Source: Bacteriovoracia bacterium | GTDB taxonomy: Bacteria; Bdellovibrionota; UBA1018; CAIPTA01 | Length of the DNA: 64,000 nt | Assembly: GCA_050246755.1 (NCBI GenBank) | Contig: JBFWVL010000005.1 | Coordinates: 160,001-224,000 of the forward strand | Reading direction: 5' to 3' | In this document: piece by piece, positions 1-64,000 of the stretch | How the letters are laid out: each line of letters begins with the position of its first letter | Position numbering within the stretch: the first letter of the stretch is position 1 | Notes under the pieces: model-generated | What the model was told of the DNA's origin: nothing | Database searches by the model: none | Seen by the model: the letters and a program-made list of their open reading frames with translations, nothing else | Made by a program: the position numbers and the translations under genes

Positions 1-422
1 GTGTACTTGTCCATCAGCGCGCACTGATTGAGCCGCATCTGCGACATGAAGTTTGCATTGATTTGCGAGTGTTTCAGGATTGCGCACCAAGTGGGACTGA
101 AGTAGCACGCGAGAAGCATCGGCGACCCGGCCATGATGTCTTTTCCCATGTCGCCAAAGTATTTGCTGTCGAGGATGTTTTTGAGAGTGGCCTGAAGCGT
201 GTTCTTGAAGTCCACGCGTCCGCAATCGGAGCCGATCCCGAGATTGATGCCAAGATCGACTGTGCGGAACTGATCGAACACCGGATCACGGCGCATCGGC
301 TGGTTTTGGTAGAGATAGTCGCCCGAACCAAGTTCGCTCTGATTCATGTAGTAGTAGTCAGAATCCCTTGCGAACGCGGAGACGGACACCAAACATAGGA
401 GAATTGAGGTAAGTACCTTCAT
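1..422 (-). CDS. Secreted conjugative transfer protein, TraH-like (runs off the window; missing from ORF track)
   Basis: Manual translation MKVLTSILLCLVSVSAFARDSDYYY...GIGSDCGRVDFKNTLQ...MLLACYFSPTWC...NQC. Signal peptide, CG-x-D motif, and ATG overlapping the TraC stop (TAATG). Confidence 0.65.
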   Translation of the reverse strand, partial: MKVLTSILLCLVSVSAFARDSDYYYMNQSELGSGDYLYQNQPMRRDPVFDQFRTVDLGINLGIGSDCGRVDFKNTLQATLKNILDSKYFGDMGKDIMAGSPMLLACYFSPTWCAILKHSQINANFMSQMRLNQCALMDKY

Positions 423-2956
423 TACCGGCCTTCCTTTTCTGCAATCGCGTCGCGATCGCTTTCACTGTTGACCGACGTCTCTCGGTCAAGATCAGATTGG
501 ATGTAGCGGAAAGCTCCTTGATGAGAGCTGTCCTTGTTGGTGTAGAAAACCTCTGCGAATTCATTCACGCGAGTTTCGAGACTGCTCACGATTTCGAGCG
601 CGGCATGTCCAAGAAGCGACGAGGTTTCTTTGAGGTAGCGCACGTTATCGGGGCTCATTTTGAGGAAGAAGAAGTTGTCGGCTCCACCCCAGACTGCCTT
701 TCCAGCTTCCGTCTCGAAAAATACGCGCGGATTCGGCGCGACTCCGAGAAGACTGAATCCCATCTTCCGCATACGTTCTGCCGCTTCGATCACGAATTCG
801 CCGACAATGGGATTGTCTCTTCCGAGGCATCCGAGCTCTTCGATGTAGAGCACGCCACCACGCTTCAGACTCTCGGGCCGAGCCATGATCGACATGATTT
901 CGTTAATCACGCACATGCTCATCAGCACTTTCAGCGTTTCGTCCACGTCGAGCGCTTCGAGGTCGTAAGCATAGAGGAGTTTGTCGTCACTGGACGAACC
1001 TTGGGCCTGACCCCGAAAGAACGGAGCGTAGATTCCATCTCCATAGAACGGCATGAGCCGGGTCACAAGATCGTCAATCGCGTCTTTCAGAGTTTCGAAC
1101 TCTTCTTCCGACGTGAGTGCCGCCATGCTCGAAATCACGTCATCCATCGAGACCGACACATGCGAGCGCTCCTTCAAGTGAATGAGCTGATCGTTTTCGT
1201 AACCGACTCCGACTTCGCGAGCGCGCCGAAGGTAGGCTTCCTTCACGGCGCGAGATACGATTGCGAGGTGGTGACTCTCTTTGTTGAAAGTCTGGCTGGT
1301 CAGCTTTACGGCGGTCAGAATCAAGTTCGTGAGAAACTGCACTTTGCTGTCATCGAAAGCCCCCCGAAACGGAGTGAAGGGCATTTTCTTTCGAGGATCG
1401 AAAACACTGAGGCTTCCGTCGAATTTCGCGCACAGCGCTTCGCAGCTCGCGCGTTTGTCGATTACAAATGCCATCGGTTCGGAACCTGGCCGATTCTTCG
1501 GATTGAGTTTCAGCGCTTGTACGCAGTCGAGGGCGAACTTACTTTTACCCGAGCCAGTGTCGCCGAGGATTGCGGTGTGATTCGAGATCGGATTAGCACA
1601 CCATGAGAAACGCACGAGATTGTTTTCGCGTGAGAGAAAGAGCTGCATGGGGTTCTCGATTCCTCGGTAGGAATCGAAGATCGGGAGCAGATTCGTCGCG
1701 TCCTTGTTCATGATCCTTACGAACCGTTGTGTGGATGCGTCGGCAGCGGGTGTGTAGAAGAGAGGGAGCGAATTCAAGCAAAGCCCGAGCCCAATCAGCT
1801 CCTCTCGAATCACTTCGCACTCCAGGTCGTTGTGAAAGACGCTCGTGATCGCCCGCGTGCGGGCGTTGAGCAGTTCTTCGGTTTCTGCTTCGACGACCAC
1901 GCAAAAGGTCATAAAGAGGCACCGCTCGTCGTGAGCGAGTCGCTCCTGGATCGTCTTCAGCTCTTGGAGCTGGCGCTTTGCCCGAGCGCTTGGACTGTTC
2001 TGGAGAAAAAACTCCTTCGTGTCGAAGTAGCTCTTCACCTTCGCAGGCTTGGGGAAGCTAAAATTGAGGGACAGCCGGAACGGAAAAGGTAGCTGAAGGA
2101 AGTTTGCCATTCCGCCCGGTACGACACGCCGAGGACTCGTCTTGAGCGTGATCGTGCGGGTCTTGATACCCTCGCGCTCTAGCCCTTCTAAGGAGCCTGT
2201 CGGGCCTGCATAGACGATCTGTTCAGAGATCGGGACATGGGGATTAAATGGGGCGAACTCGCGCGCGAGATACTCCTTCGGGTTGAAAAACCGACGAAGG
2301 AAGTCTACTAACCCTGCGCCCGTTAGTCGTGAGAGCGGGACGCGGGAGCTTTCTTGAAACTGCGCCAGGATTTGCGAGAGTTCGGCGACTTCCTTCGTGA
2401 TCGCATTCATTGAATCGAAGAGAAGCCCTTCGCCACGTTCGAGAAGTCGAAGAATGGTCTTTGAGTCACCGGGCTCGGGAAAGTAACGGATCGACAGCAG
2501 CGCACGTCTCCGCATGGGAGAGAGCTTTGAGCGACCTTGGCAGAAGTTGCGAAAGGTTTCGAGCCGCGCCTTGTAGATGGCAGCCGAGACTGGATGCGGA
2601 AGTTTCATGCCGCTCGATTCAAAATTCCAAATCGGATCGCGCGCCGGAATTTCTGCCTGATCGAAAAGAATTTGAAGCGTGCAACGCTCGGGCAAGAAAA
2701 ACCAAGACTTCATGCTCGAAACAAGATCCACGATTCTCTCGGCTTCAAGCGGCTCGTGTTCAATGAGGCCGATTTCGTAGATGGCCCCAAGAGAGCCATC
2801 TTTGAGGACAAACATTCCTGCTTCCGGCAGATACTCTTCGTAGGGCAGAATTTTGGCGAATGAGTCAGGCCGCTCGAATAGGGCCTTTACGAAAGACTTG
2901 CGACTGGCGAGCATACGCTCGATGATCTCGTCGCTCGATAAGCGAGTCCCAAACAT
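422..2956 (-). CDS. traC: VirB4/TraC-family conjugal transfer ATPase
   Basis: 844 aa. N-terminal ILPYEEY typical of F-type TraC, Walker A GDTGSGKS, IDK, YIEE Walker B and MRK motif. Lies in the tra operon. Confidence 0.85.
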   Translation of the reverse strand: MFGTRLSSDEIIERMLASRKSFVKALFERPDSFAKILPYEEYLPEAGMFVLKDGSLGAIYEIGLIEHEPLEAERIVDLVSSMKSWFFLPERCTLQILFDQAEIPARDPIWNFESSGMKLPHPVSAAIYKARLETFRNFCQGRSKLSPMRRRALLSIRYFPEPGDSKTILRLLERGEGLLFDSMNAITKEVAELSQILAQFQESSRVPLSRLTGAGLVDFLRRFFNPKEYLAREFAPFNPHVPISEQIVYAGPTGSLEGLEREGIKTRTITLKTSPRRVVPGGMANFLQLPFPFRLSLNFSFPKPAKVKSYFDTKEFFLQNSPSARAKRQLQELKTIQERLAHDERCLFMTFCVVVEAETEELLNARTRAITSVFHNDLECEVIREELIGLGLCLNSLPLFYTPAADASTQRFVRIMNKDATNLLPIFDSYRGIENPMQLFLSRENNLVRFSWCANPISNHTAILGDTGSGKSKFALDCVQALKLNPKNRPGSEPMAFVIDKRASCEALCAKFDGSLSVFDPRKKMPFTPFRGAFDDSKVQFLTNLILTAVKLTSQTFNKESHHLAIVSRAVKEAYLRRAREVGVGYENDQLIHLKERSHVSVSMDDVISSMAALTSEEEFETLKDAIDDLVTRLMPFYGDGIYAPFFRGQAQGSSSDDKLLYAYDLEALDVDETLKVLMSMCVINEIMSIMARPESLKRGGVLYIEELGCLGRDNPIVGEFVIEAAERMRKMGFSLLGVAPNPRVFFETEAGKAVWGGADNFFFLKMSPDNVRYLKETSSLLGHAALEIVSSLETRVNEFAEVFYTNKDSSHQGAFRYIQSDLDRETSVNSESDRDAIAEKEGR

Positions 2957-3047
2957 ACGGAAACCTCCGTTTGTGGGTCACTCGCCGGATGATCGGTAGA
3001 GAGACTCTGGAAAATTCACCCTCTTGAGTAGTAGAAGGGCTGAAACT

Positions 3048-3440
3048 CTAGGCCGCTGGTGCAACTGGCTTTGGTGGAGCCTTGGATTTTTTCGGAGGAG
3101 CGGCTTTCGGACGATCTGCTGTGCGTTTCGACTTTTTGTCGGTCTTTGGCACATCGACCTTAACCATCGCCCAACTCTCGTCTTCAACGACGACCGAAAG
3201 CCATGACCCCCAGAAGTAGACCTTCGAGGTCATGTCGTGCGGGAATAGCCAGCCGACGACGACCTTTTCAGGGACTCGTGTGGGAACGTACTTCACGCCG
3301 CCGCTTGCACCGAGGCTTCCAAGAGGAGGTCCCTTCACATCGTAGCCTGCGCGCTCCTCAAGAACGGTCTTCGTCGGAGCCGAACTACAGGCCACTAGAC
3401 TAATCGAGAATGCGAGTGAAATAAGAGTAGATACCTTCAT
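3048..3440 (-). CDS. traV: TraV-like lipoprotein
   Basis: Lipobox LVAC and PTRVPEKVVVGWLFPH motif. Lies between traB and traC. Confidence 0.7.
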   Translation of the reverse strand: MKVSTLISLAFSISLVACSSAPTKTVLEERAGYDVKGPPLGSLGASGGVKYVPTRVPEKVVVGWLFPHDMTSKVYFWGSWLSVVVEDESWAMVKVDVPKTDKKSKRTADRPKAAPPKKSKAPPKPVAPAA

Positions 3441-4641
3441 TGCTTTCCGTCCTTTCCTTTTTGAAAAACTCTTCGGGCAGGCTCACTTTGTCTTTCATTA
3501 CGATCCACACGTCGCGACCGGAGCCGACTTCGACCGTCGGCGAGAGACTTTGCGCCTGTTGGAGATACCACTGCGCCACCATGCCAGCGGCGTTCGCTGC
3601 ACCTCCCGCGACCATGTACTTCGTCGAATCGCCGGTAAGAACCGAAGATGAGCCTCCGAGGGGATTAACGCTCTGTGAAGTCTGCGCAGCTTGTACGGCC
3701 TGGCCGACACCTTGAACGATGCCCGAGAGAAACGCCATTGAAGCGACGCGACCTTGCTTCGAGTTTACTTTTCCTTTCATGGCGAACGAGCCGTCTTTGT
3801 CGTCAGCAATGAACCCATTCACATCGCGCTCGAACATTTTTCCCTTGCGAGAAACGCAACTCATTTTCGTCGCTTGCATTTGCACACGCTCGGTCGAGAG
3901 ATTTCCCTCGGCCTTCGCGATCATAAAACAGCCAGACAGATCAATCTTGTGATCGTTCGGAGCGACGTAGGAAAAGTCGAGCACCATCAGGACCGGATAC
4001 GTTTTCCCTTCAGGCACATCGACGCCCGTAAGAATTTTCGCTTTGACGTAACTACCGGCTGGAAGCATCACGCCATCTGTCTTTGCGTCTCCCTTTACTG
4101 GAAACGCGATCAGGTCAGGGCCACTGCTTGAACCGCGGACTCGCGCCCTTCGTGGTACGCCCGCGCTTTGGGATTCGCTGATGCGGGTTCCTTGAAATTC
4201 CTCCGTCGCCGAGTAGGTTTGGATTTCGCCATTCGTCACGGGAGACGCCGATCCACCGATGGAAGTCTGAGCTCCGTTTGCGGGTACGGTTGCGGGCGCC
4301 GCCGACATTTTCTTTTCTAGCTCTGCAAGGCGCGCCGCGATCTGTGCCTGTGCATCCATCATGGCTTGAGCCTTTTGCGAAAGCAGCCGTTCCTTTCCAT
4401 AATAGAACGTGCTTTCGCGGTCATTCAGGATGCGACCGTTTTGGAAATTCACATCGGCAGGCCGCTCGACAAATCGGCTCTCCTGCTGACTGCCAATTCC
4501 TACGATGTTAACGAGGAGAAGAACTCCCAGAACGGCGCCGCCGACCAAAAGCGGCTTCGTCTTAAAAATGTCTTTGAGGCGCTCCTCGTGGCGCTTCCAA
4601 TCAATACTCTTGAATGAACTAACCACTTTCGCCATTTCCAT
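3400..4641 (-). CDS. traB: TraB/VirB10-family core complex protein
   Basis: N-terminal TM and coiled coil, LPAGSYVKAKILTGVD, GCF...GNLSTERV, PTVEVGSGRDV. Confidence 0.85.
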   Translation of the reverse strand: MEMAKVVSSFKSIDWKRHEERLKDIFKTKPLLVGGAVLGVLLLVNIVGIGSQQESRFVERPADVNFQNGRILNDRESTFYYGKERLLSQKAQAMMDAQAQIAARLAELEKKMSAAPATVPANGAQTSIGGSASPVTNGEIQTYSATEEFQGTRISESQSAGVPRRARVRGSSSGPDLIAFPVKGDAKTDGVMLPAGSYVKAKILTGVDVPEGKTYPVLMVLDFSYVAPNDHKIDLSGCFMIAKAEGNLSTERVQMQATKMSCVSRKGKMFERDVNGFIADDKDGSFAMKGKVNSKQGRVASMAFLSGIVQGVGQAVQAAQTSQSVNPLGGSSSVLTGDSTKYMVAGGAANAAGMVAQWYLQQAQSLSPTVEVGSGRDVWIVMKDKVSLPEEFFKKERTESNEGIYSYFTRILD

Positions 4642-4643
4642 TT

Positions 4644-5483
4644 CTATTCACCTTTCTTCTGCGAGGCTTGCGCATCGGGCTCCAGCGCTTCCATCGCGAG
4701 AATTACGTCGCGGCTCGATGAGGTATTTTTCGCCACCACGCGAACCAGTGTTTGATGGGTGCCTTTGCCTTTCGGGAAAAGCCGCTCTTCATCACTCTGT
4801 GCCAAAATGGCGAGGTTTGGATCGCCGACGGAAATATGGCGAACGTCAACCTCAACGGTCTTTCGCCAGCTAGTGTTCGTGACGCGATAGACATACCCAT
4901 TGAAGGGCGAGCCTTTGTAAACGCGGAGCAGTTCGACGGAAGCACTATTAAGCTTCGAAGGCATGTCACTCATAAGGCGCGTGACTTTGTATCCGGATAC
5001 TTCGTCGTCTCGGACCATTGCCTTAAGAAGCTCAACCTCCGAGATTTTGGGCGCATTAGGATCGGACTGGTCAGAGTCGAGAGCATCGCGAGGTTTGAAC
5101 TCATAGAAACTATCAGCGGCGGGGTCGCTCGGGCTGACGACGATCTTGGTTTTGATAACAGTGCCGTCAGCCAGAAAGAACGCGACCTCATTCACGCCGT
5201 TCGTGAACCGAGGAGTGACCGACAAAACCGTGTACGTCGGATCGGCGTCGTTGGCGGGCTTGATCGTAAGCCGGCCAGCCCCAGTTATTGTTTGCACAGC
5301 TTTTTGAAAGCGGAAAATCGTAGAGCTACCGTGCCGAATCCTCACTTGTTCTGCGGTCGATCCATAGAAGACCGCCTTTGCGACAGCTTCATCGGGCATT
5401 GCCACTTCGAGGGCAAGCACGAAAGATGAGCAGAAGAGAGCTGCCTTTAAGAGCTTTTCAATTTCTTTGTTTCGCTTGTGCAT
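4644..5483 (-). CDS. traK: TraK-like secretin/VirB9-like protein
   Basis: Signal peptide, ELLKAMV...GY and GYVYRVTN motifs. Start moved to ATG 5483, which follows GGAGG. Confidence 0.7.
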   Translation of the reverse strand: MHKRNKEIEKLLKAALFCSSFVLALEVAMPDEAVAKAVFYGSTAEQVRIRHGSSTIFRFQKAVQTITGAGRLTIKPANDADPTYTVLSVTPRFTNGVNEVAFFLADGTVIKTKIVVSPSDPAADSFYEFKPRDALDSDQSDPNAPKISEVELLKAMVRDDEVSGYKVTRLMSDMPSKLNSASVELLRVYKGSPFNGYVYRVTNTSWRKTVEVDVRHISVGDPNLAILAQSDEERLFPKGKGTHQTLVRVVAKNTSSSRDVILAMEALEPDAQASQKKGE

Positions 5484-5496
5484 ACGCGCCTCCAAA

Positions 5497-6228
5497 TTAC
5501 TTGCCGGTTTTCGGTTGATTGATCGGTTGCGCAGCTTTGAAACCATCAGCGCGCGACCGCTTTAACGAAGTGATTTCGAGATACCACTCCTTGCCCTTCA
5601 TGGGCGGTACAAGCCGCATCGTCAGTTCAATCACTTCATCGACACGACCAAGACTCTCGCTATTCGAATAGCGTTCACGGTTCGCGATGGCCGTCATTTT
5701 GTAGAAGCCTTCGCCCGTGGCGACAGCCTCACGATCAGTGATTCTCAGAATCTCTGAGATATTTTCGTTTTTGACCGTTTCTCGCCACTCAGCGACTTCT
5801 GCCTCGAACTGAACGCGGAGCTCGGGAGCCATGAACGTCGCCAGGCGCTTATACTGCTCGTCGATGTTTGCGGCATTTACGTTTCCGAGCATCGAGAGGA
5901 AACTCATTCCGGCATTTACGACATAGGAATCGCTAACGGTTTGCGGAGCCGCCGTCGTGAAATCCATCACACCAGGAGCGAGGATGTATTCCTTCTCGCG
6001 CAGTTTCTTTTCCAGTCCATGAATCTCGATTCGCGAGAATGCGAAATTTGCGGCGAACGCGGCGACATGGATTGCGAGGATGTATTGGAGAGTAAGACGC
6101 TCTTTCAGCATCGCCGCTTTGAATGCCACAAACTTCGGGAGCACCCGCAAATCGACGCCTTGATAGACGCCGACCGGCCGGGTCGCGACTTGCGCTGCTT
6201 CAATGCCCTTATCCATTGCTGTCAGCAT
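5497..6228 (-). CDS. traE: TraE-like (VirB8-like) transfer protein
   Basis: Single TM, then VSDSYV...LGNVNAANIDEQY. Position upstream of traK. Start estimated at ATG 6228. Confidence 0.65.
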   Translation of the reverse strand: MLTAMDKGIEAAQVATRPVGVYQGVDLRVLPKFVAFKAAMLKERLTLQYILAIHVAAFAANFAFSRIEIHGLEKKLREKEYILAPGVMDFTTAAPQTVSDSYVVNAGMSFLSMLGNVNAANIDEQYKRLATFMAPELRVQFEAEVAEWRETVKNENISEILRITDREAVATGEGFYKMTAIANRERYSNSESLGRVDEVIELTMRLVPPMKGKEWYLEITSLKRSRADGFKAAQPINQPKTGK

Positions 6229-6448
6229 CTCGTTTGCCTTTCCGCTTAGTTGACTTCTCAGTCGCTGGAGTGGCGGCTCCAGGCGCCTCGACAGCGCGAT
6301 TCTTAGCGATAACGTCAAGGTACTTAGCCGAGACGATCCAAGTTTCCACGCGCTTGAAAATCCAGTAACGACCATCGCGAGAAAGGCGCTGAGTAAGTTC
6401 GAGATTAGGTTTGCGCTCGAAGCGTTTCGGGTTGTCTCCATTTTCCAT
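6209..6448 (-). CDS. Small hypothetical protein (79 aa, MENGDNPK...)
   Basis: ATG 6448 preceded by GGAGG. Fills the gap between traL and traE. Confidence 0.55.
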   Translation of the reverse strand: MENGDNPKRFERKPNLELTQRLSRDGRYWIFKRVETWIVSAKYLDVIAKNRAVEAPGAATPATEKSTKRKGKRDADSNG

Positions 6449-6498
6449 TGGGCCTCCATTTGGTCTTGTTTTACGCTCACGTTTAAGTCCTCTCTTGG

Positions 6499-6813
6499 TT
6501 AGTCCGAGTACAGCCGCTCGCGGCCTCTCGGATTGATTACGCCCGGCAGGTCCATTCGCAGACGTGCGTAGGGCCAATGAAAGAAAATCCCCTTCGGATA
6601 CTTCCGCTTGATGACCGGGCCTGCGCCGAGACAAAGCAAGAGAAGCGTGAACATCGTTCCCCATGAGTAAAAGAGGACGCCGAAGATCAGGATGATGAAG
6701 AGCGCAATGAACACGTCTTGAAGTTCCCAGAAATCGAACACCATAATTGGCGAGTCGATTGTCTGGCTTACAAGTGAGGCGTGGCGCGCTTTTAGTAGTT
6801 CTTGCTTACGCAC
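6499..6813 (-). CDS. traL: TraL-like (VirB3-like) membrane protein
   Basis: IDSP..FWELQD, two TM segments, KRKYPKGIFFHWPY. Directly downstream of the pilin. GTG start estimated. Confidence 0.75.
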   Translation of the reverse strand: MRKQELLKARHASLVSQTIDSPIMVFDFWELQDVFIALFIILIFGVLFYSWGTMFTLLLLCLGAGPVIKRKYPKGIFFHWPYARLRMDLPGVINPRGRERLYSD

Positions 6814-7255
6814 GCATGGTCTCCACGGAGATAGCGGGCGCACTCATGGAAAAGATTCCGCCACCGCCGCCTATGTCGAAAATGTTCTTTACCCAAGTAG
6901 GTGCGGTTCCGAGAACGATGGCCGCTACGATGCACAGAACGGCGATCCCGAATCGTTGCTCCTTCAGATTCCAACCGGCTGACATCACGCAAAGACCCGC
7001 AAAGATTCTGGCTCCCCAGGAGAACAGAACGGAATCGACGATGCGGAGAAGAGTTCCCGCCGCCTCAAGTTTGTCGCTCGCGTCTTGCCCTGGAATACGG
7101 ACTGTTGCCCCGAAGGCTTGCGCGTGCGCAAACCAAAGGAGCAGCATTGTAATCAGCAGAAATAAAAACCATTCCTCACGTTGCCGAGGATTGGGACTCT
7201 TCAGATGTGAACCGTGGATTAATGATCCACACAGCAATAGGCGCTCTCCGAGCAT
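6806..7255 (-). CDS. Conjugative pilin (TraA/VirB2-like)
   Basis: Long signal ending AQAFG, then two hydrophobic helices. Position upstream of traL. Confidence 0.7.
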   Translation of the reverse strand: MLGERLLLCGSLIHGSHLKSPNPRQREEWFLFLLITMLLLWFAHAQAFGATVRIPGQDASDKLEAAGTLLRIVDSVLFSWGARIFAGLCVMSAGWNLKEQRFGIAVLCIVAAIVLGTAPTWVKNIFDIGGGGGIFSMSAPAISVETMRA

Positions 7256-7363
7256 AGGAATTCTCCTTCGTCGGAAGCCCGCTCGCCTTTGGTGGTGGAG
7301 AGACTTCTAAATTAGATTTTTTAGCTTCTGCACTTGGTAGTGGTGAGCAGAAGTCGTTTCATA

Positions 7364-8128
7364 TCAACCGCGACTGGCCTCGCGAAGCAGCGCCATCACT
7401 TCTTCGAATTCATGGTAGCCCTGAATTCCTGGGAGAAGCGCCTTTCTCTTCAGATCGGCGATCACCAGGAACGGAACTGCCGTTCCTCCATGACTCTTCA
7501 GCTCCGCAAGATTGGCTTTGCCTATCGGCACGCCTTTTTCATCCGGAGGCACTTCTCCGTCATCGAGTTGAAGGGCTTCGATTTTGTAGCCTTCGTCTTG
7601 CAGCCGCTTCAGTACGGAGAACATTCGCCGACAATGAGGACAATGAGAGTCGAAGTACATTCGGATTCGGAATCTCGACGGATCAGGCCGCACCTGTGGA
7701 GCGACTTTCGCATCATTCTTTGCAACCCGAGTGGCTATCTGAACCGCAAGGCCTGGCCCTTCTTGCTTGCTGAGATACTCTTGCATTCGAGTTTCGAGCC
7801 GCGCGGCGAGTTCGTTTTTTCGTTTCATAAACTCGAACCAGTTCTTGAGGTTCTCGTCCGACGGGTCCTTCGCAACTTCCATGAATGGCTCTGGCGGCGT
7901 ATAGTCGCCTTCCTTAAAGAACTCCTTGTTCTTCGGGTCGAGGTAGGTCTTCCAAGGGAATGAACCCTTTTCTCCTCGCTCGGGAACAAGTGGAGAAGGA
8001 ATGTCCTTTGTTTGAGCCTGAACACGTCCTTCGTTCCAGTAGTCGATCTTTTGATCGAAGTATTGGAGTTCACCGGCGCTCGCTGCGGTTGAGAATAAGC
8101 ACAGCGAGAAAACCCATTGGCTAATCAT
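7364..8128 (-). CDS. TraF/TrbB-like thioredoxin-fold protein
   Basis: Signal peptide, DPSDENLKNW helix, FDSHCPHC CxxC and cis-Pro AVP. Start at ATG 8128 overlaps the upstream stop. Confidence 0.7.
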   Translation of the reverse strand: MISQWVFSLCLFSTAASAGELQYFDQKIDYWNEGRVQAQTKDIPSPLVPERGEKGSFPWKTYLDPKNKEFFKEGDYTPPEPFMEVAKDPSDENLKNWFEFMKRKNELAARLETRMQEYLSKQEGPGLAVQIATRVAKNDAKVAPQVRPDPSRFRIRMYFDSHCPHCRRMFSVLKRLQDEGYKIEALQLDDGEVPPDEKGVPIGKANLAELKSHGGTAVPFLVIADLKRKALLPGIQGYHEFEEVMALLREASRG

Positions 8129-9302
8129 TCGCACGCGACACCTCCAGGGAATCAATTTCTCCGCGAAGGACGCGCGCAAGGCGGGCCTCGTGGATCGTTT
8201 GGTGAACTTTGACGATTTTCTTTCCCTCTGCCGGTTCCATCGTTGCCCACTCAAGAACAGGAACACGCCCGCGAATCCCAGCGCAGCAGTTCGAGCATCC
8301 TTGCTCGAACCGCTCGCGGGCTCGCATTGCGGAAGGTCTCTTTCGGCGGTCGATGCGTTGGAGCCATGCAGCCGTATCCATTGAGGGCTCAATCGCGCAA
8401 TCTGCGCAAAGCCGCTGTTCCAAACGCTGCGCAATCGAGAGTCTCAGATTCGATTCCATCACGATACGTTCGACGCCGAGACCTGCGAGACGCTCGATAA
8501 CTTCGAGCGAACCGTTTGCGTGAAGTGTTGTGAAAACAAGATGCCCGGTTTCCGCCGCTTGAAAGCAAAGTTTTGCCGTTTCGGCATCTCGAACCTCGCC
8601 GACCAGGATCACATCGGGGTCCTGCCGTAGCACGGATCGCAGAGCATCGGCGAAGCTCATCTTGCGGCTGACCTGCACTTGATTGAGTCCTTCAATGCGG
8701 TATTCGATGGGATCTTCCAGCGTCACTATGTTGAAGCGCTTGGGGTTGATGGCTTTGAGGCACGCATAGAGAGTTCGCGATTTTCCACTTCCAGTCGGCC
8801 CGGAGACGACTACAACGCCATCTTCGAGTGAAATGGCTCGCCTAAGAGCGGCGATCTCGTTCTCCAGGAAGCCCAGGCCATCCAGCTCGAATGTCGCATC
8901 GAGGTTGAGCAAGCGCATGACGATCTTTTCTCCGAAGTGAGTAGGCAGAAGACTTACGCGTACATCCATTCGGAGACTTGGCATCGACGCGCGCCCATCT
9001 TGCGGGCGACCGCTAACGCCAATCGAGAGACCGAAAATTCGTTTGGCTTCTAAGATCAAGCTCTCCCTGTGCTCCAGTTCGACCTGCTTTTCAAGGATGA
9101 GATTTCCGTCCACGCGGAGTCTTAAATCAACTCCGCTCTCATGCGGCTCAATATGCACGTCACTCGCGCCGCGAGCCTTCGCCGCTTTCATCAGGTCGTG
9201 AAAGAGGCGCGCATAGGGACCGCTCTCCAAAAGCAACTGCTCGCTCGTTCGCCGTTTGGCGACGCTTACGCCGTGTTCCTTCTCAAGCATTATTTCCGTC
9301 AC
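8121..9302 (-). CDS. GspE/PilB-family secretion ATPase
   Basis: ASDVHIEP, RVDG, PQDGR, GPTGSGKS, TLEDPIEY, LRQDPDVILVGEVRD, TGHLVFTTLH, CxxC pairs. Confidence 0.9.
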   Translation of the reverse strand: MTEIMLEKEHGVSVAKRRTSEQLLLESGPYARLFHDLMKAAKARGASDVHIEPHESGVDLRLRVDGNLILEKQVELEHRESLILEAKRIFGLSIGVSGRPQDGRASMPSLRMDVRVSLLPTHFGEKIVMRLLNLDATFELDGLGFLENEIAALRRAISLEDGVVVVSGPTGSGKSRTLYACLKAINPKRFNIVTLEDPIEYRIEGLNQVQVSRKMSFADALRSVLRQDPDVILVGEVRDAETAKLCFQAAETGHLVFTTLHANGSLEVIERLAGLGVERIVMESNLRLSIAQRLEQRLCADCAIEPSMDTAAWLQRIDRRKRPSAMRARERFEQGCSNCCAGIRGRVPVLEWATMEPAEGKKIVKVHQTIHEARLARVLRGEIDSLEVSRAND

Positions 9303-12300
9303 TGCGCACCTGCGCAGGCTGCGGGGATTGCGAGAGCTGCCGCTTGCGCCTGAACCGCAGTCGGCATTTCTTTACAGGCAGTGGTGCGGTTCCAGATCAC
9401 GAACAGATAGCCCTTCAGTTTGCCGCTCGCTAGCCGCATGGTCTCGCGTGAATTTTTGATCGTTTCGAGCAATCCTATATTTTGTCCTTCTCGGAAACAT
9501 GAACTCGATTGAGGGTAGATCATCTGCCACTTCTCATCCGGGCCGCTCGGCATTGTATGAAGGACTTCGGCAGACAAACTCTTGATTCGCGAGGCAATCA
9601 TAAGAGCGCCGGCCATCGAAGCAGGTCCCGTGTATGTGCCGTAGCGCGGATAGAAAGTCCCCCAGCCATTGCAGGCCGGATGCGAACTGGGAGGAAGAAC
9701 ACCGATATTCGGCATCGGAGTGCCGCACATTGCGGAGTCCGATGAGTAGCTACTTCCAGGCGTGCCGGAAATGCTTGTGGCCGCGCCTGCAAGAAGACAG
9801 GCTTTCGGACTCAGGCTCCAAGCCAAGAAAAGTGGCTGGGTCAGATCACCTTTGCCAGTGTTCCAATGGCTGCCAAAGTCTTCGCTCATCCCATCGAAAC
9901 ACATTTTCTCGTTGCGCGTGCCGCCTGCTGGCATGAGCTTAAAGGTCATACTAGCGAACGGCACCGCAATCGTTCGAGCCTGGAAGCTTTGCGTATCATC
10001 ATCGGCCTCCGCGCCAAAAGGCATCGGAGTGACCTTCGAGAGCTGCGCCGCCGCTCCCGGAATGGCCGTGAAGTAGCTCGTCTTTGCCTCCGGCCAGACC
10101 TCAATGAACGTCTGAGGAACGTAGTACGAAATGAGTGCGCACGGATGCGGCGGGTATCCGCAGGTACAACCGCCAACTGCCAACTCAAGGCAGGACGAAA
10201 AGGCCGGACTACTTGCAACCGAACACACGTTCGGAATTCCTGCGGCTTGGACATTTCCGGCAAGCAGGAGTGACGCGGCTACTGCACGAGAGTTCCGAGA
10301 AAAGCTTTTGAGCCACGCCACAAAGCCTCCCTTTTTTGTTACCCGAAGCATTTCGAGAACCGTTTCGTGCTTCGTATTGACCGCCTTCAAGAAGTCGGGC
10401 TTGAGGTAAAGCTTGAGGAACTTCGTCTCGATGCCATCGAAAACTTGCGCGAACGCCTCAAAGGTTCGGAGGCGCGAAAATTCTTTGCCGGTCAGAATGT
10501 CTTCCCGGCGTGTGCCACGGCTCACGGCCTCGTTGAGACTGGAGTTCTTGGAATCGAAACCACCCGCAAGAAGATTTAGCTTCGCGGATTGCGCCGTTTC
10601 GGAAAACGAATGCGTCTGCGACTCCACATCTTCTTTTCCGGCGAGAGCTTGAAACATTTTGATCGTTTCAAGATCGGAAGAATGACAAGCAACGCGCGTC
10701 CGGAAGTTCTGCACGAGTTCAAGCGCTGGACGCTCTCTGCCGACGGTGTTCATCAAACTACTGAGCGACTGAGTTGCAACGATCACGGCAGGCTTTGATT
10801 CGCGGGCTTTAGCCATAAAGGAATCGTCTCCAAGCGTTCCTCCGCCTCCGCAGGTAACTACGTCCTGATACTCGTCAATGATGAGCGCCGAGGTTACCGG
10901 CATGTTCTTTTCTTTGAGCTCGGACAACAGATTCAACACAGCTTGCTCGTAGTGCAGCTTTATGAACGTGCCCATTGACCGCGCGAGGCCAGGCTGCTGA
11001 ATATCGAACAGTAAAATTTTTCCGCTCCGAACAAAGTCCTCCATCGAATGAATCGAAAGGTGTTCCTTGCGCGGACAGAAAATCCGACTGGCCGCAAACT
11101 CCTGAAACTGGTTCACAAAAGCAGTGCTCGTTGCCACGATTCCGGTACGAACGCGGTCTTCAAGTTGCGAGTATTCGTTCTCGAAATACTCGATGGCGCA
11201 ACCGATGTTGAACGCCTCTTCTTGCGTGAAGTTTTTCTCTTTGAGCACTTTTCGCAAATCGTCGGCCAAGTTGTTCTTCGCTGCGCGCACGATTGTTCGG
11301 TATAGATCGAGGAGCGTAAAGTATCCGTGAACCGCCGAGCAGTACGCGATGGTGTTGCGAATCAAATGGGAAGAAGACACGTCCCAAAACGGCGAATCAG
11401 ACGACTTGCCCATAAAATTCACAGCCGCGCAGCGAACCATCTCAGCGAGTGCTACAAACTTCGAGTCTTGCAGCGGATTCTCCATGAAGACTGGGTTGAA
11501 GCTTACGTTTCCCTTAAGTGAGAGTCTGACGATGCGATCCCCAAGACCGAGACGCCGGATCATATTCTCTGCTTCACGCAGGAACGTGCCTTTAGGGTCG
11601 ATGGCGAGGATCGAGGGAGGTCCCTTTGGTTCCGCGAGAAGCTGGCGAAGGTATCGCAGAATTGTGCCTTGGGTTTTCCCACTACCAATGCTTCCAGAAA
11701 TGAACACGCCACCGTGTACGCCGCGGCTAGGGATCGTTACCCATTCTTCGCGATCCTTATCTTCGACAGCTTCAAGCGCCCCGGGCGTTGTCCCTAACAC
11801 CATGTCTCCGCTTTCCTGAACAGGGCGTTCTAGCTTATGTGTGTCGGAAAGGTTGAATCGCAGGCTCCCTGCCAGCCTTAAGATCATTCGACACACGAAA
11901 TAGAACGCACCCGCCAGATTCGCAGAAAGTCCTACTTCGGCGAGCGACGTTGCGTTTGCCGAAATGAGCCGAAGAAAAAATGGAGCAAGGTCAACGACCA
12001 CGCTTCGCTTCGCCCCGAGGTACGCAACGGCTGAGAAAATTGCGGCGAGAATCTCGGCACGAGTGATAGCCCATCGCTCGGCCTTACCTTGTAGAATCTG
12101 AAGTTTGCTTCCTTGGCGTTCAAGGCCCACGCTTCGCTTCAGGAAAATTCCGAGAAAAGAAAGGTTGCAGGCGAACGCCACGACCGACCACCACCAGAAG
12201 GCACCGTGCTGCTGCAAGAGCTCTTCAACGACGAGCATCTTCGCAGGTTCAAACCGCAGGAAGTTTAGATAAACGTATCCCGCTGCTACTACGACGAATG

Positions 12301-12352
12301 CCATCACAGCAATCGAAAGCGGAACATCGTTTTGGGTCTTGGCAGTGTTCAA
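9299..12352 (-). CDS. Type IV coupling protein (TraD/VirD4-like) fused to C-terminal TraU-like domain
   Basis: N-terminal TMs, GSIGSGKT, IDPKG, PFW, IIDEYQ, ATQS. After about aa 700 a Cys-rich domain with GWGTFYPRYG, KWQMIYP, YLFVIW. Confidence 0.8.
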   Translation of the reverse strand: MNTAKTQNDVPLSIAVMAFVVVAAGYVYLNFLRFEPAKMLVVEELLQQHGAFWWWSVVAFACNLSFLGIFLKRSVGLERQGSKLQILQGKAERWAITRAEILAAIFSAVAYLGAKRSVVVDLAPFFLRLISANATSLAEVGLSANLAGAFYFVCRMILRLAGSLRFNLSDTHKLERPVQESGDMVLGTTPGALEAVEDKDREEWVTIPSRGVHGGVFISGSIGSGKTQGTILRYLRQLLAEPKGPPSILAIDPKGTFLREAENMIRRLGLGDRIVRLSLKGNVSFNPVFMENPLQDSKFVALAEMVRCAAVNFMGKSSDSPFWDVSSSHLIRNTIAYCSAVHGYFTLLDLYRTIVRAAKNNLADDLRKVLKEKNFTQEEAFNIGCAIEYFENEYSQLEDRVRTGIVATSTAFVNQFQEFAASRIFCPRKEHLSIHSMEDFVRSGKILLFDIQQPGLARSMGTFIKLHYEQAVLNLLSELKEKNMPVTSALIIDEYQDVVTCGGGGTLGDDSFMAKARESKPAVIVATQSLSSLMNTVGRERPALELVQNFRTRVACHSSDLETIKMFQALAGKEDVESQTHSFSETAQSAKLNLLAGGFDSKNSSLNEAVSRGTRREDILTGKEFSRLRTFEAFAQVFDGIETKFLKLYLKPDFLKAVNTKHETVLEMLRVTKKGGFVAWLKSFSRNSRAVAASLLLAGNVQAAGIPNVCSVASSPAFSSCLELAVGGCTCGYPPHPCALISYYVPQTFIEVWPEAKTSYFTAIPGAAAQLSKVTPMPFGAEADDDTQSFQARTIAVPFASMTFKLMPAGGTRNEKMCFDGMSEDFGSHWNTGKGDLTQPLFLAWSLSPKACLLAGAATSISGTPGSSYSSDSAMCGTPMPNIGVLPPSSHPACNGWGTFYPRYGTYTGPASMAGALMIASRIKSLSAEVLHTMPSGPDEKWQMIYPQSSSCFREGQNIGLLETIKNSRETMRLASGKLKGYLFVIWNRTTACKEMPTAVQAQAAALAIPAACAGAQ

Positions 12353-12366
12353 TCAAATTCCTTTCT

Positions 12367-12411
12367 AAAAAACCCACCTCGGAGGCCGGGGGAAACTGCC
12401 CCCGAGGTGGG
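12367..12411 (-). terminator. Intrinsic terminator-like hairpin between lipoprotein gene and T4CP gene
   Basis: CCCACCTCGG...CCGAGGTGGG stem followed by T6 on the minus strand. Confidence 0.55.
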
Positions 12412-12431
12412 AAACACAGGAGGAAGAAAGA

Positions 12432-13445
12432 TCAGCGGTAGGTATCGGTCAGGTCGTCGGTAATAAGATCGCTAGGATAGAACTTCATCGAGACGGACTT
12501 TCCCATCATCGGAAGCGAATACGCCTTATCATTCGTGAACACAGTGAGATCACGAGTGAAGCGAAGAGTAGCCTCGTCATCGCCGAATCCCAGGTTCAGA
12601 ACGCCGTTGTACAGTTTGAGCGAACCGTTCACTCGGCTCCAGTAACCCGTGTCGATAATGTACGTCGTTACGAATCCCACGGTTGGCGCAGCTCCTTGCG
12701 CCACGATCGCGTATGAGCCGTCATTCTGAAGAATGAGGCGCATGTTCTTGATGAAGAATCCGTTGACGTAAATCTGCTGGTCTGAGTAGAGAGCGTTCAG
12801 TTGGATCGTCGAGCGGTCCGCACGCGCTTGAAACTTCTGGAACTCTCCAAGAGTGTCTTCCGGATTCGGGCACGTCTCACGCTCAGACTTGATCGCCGAA
12901 GTAGACCAAACCATGTGGCCCATAACCATGCGTCCACCAAGACCAGGGCTCATCATATCCTTCTTGTAAAGGATGTTCGCCTGAATCCGCTTATCGACCT
13001 CTCGACCGACAATCTCCATTACGTCGCCGAGAACGAGCTTCCCGTTCACTTGAGAGTAGTTTCCGGACACCACGCGCGATTTCATTTTCTTGTAGGCGTA
13101 ACCGCTGTCGGTGTACTTCAGGATGTATTTCTCGGTAATCTCCACTTCGAAACGCTTGTTCGGATAGAGCAGAATTCGCGAATCGACCATCACGTCCTGG
13201 CCGTCTCGCTGACCGATCACCACGTCGTCGGCAGTCAGGAGCTTGAAATAGAATCCTTGCTGTCCGCAGACTCCGCTCGTGTCGTAGAGGAAGCGGTTGT
13301 AGTCGAATGCTACGACGGGCTTCGGTTGATTCCCGGAATCGTCCGGCACGCCGACGCCACCGACGGTCTCGCTGGATTCGACTCTACCTGAGCACGCTGC
13401 GAGGGTGAGGGCCATCATCAAGAGGGCTGTGATCTTGAACTTCAT
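12432..13445 (-). CDS. Lipoprotein of unknown function with two similar beta-rich domains
   Basis: Lipobox LAAC and RBS AAGGA. 337 aa. Confidence 0.8.
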   Translation of the reverse strand: MKFKITALLMMALTLAACSGRVESSETVGGVGVPDDSGNQPKPVVAFDYNRFLYDTSGVCGQQGFYFKLLTADDVVIGQRDGQDVMVDSRILLYPNKRFEVEITEKYILKYTDSGYAYKKMKSRVVSGNYSQVNGKLVLGDVMEIVGREVDKRIQANILYKKDMMSPGLGGRMVMGHMVWSTSAIKSERETCPNPEDTLGEFQKFQARADRSTIQLNALYSDQQIYVNGFFIKNMRLILQNDGSYAIVAQGAAPTVGFVTTYIIDTGYWSRVNGSLKLYNGVLNLGFGDDEATLRFTRDLTVFTNDKAYSLPMMGKSVSMKFYPSDLITDDLTDTYR

Positions 13446-13594
13446 ATCAGTTGTTCCTTTCAGATTCGTTGTTGTTGAAAAATGCCTTCAAACAAATCAT
13501 CGCGCGCACAAGGCGCACCGTTTGGCGCACGAGTGAGCGATTGCGCTGGCGCTCGGCGTCCGAAATCTTGTCGAGGACCCTTTGGAGTTGCGTC

Positions 13595-13858
13595 TCAATC
13601 GCCTGATCCATCGCGCGCCTCCTTTTGCTTCCTCGGCCCCGCGAAGCGCTCTGGACTCATGTAGCTTTTCTTGCGGGGCCAGTCTTCGACCCCTTGAAAG
13701 CGGCCGTCGTGGAAGATGAACCGGAAGCTGCCGAAGAGAAGGCCGCTGCCGGTTTCACGCGTATGCTGCGCCTGAAGCCGAGCGGCGGCCTCTTCCAGAA
13801 TTCGCGAATCTGGAATTTGGGCGAGCGTCGTGGAATCGTGTTTTGAATCCATATTCAA
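13595..13858 (-). CDS. Small hypothetical protein
   Basis: RBS AAGGAG. Co-oriented with neighbours. Confidence 0.55.
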   Translation of the reverse strand: MNMDSKHDSTTLAQIPDSRILEEAAARLQAQHTRETGSGLLFGSFRFIFHDGRFQGVEDWPRKKSYMSPERFAGPRKQKEARDGSGD

Positions 13859-14040
13859 ACTCCTTGTCGGGCGAGCATCTGTTCGAGAACTCCGATTTCA
13901 AACGCAAGCTCACGGTTTGCAGCCAATTCCTTTACCGAGATCATTCCGTACCATTTGCGAAACTCGCGCTTCAGCACCGCCAAAGCAGATCGCAGACAGT
14001 AGTTAGAAAACCTTTTCGACTTGCTGTTCATAAGCGCACC

Positions 14041-14247
14041 TCAGAAATGACCGATAAGTCGCATCGCCTTGACACGATTTTGTTCGATATATTCCTGCTC
14101 AGGGGGCGCCGTAAAAATTGCGGTCAGGAGCCACCCAATCGGCCTCCAAACAGCAACGATCACCACTTTCACAGTCCTGGCTATCGCCTTCACTTCCAGG
14201 TACAGATTCGGTCGGTTCTGAACTACGAACGGTAGAATCTCTTGCAT
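14041..14247 (-). CDS. Small hypothetical protein
   Basis: RBS AAGGAG before ATG. 68 aa. Confidence 0.55.
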   Translation of the reverse strand: MQEILPFVVQNRPNLYLEVKAIARTVKVVIVAVWRPIGWLLTAIFTAPPEQEYIEQNRVKAMRLIGHF

Positions 14248-14266
14248 GACTATCTCCTTGAGTTTG

Positions 14267-14488
14267 TTAAACAGCGGCTCCGAGCGCGTATTCTTTCTCT
14301 CTGGGAAGAATCTCGCTCACGATTGATTTTGGTTTCACGGTCTTGAGAGCTGCGAGTGCCCAATCGGGAACAGCGCAGAGCTCTTCGGAGTGGGTCTCGT
14401 CATAGTTGCAGTTCACACAAAAGGCGTGAGTGCTGAATCTTTCCAAACCACGCTCACCACAACGGGGGCACATACAGAACTTGTTCAT
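14267..14488 (-). CDS. Small zinc-ribbon protein
   Basis: CPRCG...CVNCNY and RBS GAGGAG. Confidence 0.65.
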   Translation of the reverse strand: MNKFCMCPRCGERGLERFSTHAFCVNCNYDETHSEELCAVPDWALAALKTVKPKSIVSEILPREKEYALGAAV

Positions 14489-14544
14489 GGGAATCTCCTC
14501 TCTCTGAGAGGAAGGTTTCCAGTTGCTCCTCTCACAAATATAAA

Positions 14545-14561
14545 TTGCAAGAAGATGCCCG
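14545..14561 (-). promoter_or_regulatory. Possible sigma54 promoter for the small-gene/transfer region
   Basis: CGGGCATCTTCTTGCAA fits GG-N10-GC with a good TTGCA, but the -24 element is non-canonical. Confidence 0.35.
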
Positions 14562-14636
14562 AAATGGTCACAGCAGATAAATAGTGGGATTGCTGAAGGA
14601 ATCCGTAATCTCGGAAAAAACGAACTTTCTTAAATG

Positions 14637-14755
14637 GTCTATCTAAATAGACCCGAGTCTTTTGAAATAGACCCGCGCCAGATTTTCTGGCTCAGGTCTT
14701 CGCTGCTGCGATCTGGATAAAGGGATCTTAGAGAAATGAGTCTACAAAAACAGAC
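14637..14755. promoter_or_regulatory. Three GTCT-N8-AGAC palindromic sites (putative enhancer/UAS)
   Basis: 14637-14652 GTCTATCTAAATAGAC, 14657-14672 GTCTTTTGAAATAGAC, 14740-14755 GTCTACAAAAACAGAC. Confidence 0.65.
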
Positions 14756-14773
14756 TCGGGGTACGCGAACGCG

Positions 14774-15802
14774 TTAGCGTGCTGCGGAACTGAATGTCCT
14801 GCCGCCGAGAGACGCGGAAACTTCGCTTCCTCGAACTTGAACGGAGAAATCCGAATTGGATAGGGAGCATCCTTTGTCATTACTCAATAGCTTCGCAATG
14901 TAGAGGAAGCCTGTGGGCATCAGCGACGCGATTCGCCCTGAATTTAAAAGCTCCGAGACTAAAGACGCTTCACGGGCCGCGCCCTTCTCGAAAACAGCCG
15001 GAAGAGTCACGGGCAAGTAGTTGTCGTGCTGGTCTGAATAGGCATGAACCTGCGCTTCACCTACGAACTTAAAGAAATAGGGAACGTCACCTCGTCCGAG
15101 TTGCTCGACCTCGGAATCAAAAAGCGGAATTTCGGGTGGCTTCTGAAAAGCTAAGCGGTAGTGGATTGTATCTCTTAAGATATGGCGAATCGGAATCTTC
15201 TTGAACGTAGCTTGCTGGTCTTCGAACACGCGCTGTATCCCCGCAAGGTTCGAAGTGATGCACGAAAGTACGTCATAGTAACCGCGAAGAACAATCTCGA
15301 TTTGCTCAGAAGAAACAATCGCAAGGCTCAATATTGACGAAGCACCGCAGAGGTCGGCGTCGACTTCCTTAAACGGCAGTAAAAGCGTCTCATGCGGAAG
15401 CAGCAAGCGGGAAAGAACCACTTCAGCATCAACGACTTGAATGTGCGTCTCCGTCTTTACCACGTTATTTCTGTGCAAGTCGCGGATTCCGAAAACATAG
15501 CAGTATCCGAGGAGCACACCGAGACTGTACAAATGGGAGCCTGTACTTGGACCCATAGACGCGCGCACTTCCCGGGAAGACCCCTTGAAGTCAGCGCCCA
15601 TCTCTATTTCGAGATTGAAAATCGTCTGCGCAGGGGAAGCTGAGAACGTCGAATTTTTGAAGAAAAATGAGAGTGGACTGTCCTTACCAAAGAACAGCCA
15701 CTCCCAATAGATTGGGCGAGGTTTCTGAAAGATCATTTCAGAACCCCGTCCTATCTTTTGGACCGATTGTCCAAAATTATGGAAATCAGCCTCGAACTTC
15801 AT
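14774..15802 (-). CDS. Stand-alone LanM-type dehydratase domain (DUF4135)
   Basis: DFHNFG, KPR, DLHRNN, VDAE, LLP, RHILRDTIHY and GDVPYF match the LanM kinase/elimination motifs. No LanC cyclase domain. Confidence 0.85.
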   Translation of the reverse strand: MKFEADFHNFGQSVQKIGRGSEMIFQKPRPIYWEWLFFGKDSPLSFFFKNSTFSASPAQTIFNLEIEMGADFKGSSREVRASMGPSTGSHLYSLGVLLGYCYVFGIRDLHRNNVVKTETHIQVVDAEVVLSRLLLPHETLLLPFKEVDADLCGASSILSLAIVSSEQIEIVLRGYYDVLSCITSNLAGIQRVFEDQQATFKKIPIRHILRDTIHYRLAFQKPPEIPLFDSEVEQLGRGDVPYFFKFVGEAQVHAYSDQHDNYLPVTLPAVFEKGAAREASLVSELLNSGRIASLMPTGFLYIAKLLSNDKGCSLSNSDFSVQVRGSEVSASLGGRTFSSAAR

Positions 15803-15808
15803 TGGCAG

Positions 15809-15889
15809 TTAGTTTGAGCTACTGCCAGAGATGTAAGAGTCTGCTTCGGCCTCAAGTGCCGCCAGATTAATTACGATTTGCTCTTGCAT
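15809..15889 (-). CDS. Putative RiPP/autoinducer precursor peptide MQEQIVINLAALEAEADSYISGSSSN (26 aa; not in ORF track)
   Basis: AAGGAG RBS 5 nt before ATG. Fills the gap between the kinase stop and the DUF4135 start (6 nt after TAA). Ser-rich C-terminus. Confidence 0.8.
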   Translation of the reverse strand: MQEQIVINLAALEAEADSYISGSSSN

Positions 15890-15910
15890 GGTCTCTCCTT
15901 TCTTTCTTGT

Positions 15911-17704
15911 TTAGATAACACCCAGAAAGGAAGCCTTTTCAGGCTGCCCCCCACTAATAACCGGTACAATTCCTAAATAGTCTTTCGACAGCCAACGCAC
16001 TCCGAGGCGGTTTGTCCGACTTCGTACTTCAGCGTTTTCCGCCATGCCCGAAATTAAGATACTTTCAAAAGACAGGCCAAATCTCTCGATCAAATCGAGT
16101 CCGCTCGCGTCCTCATCCTTCAAATCACAATCGAACAGATAAAGTCTTTCGCCGAATTCTCCATGACCATTGGCTTCAATCCAATTGGTGAACGCCTCCA
16201 CTGAGGAGAGGTGAACTACTTCTGAAGGTATGGTTCCGAGCTCAGATAGCCTTCGCTGCCAGAGCGAATGAATCAGCGAGTCGTCATCTACAATGACAAC
16301 CTTCCCCTTGGCGGGAAGTTCAACGCAGTCCAGGAAGAGGTCTACTTTCCTAGAAAGTGGAATTCTCACCGCGACAGTTGTTCCTTCACCGATGGAAGAC
16401 TCAATTTGAATTGAGCCTCCAACCTTTTGCAGAACTTCTTTCGCATGGGTGAGCCCAATGCCGTTGCCGTGAGGTTTGCCAAAAGTAATCCTCTCGCTAA
16501 GAAGTTTCGAAAGAACTTCCTGCGGAATTCCTGTTCCATTGTCCTTAAAACGTATTTCCAAAGTCTCTTCGACTTTAGTTCCCGCTATGGTAATTCGTCC
16601 GCCTGTCCCAATGGCCTCGAAAGCATTGTCCAGGATCGTTGCGAACACCGTTTCGAGATCGCCGAGTGTCATGGCGCAAAATGAACCGAAGAACGCAGAT
16701 TCGTTTACGAACTCAACAGACGCTCGGAGGCTGGCGTACTGCGCCCGCTTTGAATCAGAAACGGTTTTGATTGTAGATAAAATGTGAATCGGCTCTTGGG
16801 TGGAAATCGATTCCGCCAAAACATTCGCGGCGGAGCTGCGATTCAACAAGCTGCCCGAAACGTCCTTTAAAGATGCAACGCAATCATTTAGGCTACGCTT
16901 GTCCTTCAACGAAAGATTCGGGATTTCATTGATTCTTAGCTGGAGAGTCGCAATCACGCCCTTAATAGCGTGTGCAACTTGCTCAGCCAGAGCCAAACGC
17001 AACTTATCCATTCCGACTGTTGCTAGATTCCTTTCCAGAACGACAATCTGCTTTAGTAACGTGGAAATCGAAGTAGTCAGCTCCTCAATCTCAAGAATTT
17101 GCGAGCGAGCGACTGGAGGCTCCTGTGCATGAGCAGAGTCAGGAAGCCCTTTTGCTACAAATTTGAGCCACTGAATTCGATTTTCGAGCGGTCCAATTAC
17201 CAGGTTGATGGTCATTCGTCTCATCCACCACATCAAAACCAGGAATACGCATCCAATGAACAGCGCAATCGAGGCAAGCAGTAGAACTCCGGATTGGATG
17301 AAACTCGCCAGGCTGACCTCTACGATGATCGAAAGCATCTGACCGGAGGGAAGGGGCGTTGTCTCTTCCACTCGCGAATGGAAAATTCCGAAGGGCTGCA
17401 ATTGCCCAGCATGGCTAATCAGCTTGCCGTCGAGTGAAATGTCCACGCGTAAATCCAAGTCTTGGGTCTCTTTCCACGTTTGTGTGAATCGCGCGATCTC
17501 CTTGTCGATCTCGTTCACGTTCTGGGAGTTCACGCCTGCTTCGGCCAACGCCGCAACATGATTGGTTACGAATCGCATTGCTTGGGTTTCTGTCTTCTTC
17601 AGCGAGTAAACGGAGTATGCGAGCAAAGCCAAGCCCGCAGCCCCAAGGCTCAGGGCCAGGCCGCGTTTTAGAATGCTGAGAATGACAGAGTAGATCGAGG
17701 TCAT
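15911..17704 (-). CDS. Hybrid sensor histidine kinase (2 TM, HATPase, C-terminal receiver)
   Basis: QVAHAIKG H-box, DNAFEA, DNGTG, GNGIGL. Receiver VDDD...D...SG...K. Confidence 0.9.
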   Translation of the reverse strand: MTSIYSVILSILKRGLALSLGAAGLALLAYSVYSLKKTETQAMRFVTNHVAALAEAGVNSQNVNEIDKEIARFTQTWKETQDLDLRVDISLDGKLISHAGQLQPFGIFHSRVEETTPLPSGQMLSIIVEVSLASFIQSGVLLLASIALFIGCVFLVLMWWMRRMTINLVIGPLENRIQWLKFVAKGLPDSAHAQEPPVARSQILEIEELTTSISTLLKQIVVLERNLATVGMDKLRLALAEQVAHAIKGVIATLQLRINEIPNLSLKDKRSLNDCVASLKDVSGSLLNRSSAANVLAESISTQEPIHILSTIKTVSDSKRAQYASLRASVEFVNESAFFGSFCAMTLGDLETVFATILDNAFEAIGTGGRITIAGTKVEETLEIRFKDNGTGIPQEVLSKLLSERITFGKPHGNGIGLTHAKEVLQKVGGSIQIESSIGEGTTVAVRIPLSRKVDLFLDCVELPAKGKVVIVDDDSLIHSLWQRRLSELGTIPSEVVHLSSVEAFTNWIEANGHGEFGERLYLFDCDLKDEDASGLDLIERFGLSFESILISGMAENAEVRSRTNRLGVRWLSKDYLGIVPVISGGQPEKASFLGVI

Positions 17705-19227
17705 TCAACGCTCATTTCGACGCTTTCAAGAGGGAGCGTGTGAATCCCAAGCGGATGCGACGGCACTGACTTCACCCGACGGCTCCAAAGCCCAGAGGCT
17801 TCAGATCCGAAAAAAAGCGGAATCACAGTATTGTGTGCCAGAATTTTCTTTTGGATGTCCTTGTAGGCGTTCGCTCTGTCTTCTGGATCAACAATTTGAA
17901 TCACGTTGAGCAGAGCACTATCGACAGCTTTATCATCGACGTAAAAGTAATTAGATTCGTATTTGCCTTTGAAATAACCAAGGACAGAAAAGCCATCGGG
18001 GTAGTCCATCGCTTTTCGTGCGATGATAGCTTGGGACTTTTTCCCGAAGAGGCGCTGGAGTTTCTCACCCTTTGACAGTGCATTGAGCTTCACGGTTACG
18101 CCAAGTAGCGCCCACTTCTCTTTTAGAAAAAGTGCCGTCTTCTCTTCCAAGTTTGATGCGCCCTCGTAGTCCATCTCAATGACGATTGGCTTCGACGGTT
18201 TTGCCGACTTCATCGACTTCAACTGCTCCACGTCGGTTGCACTAAGTTCTCCGGCTAGACCAAATGGAATCAGGCCAAATGCCGCGCGATAAGACTGATT
18301 GCCAAGACTGCGAATGATTTCTGCGGAATCTACGGACGAATAGAGCGCGCGCCGCACATCACTCGGGACCTTCTCAGGATTGAAAACTACAAAAACTTCT
18401 CCCGCAAGTTCAGTAGCGGCGGCGGCCCAGCCCTGCTTTTGGAGTTTGGCCTTCTCGATATCGTCGATCCGATAGTGGTCGAGTGTATCAATCTTTTCAG
18501 CCAGCGCGAGCTCAACGGGTTTCTCGGCGACCATCGAATACGAAATGGATTTAGGAGGCAATGGGCTGTCCAGAGCGTCAGGTCTCCATTTCTCGATGGT
18601 GAGATTGGTCTTTGTTACTTCGCCGACGAGTTTGTAAGGGCCGCTAAACGCTCCCTTTGCTGAAATCTCCGGATTCTGTTTGAAGTCGTCAATCGGAAGG
18701 ATTGAGCAATCGGCTACAGCGAGTTGCTTCAGGAAAATGGCCGAGGGCTCGCTCAGTCGGAATTCGACAGTTTGATCGTCGATTGGAACCACTCCGAATT
18801 TTCCGATCTCCTGCTGGGTCTTGAATGCCCTCGCACCAGAAATGTAGTCAATGTCAGCGGCCATCGACGCTCCGACAAGAAACATCCTAGCGAACGTCAT
18901 TTGGACATTCTTGGCGGTGATCGGTTTTCCATCGGAAAATGTGGCTTTGCGTATTTTGAAGCGGTACGTCTTGTGATCTTCCGATTCAGTCCACGATTCC
19001 GCCAGGTCAGCGCGGATATCTCCGGTCGTGTTGTATCGGAGAAGCCCACGGTACAACTGAGTAGCCACAGCCATCGAGTACGCGTCTTCCATTTTCTGCG
19101 GATCGAGATTCATCGCCACCGCCGGCAAATGAATTCGCAACCCTTCAATCGCAGGAGTTTTAGATTTTGTGCAACTGACCATCACAGCTCCTAAAAGGAT
19201 GAATGCAACACCTCTACAAACGTGCAT
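17701..19227 (-). CDS. Family-5 (OppA/DppA-like) solute-binding lipoprotein, no cognate permease
   Basis: Lipobox MVSC, LDP, LYRGLL, DLAESW, FSDGKPITA, SGPYKL. Confidence 0.9.
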   Translation of the reverse strand: MHVCRGVAFILLGAVMVSCTKSKTPAIEGLRIHLPAVAMNLDPQKMEDAYSMAVATQLYRGLLRYNTTGDIRADLAESWTESEDHKTYRFKIRKATFSDGKPITAKNVQMTFARMFLVGASMAADIDYISGARAFKTQQEIGKFGVVPIDDQTVEFRLSEPSAIFLKQLAVADCSILPIDDFKQNPEISAKGAFSGPYKLVGEVTKTNLTIEKWRPDALDSPLPPKSISYSMVAEKPVELALAEKIDTLDHYRIDDIEKAKLQKQGWAAAATELAGEVFVVFNPEKVPSDVRRALYSSVDSAEIIRSLGNQSYRAAFGLIPFGLAGELSATDVEQLKSMKSAKPSKPIVIEMDYEGASNLEEKTALFLKEKWALLGVTVKLNALSKGEKLQRLFGKKSQAIIARKAMDYPDGFSVLGYFKGKYESNYFYVDDKAVDSALLNVIQIVDPEDRANAYKDIQKKILAHNTVIPLFFGSEASGLWSRRVKSVPSHPLGIHTLPLESVEMSVE

Positions 19228-20392
19228 AACCAGCTCTTTGCTTCGCCTGAAATCTCGGCAATGTCATAAGGCCGAGTACGATCGCGCAAAAGGCTCCTCG
19301 CCACAGTCCATCGGCAAATACCGGGAGAACCTTGCTCCACGATCCCACCAGGAGTTCGCCGCTCGCAAGAATGACAACCATTTGAGTCATGCGCGCACTC
19401 GTGACTGCTCCCATCTTTTCCTGGGGTGTATCCATCTGAATGTGCGCTGAGATTCTATGAAGAATCAGCCAGTAAAACGTATCTTTGGAGAGAGCGAGAG
19501 CAACCGTTATCCAGCCCATGCCAGAAAAGTAGCCGAGCATGCCATAAGAGACCGCAAGCCCGATCCAAAGAGACGATGAACGCTCACTAAGGGAATTGGA
19601 CCGCTCGATATATCCGGCAAACCACACGGCGACTCCGTAGATACCAATTAGAAGTGCCATCCACTTTTGATCGTCGCCCACCAGACGAGCTGTGAAGGAG
19701 GTCGTTCCCATCATTGAAATGGCCAAGAGCAAATCTAAGACGGCAGCGCGACTATTGTATCTGTAGAAGTCGGCGAACTTCGCGAAGACACTCTCGGCAA
19801 ACGAAGCTGCTCGCTCAATCGTGGGCTCCGCAATTGGCAAGAAGAATACAATGATTCCATTTGCCGTGAATGTCGCGAGATCGAACCAGATCGCAGTTTC
19901 GAATGTCGAATACTTAATGATGGGCCACGCGCAAAGACCGGCGAAAAGTGTAGCTCCTTGAGTTGCCTTGTTGAACCAGATTGCGTGACTTGCATTCGAG
20001 GCATACGAAGTGTCTGCCAAGAGCTTCGTGATCTTCGCTTTGCTGCCTGCCTGGAACGAAACGATGGAAGTTTTGAGTAGACTGAAAGCAACGAGTAGCC
20101 AGTATCCGTGGTGGCCCTGTTCCCAGGCCCAAAGAATACCGAGTGAAGCCGCAGCCGCACCAAGTTCAGCTACAACGATGGTCAGCCGCGGAGAAATAGA
20201 ATCGGTAACATGCCCGAACAGGCCAGCAATGATTATGGGTACTAACCGCTGAAGACCTAGAATTAAACTGATGTGAAAAAGGTCAAAGCCCCCCTGAACC
20301 ATGAAGGCAACCAAGCAGATATTGAACGTGAAACTCCCAATGGAAGAAAGGAGCGTGCCCAAGTAAAACCAAGAGGCTAGGTTCATTTTCAT
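19214..20392 (-). CDS. MFS transporter (putative peptide exporter)
   Basis: About 12 hydrophobic segments, GHVTDSISPR motif A-like, PQEKMGAV. Confidence 0.85.
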   Translation of the reverse strand: MKMNLASWFYLGTLLSSIGSFTFNICLVAFMVQGGFDLFHISLILGLQRLVPIIIAGLFGHVTDSISPRLTIVVAELGAAAASLGILWAWEQGHHGYWLLVAFSLLKTSIVSFQAGSKAKITKLLADTSYASNASHAIWFNKATQGATLFAGLCAWPIIKYSTFETAIWFDLATFTANGIIVFFLPIAEPTIERAASFAESVFAKFADFYRYNSRAAVLDLLLAISMMGTTSFTARLVGDDQKWMALLIGIYGVAVWFAGYIERSNSLSERSSSLWIGLAVSYGMLGYFSGMGWITVALALSKDTFYWLILHRISAHIQMDTPQEKMGAVTSARMTQMVVILASGELLVGSWSKVLPVFADGLWRGAFCAIVLGLMTLPRFQAKQRAGYARL

Positions 20393-21870
20393 GATACTGC
20401 CTCCTCGGTCTCCGCAGACTCGCCGAGAAGACGTTTCTTTCTGTTGAAGTAAGCTGCCTTCGACATTCCGAGAAGCGTATAGAGGAATCTGTTATTCCCA
20501 TCGAAAAGCTTCAATCCGCTGGCTAGATACAAGCGTTCCATCCATTCGAGGGCCGACTGAAATTGCGCTGCGGAAACATCCTCCTTCGAGCGCGGAAGCA
20601 GTCCATCGGGAATGAAAATTAGCTGATCCGGCGAAACAGCATTCGGATCAAGGCCAAGGTGTTCAGGTTTCAACACGGGCCTGGAGGAACCCTTGATGTC
20701 AATGTAAGCGCGTTCAACCGCATTCTGAAGCTCTCGAATGTTCCCACGCCAAGGATATGCAGCGAGCACCTTGCGTGCGGGCACGGAAATCTTTCCCATT
20801 GGAAGTCGGCGCTTCAAAAACTCCTCGGCCAAATATTCGATGTCCTCTGGACGCTCTCTCAGCGCCGGGACGCGAAGGGAAATCTGATTGAGACGGTAGA
20901 AGAGGTCTTCTCTGAAACGTCCCTTTTTGATTTCGGCTTCCAGGTCTCGGTTTGTAGCCGCAATCACGCGCACATTCACGGTAACGGGCTTGATGGCACC
21001 CACTGGAGTAAAGGTTTGTTCTTGGAGAACTCGCAAAAGCTTAGCCTGCATTTCCAAGGGAACTTCACCGATCTCATCGAGAAAGATGTCACCACCGTCG
21101 GCAAGCTTGAATTGGCCCTGCTTCGCCTCTGATGCCCCGGTGAAGGCGCCTTTTGCGTGACCAAACAACTCACTCTCGAAAAGGTTCGCCGGGATCGCGG
21201 CGCAATTGACGGCAATGAATGGTCGCGAGGGATCGTCTTCTTGAAGGTTGAGATTCCTGGCTACTAGCTCTTTTCCGGTTCCGTTTTCTCCAGTGATAAG
21301 AACGTAGGAATGTGTTCCCTTCATTCTCAGGATGTCGCGACGAAGCTTCAAAGTAACTTCGGAAACGCCCAATATCTCGTATGAACGAACATGCGTTGCG
21401 AGCTTGGCCGTTAATTTCCGATTTTTCTCAAACTGCGTTTCGTTTTCCTGAATCAGAGTCCGATTTCGTCGAAGGATCGCAGCTTTCTCCAATACGTTTG
21501 CCACGCGAAATTTTAGGTTTGCTGCAAATTCATCCGAGCCTTTGATGACGAAATCGGCCGCGCCAGCCTTCATCGTTTCAATAATGGTTTCGGGCTGACT
21601 ATTTCCGGTCAACATCACGACAGGGAGCTCGGGCATTCGGCGCTTGAGGAGCTTCAAAAATTCCAGCCCTGAAATTTGAGGTAAACCAAAGTCGAGAAGA
21701 ACTAGATCGGGCCGGAACTGGCCGAGGACCCGCATCGCTTCAGTCGGCTCATGGACCGTCGATACCTCGTGCTCCTGGCGAAAAAGAGCTACAACGGACT
21801 CAGCGAAACGCTTGTCATCGTCTACGAGCAGAATCCTTAAAGCTGGTGTTCCTTCTGGGCTTTCCGGCAT
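20389..21870 (-). CDS. Sigma54-dependent response regulator (NtrC-like)
   Basis: Receiver domain, GENGTGKE, ESELFGH-GAFTGA, FLDEIGE, FREDLFYRLN, WRGNIREL, C-terminal HTH. Confidence 0.95.
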   Translation of the reverse strand: MPESPEGTPALRILLVDDDKRFAESVVALFRQEHEVSTVHEPTEAMRVLGQFRPDLVLLDFGLPQISGLEFLKLLKRRMPELPVVMLTGNSQPETIIETMKAGAADFVIKGSDEFAANLKFRVANVLEKAAILRRNRTLIQENETQFEKNRKLTAKLATHVRSYEILGVSEVTLKLRRDILRMKGTHSYVLITGENGTGKELVARNLNLQEDDPSRPFIAVNCAAIPANLFESELFGHAKGAFTGASEAKQGQFKLADGGDIFLDEIGEVPLEMQAKLLRVLQEQTFTPVGAIKPVTVNVRVIAATNRDLEAEIKKGRFREDLFYRLNQISLRVPALRERPEDIEYLAEEFLKRRLPMGKISVPARKVLAAYPWRGNIRELQNAVERAYIDIKGSSRPVLKPEHLGLDPNAVSPDQLIFIPDGLLPRSKEDVSAAQFQSALEWMERLYLASGLKLFDGNNRFLYTLLGMSKAAYFNRKKRLLGESAETEEAVS

Positions 21871-21883
21871 AAGCCGGAGACAT

Positions 21884-21900
21884 AGCTAGGTTCATGCCAA
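21884..21900 (-). promoter_or_regulatory. Sigma54 (-24/-12) promoter of cassette 1
   Basis: TTGGCATGAACCTAGCT = TGGCA, GG-N10-GC, just upstream of the regulator gene. Confidence 0.65.
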
Positions 21901-21985
21901 AACGGAGGGCTTTACTCAACTACCTAAAATTGCAGGAGAATGGCTCTGGCAGCGGCTCTCGGGTGATTTCGAGGTATCTAAAAGA

Positions 21986-22001
21986 GTCTATATAGATAGA
22001 C
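21986..22001. promoter_or_regulatory. GTCT-N8-AGAC palindrome (putative UAS) about 90 bp upstream of the sigma54 promoter
   Basis: GTCTATATAGATAGAC followed by CCG, as in the sites at 14637 and 14657. Confidence 0.65.
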
Positions 22002-22090
22002 CCGATATGTAGAACTTTCACGAAACTGACCAATCGGTAGCAGATTGACCCCATATACAAGAACCGTTTCCCAAACAAATTCAGTAGGTC

Positions 22091-22504
22091 CTAACGGAAT
22101 ATGGCGAAGCTCGCTATCAGCTTGAGCAGATCAGCACATGCTCGGCCGCCGATCACAGCTAGGAAAATTTCAGCCCAACGGGGAAAGCGGAAGACCGGGA
22201 ATTCCAATTTCCAAGAATTGAATCCGTACCCACTTCTACGGTGGCCGGAAGCGATTACAGCTTGGGCGTCGATCATGACGAGTTGAGCTTGGTGCATCTT
22301 CTCGGGACCGTAGTGTTGAAAGAGCCGATATAGCTCGCGGCAGGGAATTTCGGACGGCTTTTTTTCAATGTCTAGGAGTCTCGCTTCGGAGATTCCGAGG
22401 GAAGCCGCAACTTGTCCCGCACTTTCTCTTCGCTGCGTTCGTGCGCTGTAAAGAAAGCGACCCAGCTTCCGATTCATCGTAGCCCTTACTAATTCTCTGT
22501 CCAT
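22091..22504 (-). CDS. XRE-like HTH protein with hydrophobic C-terminus
   Basis: LGRFLYSARTQRRES..VAASLGIS...IEK. ATG 22504 follows AAGGAGG. Confidence 0.65.
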   Translation of the reverse strand: MDRELVRATMNRKLGRFLYSARTQRRESAGQVAASLGISEARLLDIEKKPSEIPCRELYRLFQHYGPEKMHQAQLVMIDAQAVIASGHRRSGYGFNSWKLEFPVFRFPRWAEIFLAVIGGRACADLLKLIASFAIFR

Positions 22505-22528
22505 CGTGCCTCCTTCAGCGATCACGCC

Positions 22529-22592
22529 GCATACGATCGTATGCACATTAGTTCAGAAAACCATCGAAAATCAAGTGCATACGATCATATGC
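22529..22592. promoter_or_regulatory. Pair of 16-bp palindromic operators between divergent XRE genes
   Basis: GCATACGATCGTATGC (22529-22544, perfect) and GCATACGATCATATGC (22577-22592). Confidence 0.7.
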
Positions 22593-22605
22593 GCGATTTT
22601 CGGGG

Positions 22606-22854
22606 GTGCAGGTGGCAGAACGTGATTCATTAACCAGTGGCGAAAAAAAGCTACTGAAAGTATTTGGGACCCGCGTCAGAGCTATCAGGGAGCAACAGAA
22701 GAAGTCGGTGTACGACGTTACTGGTGACGACATGCCAATAAAGACTCGGCAACACTGGCAGATGATAGAGGCCGGGAAGAAGAACATTCAGCTCACAACA
22801 ATTTCAAAAATTGCTGAATCGCTGGAGATTTCTTCCGGTGAATTATTTAAGTAG
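22606..22854 (+). CDS. XRE-family transcriptional regulator
   Basis: FGTRVRAIRE...IEAGKKNIQLTTISKIAESLEIS. Confidence 0.85.
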   Translation: MQVAERDSLTSGEKKLLKVFGTRVRAIREQQKKSVYDVTGDDMPIKTRQHWQMIEAGKKNIQLTTISKIAESLEISSGELFK

Positions 22855-22882
22855 GGAACCTGGGCCTCGGAAGAGATGGTTG

Positions 22883-24040
22883 TTAGGGCAGGCTCTTCCC
22901 AAGGCGTTCGCACGCGGCGACCAATTCATTGGGAGTGGACTCGCTAGAGTACTTTACAATCCATTCACGGCGCTCATCCACCAGTTTTGACAGCTCACGG
23001 ATTTGGCTTTGTACATCTGGAACCGTTAGCCGATAGAATCCATGACTCTCACCTAAGACCTCCGCGATCACCTGTTCCATCTGAATTGCAAAACGAATTA
23101 AGTGCAGAGGCTCCTGGTGGTTTGCCAACTCCAAAATTATCTTCTGATTTGAACTTTTCTTTCTCGAAAACAGCTTTGTCAGAAATCCGCGTTCGCTCGG
23201 GTTTGTCATCGTCTTCAAATTCGATTCCATATTGAGGAACCATCGGCAACGAAGCTCCTTGAGCTGATGCTTCATCGCAAAGAGGTGATTCTTGTATTCA
23301 CCGCTATCTGGAGCCGCAAGCCTCTCCTTTAAGCTCTCGTAGATCGCCTCCAACTGCGCACTCAAATCGTTGCCCAGGAGCTCAATCTGCAAATCTACTT
23401 TCTTATCAATTCTCCCGATTTTTTTTGCATTGTCGTACCCCGAAATGATGTGAGCAGTTCCTACAATCAGTGCGCCGATATTCGCAATACGCGAGACGGC
23501 GCTTGGATCGATCTGCTTGGCCTGGGAAATAAACCTGCGACCGTTCTTGTCTACGGCGATTAGTAACTTTTCTCCGTTCTTCGTTACTAACTGAACTGCC
23601 GATTCCTGTTCAAGGAGTTGAGCCGTTGCACTTGGAAACCTCGCCAAGATGAGGTCACGCGCCTGCGCCGAATTGACAACTTCCAGGCCAACAATGAGAG
23701 CATCGGAGGCGCCGTCCGTTAAATGGGAATTCACCTCGCTCAATAGGCGGCCAGAAATTTGCTCACCAAATCTTGCAAAGTGAATCGCATCGCGAAAGCT
23801 AATGCCGGAAGTCGCACGGCTGTATGACCGAGCGAAAGAGCCTTCATCTGCGGAAGTAATCTCCGTCCGACGAGAACTTCTGGCGCGATAGCGTTTCCAA
23901 AATGCGATTGAAAGGGCGGCGCATACGGCGATCGCCGCCAACATCCAAATCATCTGTGCGCTCACACTCTGTATCAAGTTCGATCCCCATGTCTTATCGT
24001 CATTCAGTTGGTCAGACGATTTCAAACGACCCAAATGCAA
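22883..24040 (-). CDS. Hypothetical membrane-anchored protein (start may be later, e.g. 23953)
   Basis: N-terminal TM and helical body. Third gene of the DUF2779-SNF2 operon. Confidence 0.7.
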   Translation of the reverse strand: MHLGRLKSSDQLNDDKTWGSNLIQSVSAQMIWMLAAIAVCAALSIAFWKRYRARSSRRTEITSADEGSFARSYSRATSGISFRDAIHFARFGEQISGRLLSEVNSHLTDGASDALIVGLEVVNSAQARDLILARFPSATAQLLEQESAVQLVTKNGEKLLIAVDKNGRRFISQAKQIDPSAVSRIANIGALIVGTAHIISGYDNAKKIGRIDKKVDLQIELLGNDLSAQLEAIYESLKERLAAPDSGEYKNHLFAMKHQLKELRCRWFLNMESNLKTMTNPSERGFLTKLFSRKKSSNQKIILELANHQEPLHLIRFAIQMEQVIAEVLGESHGFYRLTVPDVQSQIRELSKLVDERREWIVKYSSESTPNELVAACERLGKSLP

Positions 24041-26987
24041 TTAGTTCCGGCTCTGAAGCAATGCTAGTTTTACTTTCCAGCGTAGCTATAAGCTTTTTCT
24101 CGCGGTCTCGGGAGTTCCTGCCAACTTCCGCCAGCTCTTCGTCGATCTTAAGTTGTTTGTCCTTCAGTTTGGAAATCTCAGAATTGATTTCGCTCTGAGC
24201 TTTGAGGGGCAATTTCCGCCGTTCCTTCTTCAGCTCCTCAATGCGCTTTTGGAGGTCGTCTTTCTCATATCTCTTCTGTCTTTCAAGGTCTTCAAAGAGG
24301 TGTTCGATTTTTTCCAATTCTTCATGATACAGCTCCTCCGTGTTTCCCATGAGGATTGCCTTTTGCCGTTCGACTTCCGTTTTTAGAAAATCACGGCAAT
24401 GGGTTCCAGTTGGAGGTGAACATGGTTTTTGGTCCATCTCGCTGCTGACGGTAATAAGCTTCGTAGCAAGTTCGATGTCGAGAGCCTGTTGCCCAATTAG
24501 AAAAATAGGAACTAGTACATCGAAAGACTCGATCCCGTTAATTCTGACTCGATGGAGTTCAAAAGATCCCTTCTGGCCGACGTATGGCTCTAGTAGGGAA
24601 ATCCGGTGACGGCCCGACATATTGAATTTGACGTGACCACTTAACACCGACTTCGGCACTAGGTCTCGAAATCCATTGTGTCCCGAGTGGATAAGCTGAC
24701 AATCGTCGCCACTTGTCTTTACAAATTTGTATAGAACTTCGGCTTCAAGCCCGCGGAAATTTTCTTTCAGCTTCAATTCCTGTCCGTCGTACTGCCTGGT
24801 GGACTCAGGCACTATGGAGAGCACACAGTCGCGAACCAGTGCCTGTTTTGCGTCTATGGCGTCCTTCGCCTTCTGGTGTACGTCTTTCAATCTCTTTTGA
24901 ACGTCTTCGTCAAATTCAGCCAGTAACTTTTCGCGGGCACCTCTTAACCGTTCATCGACGGCCTCGCGATTGTTCTCCATCATTTCGGCGAATTTTCGGT
25001 CGATCTCTTCGGGCGTCCGGCACGAAAGGTAAATCCCAAGGATTTCCTTTTCCACATCTGTACCAGATTGAATTGCCCCTAAGACTTCGTCTGATACACC
25101 GAATGCACCTTCGAAAAGATGGAATTTCTCGTCCAGCAATTCAAGAACACGTCTGTCTGCGTGGTTTCTTTTATTTACGAAATTCACAACCACCACGTCT
25201 AGTTTCTGTCCGTAACGATGACAGCGCCCGATTCGTTGCTCAATACGTTGTGGGTTCCAGGGAAGATCGTAGTTAATAATCAAGTTGCAGAATTGTAGAT
25301 TCAGTCCCTCGGCGCCGGCTTCAGTAGTAAGGAAGACTTTCTTGCTGTCCCTAAATTCATTCACGAGTCTTCGGCGGCTCTCTGCATCGCCGACGCTACC
25401 ATTGAAGAGGACAATATCGTTTTCAAGCGTAAGTCCCATTTGCTGAAGGACGTTGATGACATACTGCTGAGTCGTTTTGAATTCCGTAAAAATGACGGCT
25501 TTTTCCGGCCATCCTTCCGCTCTAGCTTTGCGGAACTGCTCTTCCAAGGCTTTCTTCAGCGCGTCGCCTTTGGTGTTCTCCCGAATCTTTTTCGTTAGGC
25601 AGATAAATTGTAGAACTTGTCTGGCTTCGATTAGAACCGTGTCATGAGACGGTCGTTGCGCAGAGAGATCGTCTCCCAAAGCTTCTTCAAGGTCATCTTC
25701 GTCATAGTTTTCGGAGATTTCCTCCTCTTCGCCGATCAAGTCTTCTAGTTCCGAAGGCGCGACCGATTCTCGCAGACCTTCGTAAGATTTCGGCCGCACG
25801 TTTTTGTAGAGGAGTTTCTCGAAGTCTTCGAGTTCGAGAGAACGCTTACCGTTATCAAGGGTCAGAGTTTTGCTTATTTCAGCCATGAGCTTCTTGTGAA
25901 GCTCACGGTCGTCGGCCTGAACTGCATAGAGAACGAACCGTTTGTAGATTCCGAGGAGACTATTCTTTAGAGCAAATGAAGAACTCGCCAGAAGTTTGCA
26001 GTAGATGAGCTTTAGCAGGTGGGAGGCCATCGGAGGAATACCCAGAATATCATCCCGAGTGAGGTAAGCCTCAAAATCCTTCCGCAGTTCTTCCTCTTCG
26101 TCGTCCGGATCAAATTCCAGCGTTATTGCGTGCCTCTGGGTGTATTTGATGAAGTCGCTGACATTTTTGCGAAGTTCTCTATGAAAGAACTTCTTCATTC
26201 GATACTTGAGTTCCGCAAGGCGCTCCTCGCGATCCTCGTCAGGAATTTTTTGAAAGGTGCGTTGAAAGCTCTCTTGAGTGCCGAGAATCGACTCCTCTAT
26301 GAAGGAGGTCAATCCATAGAGTTCCATCAAGTTGTTTTGCATCGGCGTCGCGGTCAAGAGGACTTTCTTGAAGGGCCGAATCGTTTCTCGAATTAGCTTT
26401 GCTCTCTGAGCCTGCTTTTTACCGGGCCGCCATACGTTTCTGAGCTTGTGCGCTTCATCGACCACGATCAAATCCCAAGCAATGCTCGCCAATTTTCCCG
26501 AATACTTATTAAAGAAGTGCTCATTCGTGATAACGATTTTTTCTTTCGCGTCGAGCGGAGATGGCTGTCCATTCTTCGTCGTTGCCTTGATTGACTGCGT
26601 GTCAATGATCCGGCTTTCCAGGCCAAAGAGATTCTGCAACTCATCTTGCCACTGATGGCGCAGTGATTTTGGCGCCACGATCAGGAATGAGCGTCTACCT
26701 TCTGCCCATAGCTGGCTGAGGACGAGTCCTGTTTCAATGGTTTTTCCAAGACCGACTTCATCAGCGAGAATAACTCCGCCAGCCAATGGATTTCGAAACG
26801 CAAAGGTAGCTGCCTCGACTTGGTGTGGGTTTAGATCGACTTTCGCTTCGATAATTGCTTGGTCCGTGGACTCACGGTCCCATTTTGGTTTTCGAAGCGT
26901 GAGGAGATTCATGTAGTAGAAAATCTGAAGTTCCGAGAGCCGATTATAGGCGGCAGCGCTGTCGCTCTTTGAATCTACGTTCCTCAC
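24012..26987 (-). CDS. SNF2-family helicase with C-terminal coiled coil
   Basis: LNPHQ, LADEVGLGKT, DEAH, TATP, EGLNLQ, YDLPWNPQRIEQRIGRCHRYGQ. GTG start right after the upstream stop is estimated. Confidence 0.9.
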   Translation of the reverse strand: MRNVDSKSDSAAAYNRLSELQIFYYMNLLTLRKPKWDRESTDQAIIEAKVDLNPHQVEAATFAFRNPLAGGVILADEVGLGKTIETGLVLSQLWAEGRRSFLIVAPKSLRHQWQDELQNLFGLESRIIDTQSIKATTKNGQPSPLDAKEKIVITNEHFFNKYSGKLASIAWDLIVVDEAHKLRNVWRPGKKQAQRAKLIRETIRPFKKVLLTATPMQNNLMELYGLTSFIEESILGTQESFQRTFQKIPDEDREERLAELKYRMKKFFHRELRKNVSDFIKYTQRHAITLEFDPDDEEEELRKDFEAYLTRDDILGIPPMASHLLKLIYCKLLASSSFALKNSLLGIYKRFVLYAVQADDRELHKKLMAEISKTLTLDNGKRSLELEDFEKLLYKNVRPKSYEGLRESVAPSELEDLIGEEEEISENYDEDDLEEALGDDLSAQRPSHDTVLIEARQVLQFICLTKKIRENTKGDALKKALEEQFRKARAEGWPEKAVIFTEFKTTQQYVINVLQQMGLTLENDIVLFNGSVGDAESRRRLVNEFRDSKKVFLTTEAGAEGLNLQFCNLIINYDLPWNPQRIEQRIGRCHRYGQKLDVVVVNFVNKRNHADRRVLELLDEKFHLFEGAFGVSDEVLGAIQSGTDVEKEILGIYLSCRTPEEIDRKFAEMMENNREAVDERLRGAREKLLAEFDEDVQKRLKDVHQKAKDAIDAKQALVRDCVLSIVPESTRQYDGQELKLKENFRGLEAEVLYKFVKTSGDDCQLIHSGHNGFRDLVPKSVLSGHVKFNMSGRHRISLLEPYVGQKGSFELHRVRINGIESFDVLVPIFLIGQQALDIELATKLITVSSEMDQKPCSPPTGTHCRDFLKTEVERQKAILMGNTEELYHEELEKIEHLFEDLERQKRYEKDDLQKRIEELKKERRKLPLKAQSEINSEISKLKDKQLKIDEELAEVGRNSRDREKKLIATLESKTSIASEPELIAFGSFEIV

Positions 26988-26988
26988 G

Positions 26989-28998
26989 CTAGGCCACCCT
27001 TTGGAGTTGTTGCTCAATCTCGTTCTTCCAATGCTGGTAAATCATCACCATCGCAAGCGTATCGAGTTCACAATATTTGAGGAGTGCCCGAATTACGAAA
27101 TCGGTCTCCTTTGCGCTTATTTGAGTAAACTGCATTCGAGAATATGCGGTCATTGCAGCTCCTCCGTCTGCAATGCTGCCGTCAGTGATAACTGAATCCA
27201 TTTCCTCTGATGCGAGATCGTCGAAGATCGGCGGCAGAAGCTTGTATGGGTCTACAATCTTCCCGTGTTCGTCCTTTTGAATCCACGCCCAGCCGACAAA
27301 GTTGAGGCTCTTTTGAGAATTTGATCCGTAAGACGCTTGGGAATAGATGCTCTGGAGGTAACTCGATCCGTTGAGAATTGCGGGCAAAACCTTCTTGATG
27401 GAATTTGAGCCCTTGGTTTCCGGGTGATAGTAGAACCGCTTCACTAACTCGCACATATCAACCATCGCGCGAGGCCCTGTCCATGTCGATCCTGCGTCCT
27501 GTTGACCTTCGGTGATGGATTCGATAAACGCGATCAATTCCTCGCGATCTTCGACATCTGCTGCGTTCCGAAGTTGGTTCCGAATTTGACAGAGGACGGT
27601 ATTTTCATGGGTCGCGTAGCGGAAAATGGTGCCGTCGTTCTTTGAGAGGCAATCTCTCAAAGCTCGAACGAACTCGAAATTCGGGAACTGTCCCTTTTTC
27701 GCGCTGATGAACTGGTTCGCATGGCTGATTACTCCATCCTCGGTGATGATATGGTGAGAAAATTGAAATGCAATTTGCTCGTAGGGCCTTCGACCAATAT
27801 GAAACGGAATTGCGGCCAGCGTAGTTTCAAAGTCGATAAAGTTGAGAGGAAATTTCCAGGTGCGCATGTGAGCGGCGAGGCCGTCCACGTCGAGATAAGG
27901 TGACGGATCGGATTTGCGAATTTTTTCGACCTGAAGCCACTGTCGCTCGCTGCTTGAGAGCCCAGGCTTCTTGCGATCTGGGGTGGGAGAGATGTCCTCG
28001 ATGTCAACCTGTGCCATCCAAACCTTGCCAGCATCGAGAAGCTTTGAAGCTTTGCGAAAGTTCCAAATGTCGAAAACAAATGGTTTAACAAAATCGGATG
28101 CGGACAGCTTCTTGTCGTGCTCCCAGCATTTTTCAAATCCGCTTTCGAGTCCAAGTTTCTTCGACTTTTCATCAATCCGAAATTCACAGCTCTTGCAGTG
28201 TGAGCCAACAGTCGGCTTCACGAACTTTGTCTTTTGGCAGACGTCCGAAAGAAACTCTACGAACTCTTCGAATGGTTTTTCTTCAAAGTATTTGGAGCTA
28301 CGAAGCAACTCGATTTCGCGATCGACGCAAATCTTTACTAAGAGTGGTGCGCCCAAGGCTGCTTTTGTGGTTCCTCGCTCCGTTGTGGCGCGGCTTCGTC
28401 CTGACGAGTCTTTCTCAAGAAAGAATTTTTGATTTATTCCGTTAACCGTTGCGACGGCGGATTTGTCCGCCAGCATGAGGTGACTCGACAACTGAATTCC
28501 CGGCAAGCATTTTCGAATCACCAGTGATTGAAATGCGACGTCAATGAGATATGGCGCCCACTCGGAACTGAGTTTAGGATCACCTTTCTTAAGGCTCGTC
28601 TTGTTATAGAAGGGATCTTCTTCCGAAGGGTCGAAGCTTTTCGCTTTCACTTCTATGAGCTCGATTGAATCGCCGTTTTTCACAACAACGTCGGCTCTAA
28701 TGAACAAATTCTCGAAGCGAAATGCCGCCTCGTAAATCGTGACGGATTCTCTTTTCAAGAGCTCTTGAGTTTCCGAAACCGCAGAATCCTTGTCGAGCGT
28801 CGTAATTTCGATGCCGTTCGGGTGATAGACCTTTGCCAGTTCTCCAACTTGGAAACCACCTTCCGCGAGCGCTTCGAGAAAAGAGTTGTCGGTGTTGTTA
28901 TTCCCGAATCTTTTGTCATCGAGGTAGAAGAGTTTGGTTGGGCACTCGTGACCAATTTTAAATCTTGATTTGGTCAGGTATCGACTTTTGTTGCTCAT
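26989..28998 (-). CDS. DUF2779 protein: RecB/Cas4-like nuclease plus DnaQ/RNase H-like exonuclease domain
   Basis: LTKSRF...CPTK, RAD...IEVK, CKSCEF, FIDFET, FQFSHH, SIKKVLP, YCELDTLAM. Confidence 0.8.
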   Translation of the reverse strand: MSNKSRYLTKSRFKIGHECPTKLFYLDDKRFGNNNTDNSFLEALAEGGFQVGELAKVYHPNGIEITTLDKDSAVSETQELLKRESVTIYEAAFRFENLFIRADVVVKNGDSIELIEVKAKSFDPSEEDPFYNKTSLKKGDPKLSSEWAPYLIDVAFQSLVIRKCLPGIQLSSHLMLADKSAVATVNGINQKFFLEKDSSGRSRATTERGTTKAALGAPLLVKICVDREIELLRSSKYFEEKPFEEFVEFLSDVCQKTKFVKPTVGSHCKSCEFRIDEKSKKLGLESGFEKCWEHDKKLSASDFVKPFVFDIWNFRKASKLLDAGKVWMAQVDIEDISPTPDRKKPGLSSSERQWLQVEKIRKSDPSPYLDVDGLAAHMRTWKFPLNFIDFETTLAAIPFHIGRRPYEQIAFQFSHHIITEDGVISHANQFISAKKGQFPNFEFVRALRDCLSKNDGTIFRYATHENTVLCQIRNQLRNAADVEDREELIAFIESITEGQQDAGSTWTGPRAMVDMCELVKRFYYHPETKGSNSIKKVLPAILNGSSYLQSIYSQASYGSNSQKSLNFVGWAWIQKDEHGKIVDPYKLLPPIFDDLASEEMDSVITDGSIADGGAAMTAYSRMQFTQISAKETDFVIRALLKYCELDTLAMVMIYQHWKNEIEQQLQRVA

Positions 28999-29182
28999 CC
29001 GGTTAGTCCGCCTTAGCTGTAAGCCTTTGAATTCACTTAAGCTTATCGGTAGTGCCACGCTAAAGGTTTAGGCCCTACGACGCGTGCAATTTCATCAAAC
29101 GCTGTAGAACGAGGTATTACGCGTTGACACTGTTTCCGTGCGCGTTATACACGCCATCACTAACGAACTGGACGAAGGACAG

Positions 29183-29392
29183 ATGTCGAGGACAAGGGCG
29201 ATCCGATTTTCAAATGATGAGGAGAAGCAGATTGAGGAGTTCCTAGAGAACAACTCGTTTCTGGATTTCTCCTCTCTCGCACGCTTGGCGATCCTGACCT
29301 TCATCAAAGAGCCGAAGATAACCATTCGGCCTAATAAGGAATCGCGCTCGGCGCCTGAACGGAGACAGAGACATGACCAACCAGAACAGTAA
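29183..29392 (+). CDS. Small ribbon-helix-helix-like regulator
   Basis: TRAIRF beta strand followed by two helices (FSSLARLAI). RBS GAAGGA. Confidence 0.6.
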   Translation: MSRTRAIRFSNDEEKQIEEFLENNSFLDFSSLARLAILTFIKEPKITIRPNKESRSAPERRQRHDQPEQ

Positions 29393-29401
29393 GGTATTGC
29401 G

Positions 29402-30892
29402 ATGAACTCTTTAGATAAGGACCCCGGAGTTCTGCTCTCGTTCCCCGAAGGAAGTCCAATTGCATTTCCGATTGAATCTGAAAAGCCCGGCTTCTCGGGA
29501 CCTGTCTCGGGACCCATGTGGGACAGTCTTTCCAAACTTGATTCTTCTTACGACGATACTTTCGATTATTCCGTCTATGACAAGTTGTACGCAAAGTTTG
29601 GCGATAACCAGCCTCGCGGCGGTGTCGTCTTCAAGTCCGCTCTACGGCTTGCCAACTTTCACGATAGCTGCTCGAAGTGTCATTACTCCTTCGAGATCGA
29701 CACTTATGGGCGAGGCTGCGTTCATAATTGCCATTACTGTTATGCGAAGGACAGTCTCACGAAACATGGAGCGTGGAATCGGCCGCATCCTTTTCCGTTC
29801 GACGTAGCGGCGATTCGCAAAATTTTCTACACCGTTTTCGAAACTGATAAAAAGACGAAGTGGCGTGCTGTTATGGGTAGGCGAACGCCACTGAGAATCG
29901 GCTCGATGTCCGATTCTTTTATGTGGATGGATCAAAAGTACGGCGTCACCCTTGAGCTCCTGAAAATTCTTAATCACTATAAGTATCCGCACATCATCTT
30001 CACGCGCTCAGACTTGATAGCGACCGAAAAATATTTGTCCGCCTTGAGACCCGATCTGGCTTCGGTTCAATTCTCTATCTCAAGCAACAACGAGGCTTTC
30101 ACAAGAAAGGCTGAACCTGGCGCGCCCAGTATTCAGCGTCGGCTTCAAGCATTGAAAGTGCTTAACGAAGAAGGATTTAGAACGGCAGTTCGCATTAACC
30201 CGCTGTTTCCCACTTATCCTGATGGATATTTCACCGATCCGGAGAGCATTCGAGCGCGTTTCGGATCGCATGAAAATGCGCCAAAGTTTGGATTCTTTGA
30301 CATTGAGACGGTTGGTGAGTTCTTAGATAAGATCAAGGAATCTAAAACGCCGACGATTCTGGCTGGCTTCGTAAGACTCACTCCTTACACGATTAACCGG
30401 ATGAGAGACATTTCTGGCGTAGACATGAGATCGTTCTTTCGCCCAGAGAACTTCAACACTGGCGTTCGAGGAAACACGGACAAGAATTATTCAGACCGCG
30501 AAATTTCCTTCTATTATAAAAAAATCCACGCAGAAGCCATGAGCCGCGGCCTTCGATTCACAACTTGTTACATTGGAAATGGTTTGAAGGATTATTTTCA
30601 GTACCAAAACCTTTGGAGCAACAAGAAAGACTGCTGCGACGTCAGCGGAAACGTGGCTTCGTTTAAGACTTCCTGCCAAGAAATCAGTTGGGAAGATCGT
30701 GCAAAGCACGCCGCAAAGAAAATGTTTGTCGATCGTGCAATGAAAGAGGAAGCATACTATACGGCTCTTGCTGAACGGGCTACTTCTGGGGTGGCTACTG
30801 TGGCTGAAGAATCCCTGGAATCTTCTACGGTCATTCCAAAATCGAAAATGCGCGAAAAGATCGACTTGTCCACGAACATGGAGAGTCCTTGA
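29402..30892 (+). CDS. Radical SAM protein, spore photoproduct lyase-like family
   Basis: DTYGRGCVHNCHYCYA, IGSMSD, EPGAPS..RRL, RINP. Confidence 0.85.
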   Translation: MNSLDKDPGVLLSFPEGSPIAFPIESEKPGFSGPVSGPMWDSLSKLDSSYDDTFDYSVYDKLYAKFGDNQPRGGVVFKSALRLANFHDSCSKCHYSFEIDTYGRGCVHNCHYCYAKDSLTKHGAWNRPHPFPFDVAAIRKIFYTVFETDKKTKWRAVMGRRTPLRIGSMSDSFMWMDQKYGVTLELLKILNHYKYPHIIFTRSDLIATEKYLSALRPDLASVQFSISSNNEAFTRKAEPGAPSIQRRLQALKVLNEEGFRTAVRINPLFPTYPDGYFTDPESIRARFGSHENAPKFGFFDIETVGEFLDKIKESKTPTILAGFVRLTPYTINRMRDISGVDMRSFFRPENFNTGVRGNTDKNYSDREISFYYKKIHAEAMSRGLRFTTCYIGNGLKDYFQYQNLWSNKKDCCDVSGNVASFKTSCQEISWEDRAKHAAKKMFVDRAMKEEAYYTALAERATSGVATVAEESLESSTVIPKSKMREKIDLSTNMESP

Positions 30893-31338
30893 GTCGTACA
30901 AAGTCGATTCCCGGAATAAATATACAGTGGCCTTGGAGTCGCCTGATTGTTGACGGCAGCAAGACTGTCGAGACACGCCGTTATCCCATTCCTTCGCATT
31001 ATCTCGAAGTGCCGCTCGCGATTATTGAAACGCCTGGCCCAAAGGGAAAGTCGGAAGCCCAGATTCTCAAGGCACAGGTAGTCGGAATCGTCTGTTTTAA
31101 ACGTAGCTTTAGGTATTCAACCGCTGCTGACTGGCGCGACGATTTTAAACGCCATCAAGTGTCGGCAGATTCCCAGTTTCGCTTCGACTCAAAAAAAGAG
31201 ACGTGGGGATGGGAAATCATGTCGGTTACGAAATTCGCAAAGCCGTATCCCGCGCCCTCAAAGCGCGGGATCGTCTTTACTAAAAGCTGCAAAATCTCTA
31301 GCGGCGAGCCGTCTTCTTTTCTGTCGCCGGAGCTCTAA
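30889..31338 (+). CDS. ASCH/PUA-like domain protein
   Basis: INIQWPWSRLIVDGSKTVETR is the ASCH GxKxxExR signature. Confidence 0.85.
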   Translation: MSRTKSIPGINIQWPWSRLIVDGSKTVETRRYPIPSHYLEVPLAIIETPGPKGKSEAQILKAQVVGIVCFKRSFRYSTAADWRDDFKRHQVSADSQFRFDSKKETWGWEIMSVTKFAKPYPAPSKRGIVFTKSCKISSGEPSSFLSPEL

Positions 31339-34300
31339 CCAATCCGGAACACAACTCATCCAAGTCTCCAAGGGCCTTTTGAAGGGCTTTGATTGAGACG
31401 TTGTCTTTTCCTACTCCGGGTTTCAGCTCCTGACGGTCTAGGACATTTCGAATGATCGTCGTTTTGGTGCCGCCCTTTAATAGGTTGCTGACGAGCCCCG
31501 AAATCTGTTCATAGTGCGACACAACCTTTTCCCGAACCGATTTTTGAGTCAGAAGCGTTACAGGAATTGGCAGGCGCGCCAACTGTGGTGTTCCAATCCT
31601 CAGAGCCCCGCCGTTGAGATGCAGCGACTCGAACATATTTGAGTAAATTTCGGTAGCAACAGACGAATTTAGGTAAGCGGCGATTGCCTTCAATTCCTCT
31701 TTGTCGCCGAAAATCATCGTTGTCGAAATTCCAGGCGCATATGATCCGTTGTCGAAATATGCTCGGAGCATTTGGGTCATATTAGGAATGATAATCTTCT
31801 GCGTTTGATACTGCTTCTTTCTCTTATCAATAATTTTAGAAGATGAGAGGTCGAGGTACGGACTTTCGTAGCCGGCCTTCAAATACTGCACTTTCTGTAG
31901 ACCCCAAGTACACGCGAATCCCAGGACGTTTCCGCTAACGATGAATTTCACGGATTGCTTCGGTCGCTTCTCGGTAATGTTCGGCTTAATGCACTTGTAG
32001 GCCTCATCAACGGTCGCGGCTGCCAAGATTTCGAACTTGTCACCCAGTAGGAAACTCTCGAAAGCCTTGATGTCTGTAGCGGCCAATAGTTCCGACAAGT
32101 AGTTTGTCGCCGCGGAGCCTGGAAATTCCTTTTCACTCCAAGCGCAAGCCAAATCAAATTTTAGATCATGCTTACGGTAGCGAATCTTCTTAGGCTTGTT
32201 CGGCGACAACGTCAAAATGATCGGATAAACAGAAGCATCTTCAAAGATCGGCACATGACTTGCGTCATCGACGGCTTCGATGAATGTCTTCTTGTCTTCT
32301 CTAATGAATTCACGCATCCCAACGGCACTATCAACCGCGATTAACTTATTGGGAAGAATGAATCCGATCCGTGATGTCGGCCCAATCCGCCTAGCAACTT
32401 CTACGAACAAGGAGCAAATATCGAATGCGCCTTTTGCAGATGTCAGCTTTGCCTTAATGTCCTCTTTGTAATTAGGATTTCTTTGAAGAATCCGCTCAAG
32501 GAGGAACGTGTTAACGTAAGGGGGATTTCCAATAATCCCGTGGAATCCTCCGGCCTTCATAACAGGGGCGAAAGTCTTTCCGATTTTAACATCGTCAGTG
32601 AGCGAGTCGGCGCAAGTGAGTTGGTCAGCAAGCGGCTCTAGTTCCTGATTTTTCCGCACGGTGTACATCCAAAGGGAGAATTTCGCGAGTTCCACCGCAA
32701 GAGGGTTCAGGTCTATGCCATAGATGCAATTGTGAAGGATTTCCCAACGAACATCTTCGCGGTTGATGTTGGGGTGCGCATCTTCTTTGTAGATTGCGTC
32801 CAACATTCTTTCTTCCAGGTACTTGATCGCACCAATAAGAAAATGCCCAGAGCCCATTGCAGGATCGCAAACTCGCACAGCCAGAATTTCGTCAGTTGAT
32901 TTTGCCTTGCAGAGAGGATCGAGAACTTGCCCCACGATGTAGTCAACGATGTAGCTAGGAGTATAGTACGAGCCAGTGTCTTTTCGACTTCCGGTGCCGT
33001 TCTCAAGAAATAAATCGCCCTTTTCGATGACGGCATCTTTGAGTTTTTGCTTCTTTTGTTCGGTCAATTCTTTCCAGGGTCGGATTTTCTTTCCATCGTC
33101 TACGAGACGTTCAGTTGCACGAACGAGTTTGTAATCCAACAGACCCTCAAAGAGGGAGCCAAGGTGATCCGGTGATAATCTTTTGTAGTCGATGAATTTT
33201 AGATCGCCACCTTCATCATAGGCACATGCTAGTTCTACAATTGCGGGATTCAGTGCAGAATCTGGAATCGTATGGCGCTTGAAGTAGTCTTTTGAGCCAG
33301 ACGAAAACACCTCAGACCCTAAAGTGAAGACGCCAATGGATTTGTCGCCCTTTTCAAGGAGCGCCATCAGTTCGGAAATGTGTTGGTAGGATTTGTTTTG
33401 TGCCGACCACTTACGGCCAATCTCAAAATCCTTCTTTAGATCAAGTGCCAAACTTCTAAGCGAAGATGGGTAGAAGTCTGAAAGATCGTTTACATCGAAG
33501 ATTCCCTTCGCTTCAGCATTCAAAATGAACATCAATCGAAAGAGGTAGTACAGACTGTGCTGATAGATTTCGTTTAAATTTTCGTCGGAGAGATCAGAAT
33601 ACTGCGTAGCGAATCCACGACAGATCGTCTGAGTAATTCGAAAGGCGCGGTGTCGAAGCTGGGTTTCAACTTCCTTCGCATATTGTTCGCCTGATTTGTA
33701 GACGACATCCAAGAATGACTGACTGCTTGGGCCTTTTGAGAGGAATGCCTCTTTGCGGAAGAAGTTGAAGAAGTATTTGAATCGTTCGTCGTCGCGAGTT
33801 GCTAGAGCTTTTCGAATATTGATTTCAAAAAACGTCGAGAACTTTGACTCTGAATTTAGGGAATAGATGCGCCAATACTCGCCGTCAGTGAGTATGCCCC
33901 AAGTTTTTCCGGTGTCTTCCATGTACCGAATGATTTGATAGCTAGGGTTGCTGTTGGTTCTGCCTGTGCCGTCGAGGTTAACGCCCATCGCTTTGGCGTC
34001 GGCGACAGCAAGAACGTGCTTGAAGTATGCGGCATCATTTTTCGCACTTTTGCCGTGAATGTAAGATTTGTCGTCTGCGAAAAGGGAGTAATCTGGAATC
34101 TGCGTCTTGCCGCGTTTCTTCATTCGGTCTTGAACTTCATAGGTCCAGCCGAGACGCTTGAATATCGGGCGAATCCACTTGTCTTCCAGTTGCGCCTCAT
34201 CGAGGTCTTTGTATATGTCTTTGTACTCGTCCCAGGTTGAAAGCATCCATTCGTAGCATTCAGAGAACTCGGGCAGCGCCTCTGTCTCCCAATGCTCTAG

Positions 34301-34462
34301 GACGTAGGCGTCTTTCTTCTCTTCCGGAAGACGATGCAAAAGATAGTTTTCTGAGAACAGGCCATTGTTATTGAAATAGAGTCCCGTGCCATCAGGTCGA
34401 ACTTCTTGTTTCGCTGAAGCTAAGGTTTCCACGCTTTTGAATTTGCTCGAATATGCAGTCAT
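31298..34462 (-). CDS. Type IIG restriction-modification enzyme (Eco57I-like; nuclease, N6-MTase, TRD)
   Basis: PDY...DAK nuclease, ILTDG.YWR, GSYYTP, DPAMGSGHFL, GNPPY, C-terminal TaqI-like TRD. Confidence 0.9.
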   Translation of the reverse strand: MTAYSSKFKSVETLASAKQEVRPDGTGLYFNNNGLFSENYLLHRLPEEKKDAYVLEHWETEALPEFSECYEWMLSTWDEYKDIYKDLDEAQLEDKWIRPIFKRLGWTYEVQDRMKKRGKTQIPDYSLFADDKSYIHGKSAKNDAAYFKHVLAVADAKAMGVNLDGTGRTNSNPSYQIIRYMEDTGKTWGILTDGEYWRIYSLNSESKFSTFFEINIRKALATRDDERFKYFFNFFRKEAFLSKGPSSQSFLDVVYKSGEQYAKEVETQLRHRAFRITQTICRGFATQYSDLSDENLNEIYQHSLYYLFRLMFILNAEAKGIFDVNDLSDFYPSSLRSLALDLKKDFEIGRKWSAQNKSYQHISELMALLEKGDKSIGVFTLGSEVFSSGSKDYFKRHTIPDSALNPAIVELACAYDEGGDLKFIDYKRLSPDHLGSLFEGLLDYKLVRATERLVDDGKKIRPWKELTEQKKQKLKDAVIEKGDLFLENGTGSRKDTGSYYTPSYIVDYIVGQVLDPLCKAKSTDEILAVRVCDPAMGSGHFLIGAIKYLEERMLDAIYKEDAHPNINREDVRWEILHNCIYGIDLNPLAVELAKFSLWMYTVRKNQELEPLADQLTCADSLTDDVKIGKTFAPVMKAGGFHGIIGNPPYVNTFLLERILQRNPNYKEDIKAKLTSAKGAFDICSLFVEVARRIGPTSRIGFILPNKLIAVDSAVGMREFIREDKKTFIEAVDDASHVPIFEDASVYPIILTLSPNKPKKIRYRKHDLKFDLACAWSEKEFPGSAATNYLSELLAATDIKAFESFLLGDKFEILAAATVDEAYKCIKPNITEKRPKQSVKFIVSGNVLGFACTWGLQKVQYLKAGYESPYLDLSSSKIIDKRKKQYQTQKIIIPNMTQMLRAYFDNGSYAPGISTTMIFGDKEELKAIAAYLNSSVATEIYSNMFESLHLNGGALRIGTPQLARLPIPVTLLTQKSVREKVVSHYEQISGLVSNLLKGGTKTTIIRNVLDRQELKPGVGKDNVSIKALQKALGDLDELCSGLVRAPATEKKTARR

Positions 34463-34469
34463 GTTTGCC

Positions 34470-34751
34470 TCACGCTGCCGATTCGGCGGAATTGGAAAGC
34501 TTCGAGCTCTCGAAAGTTTTCTTCGCTTTGGAAATTGATTCGCCAGGGACTAAGGCGACCGATTTTGCACACTTCGCATGAGTGATTTCTTCGTTCATTG
34601 TGAATTGGACGAAGCGACCTTCGAGCGTTTTAAAGCGGGCGTGATCGGGAAAAACCGAGGCGTTGAAATAGAATTCGCATCCTTGGTTGTCGGTAATAAC
34701 GCCTTCTTTGTCTCGGCGATCCCACCATAAAATCTTTCCTAGTTGCTTCAT
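34470..34751 (-). CDS. Cold-shock-domain-like protein
   Basis: GKILWWD...EGVITD...FYFNAS...LEGRFVQF. ATG follows GGAGG. Confidence 0.65.
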   Translation of the reverse strand: MKQLGKILWWDRRDKEGVITDNQGCEFYFNASVFPDHARFKTLEGRFVQFTMNEEITHAKCAKSVALVPGESISKAKKTFESSKLSNSAESAA

Positions 34752-35068
34752 CTGCCCTCCCTGGAACTTCAATTTGTGAAGCTCGATATGGAGACCTATC
34801 GGCAGATTGGAAAATCTCTTAACGGCTTGGAATGATTTGAATTTTCCGTGTCAAAGACCTCCCGCTGAACGGCCTGCTTCGGGAGATTTCTTCTTTTTAT
34901 TCGTGTAGTTAGGACCGAAGAAACTGAGCGAATGAGTTTCGAATAGCGGCCATTGTCAGGCTTTTTGTCCAGCGCTAGATCGTCGGTACTGAAAAATTAA
35001 TTACGGTAACGCGTAGTCATACACTGCAATCGCAAACTTCTACGAGCCGATCTAAGAGACGTCCTGTA

Positions 35069-35701
35069 TTAGAATCCATCCTTTAGGAAAAACTCGACTC
35101 GGCTCTTTAGCTGAGTGTCCTTTCGGTACTCATCCAAGAAGCCGTACTTGTTCAGCAGCGGCCAAGCCAATTTCCAAGTTTCTTTTATGGTAGCCGGGTC
35201 TCTCCCGCGATTGCTCCGAGGAATCATGGTTTCCACGAAGAGGTAGCACACCGCGATTTTCAGAAATTGCTTTTCGTTCTTCGGAACGTCGTGCGAGCTC
35301 GAAATCTTACTTTTCAAGTGACGAAAAAAATCTTCAGCAGTCCATTTTTCAAAAGGACTCCGAGGCGGCTCGAATTTTCGCGCAGGCGCTTCCCACTTTT
35401 TCTCAGGGACATACTTCGGGTCGCTCACTCCAATAAAGGAAATGATTTCCGGCCAAATTGCGTGATCGAGACGGGCTTGTTCGAACAGCCCACAGCCGCG
35501 TGTCTCGCTTTCAAATTCAGCCCATCGTTCCCTTATCAGCTTTTCGTCGTGCTTCCGGTCGCGGTCGCAAAGCGACTGGGTTTTAAAGTAATTGAGGCGA
35601 TGGACAAGGTTCTCTTTAAAGGACCGAGGCACGGCTAGCTTTTCGCAACTGGAGATCATGCGGTCGAACGCCTGACTTGCGTGCATGAACTTGCGTACCA
35701 T
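35069..35701 (-). CDS. Hypothetical protein
   Basis: 210-aa ORF with GAGG RBS. No motif recognised. Confidence 0.6.
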   Translation of the reverse strand: MVRKFMHASQAFDRMISSCEKLAVPRSFKENLVHRLNYFKTQSLCDRDRKHDEKLIRERWAEFESETRGCGLFEQARLDHAIWPEIISFIGVSDPKYVPEKKWEAPARKFEPPRSPFEKWTAEDFFRHLKSKISSSHDVPKNEKQFLKIAVCYLFVETMIPRSNRGRDPATIKETWKLAWPLLNKYGFLDEYRKDTQLKSRVEFFLKDGF

Positions 35702-35866
35702 AGATGCCTCGGCGGGATTTTGGCGCCGCGCGCCAGAGCGTGACCAGTTTCCCGAATAGCGTGTAAGTTATGTGTAAGTCAACGAGCGCGAGGTCTAGCC
35801 GCGCCGCCTTGGCCTCAGAGCGGCTCATCTGGTAGAAGTGAGGCGTCATGAACACCGGAGATTGCC

Positions 35867-36826
35867 ATGTGTTATTCAACGATGGTCGAGCGAGACATTC
35901 GAAAACTTGAACGCCAATACGGCGCAAAGATCGCTTACGATTCTTTTCGAGAAATCTATCAGATGCGCGGAATGAATCGCGATCTGAGGATTCCTAAAGG
36001 CCTAGACGCTTTTTTTCAAAACATTGAATCGCCGGTCTCGGATGAAATTCGCAACCTCATCGTGGAGCACGAAAAATATGTGGCCGAGAAGCGAAAATCA
36101 GAAATTGCAGCAACCGAAAAAGAAATTCAAGAGCTCGAATCCAAAATAAAAAAGAAACCCACCAAGACAGCCGAAAAAGACCTTGGTGTGAAAACGCGAA
36201 AACTAGAATCCTTATTAAAAAAGAACGCGGCATCCGAGTTGCCAAAAATCTCCAATAGCCTTCAGGGGACTTATCGAATTTATCCTTTCGACTTCGTGCC
36301 CGTAGTTCAACTCGAAAACGGAAAACGAATCGTTCGGCCCATGCGATACCGTGTTCTACCAAAATCGGGTGTTGAAATTCCAAGCAAGTACAATCTTTTT
36401 AACGCCAGAAGGGATTCGATTTTTCACGAAACGAAACCTGGGGAGCGCGACAAAATTTGGAAATCTATGATTGGAGAGACTCATGCTGTTTTCCCCTTCG
36501 TTCGATTCTACGAATGGGTTGAAGGAGAAAACGGAAAGAGCGTAGAAATTTTCTTTACTGCCAAGGGCTTTGATTCAATGTGGTCAGCAGCGCTCTTCGA
36601 GGAAACAAAGACTCCCTATGGTCTCGTGCGCTCCTTCGCAATGGTCACGGACGATCCTCCACCCGAAGTCAGGGCTGCCGGCCACGATCGTTGTCCGGTA
36701 TTTCTTCAGCCCGACGCGGTTGACTTGTGGCTCGATCCCGATGGAAAGACTCTCAAGCAGTTGGAGGCGCTTCTCGATAAAAAACAGGATACCTACTTCA
36801 ATCACGAAGTCGCGGTGGCTGCATGA
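35867..36826 (+). CDS. SRAP/HMCES-family abasic-site processing protein
   Basis: N-terminal MC, FNARRD, FYEW, GHDRCPV. Contains a coiled-coil insertion. Confidence 0.9.
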   Translation: MCYSTMVERDIRKLERQYGAKIAYDSFREIYQMRGMNRDLRIPKGLDAFFQNIESPVSDEIRNLIVEHEKYVAEKRKSEIAATEKEIQELESKIKKKPTKTAEKDLGVKTRKLESLLKKNAASELPKISNSLQGTYRIYPFDFVPVVQLENGKRIVRPMRYRVLPKSGVEIPSKYNLFNARRDSIFHETKPGERDKIWKSMIGETHAVFPFVRFYEWVEGENGKSVEIFFTAKGFDSMWSAALFEETKTPYGLVRSFAMVTDDPPPEVRAAGHDRCPVFLQPDAVDLWLDPDGKTLKQLEALLDKKQDTYFNHEVAVAA

Positions 36827-37608
36827 AATATGCTGTGACTCAGGGGCAACGAGGAGAAGCCGAGCCTGGCCTTACGGGCGCGTGCCCTAGCTGCGGCCAC
36901 GCAATGATTGCGAAGTGCGGAGAATTGAAAATTTGGCATTGGGCTCATTCTGGAAAGCGCATCTGTGACCCTTGGTGGGAAAACGAAACGGAATGGCACC
37001 GAAAATGGAAAGCTCACTTTCCGAAAGATTGGCAGGAATTCGTTCAGCGTGCAGAAGATGGCGAAAAACACATTGCCGACGTAAAGACCGAACAAGGTTA
37101 TGTAATTGAATTTCAACACTCTCACATAAAACCAGAAGAGCGACAGGCACGCGAAGACTTTTACAAAAAAATGCTTTGGATTGTCGATGGAACAAGGCGC
37201 GTGAGGGACAAAGATAAATTTCTCGACGGTTGTGAATTTGCCGGTCGGATCGACGGAAGAGATGACCTTCGCGCCTCGCCTGGTGGTGGCGCATTGCTAA
37301 GAGATTGGGGCGATAGGACTGTTCCCGTTCTTTTCGATTTTGGTGACGATCATTTATGGGGTCTGTTACCGAAAACGCAAGAAGGCAGAGAGTATGGATT
37401 CAGGGTCGAACGTAACGCCGTTATTGAGGCTCTTCATCCGTCCGCTGAATCGAAATCCAGCTTTGACGGATTGTTAAGGGGCTTCATCGGAACAATCTCG
37501 GCGCATGAATGGCATCTTAAGCTGATGAGAGAGAGATCATTCCGCGATCCACTTCAGGGATTTCATCTTCCAAACAACAGGTATTCTTCTCGTCGCCGAT
37601 CATTTTAG
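36823..37608 (+). CDS. CoiA-like nuclease
   Basis: CPSC...KCG..KIWHWAH, ETEWH, HIADV, IEFQHS. Confidence 0.85.
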   Translation: MKYAVTQGQRGEAEPGLTGACPSCGHAMIAKCGELKIWHWAHSGKRICDPWWENETEWHRKWKAHFPKDWQEFVQRAEDGEKHIADVKTEQGYVIEFQHSHIKPEERQAREDFYKKMLWIVDGTRRVRDKDKFLDGCEFAGRIDGRDDLRASPGGGALLRDWGDRTVPVLFDFGDDHLWGLLPKTQEGREYGFRVERNAVIEALHPSAESKSSFDGLLRGFIGTISAHEWHLKLMRERSFRDPLQGFHLPNNRYSSRRRSF

Positions 37609-37644
37609 ATTCATGTGAAAACGCCCATCCGTGGGCAGCCACTC

Positions 37645-37800
37645 TTACGAGTGGCGTTTAATCGCATAGGCGATCAATTGAATCGCTCCAACAACCAGAG
37701 CGACAATCCAAGTGCGTTTCATCCCGAGCACCATTCGGTAGTCCTTCATCTGAAGACGAAGATTCATTTCGATTGTTATGTAGTTTGAGTTTTGGTCCAT
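37645..37800 (-). CDS. Small membrane peptide (51 aa)
   Basis: AAGGAG RBS before ATG 37800 and one C-terminal TM helix. Confidence 0.45.
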   Translation of the reverse strand: MDQNSNYITIEMNLRLQMKDYRMVLGMKRTWIVALVVGAIQLIAYAIKRHS

Positions 37801-38213
37801 GAACGATCTCCTTTTGCCCTGCAAGCCGGGAGGCCCTTTGAAGGAGATCGGCTCAGGGGCCAAACGCTCTTCAAGCGATTTTCGTTCGTCTGGATCAGGA
37901 AACCGATTTGCCTGATACGTCGTGATGATTTCGGTGCCGCGCGATTCGTTGAGGAATTTCAGTCTTGATGGCGTCACGCGGGAAAATTTGCTTTTTCAAT
38001 TCTCCTTTGCCGTTTGTCGGTCGCTACGGGCGTCAGCTCTGATCCGCGCCTGCGCTCGGCTGCGCCATCCACTTCGTTCCTGTCACACCCGACGCCGCGA
38101 GTACGCTTACGTCGCGGGATCTGCCGCCCTTCGCTCCCTGGCTTGCACCATTGGGGCCTGATTCACTTTGTGAAGGCCCCAAATGGTTGGAGCCCAAACT
38201 AACGGAGAAAATT

Positions 38214-38462
38214 ATGAAAAACCAAATCAACACCAGCGTGAAACTGTCCCAAGACAAGAAGACCATCATCGTATCTAAAGGCGGCGTGCCCGCATTCATC
38301 AGCGTCAACCTCATCAAGCACATGCTTGATATTCCCTACACAAAGAAAGACGGAACGAAGGTGTCGGTAGAAGAGATTCAAGCCATGAAGCAAATGGCCT
38401 CTAGCGCCTACGCAGAAGCCGTAGTGAGAAATTCCCAGGCTCTTGCAGCCGCTGGAGCGTAA
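38214..38462 (+). CDS. Small hypothetical protein (leading-region-like)
   Basis: GGAG RBS. Preceded by a long hairpin and followed by a terminator. Confidence 0.75.
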   Translation: MKNQINTSVKLSQDKKTIIVSKGGVPAFISVNLIKHMLDIPYTKKDGTKVSVEEIQAMKQMASSAYAEAVVRNSQALAAAGA

Positions 38463-38474
38463 TGGCTCCTTCAG

Positions 38475-38508
38475 GCTCCGTAGGTCTCACGACCTGCGGA
38501 GCTTTTTT
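38475..38508 (+). terminator. Intrinsic terminator
   Basis: GCTCCGTAGGTC-TCAC-GACCTGCGGAGC followed by T6. Confidence 0.8.
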
Positions 38509-38788
38509 ATTTCATTAAAGGTCAAGGGCGCGTCCCTGCGCCCTTGTTTGAAGAATATTGGTCGAATCTGTCACGCCTTGCATTTTCGCCCGCTTTTTTC
38601 AGAGCCTCGCGCCAACTTCGTTGTCACTCCCATCTGAAACGGCCTTCGGCCTAAAAAGCGTTCGAGCAAGACGCGCCAGAATTCTCCTTATTTTTTCCCC
38701 CTCACCCCTACGGGGGCGAATGGTGCGGGGGAAAAAATGTTTTTTTAGGGAGCAATCCAGTTCCCGGAAACATCGAGGAGAACAGACC

Positions 38789-39316
38789 ATGAACACGATC
38801 AGAATTTACGTTGCTTGCCTTGCTTCCTATAATGCCGGAACTCTTTTCGGAAAATGGATTGATGCGAACCAATCCGCCGAAGAAATTCACGCCGATATTT
38901 CGGCGATGCTTCGGGGGTCGCCCGAAGCGGGAGCCGAAGAGTGGGCCGTCCACGATTACGAAGGCTTTGGGGAAATTTCCTTAAGCGAATGGCCGGACAT
39001 TTTCCGAGTCTCTACGCTTGCGAGACTACTCGAAGAGCACGGAGACGCATTTTCTCTTTGGTACACGAACCAGGACGGTCAGAACGTGGACTTAGAAGAA
39101 GTAGAGGAAAAATTCTTGGAGCAATGGCAGGGCGCTCACGACTCGAAAGAGGCCTTTGCGGATTACTTGCTTGATTCTACCGGGCAGCTTTCGGAGTTGC
39201 CGGAGTTCGCGCGCCGCTACTTCAATTTTGAATCCTACGCCCGCGATCTTGAATTGAGCGGCGATTACTCTTTTGTGCGTGCGAATGGGCAGGTTTACGC
39301 CTTTTCGAGCCACTAG
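38789..39316 (+). CDS. ardA: Antirestriction protein ArdA
   Basis: IYVACLASYNAGTLFGKW, EEWAVHDYEGF, YFNFESYARDL. Acidic protein with GAGGAG RBS. Confidence 0.92.
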   Translation: MNTIRIYVACLASYNAGTLFGKWIDANQSAEEIHADISAMLRGSPEAGAEEWAVHDYEGFGEISLSEWPDIFRVSTLARLLEEHGDAFSLWYTNQDGQNVDLEEVEEKFLEQWQGAHDSKEAFADYLLDSTGQLSELPEFARRYFNFESYARDLELSGDYSFVRANGQVYAFSSH

Positions 39317-39389
39317 ACAGCCAATTGCGGATTGCATGGAAAGTAACATTTTACTTCAGAAATGTTGCTTTTCATGCGATACTCTCTTT

Positions 39390-39962
39390 ATGACAGGCAA
39401 CCAAGCCGCGAGCCTTAAAAAGCTCGGGATATTCAATTTAAACCAGGCCAAACGGCTGGGCTTTGACCAGCCAACCGTTTCACGCCTCGTCAAAGCAGGT
39501 GAACTTAACCGCGTCGGGCGCGGCCTCTATATGCACCCGAAAGCGCCCGTAGGCCGCGAATTCGGCTTTCAACTCGCGTGCGCCAAGTTCGGCCCCGAAG
39601 CCGCAGTCGGAGGGCTTTCGGCGCTCTTTTACTACAACCTAATTGAGCAGGTACCACAGCAGACGTGGGTTCTCGTTCCCCCAAGCACCGTTTCAAGGGA
39701 GCGGGGCTACCGCCTGATGAGAACAAAGACCGACCTAAACGCTTTTATTCTCTCCAAAGATAGCTACCGGATCGTCACCATTGAGCGCGCCATTGTCGAG
39801 GGCCTCAGATTTGCCACAAAGATCGGCGAACGAACCGCAATCGGAGCCGCCAAGCGCGCAATCTCCCAAAAACTTACGACGATGCAAAAAATTGGAAAAG
39901 CAGCCAAGGACCTTGGACTAACGGCGGCTGTTGATAATTTTTTTGAGGCGATAGTCGCATGA
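39390..39962 (+). CDS. abiEi: AbiEi antitoxin (type IV TA)
   Basis: wHTH LNRVGRGLY, LSALFYYNL, TIERAIVE. Overlaps abiEii. Confidence 0.85.
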   Translation: MTGNQAASLKKLGIFNLNQAKRLGFDQPTVSRLVKAGELNRVGRGLYMHPKAPVGREFGFQLACAKFGPEAAVGGLSALFYYNLIEQVPQQTWVLVPPSTVSRERGYRLMRTKTDLNAFILSKDSYRIVTIERAIVEGLRFATKIGERTAIGAAKRAISQKLTTMQKIGKAAKDLGLTAAVDNFFEAIVA

Positions 39963-40801
39963 GTATGAAATCGAAAGGCGACTCCATCCGGCAACGACTC
40001 GCAAACCTTAGCGCACAAAGGAAGGTGCAGTTTTCAAATCTCGAAACCGCATTTCTGCTCGAACGCTTGGTTGCCCGCATCGTCGCAACGCCGTCACTCC
40101 AGTCTGCAATTGTTTTTAAAGGTGGCTTCGTAAGCCTCACGGTTTATGACTCTCCTAGATACACAATTGATCTCGATGCACTCCTCGTAAAGTCGAACCT
40201 CGAAAAAACTCTCACTGAAGTTAAGTCGGCGGCGGAGACTGACATTTCTGATGGCGTTTGGTTTCACTTTGAAAGTCAAATTGATCTCAAAACCCAAGGC
40301 GAATATGGCGGCGTCAGGCAGGTCTATCGCGCAGGACTTGGCGAAAAATTAAAGAATCTTTCCAAGGCTCAGGTTATCAACTTCGATTTAGGAATTGGCG
40401 ATCCCGTTACGCCGGGACCGCGCAAATTGAAAATCAAGTCGCTACTTTCTGATGAGGAATTGAGCTGGAGTGTCTATCCAGTTGAGACAATCATTGCTGA
40501 GAAGATTCATGCTCTGATTGCAAACGGTGATTTCAATTCGCGCTCTAAAGATGTTTACGACCTGAGTATTTTTTTGGACGCCGCCGACCCGAAGATTTTG
40601 GCTGGCGCGATTCAAAAAACATTCAAATTTCGTGAGACACAAGTGCCAAAGTCCATTGCTGTAGACCTTCTTGCTTTGCGAACGGATCGCCTCGAAAAAG
40701 GCTGGAAGTCTGCGACAGCCTCGGTAGCCAATGCGCCAAGTTTCCTGGACGCCCTTCATTCTGTAATTTCAAAGATTCGTCAGATAGAAGCTAAGTTTTA
40801 A
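39959..40801 (+). CDS. abiEii: AbiEii nucleotidyltransferase toxin
   Basis: FKGG...RYTIDLD, ETIIAEK, NSRSKDVYD. Confidence 0.9.
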   Translation: MSMKSKGDSIRQRLANLSAQRKVQFSNLETAFLLERLVARIVATPSLQSAIVFKGGFVSLTVYDSPRYTIDLDALLVKSNLEKTLTEVKSAAETDISDGVWFHFESQIDLKTQGEYGGVRQVYRAGLGEKLKNLSKAQVINFDLGIGDPVTPGPRKLKIKSLLSDEELSWSVYPVETIIAEKIHALIANGDFNSRSKDVYDLSIFLDAADPKILAGAIQKTFKFRETQVPKSIAVDLLALRTDRLEKGWKSATASVANAPSFLDALHSVISKIRQIEAKF

Positions 40802-40858
40802 GCTGCATTCGAATCGGCGAAACGCGCCACAGCTCTGCGCGTTCCGCCGCACTTTTCT

Positions 40859-41224
40859 TCACGCAACAGCAGCGACTTGCATCTTGCTTTGCTCGGTCAA
40901 GAACTCCGCAAATTCAGCGGACATCATAAAACCCGTGAATTCATCTTTAGAGATTGCGCCACGAGCTGCGATGTACTTTTGGCGCAGAATCTCCTTTCGA
41001 TCTTCGTTCGTTAGGGAGTCTTCCTGTAGCGTTCTGATTTGCTCTTGCTGAATGAGTGCGAGGCCCGCTTGCAGCACTTCGTCCAATTTAATTTTGCGTC
41101 CGGTCTCTTTGTCGTTAGCAGTTTTCAAAATTCCTTCTGCTAATTTTCTCGTTTCACTTGAGACACGAACGGAACACCAGAGTTTCACTTTTCGTTTTTC
41201 GGAATGTAACTTTTTGCTCGACAT
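40859..41224 (-). CDS. Hypothetical protein, possible RHH-like DNA-binding N-terminus
   Basis: AAGGAG RBS and SVRVSSETRK. Last gene before the tRNA. Confidence 0.65.
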   Translation of the reverse strand: MSSKKLHSEKRKVKLWCSVRVSSETRKLAEGILKTANDKETGRKIKLDEVLQAGLALIQQEQIRTLQEDSLTNEDRKEILRQKYIAARGAISKDEFTGFMMSAEFAEFLTEQSKMQVAAVA

Positions 41225-41545
41225 AACTTGCTCCTTCGGTTTTTGCGTTTGTCCCGAAGTTCAGTGGCAAAGTTAATACGGCTGTCTGTGCAAAACGCTG
41301 CTGGTTTTGGAACACCATAACCAGAGCTTGTTTGGTTCAAAGGAAGCCCCCGCACCGCCGTTTACCGATGTTGGCAGCCAAGCGAATTCTTGGAAGACAA
41401 CTGGTAGCCAGAGCGGCAGCCACCATAGGTGACTGAGAGTGACTTAAAGTGACTGATGAAAGACCCAGATCAATTATAGGACCTGTAGGAGTCTTTAGTG
41501 TTTTCGTGATGTTGGAAAAGGCCTGGTCTTTTCTCAACTGAAGAA

Positions 41546-41622
<77 letters not shown>

Positions 41623-41766
41623 TCAATTTGTGTTCCGAATAGACCACGTTTCGTATCGTGAAGTCAACCGAGGAAACGCCCCGAGATTTTCCCTTGAGGA
41701 AAGCCAATGTTGCGCCGCGTCTTTTGCTCTATTGCCCGAATAGAAAAATCCGCTTAAGGTGATCCC

Positions 41767-42276
<510 letters not shown>

Positions 42277-42278
42277 GC

Positions 42279-43901
42279 ATGCAGTCTCTTCCCGATATCC
42301 TGCGCGAAATGGCCTTCTTGGCCGAGCTAAAGGACGAGAATCCCTTCAAGGTGCGCGCGCTGGAAAATGCGGCCGCTGCGCTCGAGGAAAACGGGAATTC
42401 CATCGAAGCGCTGGTAAGCTCCGGCGAAATTAAGAAAATAAAGGGCGTAGGCAAGGGCACGCAGGCGATCGCGCAGGAATTCGTCTCGAGCGGGAAAGTG
42501 GCCGAGCACGAAGCGCTGAAGAAGGATTTTCCTTCCACGATTTTTGAGTTACGCCAAATTTCGGGACTTGGCCCTAAAAAAGTAAAAGTGCTTTTCCAGG
42601 AGCTCGGCACCGCCAGCCTTTCCGAATTGGAATATGCCTGCCAAGAGAATCGCCTGGTGGATCTCAAGGGCTTCGGCGAAAAGACCCAGCAAAATATTTT
42701 GAAGAGCATCGCGCGGCTGAAGAATTACCAGGGGAAGGTGATCCTGCCGGTGGCAATGCAGGAAGCCGAGCTCGTGCGGGAAATGCTCGGCGAGGTGGAG
42801 GGCGTTAAGCGGGTGGCCGAGACGGGGGAGCTGCGCCGGCATACCGAGGTGATGGGCTCGATCGATTATCTGCTCGAGGGAGATTCCGCGAAAATTTCCG
42901 CCGGCCTGAAGAAACTAGGCTGGAAATCGCCGGATGATGCCGGCTATTTTACGTCTACTTCCGAAAACGGAATTCTTTTGCGGGTTTGGATTTCTTCTCC
43001 TGCCGAGTTCGGCTCGAAGTGGCTCGAGACCACCGGCCCGACCGAGTTCGTGGAGAAAATGGGAAAACTGGTGCCCGCCTCCGAAGAAGAGTCTTTGTTT
43101 CGCTCGCGGAAAATGGAATTCGTTCCACCCGAATGCCGCGAGCTCGGCCTGCACCCGAAATCGCTGCTCGAGGCGGAAGAGATCAAGGGCGTATTTCACC
43201 TGCATACCAATTGGAGCGATGGCAAGAATACCCTCGACGAGATGGTGGCCGCCGCGGTGGATCTTGGGTACGAATATATCGGCGTATCCGAGCATTCTCA
43301 GACGGCGTTCTACGCCCATGGGCTGGACGAGAAGCGCGTACGCGCGCAGCGGGAGGCCATCGATACATTGCAGGAGGCCTATCCCCAGATCCGGATCTTC
43401 CAGGGAATCGAGAGCGATATTTTACCCGATGGTTCGCTGGATTTTCCCGATTCTTTCCTGAAGAAATTCGATTTCGTGATTGCCTCGGTGCACGGGCGCA
43501 TGAAGATGACCCGCGAAGAGATGACCAAGAGGATTTGCCGGGCGCTCGAGCATCCGGCCACCACCTGGCTGGGGCATTGGTCGGGGCGTTTGTTGCTGGG
43601 GCGGGATCCTTATGAGTTCGATATCGAGGCCGTGCTGAAAACGGCGGCGAAAGAGAGAAAATCGATCGAGCTGAATTCGAATCCCTACCGGCTGGATATC
43701 GACTGGCGCCACCTGCCACGGGCCGTAGACCTCGGCGTGCCGATCGGGATTTTTCCCGATGCCCATAGTACCGGTGGCCTCGCCGACGTGAAATACGGGG
43801 TATGGATGGCGCGCAAAGCCGGGCTGAACCGTGAGAATATCGTGAACACGAAATCGCGCCGGGAGATGGAAGTTTGGCTGGAAGAAAGAAAGTTTCGCTA
43901 G
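42279..43901 (+). CDS. polX: DNA polymerase X / PHP 3'-5' exonuclease
   Basis: ENPFKVRA, HhH GVGK/GLGPKK/GFGEK, PPECRE. PHP motifs HLHT..SDG, EHS and DAH. Confidence 0.93.
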   Translation: MQSLPDILREMAFLAELKDENPFKVRALENAAAALEENGNSIEALVSSGEIKKIKGVGKGTQAIAQEFVSSGKVAEHEALKKDFPSTIFELRQISGLGPKKVKVLFQELGTASLSELEYACQENRLVDLKGFGEKTQQNILKSIARLKNYQGKVILPVAMQEAELVREMLGEVEGVKRVAETGELRRHTEVMGSIDYLLEGDSAKISAGLKKLGWKSPDDAGYFTSTSENGILLRVWISSPAEFGSKWLETTGPTEFVEKMGKLVPASEEESLFRSRKMEFVPPECRELGLHPKSLLEAEEIKGVFHLHTNWSDGKNTLDEMVAAAVDLGYEYIGVSEHSQTAFYAHGLDEKRVRAQREAIDTLQEAYPQIRIFQGIESDILPDGSLDFPDSFLKKFDFVIASVHGRMKMTREEMTKRICRALEHPATTWLGHWSGRLLLGRDPYEFDIEAVLKTAAKERKSIELNSNPYRLDIDWRHLPRAVDLGVPIGIFPDAHSTGGLADVKYGVWMARKAGLNRENIVNTKSRREMEVWLEERKFR

Positions 43902-44545
43902 TTGCGCGCGAGGTGAGGGTGCAGGCGATCGCCTCGGCCCTGAGCCGCGAATTTCCCGAGGCCAAGTGCGCCTTGAATTTCAGCACGCCCGAGCAGTTGC
44001 TTTTCGCCACGATTCTCTCCGCCCAGTGCACCGACGTGCGCGTGAATCTCGTGACCCCCGCCTTGTTCAAGAAATTCCCGGGTTCCAAGCAAATGGCGAA
44101 AGCCAAGCTGGCGGAAGTGGAGGCCGTGATCAAATCAATTAACTTCTTCCGCAACAAGGCCAAGAGCCTCGTAAATGCCTCGAAGCTCATCCAGGAGAAA
44201 TATGGCGGGGAGCTTCCGCGCACGATGGACGAGCTCGTGGAGCTGCCGGGCGTGGGGCGAAAGACGGCCAACGTGGTGCTCGGGGACGCCTTCGATATCC
44301 AGGTGGGCGTGGTGGTGGACACGCACGTAAGGCGGCTCGCCAATCTGCTCGGCCTCACCGAGGAACAGGATCCCGTAAAGATCGAACAGGATTTGATTCA
44401 GATCGTGCCGCAGGCGCTCTGGACAAAATTTTCCCATTGGCTCATCCTGCATGGAAGAAGAACTTGTATCGCCCGCCGCCCCAAATGCGGGGAATGCGTG
44501 ATTCGCGCGCATTGCGATTTTGGCCAGAAGGAGATGTTTTCGTGA
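43874..44545 (+). CDS. nth: Endonuclease III
   Basis: LSAQCTD, LPGVGRKTANVV, VDTHV, C-x6-C-x2-C-x5-C. Confidence 0.96.
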   Translation: MAGRKKVSLVAREVRVQAIASALSREFPEAKCALNFSTPEQLLFATILSAQCTDVRVNLVTPALFKKFPGSKQMAKAKLAEVEAVIKSINFFRNKAKSLVNASKLIQEKYGGELPRTMDELVELPGVGRKTANVVLGDAFDIQVGVVVDTHVRRLANLLGLTEEQDPVKIEQDLIQIVPQALWTKFSHWLILHGRRTCIARRPKCGECVIRAHCDFGQKEMFS

Positions 44546-45546
44546 GATTTTTTTTGCTGCTCTCGCTTCTCTGGCTGGCCACGCCCGCGTTGGCCGAACC
44601 GATGAACGTGATCGGCTGCGGGATTTTCGATTCTGCGGGAAAAGAGCAGAAGGCTTACCTCGGCTGGATATGCGCTTTTCTTCCCAATGGAAAAATGATG
44701 ATCGGAGATGGCTTCACGCTCACCTTTTACGATAAGGACATGAACGTGATTTGGGCGCGGGATGGCCATACCCACCATATGCTCACGTATTCTGCGGCCG
44801 ACCAGACGGTGCTCGTGATATCGTCGCGCATTTTCGGTCCCCAGTCGCGCCTGCGCATCGACGTGCTGGAGGTTTTCGATATCGAGGGGAAGCAACTGAA
44901 GAAGTTTGAGTTCACCCGTGAGATGAGCCGGGCGTTTTTGCCGATGACGTACGATAATTTCGTGATGCCCACGGTGAAAATGGAGCTTACGCACGTGGGG
45001 TCTTTTTACCGTATCGGAAAGAACCGTTCGAAGAGCAAATTTTTCGCCGAAGGAAACTACCTCGTGAACGATAATTTTGGGGCTCTGTATGTGTTTAACA
45101 AAGAGCTCACGAAAGTGATTCATACCTTTGAGACCAATGGCTGGAACCTCGGGATGTTCGGCGACGTGCAGGTGACGCCTGCGGGCAATCTCTTGCTCTA
45201 CAATAATGGGAATCCTCGTGACCCCGCCAGCCGCGCTTCGCTGGTGGAATTCGATCCGTTCACGAAGAGGGTGCTCTGGCGGTACCGGGGAGAGGCCCCC
45301 GATTTTTTGCGGGGGGCCTACGAGGGAAATGTGCAAATTCTTTCTAGCGGAAATATTCTTTTCAGCGAAGCCGTATTTCAGGAGACGGTAGAGCCGCACG
45401 AGCTATGGCAGCGCTCTACCGAGATTACGCGTGCGGGCAAAAAAGTGTGGCAGATGAAGAAAGATCGCTACGAGATTTATGGAATCCCCAACGTGGTGAA
45501 GCGCCTGGATCTATCGGCGTACCGCAAGGCTAAGGGCGCTTACTAG
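44542..45546 (+). CDS. Secreted beta-propeller protein, arylsulfotransferase-like
   Basis: GTG start overlapping the nth stop, signal peptide, HH motif, LLYNNG, GNVQILSSGNILF. Confidence 0.6.
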   Translation: MRFFLLLSLLWLATPALAEPMNVIGCGIFDSAGKEQKAYLGWICAFLPNGKMMIGDGFTLTFYDKDMNVIWARDGHTHHMLTYSAADQTVLVISSRIFGPQSRLRIDVLEVFDIEGKQLKKFEFTREMSRAFLPMTYDNFVMPTVKMELTHVGSFYRIGKNRSKSKFFAEGNYLVNDNFGALYVFNKELTKVIHTFETNGWNLGMFGDVQVTPAGNLLLYNNGNPRDPASRASLVEFDPFTKRVLWRYRGEAPDFLRGAYEGNVQILSSGNILFSEAVFQETVEPHELWQRSTEITRAGKKVWQMKKDRYEIYGIPNVVKRLDLSAYRKAKGAY

Positions 45547-45977
45547 CGTAGAACTCCGGATCCGCTGCGGCGGTCTTCCCGCAGAATGGCCCGGTAGATA
45601 TAGTCGAATTCGTCATGGGACTTACGGAGAATTTCCGAAGTTTTGTCCATGAAGGTGAACGTGGCTTCTAGCTCTTCCTGGGTAAGCTCTGTTATTTTTT
45701 TCTGGAGGGCAGTCTTTTCTTCCGGGGTGATGATTCCCGTTTTCCGTAGGTAAGCCCCTTTTCGCTGAAAGATTTTTTCCCGGATTACGGCGAGTTTTTT
45801 TGCCGTTTCTTGGTATAGCGCCTTCATGCTGCTTTTTTGCTCCGGCGATAGGCTATCGAGCTGGAGAATCATGTCTAGTTCCCGGATATTCGGATCTTGG
45901 GAAATATCCGGTGCGGGCGGCGAGGGTTGCTTGGTGCAGGCGAGAAGGAAAAATGCCAAGAGGAGAATTAGACGCAT
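45543..45977 (-). CDS. Hypothetical lipoprotein
   Basis: Lipobox LLAC and helical body. Confidence 0.7.
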   Translation of the reverse strand: MRLILLLAFFLLACTKQPSPPAPDISQDPNIRELDMILQLDSLSPEQKSSMKALYQETAKKLAVIREKIFQRKGAYLRKTGIITPEEKTALQKKITELTQEELEATFTFMDKTSEILRKSHDEFDYIYRAILREDRRSGSGVLR

Positions 45978-46098
45978 GCGGCTAGAGTACTAAAATTCTC
46001 CTTAAATCCCAGGCCAAACCGCTCCTCGCCCGAAGTTTTCGCCTTGCCCGCCGCTTCATGGTAGAGAATTATTTACGCTTTTAAACCGAGGTTTTCCT

Positions 46099-46824
46099 AT
46101 GCAACGTTCCTTTGAGCGCACCCCTAACGACCTTCGCCCCGTTACCTTTGAGGTAGACGTGAACCGCTATGCCGAGGGCAGCTGTCTCGTTTCCTTCGGT
46201 TATACCAAAGTGCTGTGCACCGCTTCGGTGGAACGTTCCGTGCCGCCGTTCCTAAAGGGCAAGGGCGAAGGCTGGGTAACGGCGGAGTATTCGATGCTTC
46301 CCCGGTCTACGCACACGCGCTCCAAACGGGAGCGGGACAAGGTGGGCGGACGTACCGCCGAGATCCAGCGTTTGATCGGCCGCGCCCTGCGCGCCGCCGT
46401 GGATTTTAAAAAGCTCGGCGAGCAAAGCATCATGGTTGACTGCGATGTGATCCAGGCCGACGGAGGCACGCGCGTGGCCTCCATTTGCGGGGCCTACGTG
46501 GCGCTTGCGATTGCGATCGGGAAAATGAAGCGGGACGGGCTTTTGAAAGAGGATCCCCTGCTTTCGCCGGTGGCGGCCGTGAGCGTGGGTATGCATAACG
46601 GCATTCATCTCCTGGATTTGGATTACTCCGAAGATTCCACCTGCGAAGTAGACATGAACGTGGTGATGAACGCCGCGGGCGGGCTGGTGGAAGTGCAAGG
46701 CACCGGCGAGAAGAAAACCTTCGAGCGTAAAGACCTAGATGCATTGCTCGAAAGCGCTACTTTGGGAATTTCCAAGATCACGGCCCTGCAAAAATCGGCC
46801 GTAGAGCGTGGGCTGAAGGTTTAG
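46099..46824 (+). CDS. rph: Ribonuclease PH
   Basis: [51 protein letters not shown]. Confidence 0.98.
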
Positions 46825-47432
46825 CGATCTTTTTTTATCGTTTCGGGATGCACGCCCGCGGGAATCGGTAGAGGTGGAGCGGGCGCCGGCTCTGATTTTC
46901 GCTCTTCAAATGAAGTGCAGGTTTCCAAGTACTGTTTGATCAAATAGTTCGCGCAGGCCGTCTTGGCTTCCGAGGTGCCGAGGTCGGATTTCTTGATGGT
47001 GGCGAGGTCTATCTTGTCGAGATTTTTACCGTAGGTCTTATTTACGTTCGCCAGAATGCCCATCACGCGGGCTTTGGCTTGGTCGTATTTCTGTAGATCG
47101 TCGGCCCGTTCGTTAAAATCGGCCCCGAACATCGGAGATGGGCAACCTGCGCTCCCGGCGTAGTAGGTGGAGTGCTCGGTAGCGTCGATGGCGGAATATT
47201 GGTCTACGTGGATATTGGCGTCGCAGAGGTTTACTTCCAATTTTTCGCCTTTGCCGCCCATGGTCAAGAAGCGCATCACGCAGCCCGATTTCGTGAGTTT
47301 TAAGAAATTCAGGAAGCTGTCGCTCACGCTAAGCGTGAAGTCGGCGTTATCTAGGCAAACTTCCCAATTGGGGGCAGCCCGGGCAGAAGCGGAAGAAAAG
47401 GCGAGGGCGAGGACTAAAACTGAGAGTTTCAT
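46821..47432 (-). CDS. Secreted hypothetical protein with paired Cys
   Basis: Signal peptide starting [19 protein letters not shown]. Confidence 0.7.
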
Positions 47433-47481
47433 TTTACTAATACCTACGAACGTTTTATCTAAGAGTAGCAATCTTTGGCGT

Positions 47482-47559
47482 CGGGGTATAGCGCAGCCTG
47501 GCTAGCGCACCTGCTTTGGGAGCAGGGGGTCGACAGTTCGAATCTGTCTACCCCGACCA
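47482..47559 (+). tRNA. tRNA-Pro (TGG)
   Basis: CGGGGTATAGCGCAGCCTGGCTAGCGCACCTGCTTTGGGAGCAGG...GTTCGAATC...CCCCGACCA. Confidence 0.97.
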
Positions 47560-47814
47560 ATTTTTTCGAAGGTTTCACGCAGAAATAGAAAATCGTTAGT
47601 CGTTCCAAGTTGTTGTTTTAACAAAGAGTCGAAAGTCCAAAATTCTGAATTGGCTTTCTTCGCCCGCAGATGTCTCTGTAGTTCCCTGACGAATCCCTGA
47701 CCCCGCTGCCTCTCGCTTGGCAAATTTGCCTGACGTTCGGAAATCCGAGATCGCCCGGCAAATTTTCAGTCCGTTCATTTTTCAAAGCACAAACCATGAA
47801 CAAGAGAGGTTTTT

Positions 47815-48390
47815 ATGACCAACTATGGAGTCATTCTTCGCAAGCTACGCTTGCTAAACAAACTACAACTTAGAGCCGCCGCCGCTCGCATAGGGCGAAG
47901 CGCGGGGTGGCTGAGCGAGATCGAAAACGGCAAAGGATCGTCGCGTCTCCACACGCAGGAGTTCGACCGCATCGTTGCCGCCTACGGCGGCGAGGCGTAT
48001 CGCAAGCAGTTCGGCATTTGGGTCGCCAAAGGCCTTCACCTAAACACGCCCCCGGTGGATAAATCGCAAGAGGGCGCGGTCCTCAAGTATCTGCGGAAGA
48101 AAGCCGGACTGAGCCTCGAATCCGCAGCCAGGCAGACCGGGCTTTCTGTGCCCTATCTCTCCCGCCTCGAAAACGGAGAGAGGCGGCTAACCCCCGAGCT
48201 GCGGAACAGGCTGATGCAGCTTTACGGCTACAGCCCGCAGAGCTTCAAGAATTTCACCACGGAGGACAGGCGGGCGAAGAACATCCCGAGCCGCTACAAG
48301 CTCGCCGTGGTGCTCAAGCAGATGGATGAGGGCGGCATCGAGAAGCTGCTGGCCTTCGCGCTCTCTCTGACCGATCAGGAGGCCGCATGA
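47815..48390 (+). CDS. Tandem double XRE-HTH regulator
   Basis: Two HTH_3 units (WLSEIENG; YLSRLENG). Confidence 0.85.
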   Translation: MTNYGVILRKLRLLNKLQLRAAAARIGRSAGWLSEIENGKGSSRLHTQEFDRIVAAYGGEAYRKQFGIWVAKGLHLNTPPVDKSQEGAVLKYLRKKAGLSLESAARQTGLSVPYLSRLENGERRLTPELRNRLMQLYGYSPQSFKNFTTEDRRAKNIPSRYKLAVVLKQMDEGGIEKLLAFALSLTDQEAA

Positions 48391-48596
48391 ACATAGTGAG
48401 CGGAATTTTTGTCGCACTCGCCGTAGTCTTTGGCGGCGGGTACGCTCTCGAAAAAGTCTATGCTACCCTGAGGCAGGTAACTGTGGAGCGTATTTATCGA
48501 GGCCAGCCTTCGTTGGAGCGGTTCACGAATCAGCTCACCTGTGCAAAAATTTCCAAGAGCGGCAATCTCCGCCCGCTCAAATGCAAACGTCATTAG
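48387..48596 (+). CDS. Small membrane protein
   Basis: ATGA overlap, GGAGG RBS and N-terminal TM. Confidence 0.7.
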   Translation: MNIVSGIFVALAVVFGGGYALEKVYATLRQVTVERIYRGQPSLERFTNQLTCAKISKSGNLRPLKCKRH

Positions 48597-48605
48597 CCTC
48601 TCAAG

Positions 48606-48639
48606 GCCGCCCCTAGATCATTAGGGGCGGCTTTTTTTT
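48606..48639 (+). terminator. Intrinsic terminator
   Basis: GCCGCCCCTAG-ATCA-TTAGGGGCGGC followed by T8. Confidence 0.85.
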
Positions 48640-48786
48640 CTGGAGACTGAAGTCGACGGCGCCGTCCTTCCTGCTTCGCTTCATCGAAGCTGCCTAAAAG
48701 GGTCTTTCGCAGAATTTTGCGTTATGCCGCCCCGCAAGGCACTTGCGCTTCTGATAATCTCTCTGCTCAGGAGGAGGGTGAGCTTG

Positions 48787-49506
48787 ATGGATACCCCCAT
48801 CGCAGAAGACCATGGGCTTGCGCTAAAAAAACTATCCGAAGCGGGCTTCGAGGGACAGTTTCGTTCGACCCAAGGAATGCTTCGAGGAGAGGCGCGCTCA
48901 GCGGAACTTGTGCTTCGGCTAACCTCGAATTTCCTAGAGTTTGGCTCCCGCACGATACATAAAATCATCGCGAAGACAAAGCCCGCCTGCAAAGCAGGGT
49001 GCTTCTTTTGTTGTCATGTCCCAGTATCCGCATCGGCGATAGAAGCTCTGGCGGTCGCCCGTTTTCTCAAGGCGGTCTGCACGCAGCACGAGCTTTTCGC
49101 TGTTCGCAGTCAGGTCGAGAGCTATGTCGCGCGGACCAGGCTACTTTCAGCGGACCAGCATATCGCTGCCAGGCTCAGGTGTCCGCTGCTGACCGCTGAC
49201 GGAACCTGCAGGGTTCATCCGGCCCGGCCGATGAGCTGTCGGTGGACATACGCATTCTCGGCAGCTCAATGCGAGGCCGCACTCGATGGCCAGGGTGAAG
49301 GGATCATCGACGCAGACATTCAGTCACTCCTTTGGGGGCGAGCTGTGGTTCAGGGGCTAACCTGTGCGTTGGATGAAGCAGGCCTCGATAGCAAGCGCTA
49401 CGAGCTATGTTCGGCCGTCATCCGCGCCCTAGACACCGATAAGGCAGAAGAGAGGTACATACAAGGGAAACCCCTATTCGAGGGATGTAAGACTCTTGAG
49501 AAGTGA
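48787..49506 (+). CDS. YkgJ/UPF0153 Cys-cluster (CxxGCxxCC) protein
   Basis: CKAGCFFCC, CPLL..DGTCRVHPARPMSCR. Confidence 0.85.
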   Translation: MDTPIAEDHGLALKKLSEAGFEGQFRSTQGMLRGEARSAELVLRLTSNFLEFGSRTIHKIIAKTKPACKAGCFFCCHVPVSASAIEALAVARFLKAVCTQHELFAVRSQVESYVARTRLLSADQHIAARLRCPLLTADGTCRVHPARPMSCRWTYAFSAAQCEAALDGQGEGIIDADIQSLLWGRAVVQGLTCALDEAGLDSKRYELCSAVIRALDTDKAEERYIQGKPLFEGCKTLEK

Positions 49507-49675
49507 TAGGCAGGCCGCAGCTGATTCCAATGGTGTTCTTCCTGGTAGCTTCTTAATGGCGAGCGATCGAGTGCTGCTCAAGAATTTTCGTGCCACCCTG
49601 CTCGCGCAAAAAAACGGCCAAGACATCCCAGTACAAAGCCGTGACCTCAACGCCGAATCATTAAGAATGGGAAAT

Positions 49676-50554
49676 CTATGCGCTTCCCACGCCCCCGAGA
49701 AAGGCAGAGGCTCGTTTTACAATCTCCGGAACTTTCTGTAGCTCCACCTCAAGATCACCCTCCGAAATTCCCAATACCTCCAGGGATGCTTGCGAATACT
49801 CGCTTAGCTCGGACGAGGGGCGTGTTCCGTCCGCCTGCTCAAGGCGCTCGGCCATTGCGGAAGCTAAGTTTAGCGCATGCGGCAACTTTTCCTGGGAGTC
49901 AGGCGCCGAGTAAGTGCGAACCGCGCGGACCATCTCTTCCGAAAACTTCCATCGATTCAAAAGATCGCCCCCCACGGAACAGTGATCCGTTCCAAAAAGA
50001 TTTTTCTCGTCTGCGCGAGAAAGATTCCAATCATGTGGATGAGTATCCTGAAATGCCTGAATGAGAACGATTCTTCCGACAAAATGAAGAAGCCCGGCAA
50101 TGAAAAATTCCTCCGCGATTTCAGGAGGGCATTTTGAGGCCTTTGCGAGACCACGGGCGCAGGCGGCGGTGGTCAAAGAGTGTGACCATGCAGGAAAAAT
50201 CAATTCCTTGAGTTTGTCTTTTCCGCCAATGGACCTCATTACGGCGACGCTCAGCGCGAGATTCTTGATCGTATTTAGCCCCAGGTAGACGACAGCTCGA
50301 TTGAGGCTCGTCACCCGTTCCGCGAGGCTAAAATAGGCAGAATTTACGAGTTCCAAAACACGTCCAGTGAGAACAGGGTCTAAGCGAATGGCGCCAACGA
50401 TTTCGCTAGGTGATGCATTCAACGATCCCGAGAGCTGGACAATTTTTGCGGTAGCAGGGGAAAAAGCCGGTAGAGACTCGAAGTACTCTTTCAGCCTTTC
50501 CGATTGGTCGGAAAACGCGGGTCGCAAAAGGGAATCAAGTGAGTAATCGTCCAT
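49676..50554 (-). CDS. HDOD domain protein
   Basis: LPAF, DPVLTGRVLELVNSAYF, AVVYLG, WSHS, GLLH.VG, GTDH. Confidence 0.9.
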   Translation of the reverse strand: MDDYSLDSLLRPAFSDQSERLKEYFESLPAFSPATAKIVQLSGSLNASPSEIVGAIRLDPVLTGRVLELVNSAYFSLAERVTSLNRAVVYLGLNTIKNLALSVAVMRSIGGKDKLKELIFPAWSHSLTTAACARGLAKASKCPPEIAEEFFIAGLLHFVGRIVLIQAFQDTHPHDWNLSRADEKNLFGTDHCSVGGDLLNRWKFSEEMVRAVRTYSAPDSQEKLPHALNLASAMAERLEQADGTRPSSELSEYSQASLEVLGISEGDLEVELQKVPEIVKRASAFLGGVGSA

Positions 50555-50586
50555 CGAAATTTTCCTCCTAAAAGCACGCCATCTCT

Positions 50587-50997
50587 TCAACCGTCTTTAG
50601 GTGCGAAGAACGGTTTCGTGGAAGACATTCTTGCGAGCGAACCAACCAGTCGCTTCAGCTCGAAGGGTTTTCGGAAAACCAGGTACCGGGATAGATCGCT
50701 TACATCCGCTTCCCCCGTAAAAATCATGACGGGAATAGTTCTATATTCTGGATCAGCCTCTTTCCGCCTAAGAAACTCCCTTCCATTCACGGGGGCCATA
50801 GAAAGGTCGGTGATTACCACATCAGGGCGAGGCATTCTTTGCAAAAGTTCCCAGCCGCTCTGGCCGTCGGTGGCCTCAAGTACAAGGTAGCCTTCGGGCT
50901 CTAGGGCTAAAGAGATCGCTTTGCGAAGGTCGTTATCGTCTTCAACTAGCAACACCACGGCCTGCACTTTTCGCCTCCATTGTCCATTCTCTCCCAT
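50587..50997 (-). CDS. Single-domain response regulator
   Basis: VEDD, TDLSM, TG, KPF. Confidence 0.9.
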   Translation of the reverse strand: MGENGQWRRKVQAVVLLVEDDNDLRKAISLALEPEGYLVLEATDGQSGWELLQRMPRPDVVITDLSMAPVNGREFLRRKEADPEYRTIPVMIFTGEADVSDLSRYLVFRKPFELKRLVGSLARMSSTKPFFAPKDG

Positions 50998-51295
50998 TTC
51001 GCCACGGATCGGACAACCCGATTTGTCGAACTCAGGAATAGCGGCGCGTCGAGCGCCGCCATCAAATTCTATTATTTGCGGCTCAGTCCCACAAAGATCT
51101 AAGCTGAAGCGCGCCTAAAAGTTGCCCGGATTTCTCCAGGCGGCGTCTCGTCTTTCCGTTTCCGGTATTCGGATGGACACGTTTTCGCGAATTTCAACAC
51201 GCTAGCGAGTGGCGGGGCCGTGCATTTTCCGTGTAAAGGAAAATTTCCTGTGTGTTCCCGGGACAATAGCGTAGCCCTGTGATTAAAATAAACCA

Positions 51296-53992
51296 ATGGG
51301 AGGAAGGATTCTTCCCAAGAGGAGGCGCCGCGCAATGCGGGAAAAGTCAGGAAGACGCAAGCTCATCTACTTACAAATCATCAAAAATTCACTTGCATCT
51401 TCTATAAATATTTTTTCATATACTTTTTTAAAAAGATACCCCGCTCTTCGGATTGAGAGAAAAGCTAAAATTGGATTTGGAATCTACCGGTCGGGTTCGT
51501 GCCACCTTCGTTCGATAGTTACACATCGAGGACCATTTCTCGGCCGCCTACTGGGTGGTTTGAGCCTAGCTTTAGTCGCAGTATTTTTGCCGACAGGTAC
51601 AGCAATGGCTGTGACCGAAAGCGTCCGGAGTTCAGCCATCATCGTTAAAGCCGAAGCATGTCTAAATCGCGGCGACTTTGTGAGCGCAGAGGGCCTGTTC
51701 CGCTCCGCACGCGAGCGGAAAGAGCTTCTTCGGGAGGCCACGATTGGCCTTGCTGCCGCCTTGGCCGGTCAGGGAAAGGTGAATCAAGGGATTGAGATAC
51801 TGCGCGAAAATATTGCGAACTTTCCATCCGATGTACAGTCACACCTGAAGTTATCAGATCTATTTTTAGATTCTGGGCAGGCAGAGGCAGCTAAGAATGA
51901 GCTAGAAAAGGTGAAGTTTCTCCGGCCTGGCCATCCAGAATTGAGGGAGCGCGAAGGGCTCATAAGAGCGGCAATGGGGAAAAAATCTGAGGCCATTTCA
52001 ATATTGGAAAGCTTGCGCGAAAAGGAGTCTCTTTCGGAGACCTCGTTCACAAAGCTTGCAAAGCTGCAGCTAGATCAAGGTAATAAGGCTGATGCATTGA
52101 GGGTGCTAGAAGATCGCGAGAGCCGATATGCGCCGTCGAAAGAGGCCTATCTACTTACGGCCGCTACTCTGAAAGCGCAGAAAAAATTTCCAAAAGCAGA
52201 AATCTATTACCGGCGTGCCGTTCAGCTCGAAAGTGATGATCCTGCGCTGTGGTTCTCCTATGGGGAGTTTTTGCTAGAGGCAGGGAGAGTGGAAGAGGGA
52301 AGGGAAACTCTGGAAAAAGGTTTGCGGCTAGATCCGAGCCCAGCCCATTTAACGAATGTTGCAAGCATTTTCGAAAGAACGGGGCTTCAGCAAGCGGCCG
52401 TGGATACTTACGCGCGTGTGTTGCAGCTTTCTCCAGGAAACGACAAGGCCATGTTCGGTATCGTGCGGATTGAGGAGAAGCGCGGGTATATTGATAGAGT
52501 CGGGAGCCACCTTCAGAACTGGAATGAAGAGTTTCCGAAAAAAGTTTGGGTAGCGCTTAGCTACAGTCGCCTCCTTTTGGCGGTTGGCCAGAAGACGAAG
52601 GCCCAGGAGATCGCGAAGAATGCCCTCGCGGTTTCACCGGACAACAGTGAGTTAGGTGAGTTCCTCGCTAGATTAAAGGGAGAACAGCCTATGAACTTAC
52701 CGAGGGTCGAAATTGACTCTCCGAAGCCTGAAAGTATACGGAGGGAACCTGCAAAAGAAACTCGCAATACTTACATCGTAGGCCCGGGCGAGGTACTGGG
52801 CGTGATTTCTTCCAAGGTATATGGAACCTCAAAACTTTGGAGGAAAATCTTTGATGCGAATCGGCGCCTGCTGAGTTCTCCAGACTCTGTAGAGCCGGGC
52901 ATGAAGCTTAAGATTCCCGAAGTTCGAGGGAGAAACATCCTACTTCCTGATGAGTCGTCTATCCCCCGTGCTCGGAAGCATTTTGTAAAAAAAGGCGAAA
53001 GCCTGCGCTCAATAGCCAAGAAGGTTTACGGTTCTTCGGGGCACTGGAGGGTGATTTATAAAGCAAATCGACAAAGGCTCAAGAAGGCGAATAATCTCCA
53101 TGCTGGCATTAAGCTACTGATTCCTCAGTTATCAAAGGAGAGCGAAGGCAAAGAGGCGGCTGGCCCCCAAGTTTCCGCCTTCACAGATCATGTCCGCATT
53201 TTTCAAGCTGCGCCAGAACGCGGTAAGCGCCAAGAGAGTATTCTGGTGAGTCCTGATTCGGTGAAGTTGCCGGAGGTCCCTACCTACCCAGAGCAGCAGC
53301 CCGTCTCGAACCAGGAACGGGAGGCTCGCGATGAAGTGTTTGAGACCAGCGCATACGGCGGAGCCCAGCTCTCCTCCTACTCGCTTTCTGGCGAAAACGG
53401 ATACTTCGCAAAGCTTCCATTAACCGTTGGTTCGTTACTTGGTGCCAGGGTCGCGGTTAGGCCACGGAACTGGCCAAGAATAGGATTATCTGCAGAAAGA
53501 GTCGCGACCGATTTCCCGATCGTGCCAGGAGTGACCACGGCAGCCATATCACTTTCCGAGCTGAATATCTCCCTGGATGGAGAGTTCACCTCGGGTCAGT
53601 TTAGCTTTCGGCCGGGGTACCGTATCCACAAGAGAAAGCTTGGTGCGCCCTATAGACTAGTTCCCGGCTCCGAGCAGCACGGGCCATTTGTGCGAGTAAT
53701 TTATATCCCACTGCAATCGGCCGAGTGGAATGCGTCGGTGTTTGCGGACTTGTTCTTTCCTATTTCTTACTCTGAAAATGACGTTAGCTCGGGAAGTTCA
53801 AAGCTCCGGTACGCCGTCGTTGTGGGAGGCTCGCTCTTTTGCCGCTTGAGCAAGAGCTTCGAACTTGGAACGTCGCCCAAATTTTCTTACTTTTATACCT
53901 CCTTTTCTGGCACGGGCTCGCGATCGGTTTCCAACGTTAAGGAGAGTTGGATATCCGTCTCGGTTCCATTGGAGGTTCGATATGCGTTCTAA
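51296..53992 (+). CDS. TPR-repeat + two LysM + C-terminal outer-membrane beta-barrel protein (true start probably later)
   Basis: Signal-like segment ending TAMA, many TPRs, two LysM (YIVGPGEVL..ISSKVYG; VKKGESLRSIAKKVYG), amphipathic strands ending RYAF. Confidence 0.8.
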   Translation: MGGRILPKRRRRAMREKSGRRKLIYLQIIKNSLASSINIFSYTFLKRYPALRIERKAKIGFGIYRSGSCHLRSIVTHRGPFLGRLLGGLSLALVAVFLPTGTAMAVTESVRSSAIIVKAEACLNRGDFVSAEGLFRSARERKELLREATIGLAAALAGQGKVNQGIEILRENIANFPSDVQSHLKLSDLFLDSGQAEAAKNELEKVKFLRPGHPELREREGLIRAAMGKKSEAISILESLREKESLSETSFTKLAKLQLDQGNKADALRVLEDRESRYAPSKEAYLLTAATLKAQKKFPKAEIYYRRAVQLESDDPALWFSYGEFLLEAGRVEEGRETLEKGLRLDPSPAHLTNVASIFERTGLQQAAVDTYARVLQLSPGNDKAMFGIVRIEEKRGYIDRVGSHLQNWNEEFPKKVWVALSYSRLLLAVGQKTKAQEIAKNALAVSPDNSELGEFLARLKGEQPMNLPRVEIDSPKPESIRREPAKETRNTYIVGPGEVLGVISSKVYGTSKLWRKIFDANRRLLSSPDSVEPGMKLKIPEVRGRNILLPDESSIPRARKHFVKKGESLRSIAKKVYGSSGHWRVIYKANRQRLKKANNLHAGIKLLIPQLSKESEGKEAAGPQVSAFTDHVRIFQAAPERGKRQESILVSPDSVKLPEVPTYPEQQPVSNQEREARDEVFETSAYGGAQLSSYSLSGENGYFAKLPLTVGSLLGARVAVRPRNWPRIGLSAERVATDFPIVPGVTTAAISLSELNISLDGEFTSGQFSFRPGYRIHKRKLGAPYRLVPGSEQHGPFVRVIYIPLQSAEWNASVFADLFFPISYSENDVSSGSSKLRYAVVVGGSLFCRLSKSFELGTSPKFSYFYTSFSGTGSRSVSNVKESWISVSVPLEVRYAF

Positions 53993-56483
53993 GGGCTTCA
54001 AGACCGTACTTCGAATATTCTGGCGAACTGCACTCGTCTTGGCTCTGGTTTCTTGTGGTGGGTCTTCAGCGAATCTGCCGAATTCTACGAGCACGACCCC
54101 AGGATCGTCTTCCTCATGTGGGGAGACAGTAGTGGACTATGGTCAGAAGGGGGTGGCTGCCGCAACCGTTAGAGGTATCTATACCGATATCGCCATGGTT
54201 CCGGGAACTACCAAGACGGCCATGGCCTACTTCGATACGGCCGCTCTCGGAGTGAAGTTCACGTATTGGAATGGATCGAGTTTTTCCACGGAGATGGTTT
54301 CCGCTGGGACAGCCACCTGGGTGCGCTTGGCATTTTTGTCGAATGGCAAGCCAGTGGTGTTTTGGTCTACTGGAAGCACTACAGTATTGGCTTCTTTTCG
54401 GTCGGCCGCTCCTGGGACAAGCGGAACTTGGAATACAGGTATCATTGATACTTTCACTGGAGGCCAAACGAGGGCGGTTTCCGTATCGGTGAGTCCGCTT
54501 GACGCGATCGCATTGATCTATATCAGCACTGCTGCCGCGACGGGGCGTCCACGCTTTCTCTATTGCGATGCGAACTGCTCTTCCCCCAGTACTTTTCAGG
54601 CAATGTCGTCTACCGAAACCATTGAAGCGGCAAACGTTACTGCAAACGAAATGGCGACGGGTATTGGCTGGTGCAAGGCAAGTTCCTCTCTTTATTATCC
54701 TGCCGTGACGTATGGTCTTTCCACTGCCAGTGGAACTCGTTATGCAATTTGCCAGCAGGCTAGCCTCTCAAGTTGCCTCGCAGCAGCGAATTGGACCAAA
54801 CAGACAATCCAGGCCACGGCGAGTCTTGTCGGATCTCGGCTTTACTTAGATCCCACTGTAACTGGAGACGTTCCAAAGGCCATGGTCAAGACCGCAGCCG
54901 GGCTGGTGCTTTACCAAATGGGTGCTTCGACCGCCTGCACGGCCGCGCCCGTGGCCTTCGGCGCAGGCTCCACGTTGGGGGATGCCAATACTGGAACCGC
55001 CTGGGCAAGTCTTCTCGCTGATTCTTCCGGAAAGTGGCATGTTGTCGCGAATCAAAGCACTACGAATGTTCGCTACTACAATAGCCAAACCACTTCGATC
55101 ACGGGTGCTTGGAATGCCGTAGGAACCGTTGTTACTAACACGCTCAACAGCGTGACTGCTTCGTCAGCCGGAGCCGCGATCTCTAATTCGGATGGTCGCC
55201 TTCACGCCGCATACGGAATTAACGCGGCTCCTTTCAATGTTCAGCTCAGTACCCTGGCGGATTATACTACTGCTTCGAGTAGTGCGACCTTTAGCACGCA
55301 AGCCCCGGATTCAACGGGAAACGTACTAATGACGGCGGCCCCGGTGCGAAACGTGGCAACGGCTATAACCTCAACGGGCCGGGCGGCGGCAGCGTATGTT
55401 GATTTCTCTGCCGGCACAGTTACGGCAGGAAAACTCAAATATGCTATTCGCTCCGGAACTGATGCCACTTCTACCTGGACCAGCTTGACCGTACCAGGCC
55501 CAACAAATCCGCAGTTCCCATCAATTGCTTTCGACGGCGATAATCATCCTTGGATCGGCTTCTTTGATCAAACGATAAATCGCTTTTATCTGGCCACGAA
55601 CTCTAGCGTCGAGGGAACAGGGTCTTGGTCGATTTATACTTTTCCTGTAACGCCTAGTGGAACATATGCGTTGCCCGCCGCAAACGAAACCGCTGTCGCG
55701 ATGTATAAGAGCGGCACCACCTATTATCCGGTGATGCTTGCCTTGGATGCGACCAATACGAATACAACTCCGGGGCTTAAATCAGCGATGTTTAATCCCT
55801 CTTCGTCTACTTGGTCAAATGTCAATGATGGTACGCCGGTGTATGCCTTTGGTGCCTCCGACGGGAATTCGCTCTCCGCAGATTTCGACTCTTCAGGCAA
55901 TGTAGTGGCAGCGTACTGGGATATTACGACGACAAAGGTTCTCTACTTTCATTCCTCTAACGGCGGCCAAACCTGGACCTCCGGCTATGCTGTTACCTCC
56001 GCAGGCGACGGAGAGGGCGCCTCGGTTAGCCTTAGCGCTGCGACGGGCTATTCCGGCCTTTCTTATTTCGATAGAGCCAACAATCGAGTTTACTATGCCT
56101 ATTGCAACAACTCACCGAGCACTTGCGCCTCCGGGGGGTGGGCTTCCACGAGGCTCGAATCTACAGCGGGTGTTAGTGGGCTTACCACTTCGACCGGCCA
56201 GGTGTTGGGAACTGGCGTAGGATTCGACTCAAGCGGCAATGCTTCGATTGCCTACGTTACTGGGCAGGCCGGACTTGGCAGCCTGAAGCTTTGCACGCAA
56301 AGTGGATCAAATTTCAGCTGCTCTACGGTTTCCGAGGGGGCCGGGGGAAATACAGTTGGCGCGGCAGCCGTAAACTACGGAATCAGTGGTTGGAACGTCA
56401 GGATGACGAGAAATTCTTCTGGCGGGCTGGCAGCAAACTATATTGGGCCGGCAGGCTGGCTATACAACTATTCTTGCCAGTAA
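53982..56483 (+). CDS. Large Ser/Thr-rich lipoprotein with repeated beta-propeller-like blades
   Basis: GGAGG RBS, lipobox LVSC, repeated IAYxD...LKY...W units. Confidence 0.8.
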   Translation: MRSKGFKTVLRIFWRTALVLALVSCGGSSANLPNSTSTTPGSSSSCGETVVDYGQKGVAAATVRGIYTDIAMVPGTTKTAMAYFDTAALGVKFTYWNGSSFSTEMVSAGTATWVRLAFLSNGKPVVFWSTGSTTVLASFRSAAPGTSGTWNTGIIDTFTGGQTRAVSVSVSPLDAIALIYISTAAATGRPRFLYCDANCSSPSTFQAMSSTETIEAANVTANEMATGIGWCKASSSLYYPAVTYGLSTASGTRYAICQQASLSSCLAAANWTKQTIQATASLVGSRLYLDPTVTGDVPKAMVKTAAGLVLYQMGASTACTAAPVAFGAGSTLGDANTGTAWASLLADSSGKWHVVANQSTTNVRYYNSQTTSITGAWNAVGTVVTNTLNSVTASSAGAAISNSDGRLHAAYGINAAPFNVQLSTLADYTTASSSATFSTQAPDSTGNVLMTAAPVRNVATAITSTGRAAAAYVDFSAGTVTAGKLKYAIRSGTDATSTWTSLTVPGPTNPQFPSIAFDGDNHPWIGFFDQTINRFYLATNSSVEGTGSWSIYTFPVTPSGTYALPAANETAVAMYKSGTTYYPVMLALDATNTNTTPGLKSAMFNPSSSTWSNVNDGTPVYAFGASDGNSLSADFDSSGNVVAAYWDITTTKVLYFHSSNGGQTWTSGYAVTSAGDGEGASVSLSAATGYSGLSYFDRANNRVYYAYCNNSPSTCASGGWASTRLESTAGVSGLTTSTGQVLGTGVGFDSSGNASIAYVTGQAGLGSLKLCTQSGSNFSCSTVSEGAGGNTVGAAAVNYGISGWNVRMTRNSSGGLAANYIGPAGWLYNYSCQ

Positions 56484-56564
56484 AGCGAGTTAGTCGGTTG
56501 CCTGTGAAGAAATCAGCTAAAGCTGAGTGCTTTCGCTGCCGAAGCGTTTTCAGTGGAGCTTTGT

Positions 56565-57512
56565 ATGACGGATCATACAACGAAAAATCGCCAGGGATGG
56601 GCACGAAGTGCCTTGATGGTGTTTTTCTGCGCTTTGATCGCCAGTGCGTGCGGCAAAGTTCTCCCTAAGAATGGCTTGCTCACCCCCCCAACGAGTACGT
56701 CTAACCCCACCTACTCCAATTACATTGTAGTCGGAAGCAGCACCAATCAATCTGTGGTGCTCCTCGATCCTGATGGAAGATTTGTTCGTGAGCTACTCGT
56801 CCTGGACGGAACTACAACGGACGCGCCCACTGGCATTGGGATCTTCGATGCTGACTACATTCTCGTGGCAGTAGACGGGGTAGACCGTGTGGTTAAGGTT
56901 AATCTCAATTCTGGAAATGATAGCGCCCAGAATCTAATCCTCAACGCGAACTTGACGGGGACACTAGGCAACGTGACCCGCTTAGTAAGCGGCGATATCT
57001 TGGTGGTAGAAACCAGCAACGTAGAGCGATTCACCGCCGCTGGCACTCGCGTGACGAGCGGAAGCTGGCCGAAGGCGCTTCAAACCACGATGAGCGGAAT
57101 GGAAAAGCTGCCTGGGGGCGGGTTCGTGGCCTGCTCTACTGGTACGGACGTGATTCGGACCTATTCTGATGATGGCACCCAGACGGCCACGGCCTCCTCG
57201 GGCATTGGTGGAACTACCGACGTTCGGGATTGTGCCGCCGCCGCAGATGGGCGCGTTGCTGCCGCGTTCAATGGGACGACCGACACAATTCGAATTTACA
57301 CAAGTTCCACATTGGGCGCCGTATCCTGCAACTTTTCAGATACATCTTTGCTCGGCGATCCGCGTGCGATCGCTTTTAGGCCAAATGGAAACCTATTGGC
57401 TACCGACGGAACCGCCAATACGATCATTGAAATCGACTCGTCCTGTAATTTCGTGAGAGCCATGTCGTCTTCCGCCTTGGCTACCCCAGTGGCGATGCGG
57501 GTGGTTCAATGA
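56565..57512 (+). CDS. Lipoprotein with NHL/SMP-30-like beta-propeller
   Basis: Lipobox ASAC, PTGI and PRAIAFRPNGNLL repeats. Confidence 0.75.
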   Translation: MTDHTTKNRQGWARSALMVFFCALIASACGKVLPKNGLLTPPTSTSNPTYSNYIVVGSSTNQSVVLLDPDGRFVRELLVLDGTTTDAPTGIGIFDADYILVAVDGVDRVVKVNLNSGNDSAQNLILNANLTGTLGNVTRLVSGDILVVETSNVERFTAAGTRVTSGSWPKALQTTMSGMEKLPGGGFVACSTGTDVIRTYSDDGTQTATASSGIGGTTDVRDCAAAADGRVAAAFNGTTDTIRIYTSSTLGAVSCNFSDTSLLGDPRAIAFRPNGNLLATDGTANTIIEIDSSCNFVRAMSSSALATPVAMRVVQ

Positions 57513-58108
57513 CGGGCATGCGATTTGTCATCACACTGCTTCTGTTACTCCCATTGATGGCGAACCATGCAGCCGCGAGAGAGCGCAGCCAATCTGGAAA
57601 CATGGCAGTCCGAATTGGTGTGGGCGGAGGATACGAAGCGACAAATTTTACCAGGCCTGCAGGCGGAGATGCCGTGTTTTCCGGTTCAGGTTTATCTACC
57701 TGGTCTGAGATGAAAGCAAACACAAATGGGTACGGGTTAGGGCTAAAGTTCTCGGTTGACTCGATGAAGCTAGGAAACACTTCGAACTCGGATCTCGCGG
57801 CAGAAAACTTAAAAGGAATGTACTTTTCCTTGGTACCAAGGCTCTATGCCCTTGACTTATATTTTGGTCTAGGACTGACCTATTCCTCCGTGGCATACAT
57901 TCGAAACGTATCGTCAGTGGTCACGGAAGACTCCTATTCGGGCATCGGCGTTAGATTGGAACTAGGCTATGATTGGTATTTCGCGAGTCGAGCCTACCTG
58001 ACCCCACTCTTGACCTACTCAGTTTCTAAAGTTCGCGCGGCATCAGCGACTGGATCATACTCATATATCCCGTTCAGTGCGGGATTGGGGCTGGCGATTG
58101 AGTTTTGA
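57509..58108 (+). CDS. Outer-membrane beta-barrel protein (OmpA-like small barrel)
   Basis: Signal peptide, alternating strands and terminal Phe. Confidence 0.8.
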   Translation: MTGMRFVITLLLLLPLMANHAAARERSQSGNMAVRIGVGGGYEATNFTRPAGGDAVFSGSGLSTWSEMKANTNGYGLGLKFSVDSMKLGNTSNSDLAAENLKGMYFSLVPRLYALDLYFGLGLTYSSVAYIRNVSSVVTEDSYSGIGVRLELGYDWYFASRAYLTPLLTYSVSKVRAASATGSYSYIPFSAGLGLAIEF

Positions 58109-58133
58109 AAGCGATTAATGCCGAAAGGATACA

Positions 58134-58466
58134 ATGAAACGGATTACCCTTAAGTTTAATGATCGGCAAGGAAACGAGAGCTTTGCTCAGATACAAAAAA
58201 TTGCGAGTGCTTGTTTCCTAGCGATTCTGCAACGAACGGACTCGATTGAACATAGCGAGAAGTTCGTTACCATCGAATTAGAGGGTACAGGAGAAGCGAT
58301 AGAAGCAGCCAAACAGCGCTTGGTTCGCTTTCCTGCAATTTCAGTTAAGCGAGAAGGAGCATCTGCGATAGGAAGCGATTTGATACTGAAGCAGATTGAA
58401 CATAGTCGCCCTTCCATGCACTTCGACGTTTTCGCTCGCTCGCGGCGATATCGGAAAATTCAGTAA
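58134..58466 (+). CDS. Hypothetical protein (ACT-like fold possible)
   Basis: AAGGA RBS. Co-oriented with the upstream operon. Confidence 0.5.
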   Translation: MKRITLKFNDRQGNESFAQIQKIASACFLAILQRTDSIEHSEKFVTIELEGTGEAIEAAKQRLVRFPAISVKREGASAIGSDLILKQIEHSRPSMHFDVFARSRRYRKIQ

Positions 58467-58628
58467 GCCGGCGGGTAGCGAAAGCACCAATGTCATCGTC
58501 GAAATGGGCGACATTTTCAAGCTGGTCAGGGGCGCTACCTGCGTTGAAGAAATTGCCCGAGTTTATCCGCTTCAGGGGCCGCAGCAGAATCTGTTTGCCT
58601 CGGGCTTTGCTTGTTGAAATAGCCACAA

Positions 58629-59006
58629 CTAGTGGCTATCGGTAGGTTTGAGGTACTCTGCTGTCTCGGTTGAGCGGGGTGAGGGCGTCACCCTCGGTCT
58701 CTGTGCTTTCGTCCGCATGGGCTTTGACTTTGGCATTAGCGCATCGGCGATGAGAAGCCTTTTTCCCTCGATTACGAGAGCAATCAAGCGCCGTGTGCTC
58801 GCTCCATAAATGGCTTTCAGCTCCCAAAGTTTTTTGGTCGGCGGCGCGGCGATGCCGCGTTCGAAATTCGAGATGAACTGTGCGGAGGAATATCCTAGCC
58901 GTAGGCTGACCTCCCGTTGCGTAAGGTTCTTTTTTATCCGAAGTTCTTGTAGATAGGCTCCGAGCGCCGTGAATCTGCGAGCAATTAGGTACTCTCGTCC
59001 ATGCAT
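58629..59006 (-). CDS. XRE-family regulator
   Basis: LTQREVSLRLGYSSAQFISNFERG. Confidence 0.85.
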   Translation of the reverse strand: MHGREYLIARRFTALGAYLQELRIKKNLTQREVSLRLGYSSAQFISNFERGIAAPPTKKLWELKAIYGASTRRLIALVIEGKRLLIADALMPKSKPMRTKAQRPRVTPSPRSTETAEYLKPTDSH

Positions 59007-59255
59007 GTAGAGTCTTCCTTTCTTTCGGATGTTTCCACGATCGATGTAGCGCTAGTTTCGAATGGATGCCAACTTGAAGCCGCTTTTACCATGGCGGTGC
59101 CAAATTTCTTTGTAGATCTTTACAACCTGAACTTCCATTCCTCCCCGAATCCCTCCGGGATTTCGCGCCACGCGCACGGCTCTCCCCGCGCCCTCGGGTA
59201 ACTTCGCCCTTGTCAATTTTCACTGATTGACGCCGTTTTCTCAAGAAATGTGGCC

Positions 59256-59287
59256 ACGGCTACGTCTACCGCAGTAGACGCAGCCGT
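59256..59287. promoter_or_regulatory. Long inverted repeat between divergent XRE genes (operator or hairpin)
   Basis: ACGGCTACGTCTAC-CGCA-GTAGACGCAGCCGT; the core GTCT-N8-AGAC is at 59264-59279. Confidence 0.55.
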
Positions 59288-59333
59288 TTTTTATCATTCG
59301 TAAACTGGAGTAGACGATCCAGAGGCCGCCGAT

Positions 59334-59588
59334 TTGAGTCAACTATCGAAAAAGAAAGCACAGGCGCAGTATCAACGCGCTTTCGGAAAACACCTCGCGC
59401 TGACGATTGAGCGCCGGGGCTATTCCTCGATCTACGACTTCTGGATTCGGAAGGCGGGCGACCACCTCTCGCGGGCCTCGATCAACTTTCTCGTTCTCGG
59501 CGAGAAAGACCCGAAGCTCTCGACCATCAGAATCCTCGCGCGCTTGCTGAACGTCGCCCCGAAAGACCTGCTCGACTTCGAGAAGTAG
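59334..59588 (+). CDS. XRE-family regulator
   Basis: FGKHL...GEKDPKLSTIRILARLLNVAPKDLLDF. Confidence 0.8.
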   Translation: MSQLSKKKAQAQYQRAFGKHLALTIERRGYSSIYDFWIRKAGDHLSRASINFLVLGEKDPKLSTIRILARLLNVAPKDLLDFEK

Positions 59589-59761
59589 GGCACGGCGGCG
59601 CGATCGGGACGGCAAGCGCGAAGCCCCTGCATACCACACGAGGCGTGCGCCTGCGCCTGGGCAGCTTCTTAAATCAGTGGGGGGAAGGGGCGCTTAACCA
59701 TTTGCCTGCTGTCAACTCCGTGAACGAAATGAACCGGGAAAGTCTTCCAATAGATCCGCGT

Positions 59762-59945
59762 GGCCGGCGCGCCGGTCAGCGCCAGATTCTCTTTAAATGA
59801 CTATATATTCTATAGTTGTGTGTCTTATGCAGCGATAACTCTTCCCGGTGGCCGGAATCCTGGCCGGGTAGATAAACAAAAATCCTCTTTGTTTTCGGAC
59901 TCGTTTCCAAAGCATCACCTGGGCCGTGGCCAGAAATCTGGCCAC
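59762..59945. promoter_or_regulatory. GGCC-N8-GGCC palindromic sites (putative UAS of cassette 2)
   Basis: 59926-59945 GTGGCCAGAAATCTGGCCAC, 59850-59865 GGCCGGAATCCTGGCC, 59762-59777 GGCCGGCGCGCCGGTC. Confidence 0.6.
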
Positions 59946-59993
59946 TTCGCTACCAGTTCGCGGCCATTGCCCAAAATAAAGGCAGCTCGAGGG

Positions 59994-60009
59994 TGGCACG
60001 CTCCTTGCC
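59994..60009 (+). promoter_or_regulatory. Sigma54 (-24/-12) promoter of cassette 2
   Basis: TGGCACGCTCCTTGCC matches TGGCACG-N4-TTGC exactly. Confidence 0.85.
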
Positions 60010-60041
60010 CTTAGCAGCACACGCAAGAGAGGTAAGAGCCT

Positions 60042-61460
60042 GTGAAGTATAGGATTTTGCTAGTTGACGATAACAAGCTAGACATCGAGACGACGCTCGG
60101 AGAGTTCGCGGGTGAGGGCGATATGGAGTTCTCCACCGCGCAGACCGCCGAGCATGCGTTGACGCTCGTGAAGCAATCCCCCGACGCCTTCGCCGTTGTC
60201 CTGCTCGACTACAATCTGGCGGGCACCACCGGCGACAAGGCAGCAAAAGACCTACTTGCCATCAACGCCCGGCTCAACATCGTGATTCTCTCGGGCGATA
60301 ACACGCGCGCCGCCGCGATCAACACGCTCAAGGCCGGGGCGGTGGATTTCATCGACAAGACACTACCGCCGGAGGAGAAGATCGCGTCCGTCCGGGGCTA
60401 CTGCCGCAAGTTCGACGAAGTGGCGCGCGTAGTGACTTTCGAGGCCGATGGGTCGGCCCGCGCCAAGATCATAGCCGACGCCGGGCTTATTATCGGCCGC
60501 TCGAAGGCCCTAGCCGAAGTGGCCCAACAAATCCTGCGGATCGGCGGCAGTAGCTCCACCGCGCTCGTGCGCGGGGAATCCGGTACGGGTAAGGAAGTCG
60601 TGGCGCGAGCCATACACGACCACTCCACGCGCAAGGGAAAGGCATTCGTGCCCATCAACTGCGGCGCGATCCCCGAGAACCTGATCGAAAGCGAGCTATT
60701 CGGCCACGAGAAAGGCACGTTTACCGGCGCTCTTACGAAAAAGGTCGGAAAATTCCAGCTCGCGCACGGAGGGACCATCTTCCTCGATGAGATCGGGGAA
60801 ATGCCGCTCAATATGCAGGTGCGCCTCCTGCGGGTTTTGCAAGAGGGAACGATCGACATGATCGGCGGCCGGATGCCGATGCCGGTTGACGTTCGCGTGA
60901 TCGCGGCCACGAATCGAGATCTCGAAGAAGCCGTAAAAAAAGGCCAGTTCCGCGAAGACCTCTACTACCGCCTCAACGTGATTCCGTTCTACGTGCCGCC
61001 GCTCCGAGAGCGCAAAGAAGACATTGAGCCGCTAATCTCTCATTTCGTGCGTAACCACCCAACGGGTTCCGGCAAAAAGTTCCTCTACAGCACACTAAGA
61101 TACTTCCTTGATTATCCGTGGCGCGGGAACGTGCGCGAGCTGGAGAACACCATCGACCGCGTGCTTACCCTCACGCCGGATGAATACATTTCCCCTCGGC
61201 ACCTGGAACCAAAGTTTTTCGGCAACGACGCCTCGGGCCTGGACTTCGATTGCGATTGGCAGACGTTTCTCGACCAGAAGAAAAAGCGCGAGGACGAGCT
61301 GGATCGGAAATTCATTTCCTACCATCTGACGAAGCACAAGTCGGTGCGCGATCTCGCCAAGTCGAAGCTCAAGATGCCGAAATCCACTCTCCAGACTCGT
61401 ATCAACGAGCTTGAAATCGACGCCGAGGAACTTACGAAGTCGGAGGAGGAATATGCTTAA
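60042..61460 (+). CDS. Sigma54-dependent response regulator (NtrC-like)
   Basis: Receiver domain, GESGTGKE, ESELFGHEKGTFTGA, FLDEIGE, FREDLYYRLN, HTH. Confidence 0.95.
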   Translation: MKYRILLVDDNKLDIETTLGEFAGEGDMEFSTAQTAEHALTLVKQSPDAFAVVLLDYNLAGTTGDKAAKDLLAINARLNIVILSGDNTRAAAINTLKAGAVDFIDKTLPPEEKIASVRGYCRKFDEVARVVTFEADGSARAKIIADAGLIIGRSKALAEVAQQILRIGGSSSTALVRGESGTGKEVVARAIHDHSTRKGKAFVPINCGAIPENLIESELFGHEKGTFTGALTKKVGKFQLAHGGTIFLDEIGEMPLNMQVRLLRVLQEGTIDMIGGRMPMPVDVRVIAATNRDLEEAVKKGQFREDLYYRLNVIPFYVPPLRERKEDIEPLISHFVRNHPTGSGKKFLYSTLRYFLDYPWRGNVRELENTIDRVLTLTPDEYISPRHLEPKFFGNDASGLDFDCDWQTFLDQKKKREDELDRKFISYHLTKHKSVRDLAKSKLKMPKSTLQTRINELEIDAEELTKSEEEYA

Positions 61461-62538
61461 GCAGGTTTCCGAATCCTTGGAGCGCGCGGTGTTGGGTTGG
61501 ATCAACGTGGACCGCTACCTCCCGCTCCAGATCGACATTACCAACGCGTGCAATTTACGCTGTAAACATTGCTACCACCCGCACCACAAAAACGCGGGAG
61601 CCCTTGAGCTAAGCGATTGGCTGGCGATCCTCGACCAATACGACGCCCTGACGAGAAAGCTCCGCTTCCGCCCGAACGTAGTCATCTGCGGAGGCGAGCC
61701 GTTCTTGAGCCAGCACTTCGAGACAATCCTGCAAAACCTGCTCTCTCGTGAGAGGCCGTACCGCCTATCCGTGCTCACTAACGGCACGATCGTTGACCCG
61801 GCGAAGCTCGCGCTCCTCAAACAGTTCCCCGAGCTGAGCGTGCAGGTCAGCCTAGACGGCCCGAATGCCGAGGCTCACGATTCCGTGCGCGGGGCCGGCA
61901 ACTTCGCGCGGGCGCTGAATGGGATTCGTATTTTCCGCGAGCGCGGAATCAGGGTTCACCTCTCTGCGGTTCTCTCGAAGCGCACCTCCCGCTCGATCGG
62001 GGAGTTCTTCGACCTCGCCCGAGAGCTCAACGTGACCGGTATGGGCTTCGCCCGCCTGATCGTGCAGGGATACGCGCAGAAGCTCGTTACCGAAAACGAA
62101 GACCGCCCGCTCTCGCCGCTGGAGTTGCGGGACGCCTACCGCGCCCTCATCATGGATGCCGCCCGCACCGGGATAAAGACGAGCACTAACTCGCCGCTGT
62201 TCCACCTCGTGCAGCCGGGCCTCGGGCGTAACGGCCGCTTTTGGGAAGGAATCGTGATCGACTACCGGGGAAACTATCTTGCCAGTAGTCGCTCGCGCCT
62301 AATCCTGGGCCACGCCCTTACCGAAGGGATCGAAAATATTTTCCTGCGGCACCCGCTCTTGCAGCGCCTGCGTCGGCAGGATGTGAAAGTTTGCGGGGCT
62401 TGCCCGCACTACGCCGTGTGCGGCGGTGATCGGAATGCGGCTTACGCCGATTCCGGCGACTTCCTGGGGGCCGATCCCGGTTGCTGGCTTTTGACGAAAC
62501 AAAATCAAACAGCTGAGGAGAAAATATGCGCTTCCTGA
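61453..62538 (+). CDS. Radical SAM/SPASM-type peptide maturase-like enzyme
   Basis: CNLRCKHC, GGEP, SLDG and C-terminal CGAC...C...DPGC. ATG follows GGAGGA. Confidence 0.9.
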   Translation: MLKQVSESLERAVLGWINVDRYLPLQIDITNACNLRCKHCYHPHHKNAGALELSDWLAILDQYDALTRKLRFRPNVVICGGEPFLSQHFETILQNLLSRERPYRLSVLTNGTIVDPAKLALLKQFPELSVQVSLDGPNAEAHDSVRGAGNFARALNGIRIFRERGIRVHLSAVLSKRTSRSIGEFFDLARELNVTGMGFARLIVQGYAQKLVTENEDRPLSPLELRDAYRALIMDAARTGIKTSTNSPLFHLVQPGLGRNGRFWEGIVIDYRGNYLASSRSRLILGHALTEGIENIFLRHPLLQRLRRQDVKVCGACPHYAVCGGDRNAAYADSGDFLGADPGCWLLTKQNQTAEEKICAS

Positions 62539-62864
62539 AAAAACTGACCCTGACCGTTCTTTCCGTCATGCCCATCGCCTCGATTTCCACCGTGGCCTAC
62601 TGCCAGCTCAACGAGCTGGTCGGTGAGGAACAGAACGATCTGCTGCGTGGGCAAATCTCTTCGGCTCACGCGCTCCTGATGGCTCCCGGTACGGTTTCGA
62701 CGACTGAGGAAGAATCGAAGGTCTATCTTTCTCAGCAAACCGGCATCACCGACCCCAAGGAGCTTGAAGACGAGTTCCAGCGGCAACTGCGTGTGCTGGT
62801 GGAAAAGGGATTGGTAGAGAAGAACGAGAGGAACATCACTTCTAAAATTCCAAGCGAATGGTAG
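62526..62864 (+). CDS. Secreted 112-aa protein, candidate signal/RiPP precursor (C-terminus NITSKIPSEW)
   Basis: GAGGAG RBS, Sec-type signal peptide. Lies between the rSAM and binding-protein genes. Confidence 0.75.
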   Translation: MRFLKKLTLTVLSVMPIASISTVAYCQLNELVGEEQNDLLRGQISSAHALLMAPGTVSTTEEESKVYLSQQTGITDPKELEDEFQRQLRVLVEKGLVEKNERNITSKIPSEW

Positions 62865-62869
62865 AGTGA

Positions 62870-64000
62870 ATGAGGCGCGTTTTCGTTCTCATCACTTTGG
62901 GTTTGGCGCTCGGAGGTTTTTGTATGCAGCAGCTCGAAGGACAGAAGAGAAGAATCCGCGTGGCGTTTGGAAGCCCCTGGAAGACGACTCATCCGGGACT
63001 CCAGCACACGCTCGTCGGCGATCTTGTCCTGAGCAACCAGTACGAGGCGCTGGTCGGCATGAATGAGTTCGGCGTCGCCGTACCTCTCGCCGCGAAGTCT
63101 TGGGACGCGAGCGAGGATTTCAAGACGTTCACCTTCCATATCGACACGAGTAAGACGTTCTCCGACGGTGAGCACCTTTCCGCGCGGGACTTCAAGCGGT
63201 CTTGGGAAGATGCCTTGGCGCTGGAGCCGAAGTCGAGCAATAGCAGCCTCCTCGACATTATGTATAAGATTCGGGGCTTCTCGGATTTCCCGAAAACGAA
63301 AACCATTTCTGGCATCGAGGTCGTGGACGACTCTACGCTCCGCATACACTTCGACTCCGCGTTCCGCATGGCCCTGAGCCATTTCATGGGAAACCGTTTC
63401 GCCGTCTATAAGGAGAAGGATGGTAAGTTCCTCGGGACGGGAAAGTTCGTGATCGACGAGCGGGCCGAGAATGATCTGCTGTTCGCGCCGAATCCCCGCG
63501 ATCCCGACGCGAAAAATCTGCCTTCCATCGAGGTTTCAGTCGTGAGAACCGACGAGGCGACGGCGCGCCTGCTCGATGGTACGATCGATGTTTTCGCCTA
63601 CGGGCGGGGCTCTTCCGTTTCGCCTACGATCAAAGAGAGCGGAAAGCTCTCCGTGGTCGTTGGTCAGGATGCCCTGCACGAGACGACGATCCTGAACCTT
63701 AAACATGGAAGGTTCTTTCACAACCGCCAGTATCGCCTGGCGATGCAATACCTCATCCACAAGAAGTTTTCCGCGGAGCCGGCGCTGCTCGGAAACACGG
63801 ATTACTCGTCAGTGGACGCGCAGGTGTTTCTGCCGCTCCAGCCGGGCCGGATTCCAGATCAAGACGTAGAAAAAATCATCGACAGTGGCGAGCGTTTCGT
63901 GCTGGAAATGATCGCCGCGACCAAGAAGCACCCGCTGCTGGTCTACACTTCGGAAAGCGACGATTGGCTGCTCCCATTTCTCCGCGAGATCGGCGTGGCC
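62870..64000 (+). CDS. Family-5 solute-binding protein (runs off the window; missing from ORF track)
   Basis: Manual translation MRRVFVLITLGLALGG...QYEALVG...PLAAKSW..SEDFKTFTFHI...FSDGEHLSARDFKRSW...GTGKF, open to the window end. Confidence 0.85.
   Translation, partial: MRRVFVLITLGLALGGFCMQQLEGQKRRIRVAFGSPWKTTHPGLQHTLVGDLVLSNQYEALVGMNEFGVAVPLAAKSWDASEDFKTFTFHIDTSKTFSDGEHLSARDFKRSWEDALALEPKSSNSSLLDIMYKIRGFSDFPKTKTISGIEVVDDSTLRIHFDSAFRMALSHFMGNRFAVYKEKDGKFLGTGKFVIDERAENDLLFAPNPRDPDAKNLPSIEVSVVRTDEATARLLDGTIDVFAYGRGSSVSPTIKESGKLSVVVGQDALHETTILNLKHGRFFHNRQYRLAMQYLIHKKFSAEPALLGNTDYSSVDAQVFLPLQPGRIPDQDVEKIIDSGERFVLEMIAATKKHPLLVYTSESDDWLLPFLREIGVA

Follow-up and report, generated by a model that had tools for sequence, protein, structure and literature searches.

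A conjugation-linked cassette in a Bacteriovoracia bacterium and its possible role as a modified-peptide signalling circuit

The cassette described here occupies positions 59994–64000 of a 64,000-nt window (the whole stretch of DNA analysed) from a Bacteriovoracia bacterium (Bdellovibrionota; assembly GCA_050246755.1, contig JBFWVL010000005.1, positions 160,001–224,000 of the forward strand). A sigma-54 promoter is followed by one translationally coupled run of genes for an activator, a radical SAM enzyme (rSAM), a small protein, a family-5 solute-binding protein (SBP5) and a hybrid kinase. In gene order, the first two junctions are overlaps of 8 and 13 nt, the third is a gap of 5 nt and the fourth an overlap of 1 nt. 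Contigs from another study's run cover positions 1–12000 of this locus (L002 numbering, used below for features beyond the window) with 0–1 differences, and all junctions are bridged. The features are as follows.

58629–59006, minus strand: XRE-type HTH regulator, 125 aa, one half of a divergent pair (Pfam HTH_3, E = 6.1e-9)
59334–59588, plus strand: small XRE-like HTH protein, 84 aa, the other half (HTH_3, E = 3.1e-4; 21.2 bits, under Pfam's 23-bit cut-off)
59850–59865, no strand assigned: candidate activator-binding site 1, GGCCGGAATCCTGGCC, forming direct and inverted repeats with site 2
59928–59943, no strand assigned: candidate activator-binding site 2, a palindrome (GGCCAGAAATCTGGCC) lying 51 nt upstream of the -24 element
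59994–60008, plus strand: sigma-54 (-24/-12) promoter TGGCACGCTCCTTGC, perfect consensus TGGCAC-N5-TTGC
60042–61460, plus strand: NtrC-type response regulator/sigma-54 activator, 472 aa, with REC, AAA+ (GTFTGA loop) and AAA lid (Pfam Sigma54_activat, E = 2.6e-71; Response_reg, E = 8.7e-14)
61453–62538, plus strand: 361-aa radical SAM enzyme carrying CX3CX2C and a single C-terminal cluster motif, CX2CX5C...C (Pfam Radical_SAM, E = 2.2e-23)
62526–62864, plus strand: secreted precursor-like protein, 112 aa, with a signal peptide at about residues 1–25 (TVA|Y), a conserved helical middle, Ser110 and the tail ...IPSEW
62853–62861, plus strand: codons for Ser110-Glu111-Trp112, the invariant Ser and variable tail (close variants end PSEW, PSAW, PSRW)
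62870–64000, continuing to window-equivalent 64393, plus strand: solo SBP5 (SBP_bac_5), 507 aa (Pfam, E = 7e-34)
L002 5393–7087, beyond the window, directly after SBP5: hybrid histidine kinase (HATPase_c, E = 1e-18), also matching the NCBIfam NahK/ErcS hybrid-kinase model over residues 216–555
L002 8240–8548, beyond the window: zinc-ribbon gene, preceding the type IV secretion system (T4SS) genes
L002 9486–18943, beyond the window: T4SS genes (VirB4/TraC, CagX-like, TrbI, FtsK-type coupling protein, Replic_Relax)

The promoter and the coupled genes lie where an earlier sequence-only reading of the window had placed them. The divergent XRE pair that it noted beside the cassette is also present, and a comparable pair, judged by eye from translations, accompanies the cassette that it called cassette 1 (22091–22546, minus strand; 22606–22854, plus strand). 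That reading had further predicted a histidine kinase just past the window, naming ABC permeases or ATPases in its place as the finding that would speak against it, and had pointed to possible conjugation genes beyond position 64000. The kinase is indeed the next gene, no ABC permease or ATPase was found in the 15 kb downstream of SBP5, and a type IV secretion/conjugation set follows, in which the CagX-like match (25.4 bits) falls under Pfam's cut-off of 34.2 bits.

Between the promoter TGGCACGCTCCTTGC and the GTG start codon of the activator gene lie 33 nt. The promoter is the sole perfect TGGCAC-N5-TTGC match in the window, with 0.15 expected and at least one occurring in 15 of 100 shuffles, and a single match of this kind, taken alone, is weak evidence. 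The genome encodes rpoN and holds 21 perfect matches in total. Sites with at most one mismatch precede the first cassette gene in 8 of the 19 loci scanned (this one and seven others); the other 11 had none at the thresholds used, which counts against the circuit proposed below.

According to NCBIfam, the activator matches no equivalog above its cut-off (NtrC, 344 bits against 559; LuxO, 276 against 800). For the rSAM, the ATG at 61453 is the favoured start, because M1 and K3 are conserved in relatives. Its assignment as a "radical SAM/SPASM" enzyme holds for the first term and only partly for the second. A full SPASM motif has seven Cys; here Pfam SPASM gave no match at E ≤ 0.01, and conservation near the C-terminus covers just four cysteines (C314-x2-C317-x5-C323...C344, in 10 of 10 homologues), which would be enough for one auxiliary cluster. 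No NCBIfam family reached its cut-off (best TIGR04053, 119 bits against 395), and the closest solved sequences in the PDB were SkfB (E = 1.2e-18), 8vpo and anSME (E = 5e-11), in alignments restricted to residues 19–200. The closest solved relatives of the rSAM, namely SkfB (6efn), anSME (4k36), CteB (5wgg), PqqE (6c8v) and SuiB (5v1q), as well as YcaO enzymes, modify peptides or proteins, and anSME acts on Ser/Cys of Sec-exported proteins. The rSAM shares with these SPASM/twitch maturases the CX3CX2C motif, a Cys-rich C-terminal domain and an adjoining small substrate-like gene, but differs in having only the four conserved C-terminal Cys and no N-terminal RiPP-recognition domain (RRE).

The 112-aa protein matched no Pfam or NCBIfam model and hence has no Pfam-detectable domain. 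Its family comprises 73 representative clusters with AXA-type signal cleavage sites (LAA|T, VAA|Q, FAA|K). An alignment shows Ser110 without exception (21 of 21), and among 71 representatives examined all 63 aligned at this column have Ser (the other eight are gapped there), preceded by Pro in 51. The tails after this Ser are 1–10 residues long and occur in 60 distinct versions among the 63. With its signal peptide, fixed Ser and variable C-terminal tail, the protein appears to behave like a precursor; we know of no family that matches the putative substrate motif P-S-x-aromatic near its C-terminus.

Sixteen loci of rSAM-type relatives were compared, with order counts limited to loci with DNA visible. 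The relatives in Bdellovibrionota keep the order rSAM, small protein, SBP5, kinase: a small signal-bearing ORF follows the rSAM in 11 of 11 loci, SBP5 comes next in 9 of 9 and the kinase in 7 of 7, and no ABC transporter genes lie between the cassette genes. The chassis also stands beside T4SS genes in L015, L016, L017, L024, L043 and L044.

In the same genome, three more T4SS-linked cassettes carry NtrC, solo SBP5 and kinase genes with a YcaO in place of the rSAM, each with its own secreted small protein (ending SEPSCWTAPF, GQPSCVGGL and AAAYSVICY). This brings the T4SS-linked cassettes to four; cassette 1, the fifth, has a TrwB-type coupling-protein gene as its neighbour. The YcaO protein was matched in 8 of 60 other relatives, with the order kept in 7 of 7 fetched loci as far as contigs allow. 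The regulators of the three YcaO cassettes are the closest paralogues of the activator (320, 311 and 306 bits), with that of cassette 1 at 272 bits. The idea that this cassette has the sensing chassis of cassette 1 with a swapped signal-synthesis module is strongly supported as to the swap, mainly by data to which the earlier reading had no access. The link to cassette 1 itself is architectural only: identity is 44% between the regulators and only 26% between the kinases, which are each other's best paralogues, and the SBP5s gave no mutual tblastn match at 1e-5.

Based on gene content, motifs and conservation, from which all of the biochemistry is inferred, we propose, as a reading to which we would give an even chance, that the locus is an element-borne, autoinduced, modified-peptide signalling circuit. 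In the cytoplasm, the rSAM would modify the 112-aa pre-protein at its C-terminal end, on Ser110 or beside it; Sec would export the pre-protein, and signal peptidase I would cleave it at the AXA-type site. As the earlier reading suggested, the Sec signal may thus stand in for an exporter, and the peptide signals of the two cassettes may be orthogonal. The modified tail, either freed as a short peptide or left attached to the small protein, would be captured in the periplasm by the solo SBP5, and the loaded SBP5 would act on a periplasmic loop of about 100 residues in the hybrid histidine kinase. A phosphorelay from the kinase may then set the activity of the NtrC-type activator, which would fire the sigma-54 promoter of its own operon in positive feedback and probably also act on the neighbouring zinc-ribbon/T4SS region. 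If this is true, conjugation would be tied to how dense the neighbouring cells are or to which cells they are, by a peptide-based system unusual for a Gram-negative bacterium, which would make, export and sense its own modified peptide. Our literature searches found no description of such a system.

Several observations count against the proposed circuit. No phosphotransfer (Hpt) protein, which a hybrid kinase requires, is visible in this cassette; in related loci, a 72–76-aa ORF bearing an H-box-like HD motif occupies a position that would suit a LuxU-like phosphotransfer protein. The rSAM has no recognisable RRE, its radical SAM core beginning at about residue 25. The small proteins of the rSAM and YcaO types share no detectable homology (best E = 0.004 in a four-sequence database), and one relative, in an "Elusimicrobia"-labelled MAG, has a chromosomal-looking context (QueG, Omp85). 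In favour of the circuit, Sec-signal RiPP precursors have a precedent in bufferins, and HXS offers one for an rSAM-matured periplasmic protein, as far as the available parts of the two reports go (PMC11626156; PMC13128918); the former, however, states that bulky or macrocyclic modifications are poorly suited to the Sec pore.

The wiring of such a circuit would resemble that of the Vibrio LuxP-LuxQ-LuxU-LuxO relay, in which a periplasmic binding protein and a membrane hybrid histidine kinase likewise lead to an NtrC-type sigma-54 activator (a comparison based on the general functions of the relay's members, of which only the LuxO model was scored). Here, however, the binding protein is of family 5 (peptide/nickel type) rather than LuxP type, the regulator is not a LuxO orthologue, given its 276 bits against the model's 800-bit cut-off, and a ribosomal peptide takes the place of AI-2 as the presumed ligand. 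The genes for synthase, precursor, receptor and regulator all belong to a single operon, carried by a mobile element, in a cassette without an Hpt gene. The logic would resemble that of Gram-positive conjugative elements with peptide pheromones, such as pCF10 (PrgZ/PrgX/cCF10), ICEBs1 (RapI-PhrI) and pLS20 (Rap-Phr). These also have an element-encoded, Sec-exported pro-peptide whose C-terminal end is the signal (as presumed here), a family-5 (OppA-like) binding protein and a tie to conjugation genes. In them, Opp takes up an unmodified peptide, which a cytoplasmic receptor then reads. Here a permease is lacking, the partners of the binding protein are a membrane kinase and a sigma-54 activator, a RiPP-type enzyme (rSAM or YcaO) forms part of the system, and the host is diderm.

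An alternative that we consider unlikely, though the first to be weighed, is that the cue read by SBP5, kinase and NtrC is external, for example peptides derived from prey or cell walls. The rSAM-modified small protein would then not be a cell-cell signal but would serve in the periplasm as a non-diffusible accessory (a co-receptor, a tethered ligand or an inhibitor of SBP5/kinase). In line with this view, family-5 proteins are known to bind numerous peptides, and predatory lifestyles prevail in Bdellovibrionota. The cassette has no protease or dedicated exporter gene, so that release of a free peptide is pure conjecture, and some tails extend only 1–2 residues past the Ser (e.g., PSW), too short for a peptide signal by themselves, so that the tail alone cannot be the whole signal. 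Most family members also keep a conserved middle domain of 60–80 residues, more than a typical leader needs; yet short forms of 49–50 aa retain the signal, a Gly-rich linker and the tail, and nothing else. The extreme C-terminus, moreover, varies between clades but is kept within three of four (last-10 identity 0.77–0.85), as would fit a ligand that the element itself makes and that sets specificity; GPSHYAI is the one clade in which conservation of the spacer falls clearly below that of the tail (0.57 against 0.82). The enzyme, the small protein and the very divergent SBP5 are also specific to each paralogous cassette of the genome, which counts against sensing of an external cue.

We regard as still less probable that the rSAM and small protein make a non-signalling periplasmic or secreted RiPP (antimicrobial, metal-binding or envelope-modifying), with SBP5, kinase and NtrC serving merely in regulation, self-sensing or immunity. 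Many RiPP clusters carry a two-component regulator. According to the available part of the bufferin report, bufferins are Sec-exported RiPPs of 60–70 residues that stay in the periplasm (PMC11626156). Together with HxsA (PMC13128918, likewise available in part), they share with the small protein a cleavable N-terminal signal peptide instead of a dedicated exporter, a cytoplasmic modification before export (inferred here) and an unusual length for a RiPP. The parts available assign them other enzymes (MNIO; HxsB/HxsC), motifs (Cys-rich; HxS repeats) and functions (copper buffering; phage defence), and couple neither to an SBP5-kinase-sigma-54 sensor or T4SS genes. Against this reading, the tails, in which only the Ser is fixed, contain no conserved metal ligands, and the cassette has no immunity or export genes. 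The same chassis stands repeatedly beside T4SS genes (the four cassettes here and six further loci), and sigma-54 promoters are directed into the T4SS side in four loci. Very improbable is an HXS-like defence or entry-exclusion device whose rSAM-matured periplasmic effector blocks incoming DNA. In favour of it, mobile elements often carry exclusion functions, and NCBIfam HxsC weakly matches the rSAM (E = 1.9e-17; 63 bits against a 268-bit cut-off). In the available part of PMC13128918, moreover, rSAM enzymes of HXS mature a periplasmic protein that bears a signal peptide and is modified at an SHRSS motif. Against it, PADLOC gave only generic matches (the AAA+ domain; the rSAM core to pVip), with the small protein, SBP5 and kinase all unmatched, the small protein has neither HxS repeats nor a Pfam-detectable domain that would suggest peptidoglycan binding, and the SBP5-kinase-activator trio is left unexplained.

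Sigma-54 sites with at most two mismatches face the zinc-ribbon/T4SS side in four more loci (L012, L015, C6a, L044). At the present locus no intergenic sigma-54 promoter was found upstream of the T4SS genes with up to three mismatches allowed, so that the link rests on adjacency and on a post-hoc repeat motif. Candidate sites 1 and 2 are spaced 78 nt apart, and another such pair precedes the zinc-ribbon gene outside the window (L002 8046 and 8103). The pattern GGCC-N6-CTGGCC, which was defined after the sites had been seen, has 46 matches at 45 distinct sites in the 3.55-Mb genome, and four of the 45 fall within 7.3 kb in this locus.

According to our analysis, the second regulatory cassette of the window couples an NtrC-type activator, a radical SAM enzyme, a small signal-bearing protein and a family-5 solute-binding protein (SBP5) behind a sigma-54 promoter. 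The promoter and the coupled genes had been noticed in the sequence-only reading, and all of these elements were located:

59994-60008: sigma-54 promoter TGGCACGCTCCTTGC; no other site in the 64-kb window matches TGGCAC-N5-TTGC perfectly
60042-61460, + strand: NtrC-type activator, 472 aa, with REC, sigma-54 AAA+ (GTFTGA loop) and AAA lid
61453-62538, + strand: radical SAM enzyme, 361 aa
62526-62864, + strand: small protein, 112 aa, without a Pfam or NCBIfam match
from 62870, + strand: family-5 solute-binding protein

Successive genes overlap by 8 nt and 13 nt, with 5 nt between the last two, and a divergent XRE pair lies upstream, as had been claimed. The promoter lies inside a 450-nt non-coding stretch, its end 33 nt from the GTG at which the first gene starts. 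Since 0.15 perfect matches are expected in the window and at least one occurred in 15 of 100 shuffles, the match is weak evidence alone; the whole genome holds 21. The first gene product has the features of an NtrC-type enhancer-binding protein: Pfam REC and Sigma54_activat matches, GTFTGA in the translation, a -24/-12 promoter in front of it, and sigma-54 itself (rpoN) encoded in the genome. No orthologue of the activator was assignable, as every NCBIfam equivalog scored under its cut-off.

A histidine kinase had been predicted just beyond the window, with ABC permeases or ATPases as the outcome that would speak against the proposal. The prediction was correct: next comes a 564-aa kinase, its start overlapping the stop of the SBP5 (507 aa), with two hydrophobic segments (near residues 17-35 and 137-157, placed by eye on the translation) around a loop of ~100 residues, an H-box (AHNIKSPL), HATPase_c (E 1.2e-18) and a receiver-like domain at the C-terminus. 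Residues 216-555 align to the hybrid-kinase model NF041832, and the protein has the characters of a hybrid sensor histidine kinase; Pfam Response_reg gave no match in it at E<=0.01, while the homologue in the related locus L012 matched at E 7.8e-4. The SBP5 (PF00496, E 7e-34) has no adjoining ABC permease or ATPase and keeps its place beside the kinase in related loci, as befits a candidate solo sensor partner. Past the kinase follow, in order, an orphan gene, a small zinc-ribbon gene and a type IV secretion set (coordinates of L002, contig C5:219001-238000; the window is C5:160001-224000):

L002 7084-7992, - strand: orphan gene, 302 aa, between the kinase and the T4SS region
L002 8240-8548: small zinc-ribbon protein (CxxC...CxxCxWD), just past the window end

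The orphan lies on the strand opposite to the kinase; it had no Pfam, NCBIfam or PADLOC match and no paralogue in the genome. The secretion set, which bears out the expectation of tra genes past position 64000, comprises VirB4/TraC, TrbI, an FtsK-type coupling protein and Replic_Relax, all above their Pfam cut-offs, and a CagX-like protein under its own. The adjacent T4SS, coupling protein and relaxase, together with a patchy distribution among close relatives, mark the cassette as probable cargo of an integrative/conjugative element. A sequencing run of another study yielded contigs that span L002 1-12000 with 0-1 differences and bridge the junctions from the radical SAM gene through the small gene to the SBP5, from the SBP5 through the kinase to the orphan, and from the orphan to the T4SS; the gene order is therefore no product of misassembly. 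This DNA (0-1 differences over 12 kb) occurs in contigs of bioreactor-sludge and wastewater runs from studies other than the likely source.

The enzyme belongs to the radical SAM superfamily (Pfam PF04055, E 2.2e-23, 83.7 bits against a cut-off of 29.5). C33, C37 and C40 (CX3CX2C), Cys79 and a C-terminal CX2CX5C...C are kept in 10 of 10 homologues. The earlier label "SPASM" holds only in part: a partial C-terminal Cys motif is present, but the seven-Cys motif is not, and PF13186 (SPASM) did not match the enzyme at E<=0.01; one homologue matched it at E 0.0067, under the cut-off. The conserved C-terminal cysteines would suffice for one auxiliary cluster, of a twitch-like or partial SPASM kind. 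An AlphaFold2 model built from a 3-sequence alignment had a mean pLDDT of 60, with the C-terminal 50 residues below 50. Among the named NCBIfam maturase families (including TIGR04053, AhbD, ScmE, ACGX, GeoRSP, MftC, HxsC and PqqE), none of the best 25 of 76 reached its cut-off, the best scoring 118.8 bits against 395. The nearest solved sequences are peptide or protein maturases, namely SkfB (1.2e-18), 8vpo, anSME, ChlB, CteB, PqqE and SuiB, in alignments that cover residues 19-200 only. A paralogue on contig C4 (34% over 184 aa), which also lies near an SBP5, was rejected as a cassette; its surroundings are housekeeping genes (HPPD, RNase H, AdoHcy hydrolase and an Na+/H+ antiporter).

The search for the radical SAM enzyme gave no match in five genomes of the same genus or in eight of the same family (the eight include the five); in another family of the class, 2 of 26 genomes had it. 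A scan of one genome per species yielded 16 loci, mostly labelled Bdellovibrionota; an Omnitrophota locus (L026, 26% identity) encoded a different radical SAM enzyme and was removed. A scan of Metagenome_contigs gave a single distant relative (26% identity) and no close loci for promoter or repeat footprinting. Counting loci with visible DNA, a small ORF with a hydrophobic N-terminus follows the enzyme in 11 of 11 (L011-L019, L022, L023), an SBP5 comes next in 9 of 9, and a kinase next after it in 7 of 7. A REC-AAA+ regulator lies upstream in L012, L015, L016, L017 and L024; L011 has a short REC-HTH_8 protein and L019 and L020 have BLAST-level REC matches, with no regulator directly upstream in L018, L022 and L023. 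VirB4 homologues flank L016, L017 and L024, TraU and VirB11-like genes flank L015, and the context of L023 looks chromosomal. Three of the loci (L012, L013, L015) are cassettes on three contigs of one Bdellovibrionota genome, with nearly alike tails in the small protein (SGGGGWGQ twice, SGGGGGWG once). Six loci carry a 72-76-aa ORF between regulator and enzyme that is lacking from the cassette of the window:

L012 7762-7992; L013 7762-7992; L015 7765-7992: 72-76-aa ORF
L016 7770-7991; L017 7799-8017; L024 7783-8004: 72-76-aa ORF

Its H-box-like motif, L-K/R-H-D-L-x-G-L, contains an invariant His-Asp, and the product may act as a small phosphotransfer protein; its hhalign alignment to the H-box region of the kinase, at a probability of 1.7% and E 0.03, is a hint only.

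The small protein has four parts in both of our alignments (A2 and A4): first a signal peptide, which begins with basic residues, has an invariant Pro and Ser in its hydrophobic core and closes with AXA-type sites; then an acidic stretch, also conserved; next a helical segment of consensus L-x2-G-L-x3-N-E-K; and last the C-terminus. The Ser110 column is invariant in 21 of 21 aligned proteins. A profile search of 1.84 billion representatives revealed an unannotated protein family of 73 representative clusters at E<=1e-3, 50 of them at E<=1e-10. Among the 71 matches shorter than 200 aa, 63 have Ser at this column and the remaining eight are unaligned there. Of the 63, 51 have Pro directly before the Ser and 45 have an aromatic residue or His at most four residues away; the tail beyond the Ser, of 1-10 residues (median 4), is distinct in 60. 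Within clades the tails are mostly constant (PSEW/PSAW/PSRW; GPSH[YF]AI; GGGGWG). In the GPSHYAI clade the spacer drifts (identity 0.57) whereas the tail stays (0.82), and in the SPSEH clade conservation ends after SPSEHA. Two loci encode proteins of 49-50 aa that consist of signal, Gly-rich linker and tail, and nothing else. This is the pattern to be expected of a precursor whose specificity would reside in its C-terminal end; the gene is constantly adjacent to that of the enzyme, the N-terminus and middle of the protein are conserved, the Ser is fixed and the tail varies, all as in a RiPP precursor. The fixed Ser and the frequent aromatic neighbour would be the obvious candidate sites of the radical SAM reaction.

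A complex of the SBP5 (residues 24-507) and the mature small protein (residues 27-112), predicted without controls, scored 0.00, a value that counts neither for nor against binding. An ESM Atlas look-up gave no usable feature match for the small protein, and its structural rows were all under the bar, with a weak winged-helix-like resemblance only. One database protein (P0041, 476 aa) joins a homologue of the enzyme in frame to one of the small protein, signal peptide included; this fusion could be natural or a frameshift artefact. A 1954-aa profile match (P0084) is a cadherin-repeat protein and was discarded as spurious.

The genome has four T4SS sets of this type in total. Each of the other three adjoins an NtrC-type gene, a solo SBP5, a kinase and a YcaO-domain protein, with a signal-bearing small protein between the genes:

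C6:145759-151394 (L027): YcaO cassette, small-protein tail AAAYSVICY
C6:33459-39328 (L028): YcaO cassette, small-protein tail SEPSCWTAPF
C1:1319370-1324841 (L029): YcaO cassette, small-protein tail GQPSCVGGL

Among its paralogues, the activator described here is closest to the regulators of these three cassettes. The YcaO protein was matched in 8 of 60 other relatives, and seven of these loci (L042-L048) were examined. L042, L043, L044, L046 and L048 show the complete order YcaO, small protein, SBP5, kinase, NtrC, and L045 and L047 retain it as far as the contigs extend; a kinase follows the SBP5 in 6 of 6 where visible. YcaO enzymes cyclise Cys, Ser or Thr, and at least one of these is available in each tail of these relatives (GGGSGATCG, GSGATCEK, PSGGGGGASCG, HPTSI, GTGAPSSG, GAPSSIGMGK and GNPSCYSSRISE). 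Sequence homology between the small proteins of the two kinds was undetectable, and we treat them as analogous in design only, the common design being a signal that is followed, with or without a spacer, by a Pro/Gly-Ser-containing tail.

The first cassette of the window has the architecture, an XRE pair (a resemblance judged by eye) and a downstream zinc-ribbon gene in common with the second, and is more distant from it at the sequence level:

14774-21899, - strand: cassette 1, with NtrC, MFS, SBP5, kinase and a 342-aa DUF4135 protein (LanM N-terminal-like)
21899: sigma-54-like site TGGCATGAACCTAGC, 2 mismatches
14267-14488, - strand: zinc-ribbon gene
9299-12352: TrwB-type coupling protein gene

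No secreted small precursor was found beside it.

Of 19 loci scanned for sigma-54 sites, eight have one with no more than one mismatch directly before the first gene of the cassette (this locus, L022, the C1 and C6b YcaO cassettes, L042, L043, L045 and L046). Sites toward the zinc-ribbon and T4SS side occur in L012, L015, L044 (1 mismatch) and the C6a cassette (2 mismatches). On its T4SS side each cassette is followed by a zinc-ribbon gene, which in L012, L015 and C6a has a sigma-54-like promoter in front of it; in L044 the promoter lies ~1.5 kb upstream of that gene, with other ORFs intervening. Because no enhancer-binding protein other than the activator of the cassette itself lies near these sites, the natural reading is that the cassette is autoinduced and that in some elements the activator also controls the transfer genes. 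Before the T4SS genes of the present locus nothing convincing was seen at up to three mismatches. A repeat, GGCC-N6-CTGGCC, occurs in this locus as two pairs:

59850-59865 and 59928-59943: pair upstream of the promoter
L002 8046-8061 and 8103-8118: pair upstream of the zinc-ribbon gene

Four of the 45 copies in the genome thus lie within 7.3 kb, the motif having been defined post hoc. They are candidate operator or enhancer sites that might link the cassette promoter and the T4SS-proximal gene.

The mechanism that appears most likely, and in which we place about even confidence, is that the cassette constitutes an element-encoded, autoinduced circuit for sensing a modified peptide. The main rival explanation, which we regard as less likely, takes the small protein for a non-diffusible periplasmic partner, the real cue being external. 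The proposal of the sequence-only reading, a common sensing chassis with an exchanged signal-synthesis module, agrees with the data wherever it could be tested in silico. We advance more tentatively the general notion that conjugative elements of Bdellovibrionota carry modular ribosomal-peptide pheromone circuits, each with a precursor, a swappable enzyme, an SBP5-kinase-sigma-54 readout and a T4SS output. In such a circuit the Sec-exported precursor would bear Pro-Ser as a fixed handle, with a tail that varies in the manner of a pherotype; the tailoring enzyme would be interchangeable (radical SAM, YcaO, possibly LanM-like); the dedicated solo SBP5, hybrid kinase and sigma-54 relay would read the peptide in the periplasm; and the relay would autoinduce the cassette and turn on the type IV secretion genes. 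The finding would thus join three familiar types of system, namely a hybrid-kinase/sigma-54 relay assisted by an SBP, a mobile element under pheromone control and a RiPP maturase.

The control of conjugation by peptide pheromones is textbook knowledge for Gram-positive plasmids and ICEs. In Gram-negative bacteria, the signals known to control conjugation are essentially limited to acyl-homoserine lactones. A compact operon that unites a synthase and its precursor with a periplasmic receptor, a kinase and a sigma-54 activator would provide a peptide-based Gram-negative counterpart, and a directly testable one. If the reading of modular pheromone circuits is true, a diderm bacterium would use RiPPs for quorum sensing or kin recognition, with several mutually orthogonal channels (five cassettes here) controlling horizontal gene transfer in one genome. 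Full-text literature searches, as judged from their result listings, gave no description of such a system. The exchange of radical SAM for YcaO on a common Pro-Ser precursor design would be a natural experiment in the diversification of signalling specificity, and the orthogonal peptide/SBP5/kinase sets are possible parts for synthetic biology. The radical SAM clade is of interest for a candidate new reaction on a Ser-x-aromatic C-terminus. Sec-exported RiPP-like precursors form a very short list, to which the cassette would add a second enzyme class; precedents for signal-peptide-bearing modified proteins are the bufferins (PMC11626156) and HxsA (PMC13128918).

PADLOC found nothing beyond generic domain matches in the second cassette. 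Elsewhere in the window, a 496-aa radical SAM protein (29402-30892, + strand), unrelated to the cassette enzyme, neighbours an Eco57I/MmeI-type restriction-modification gene (31298-34462), an SNF2 helicase and DUF2779, and this neighbourhood looks like a defence or restriction island.
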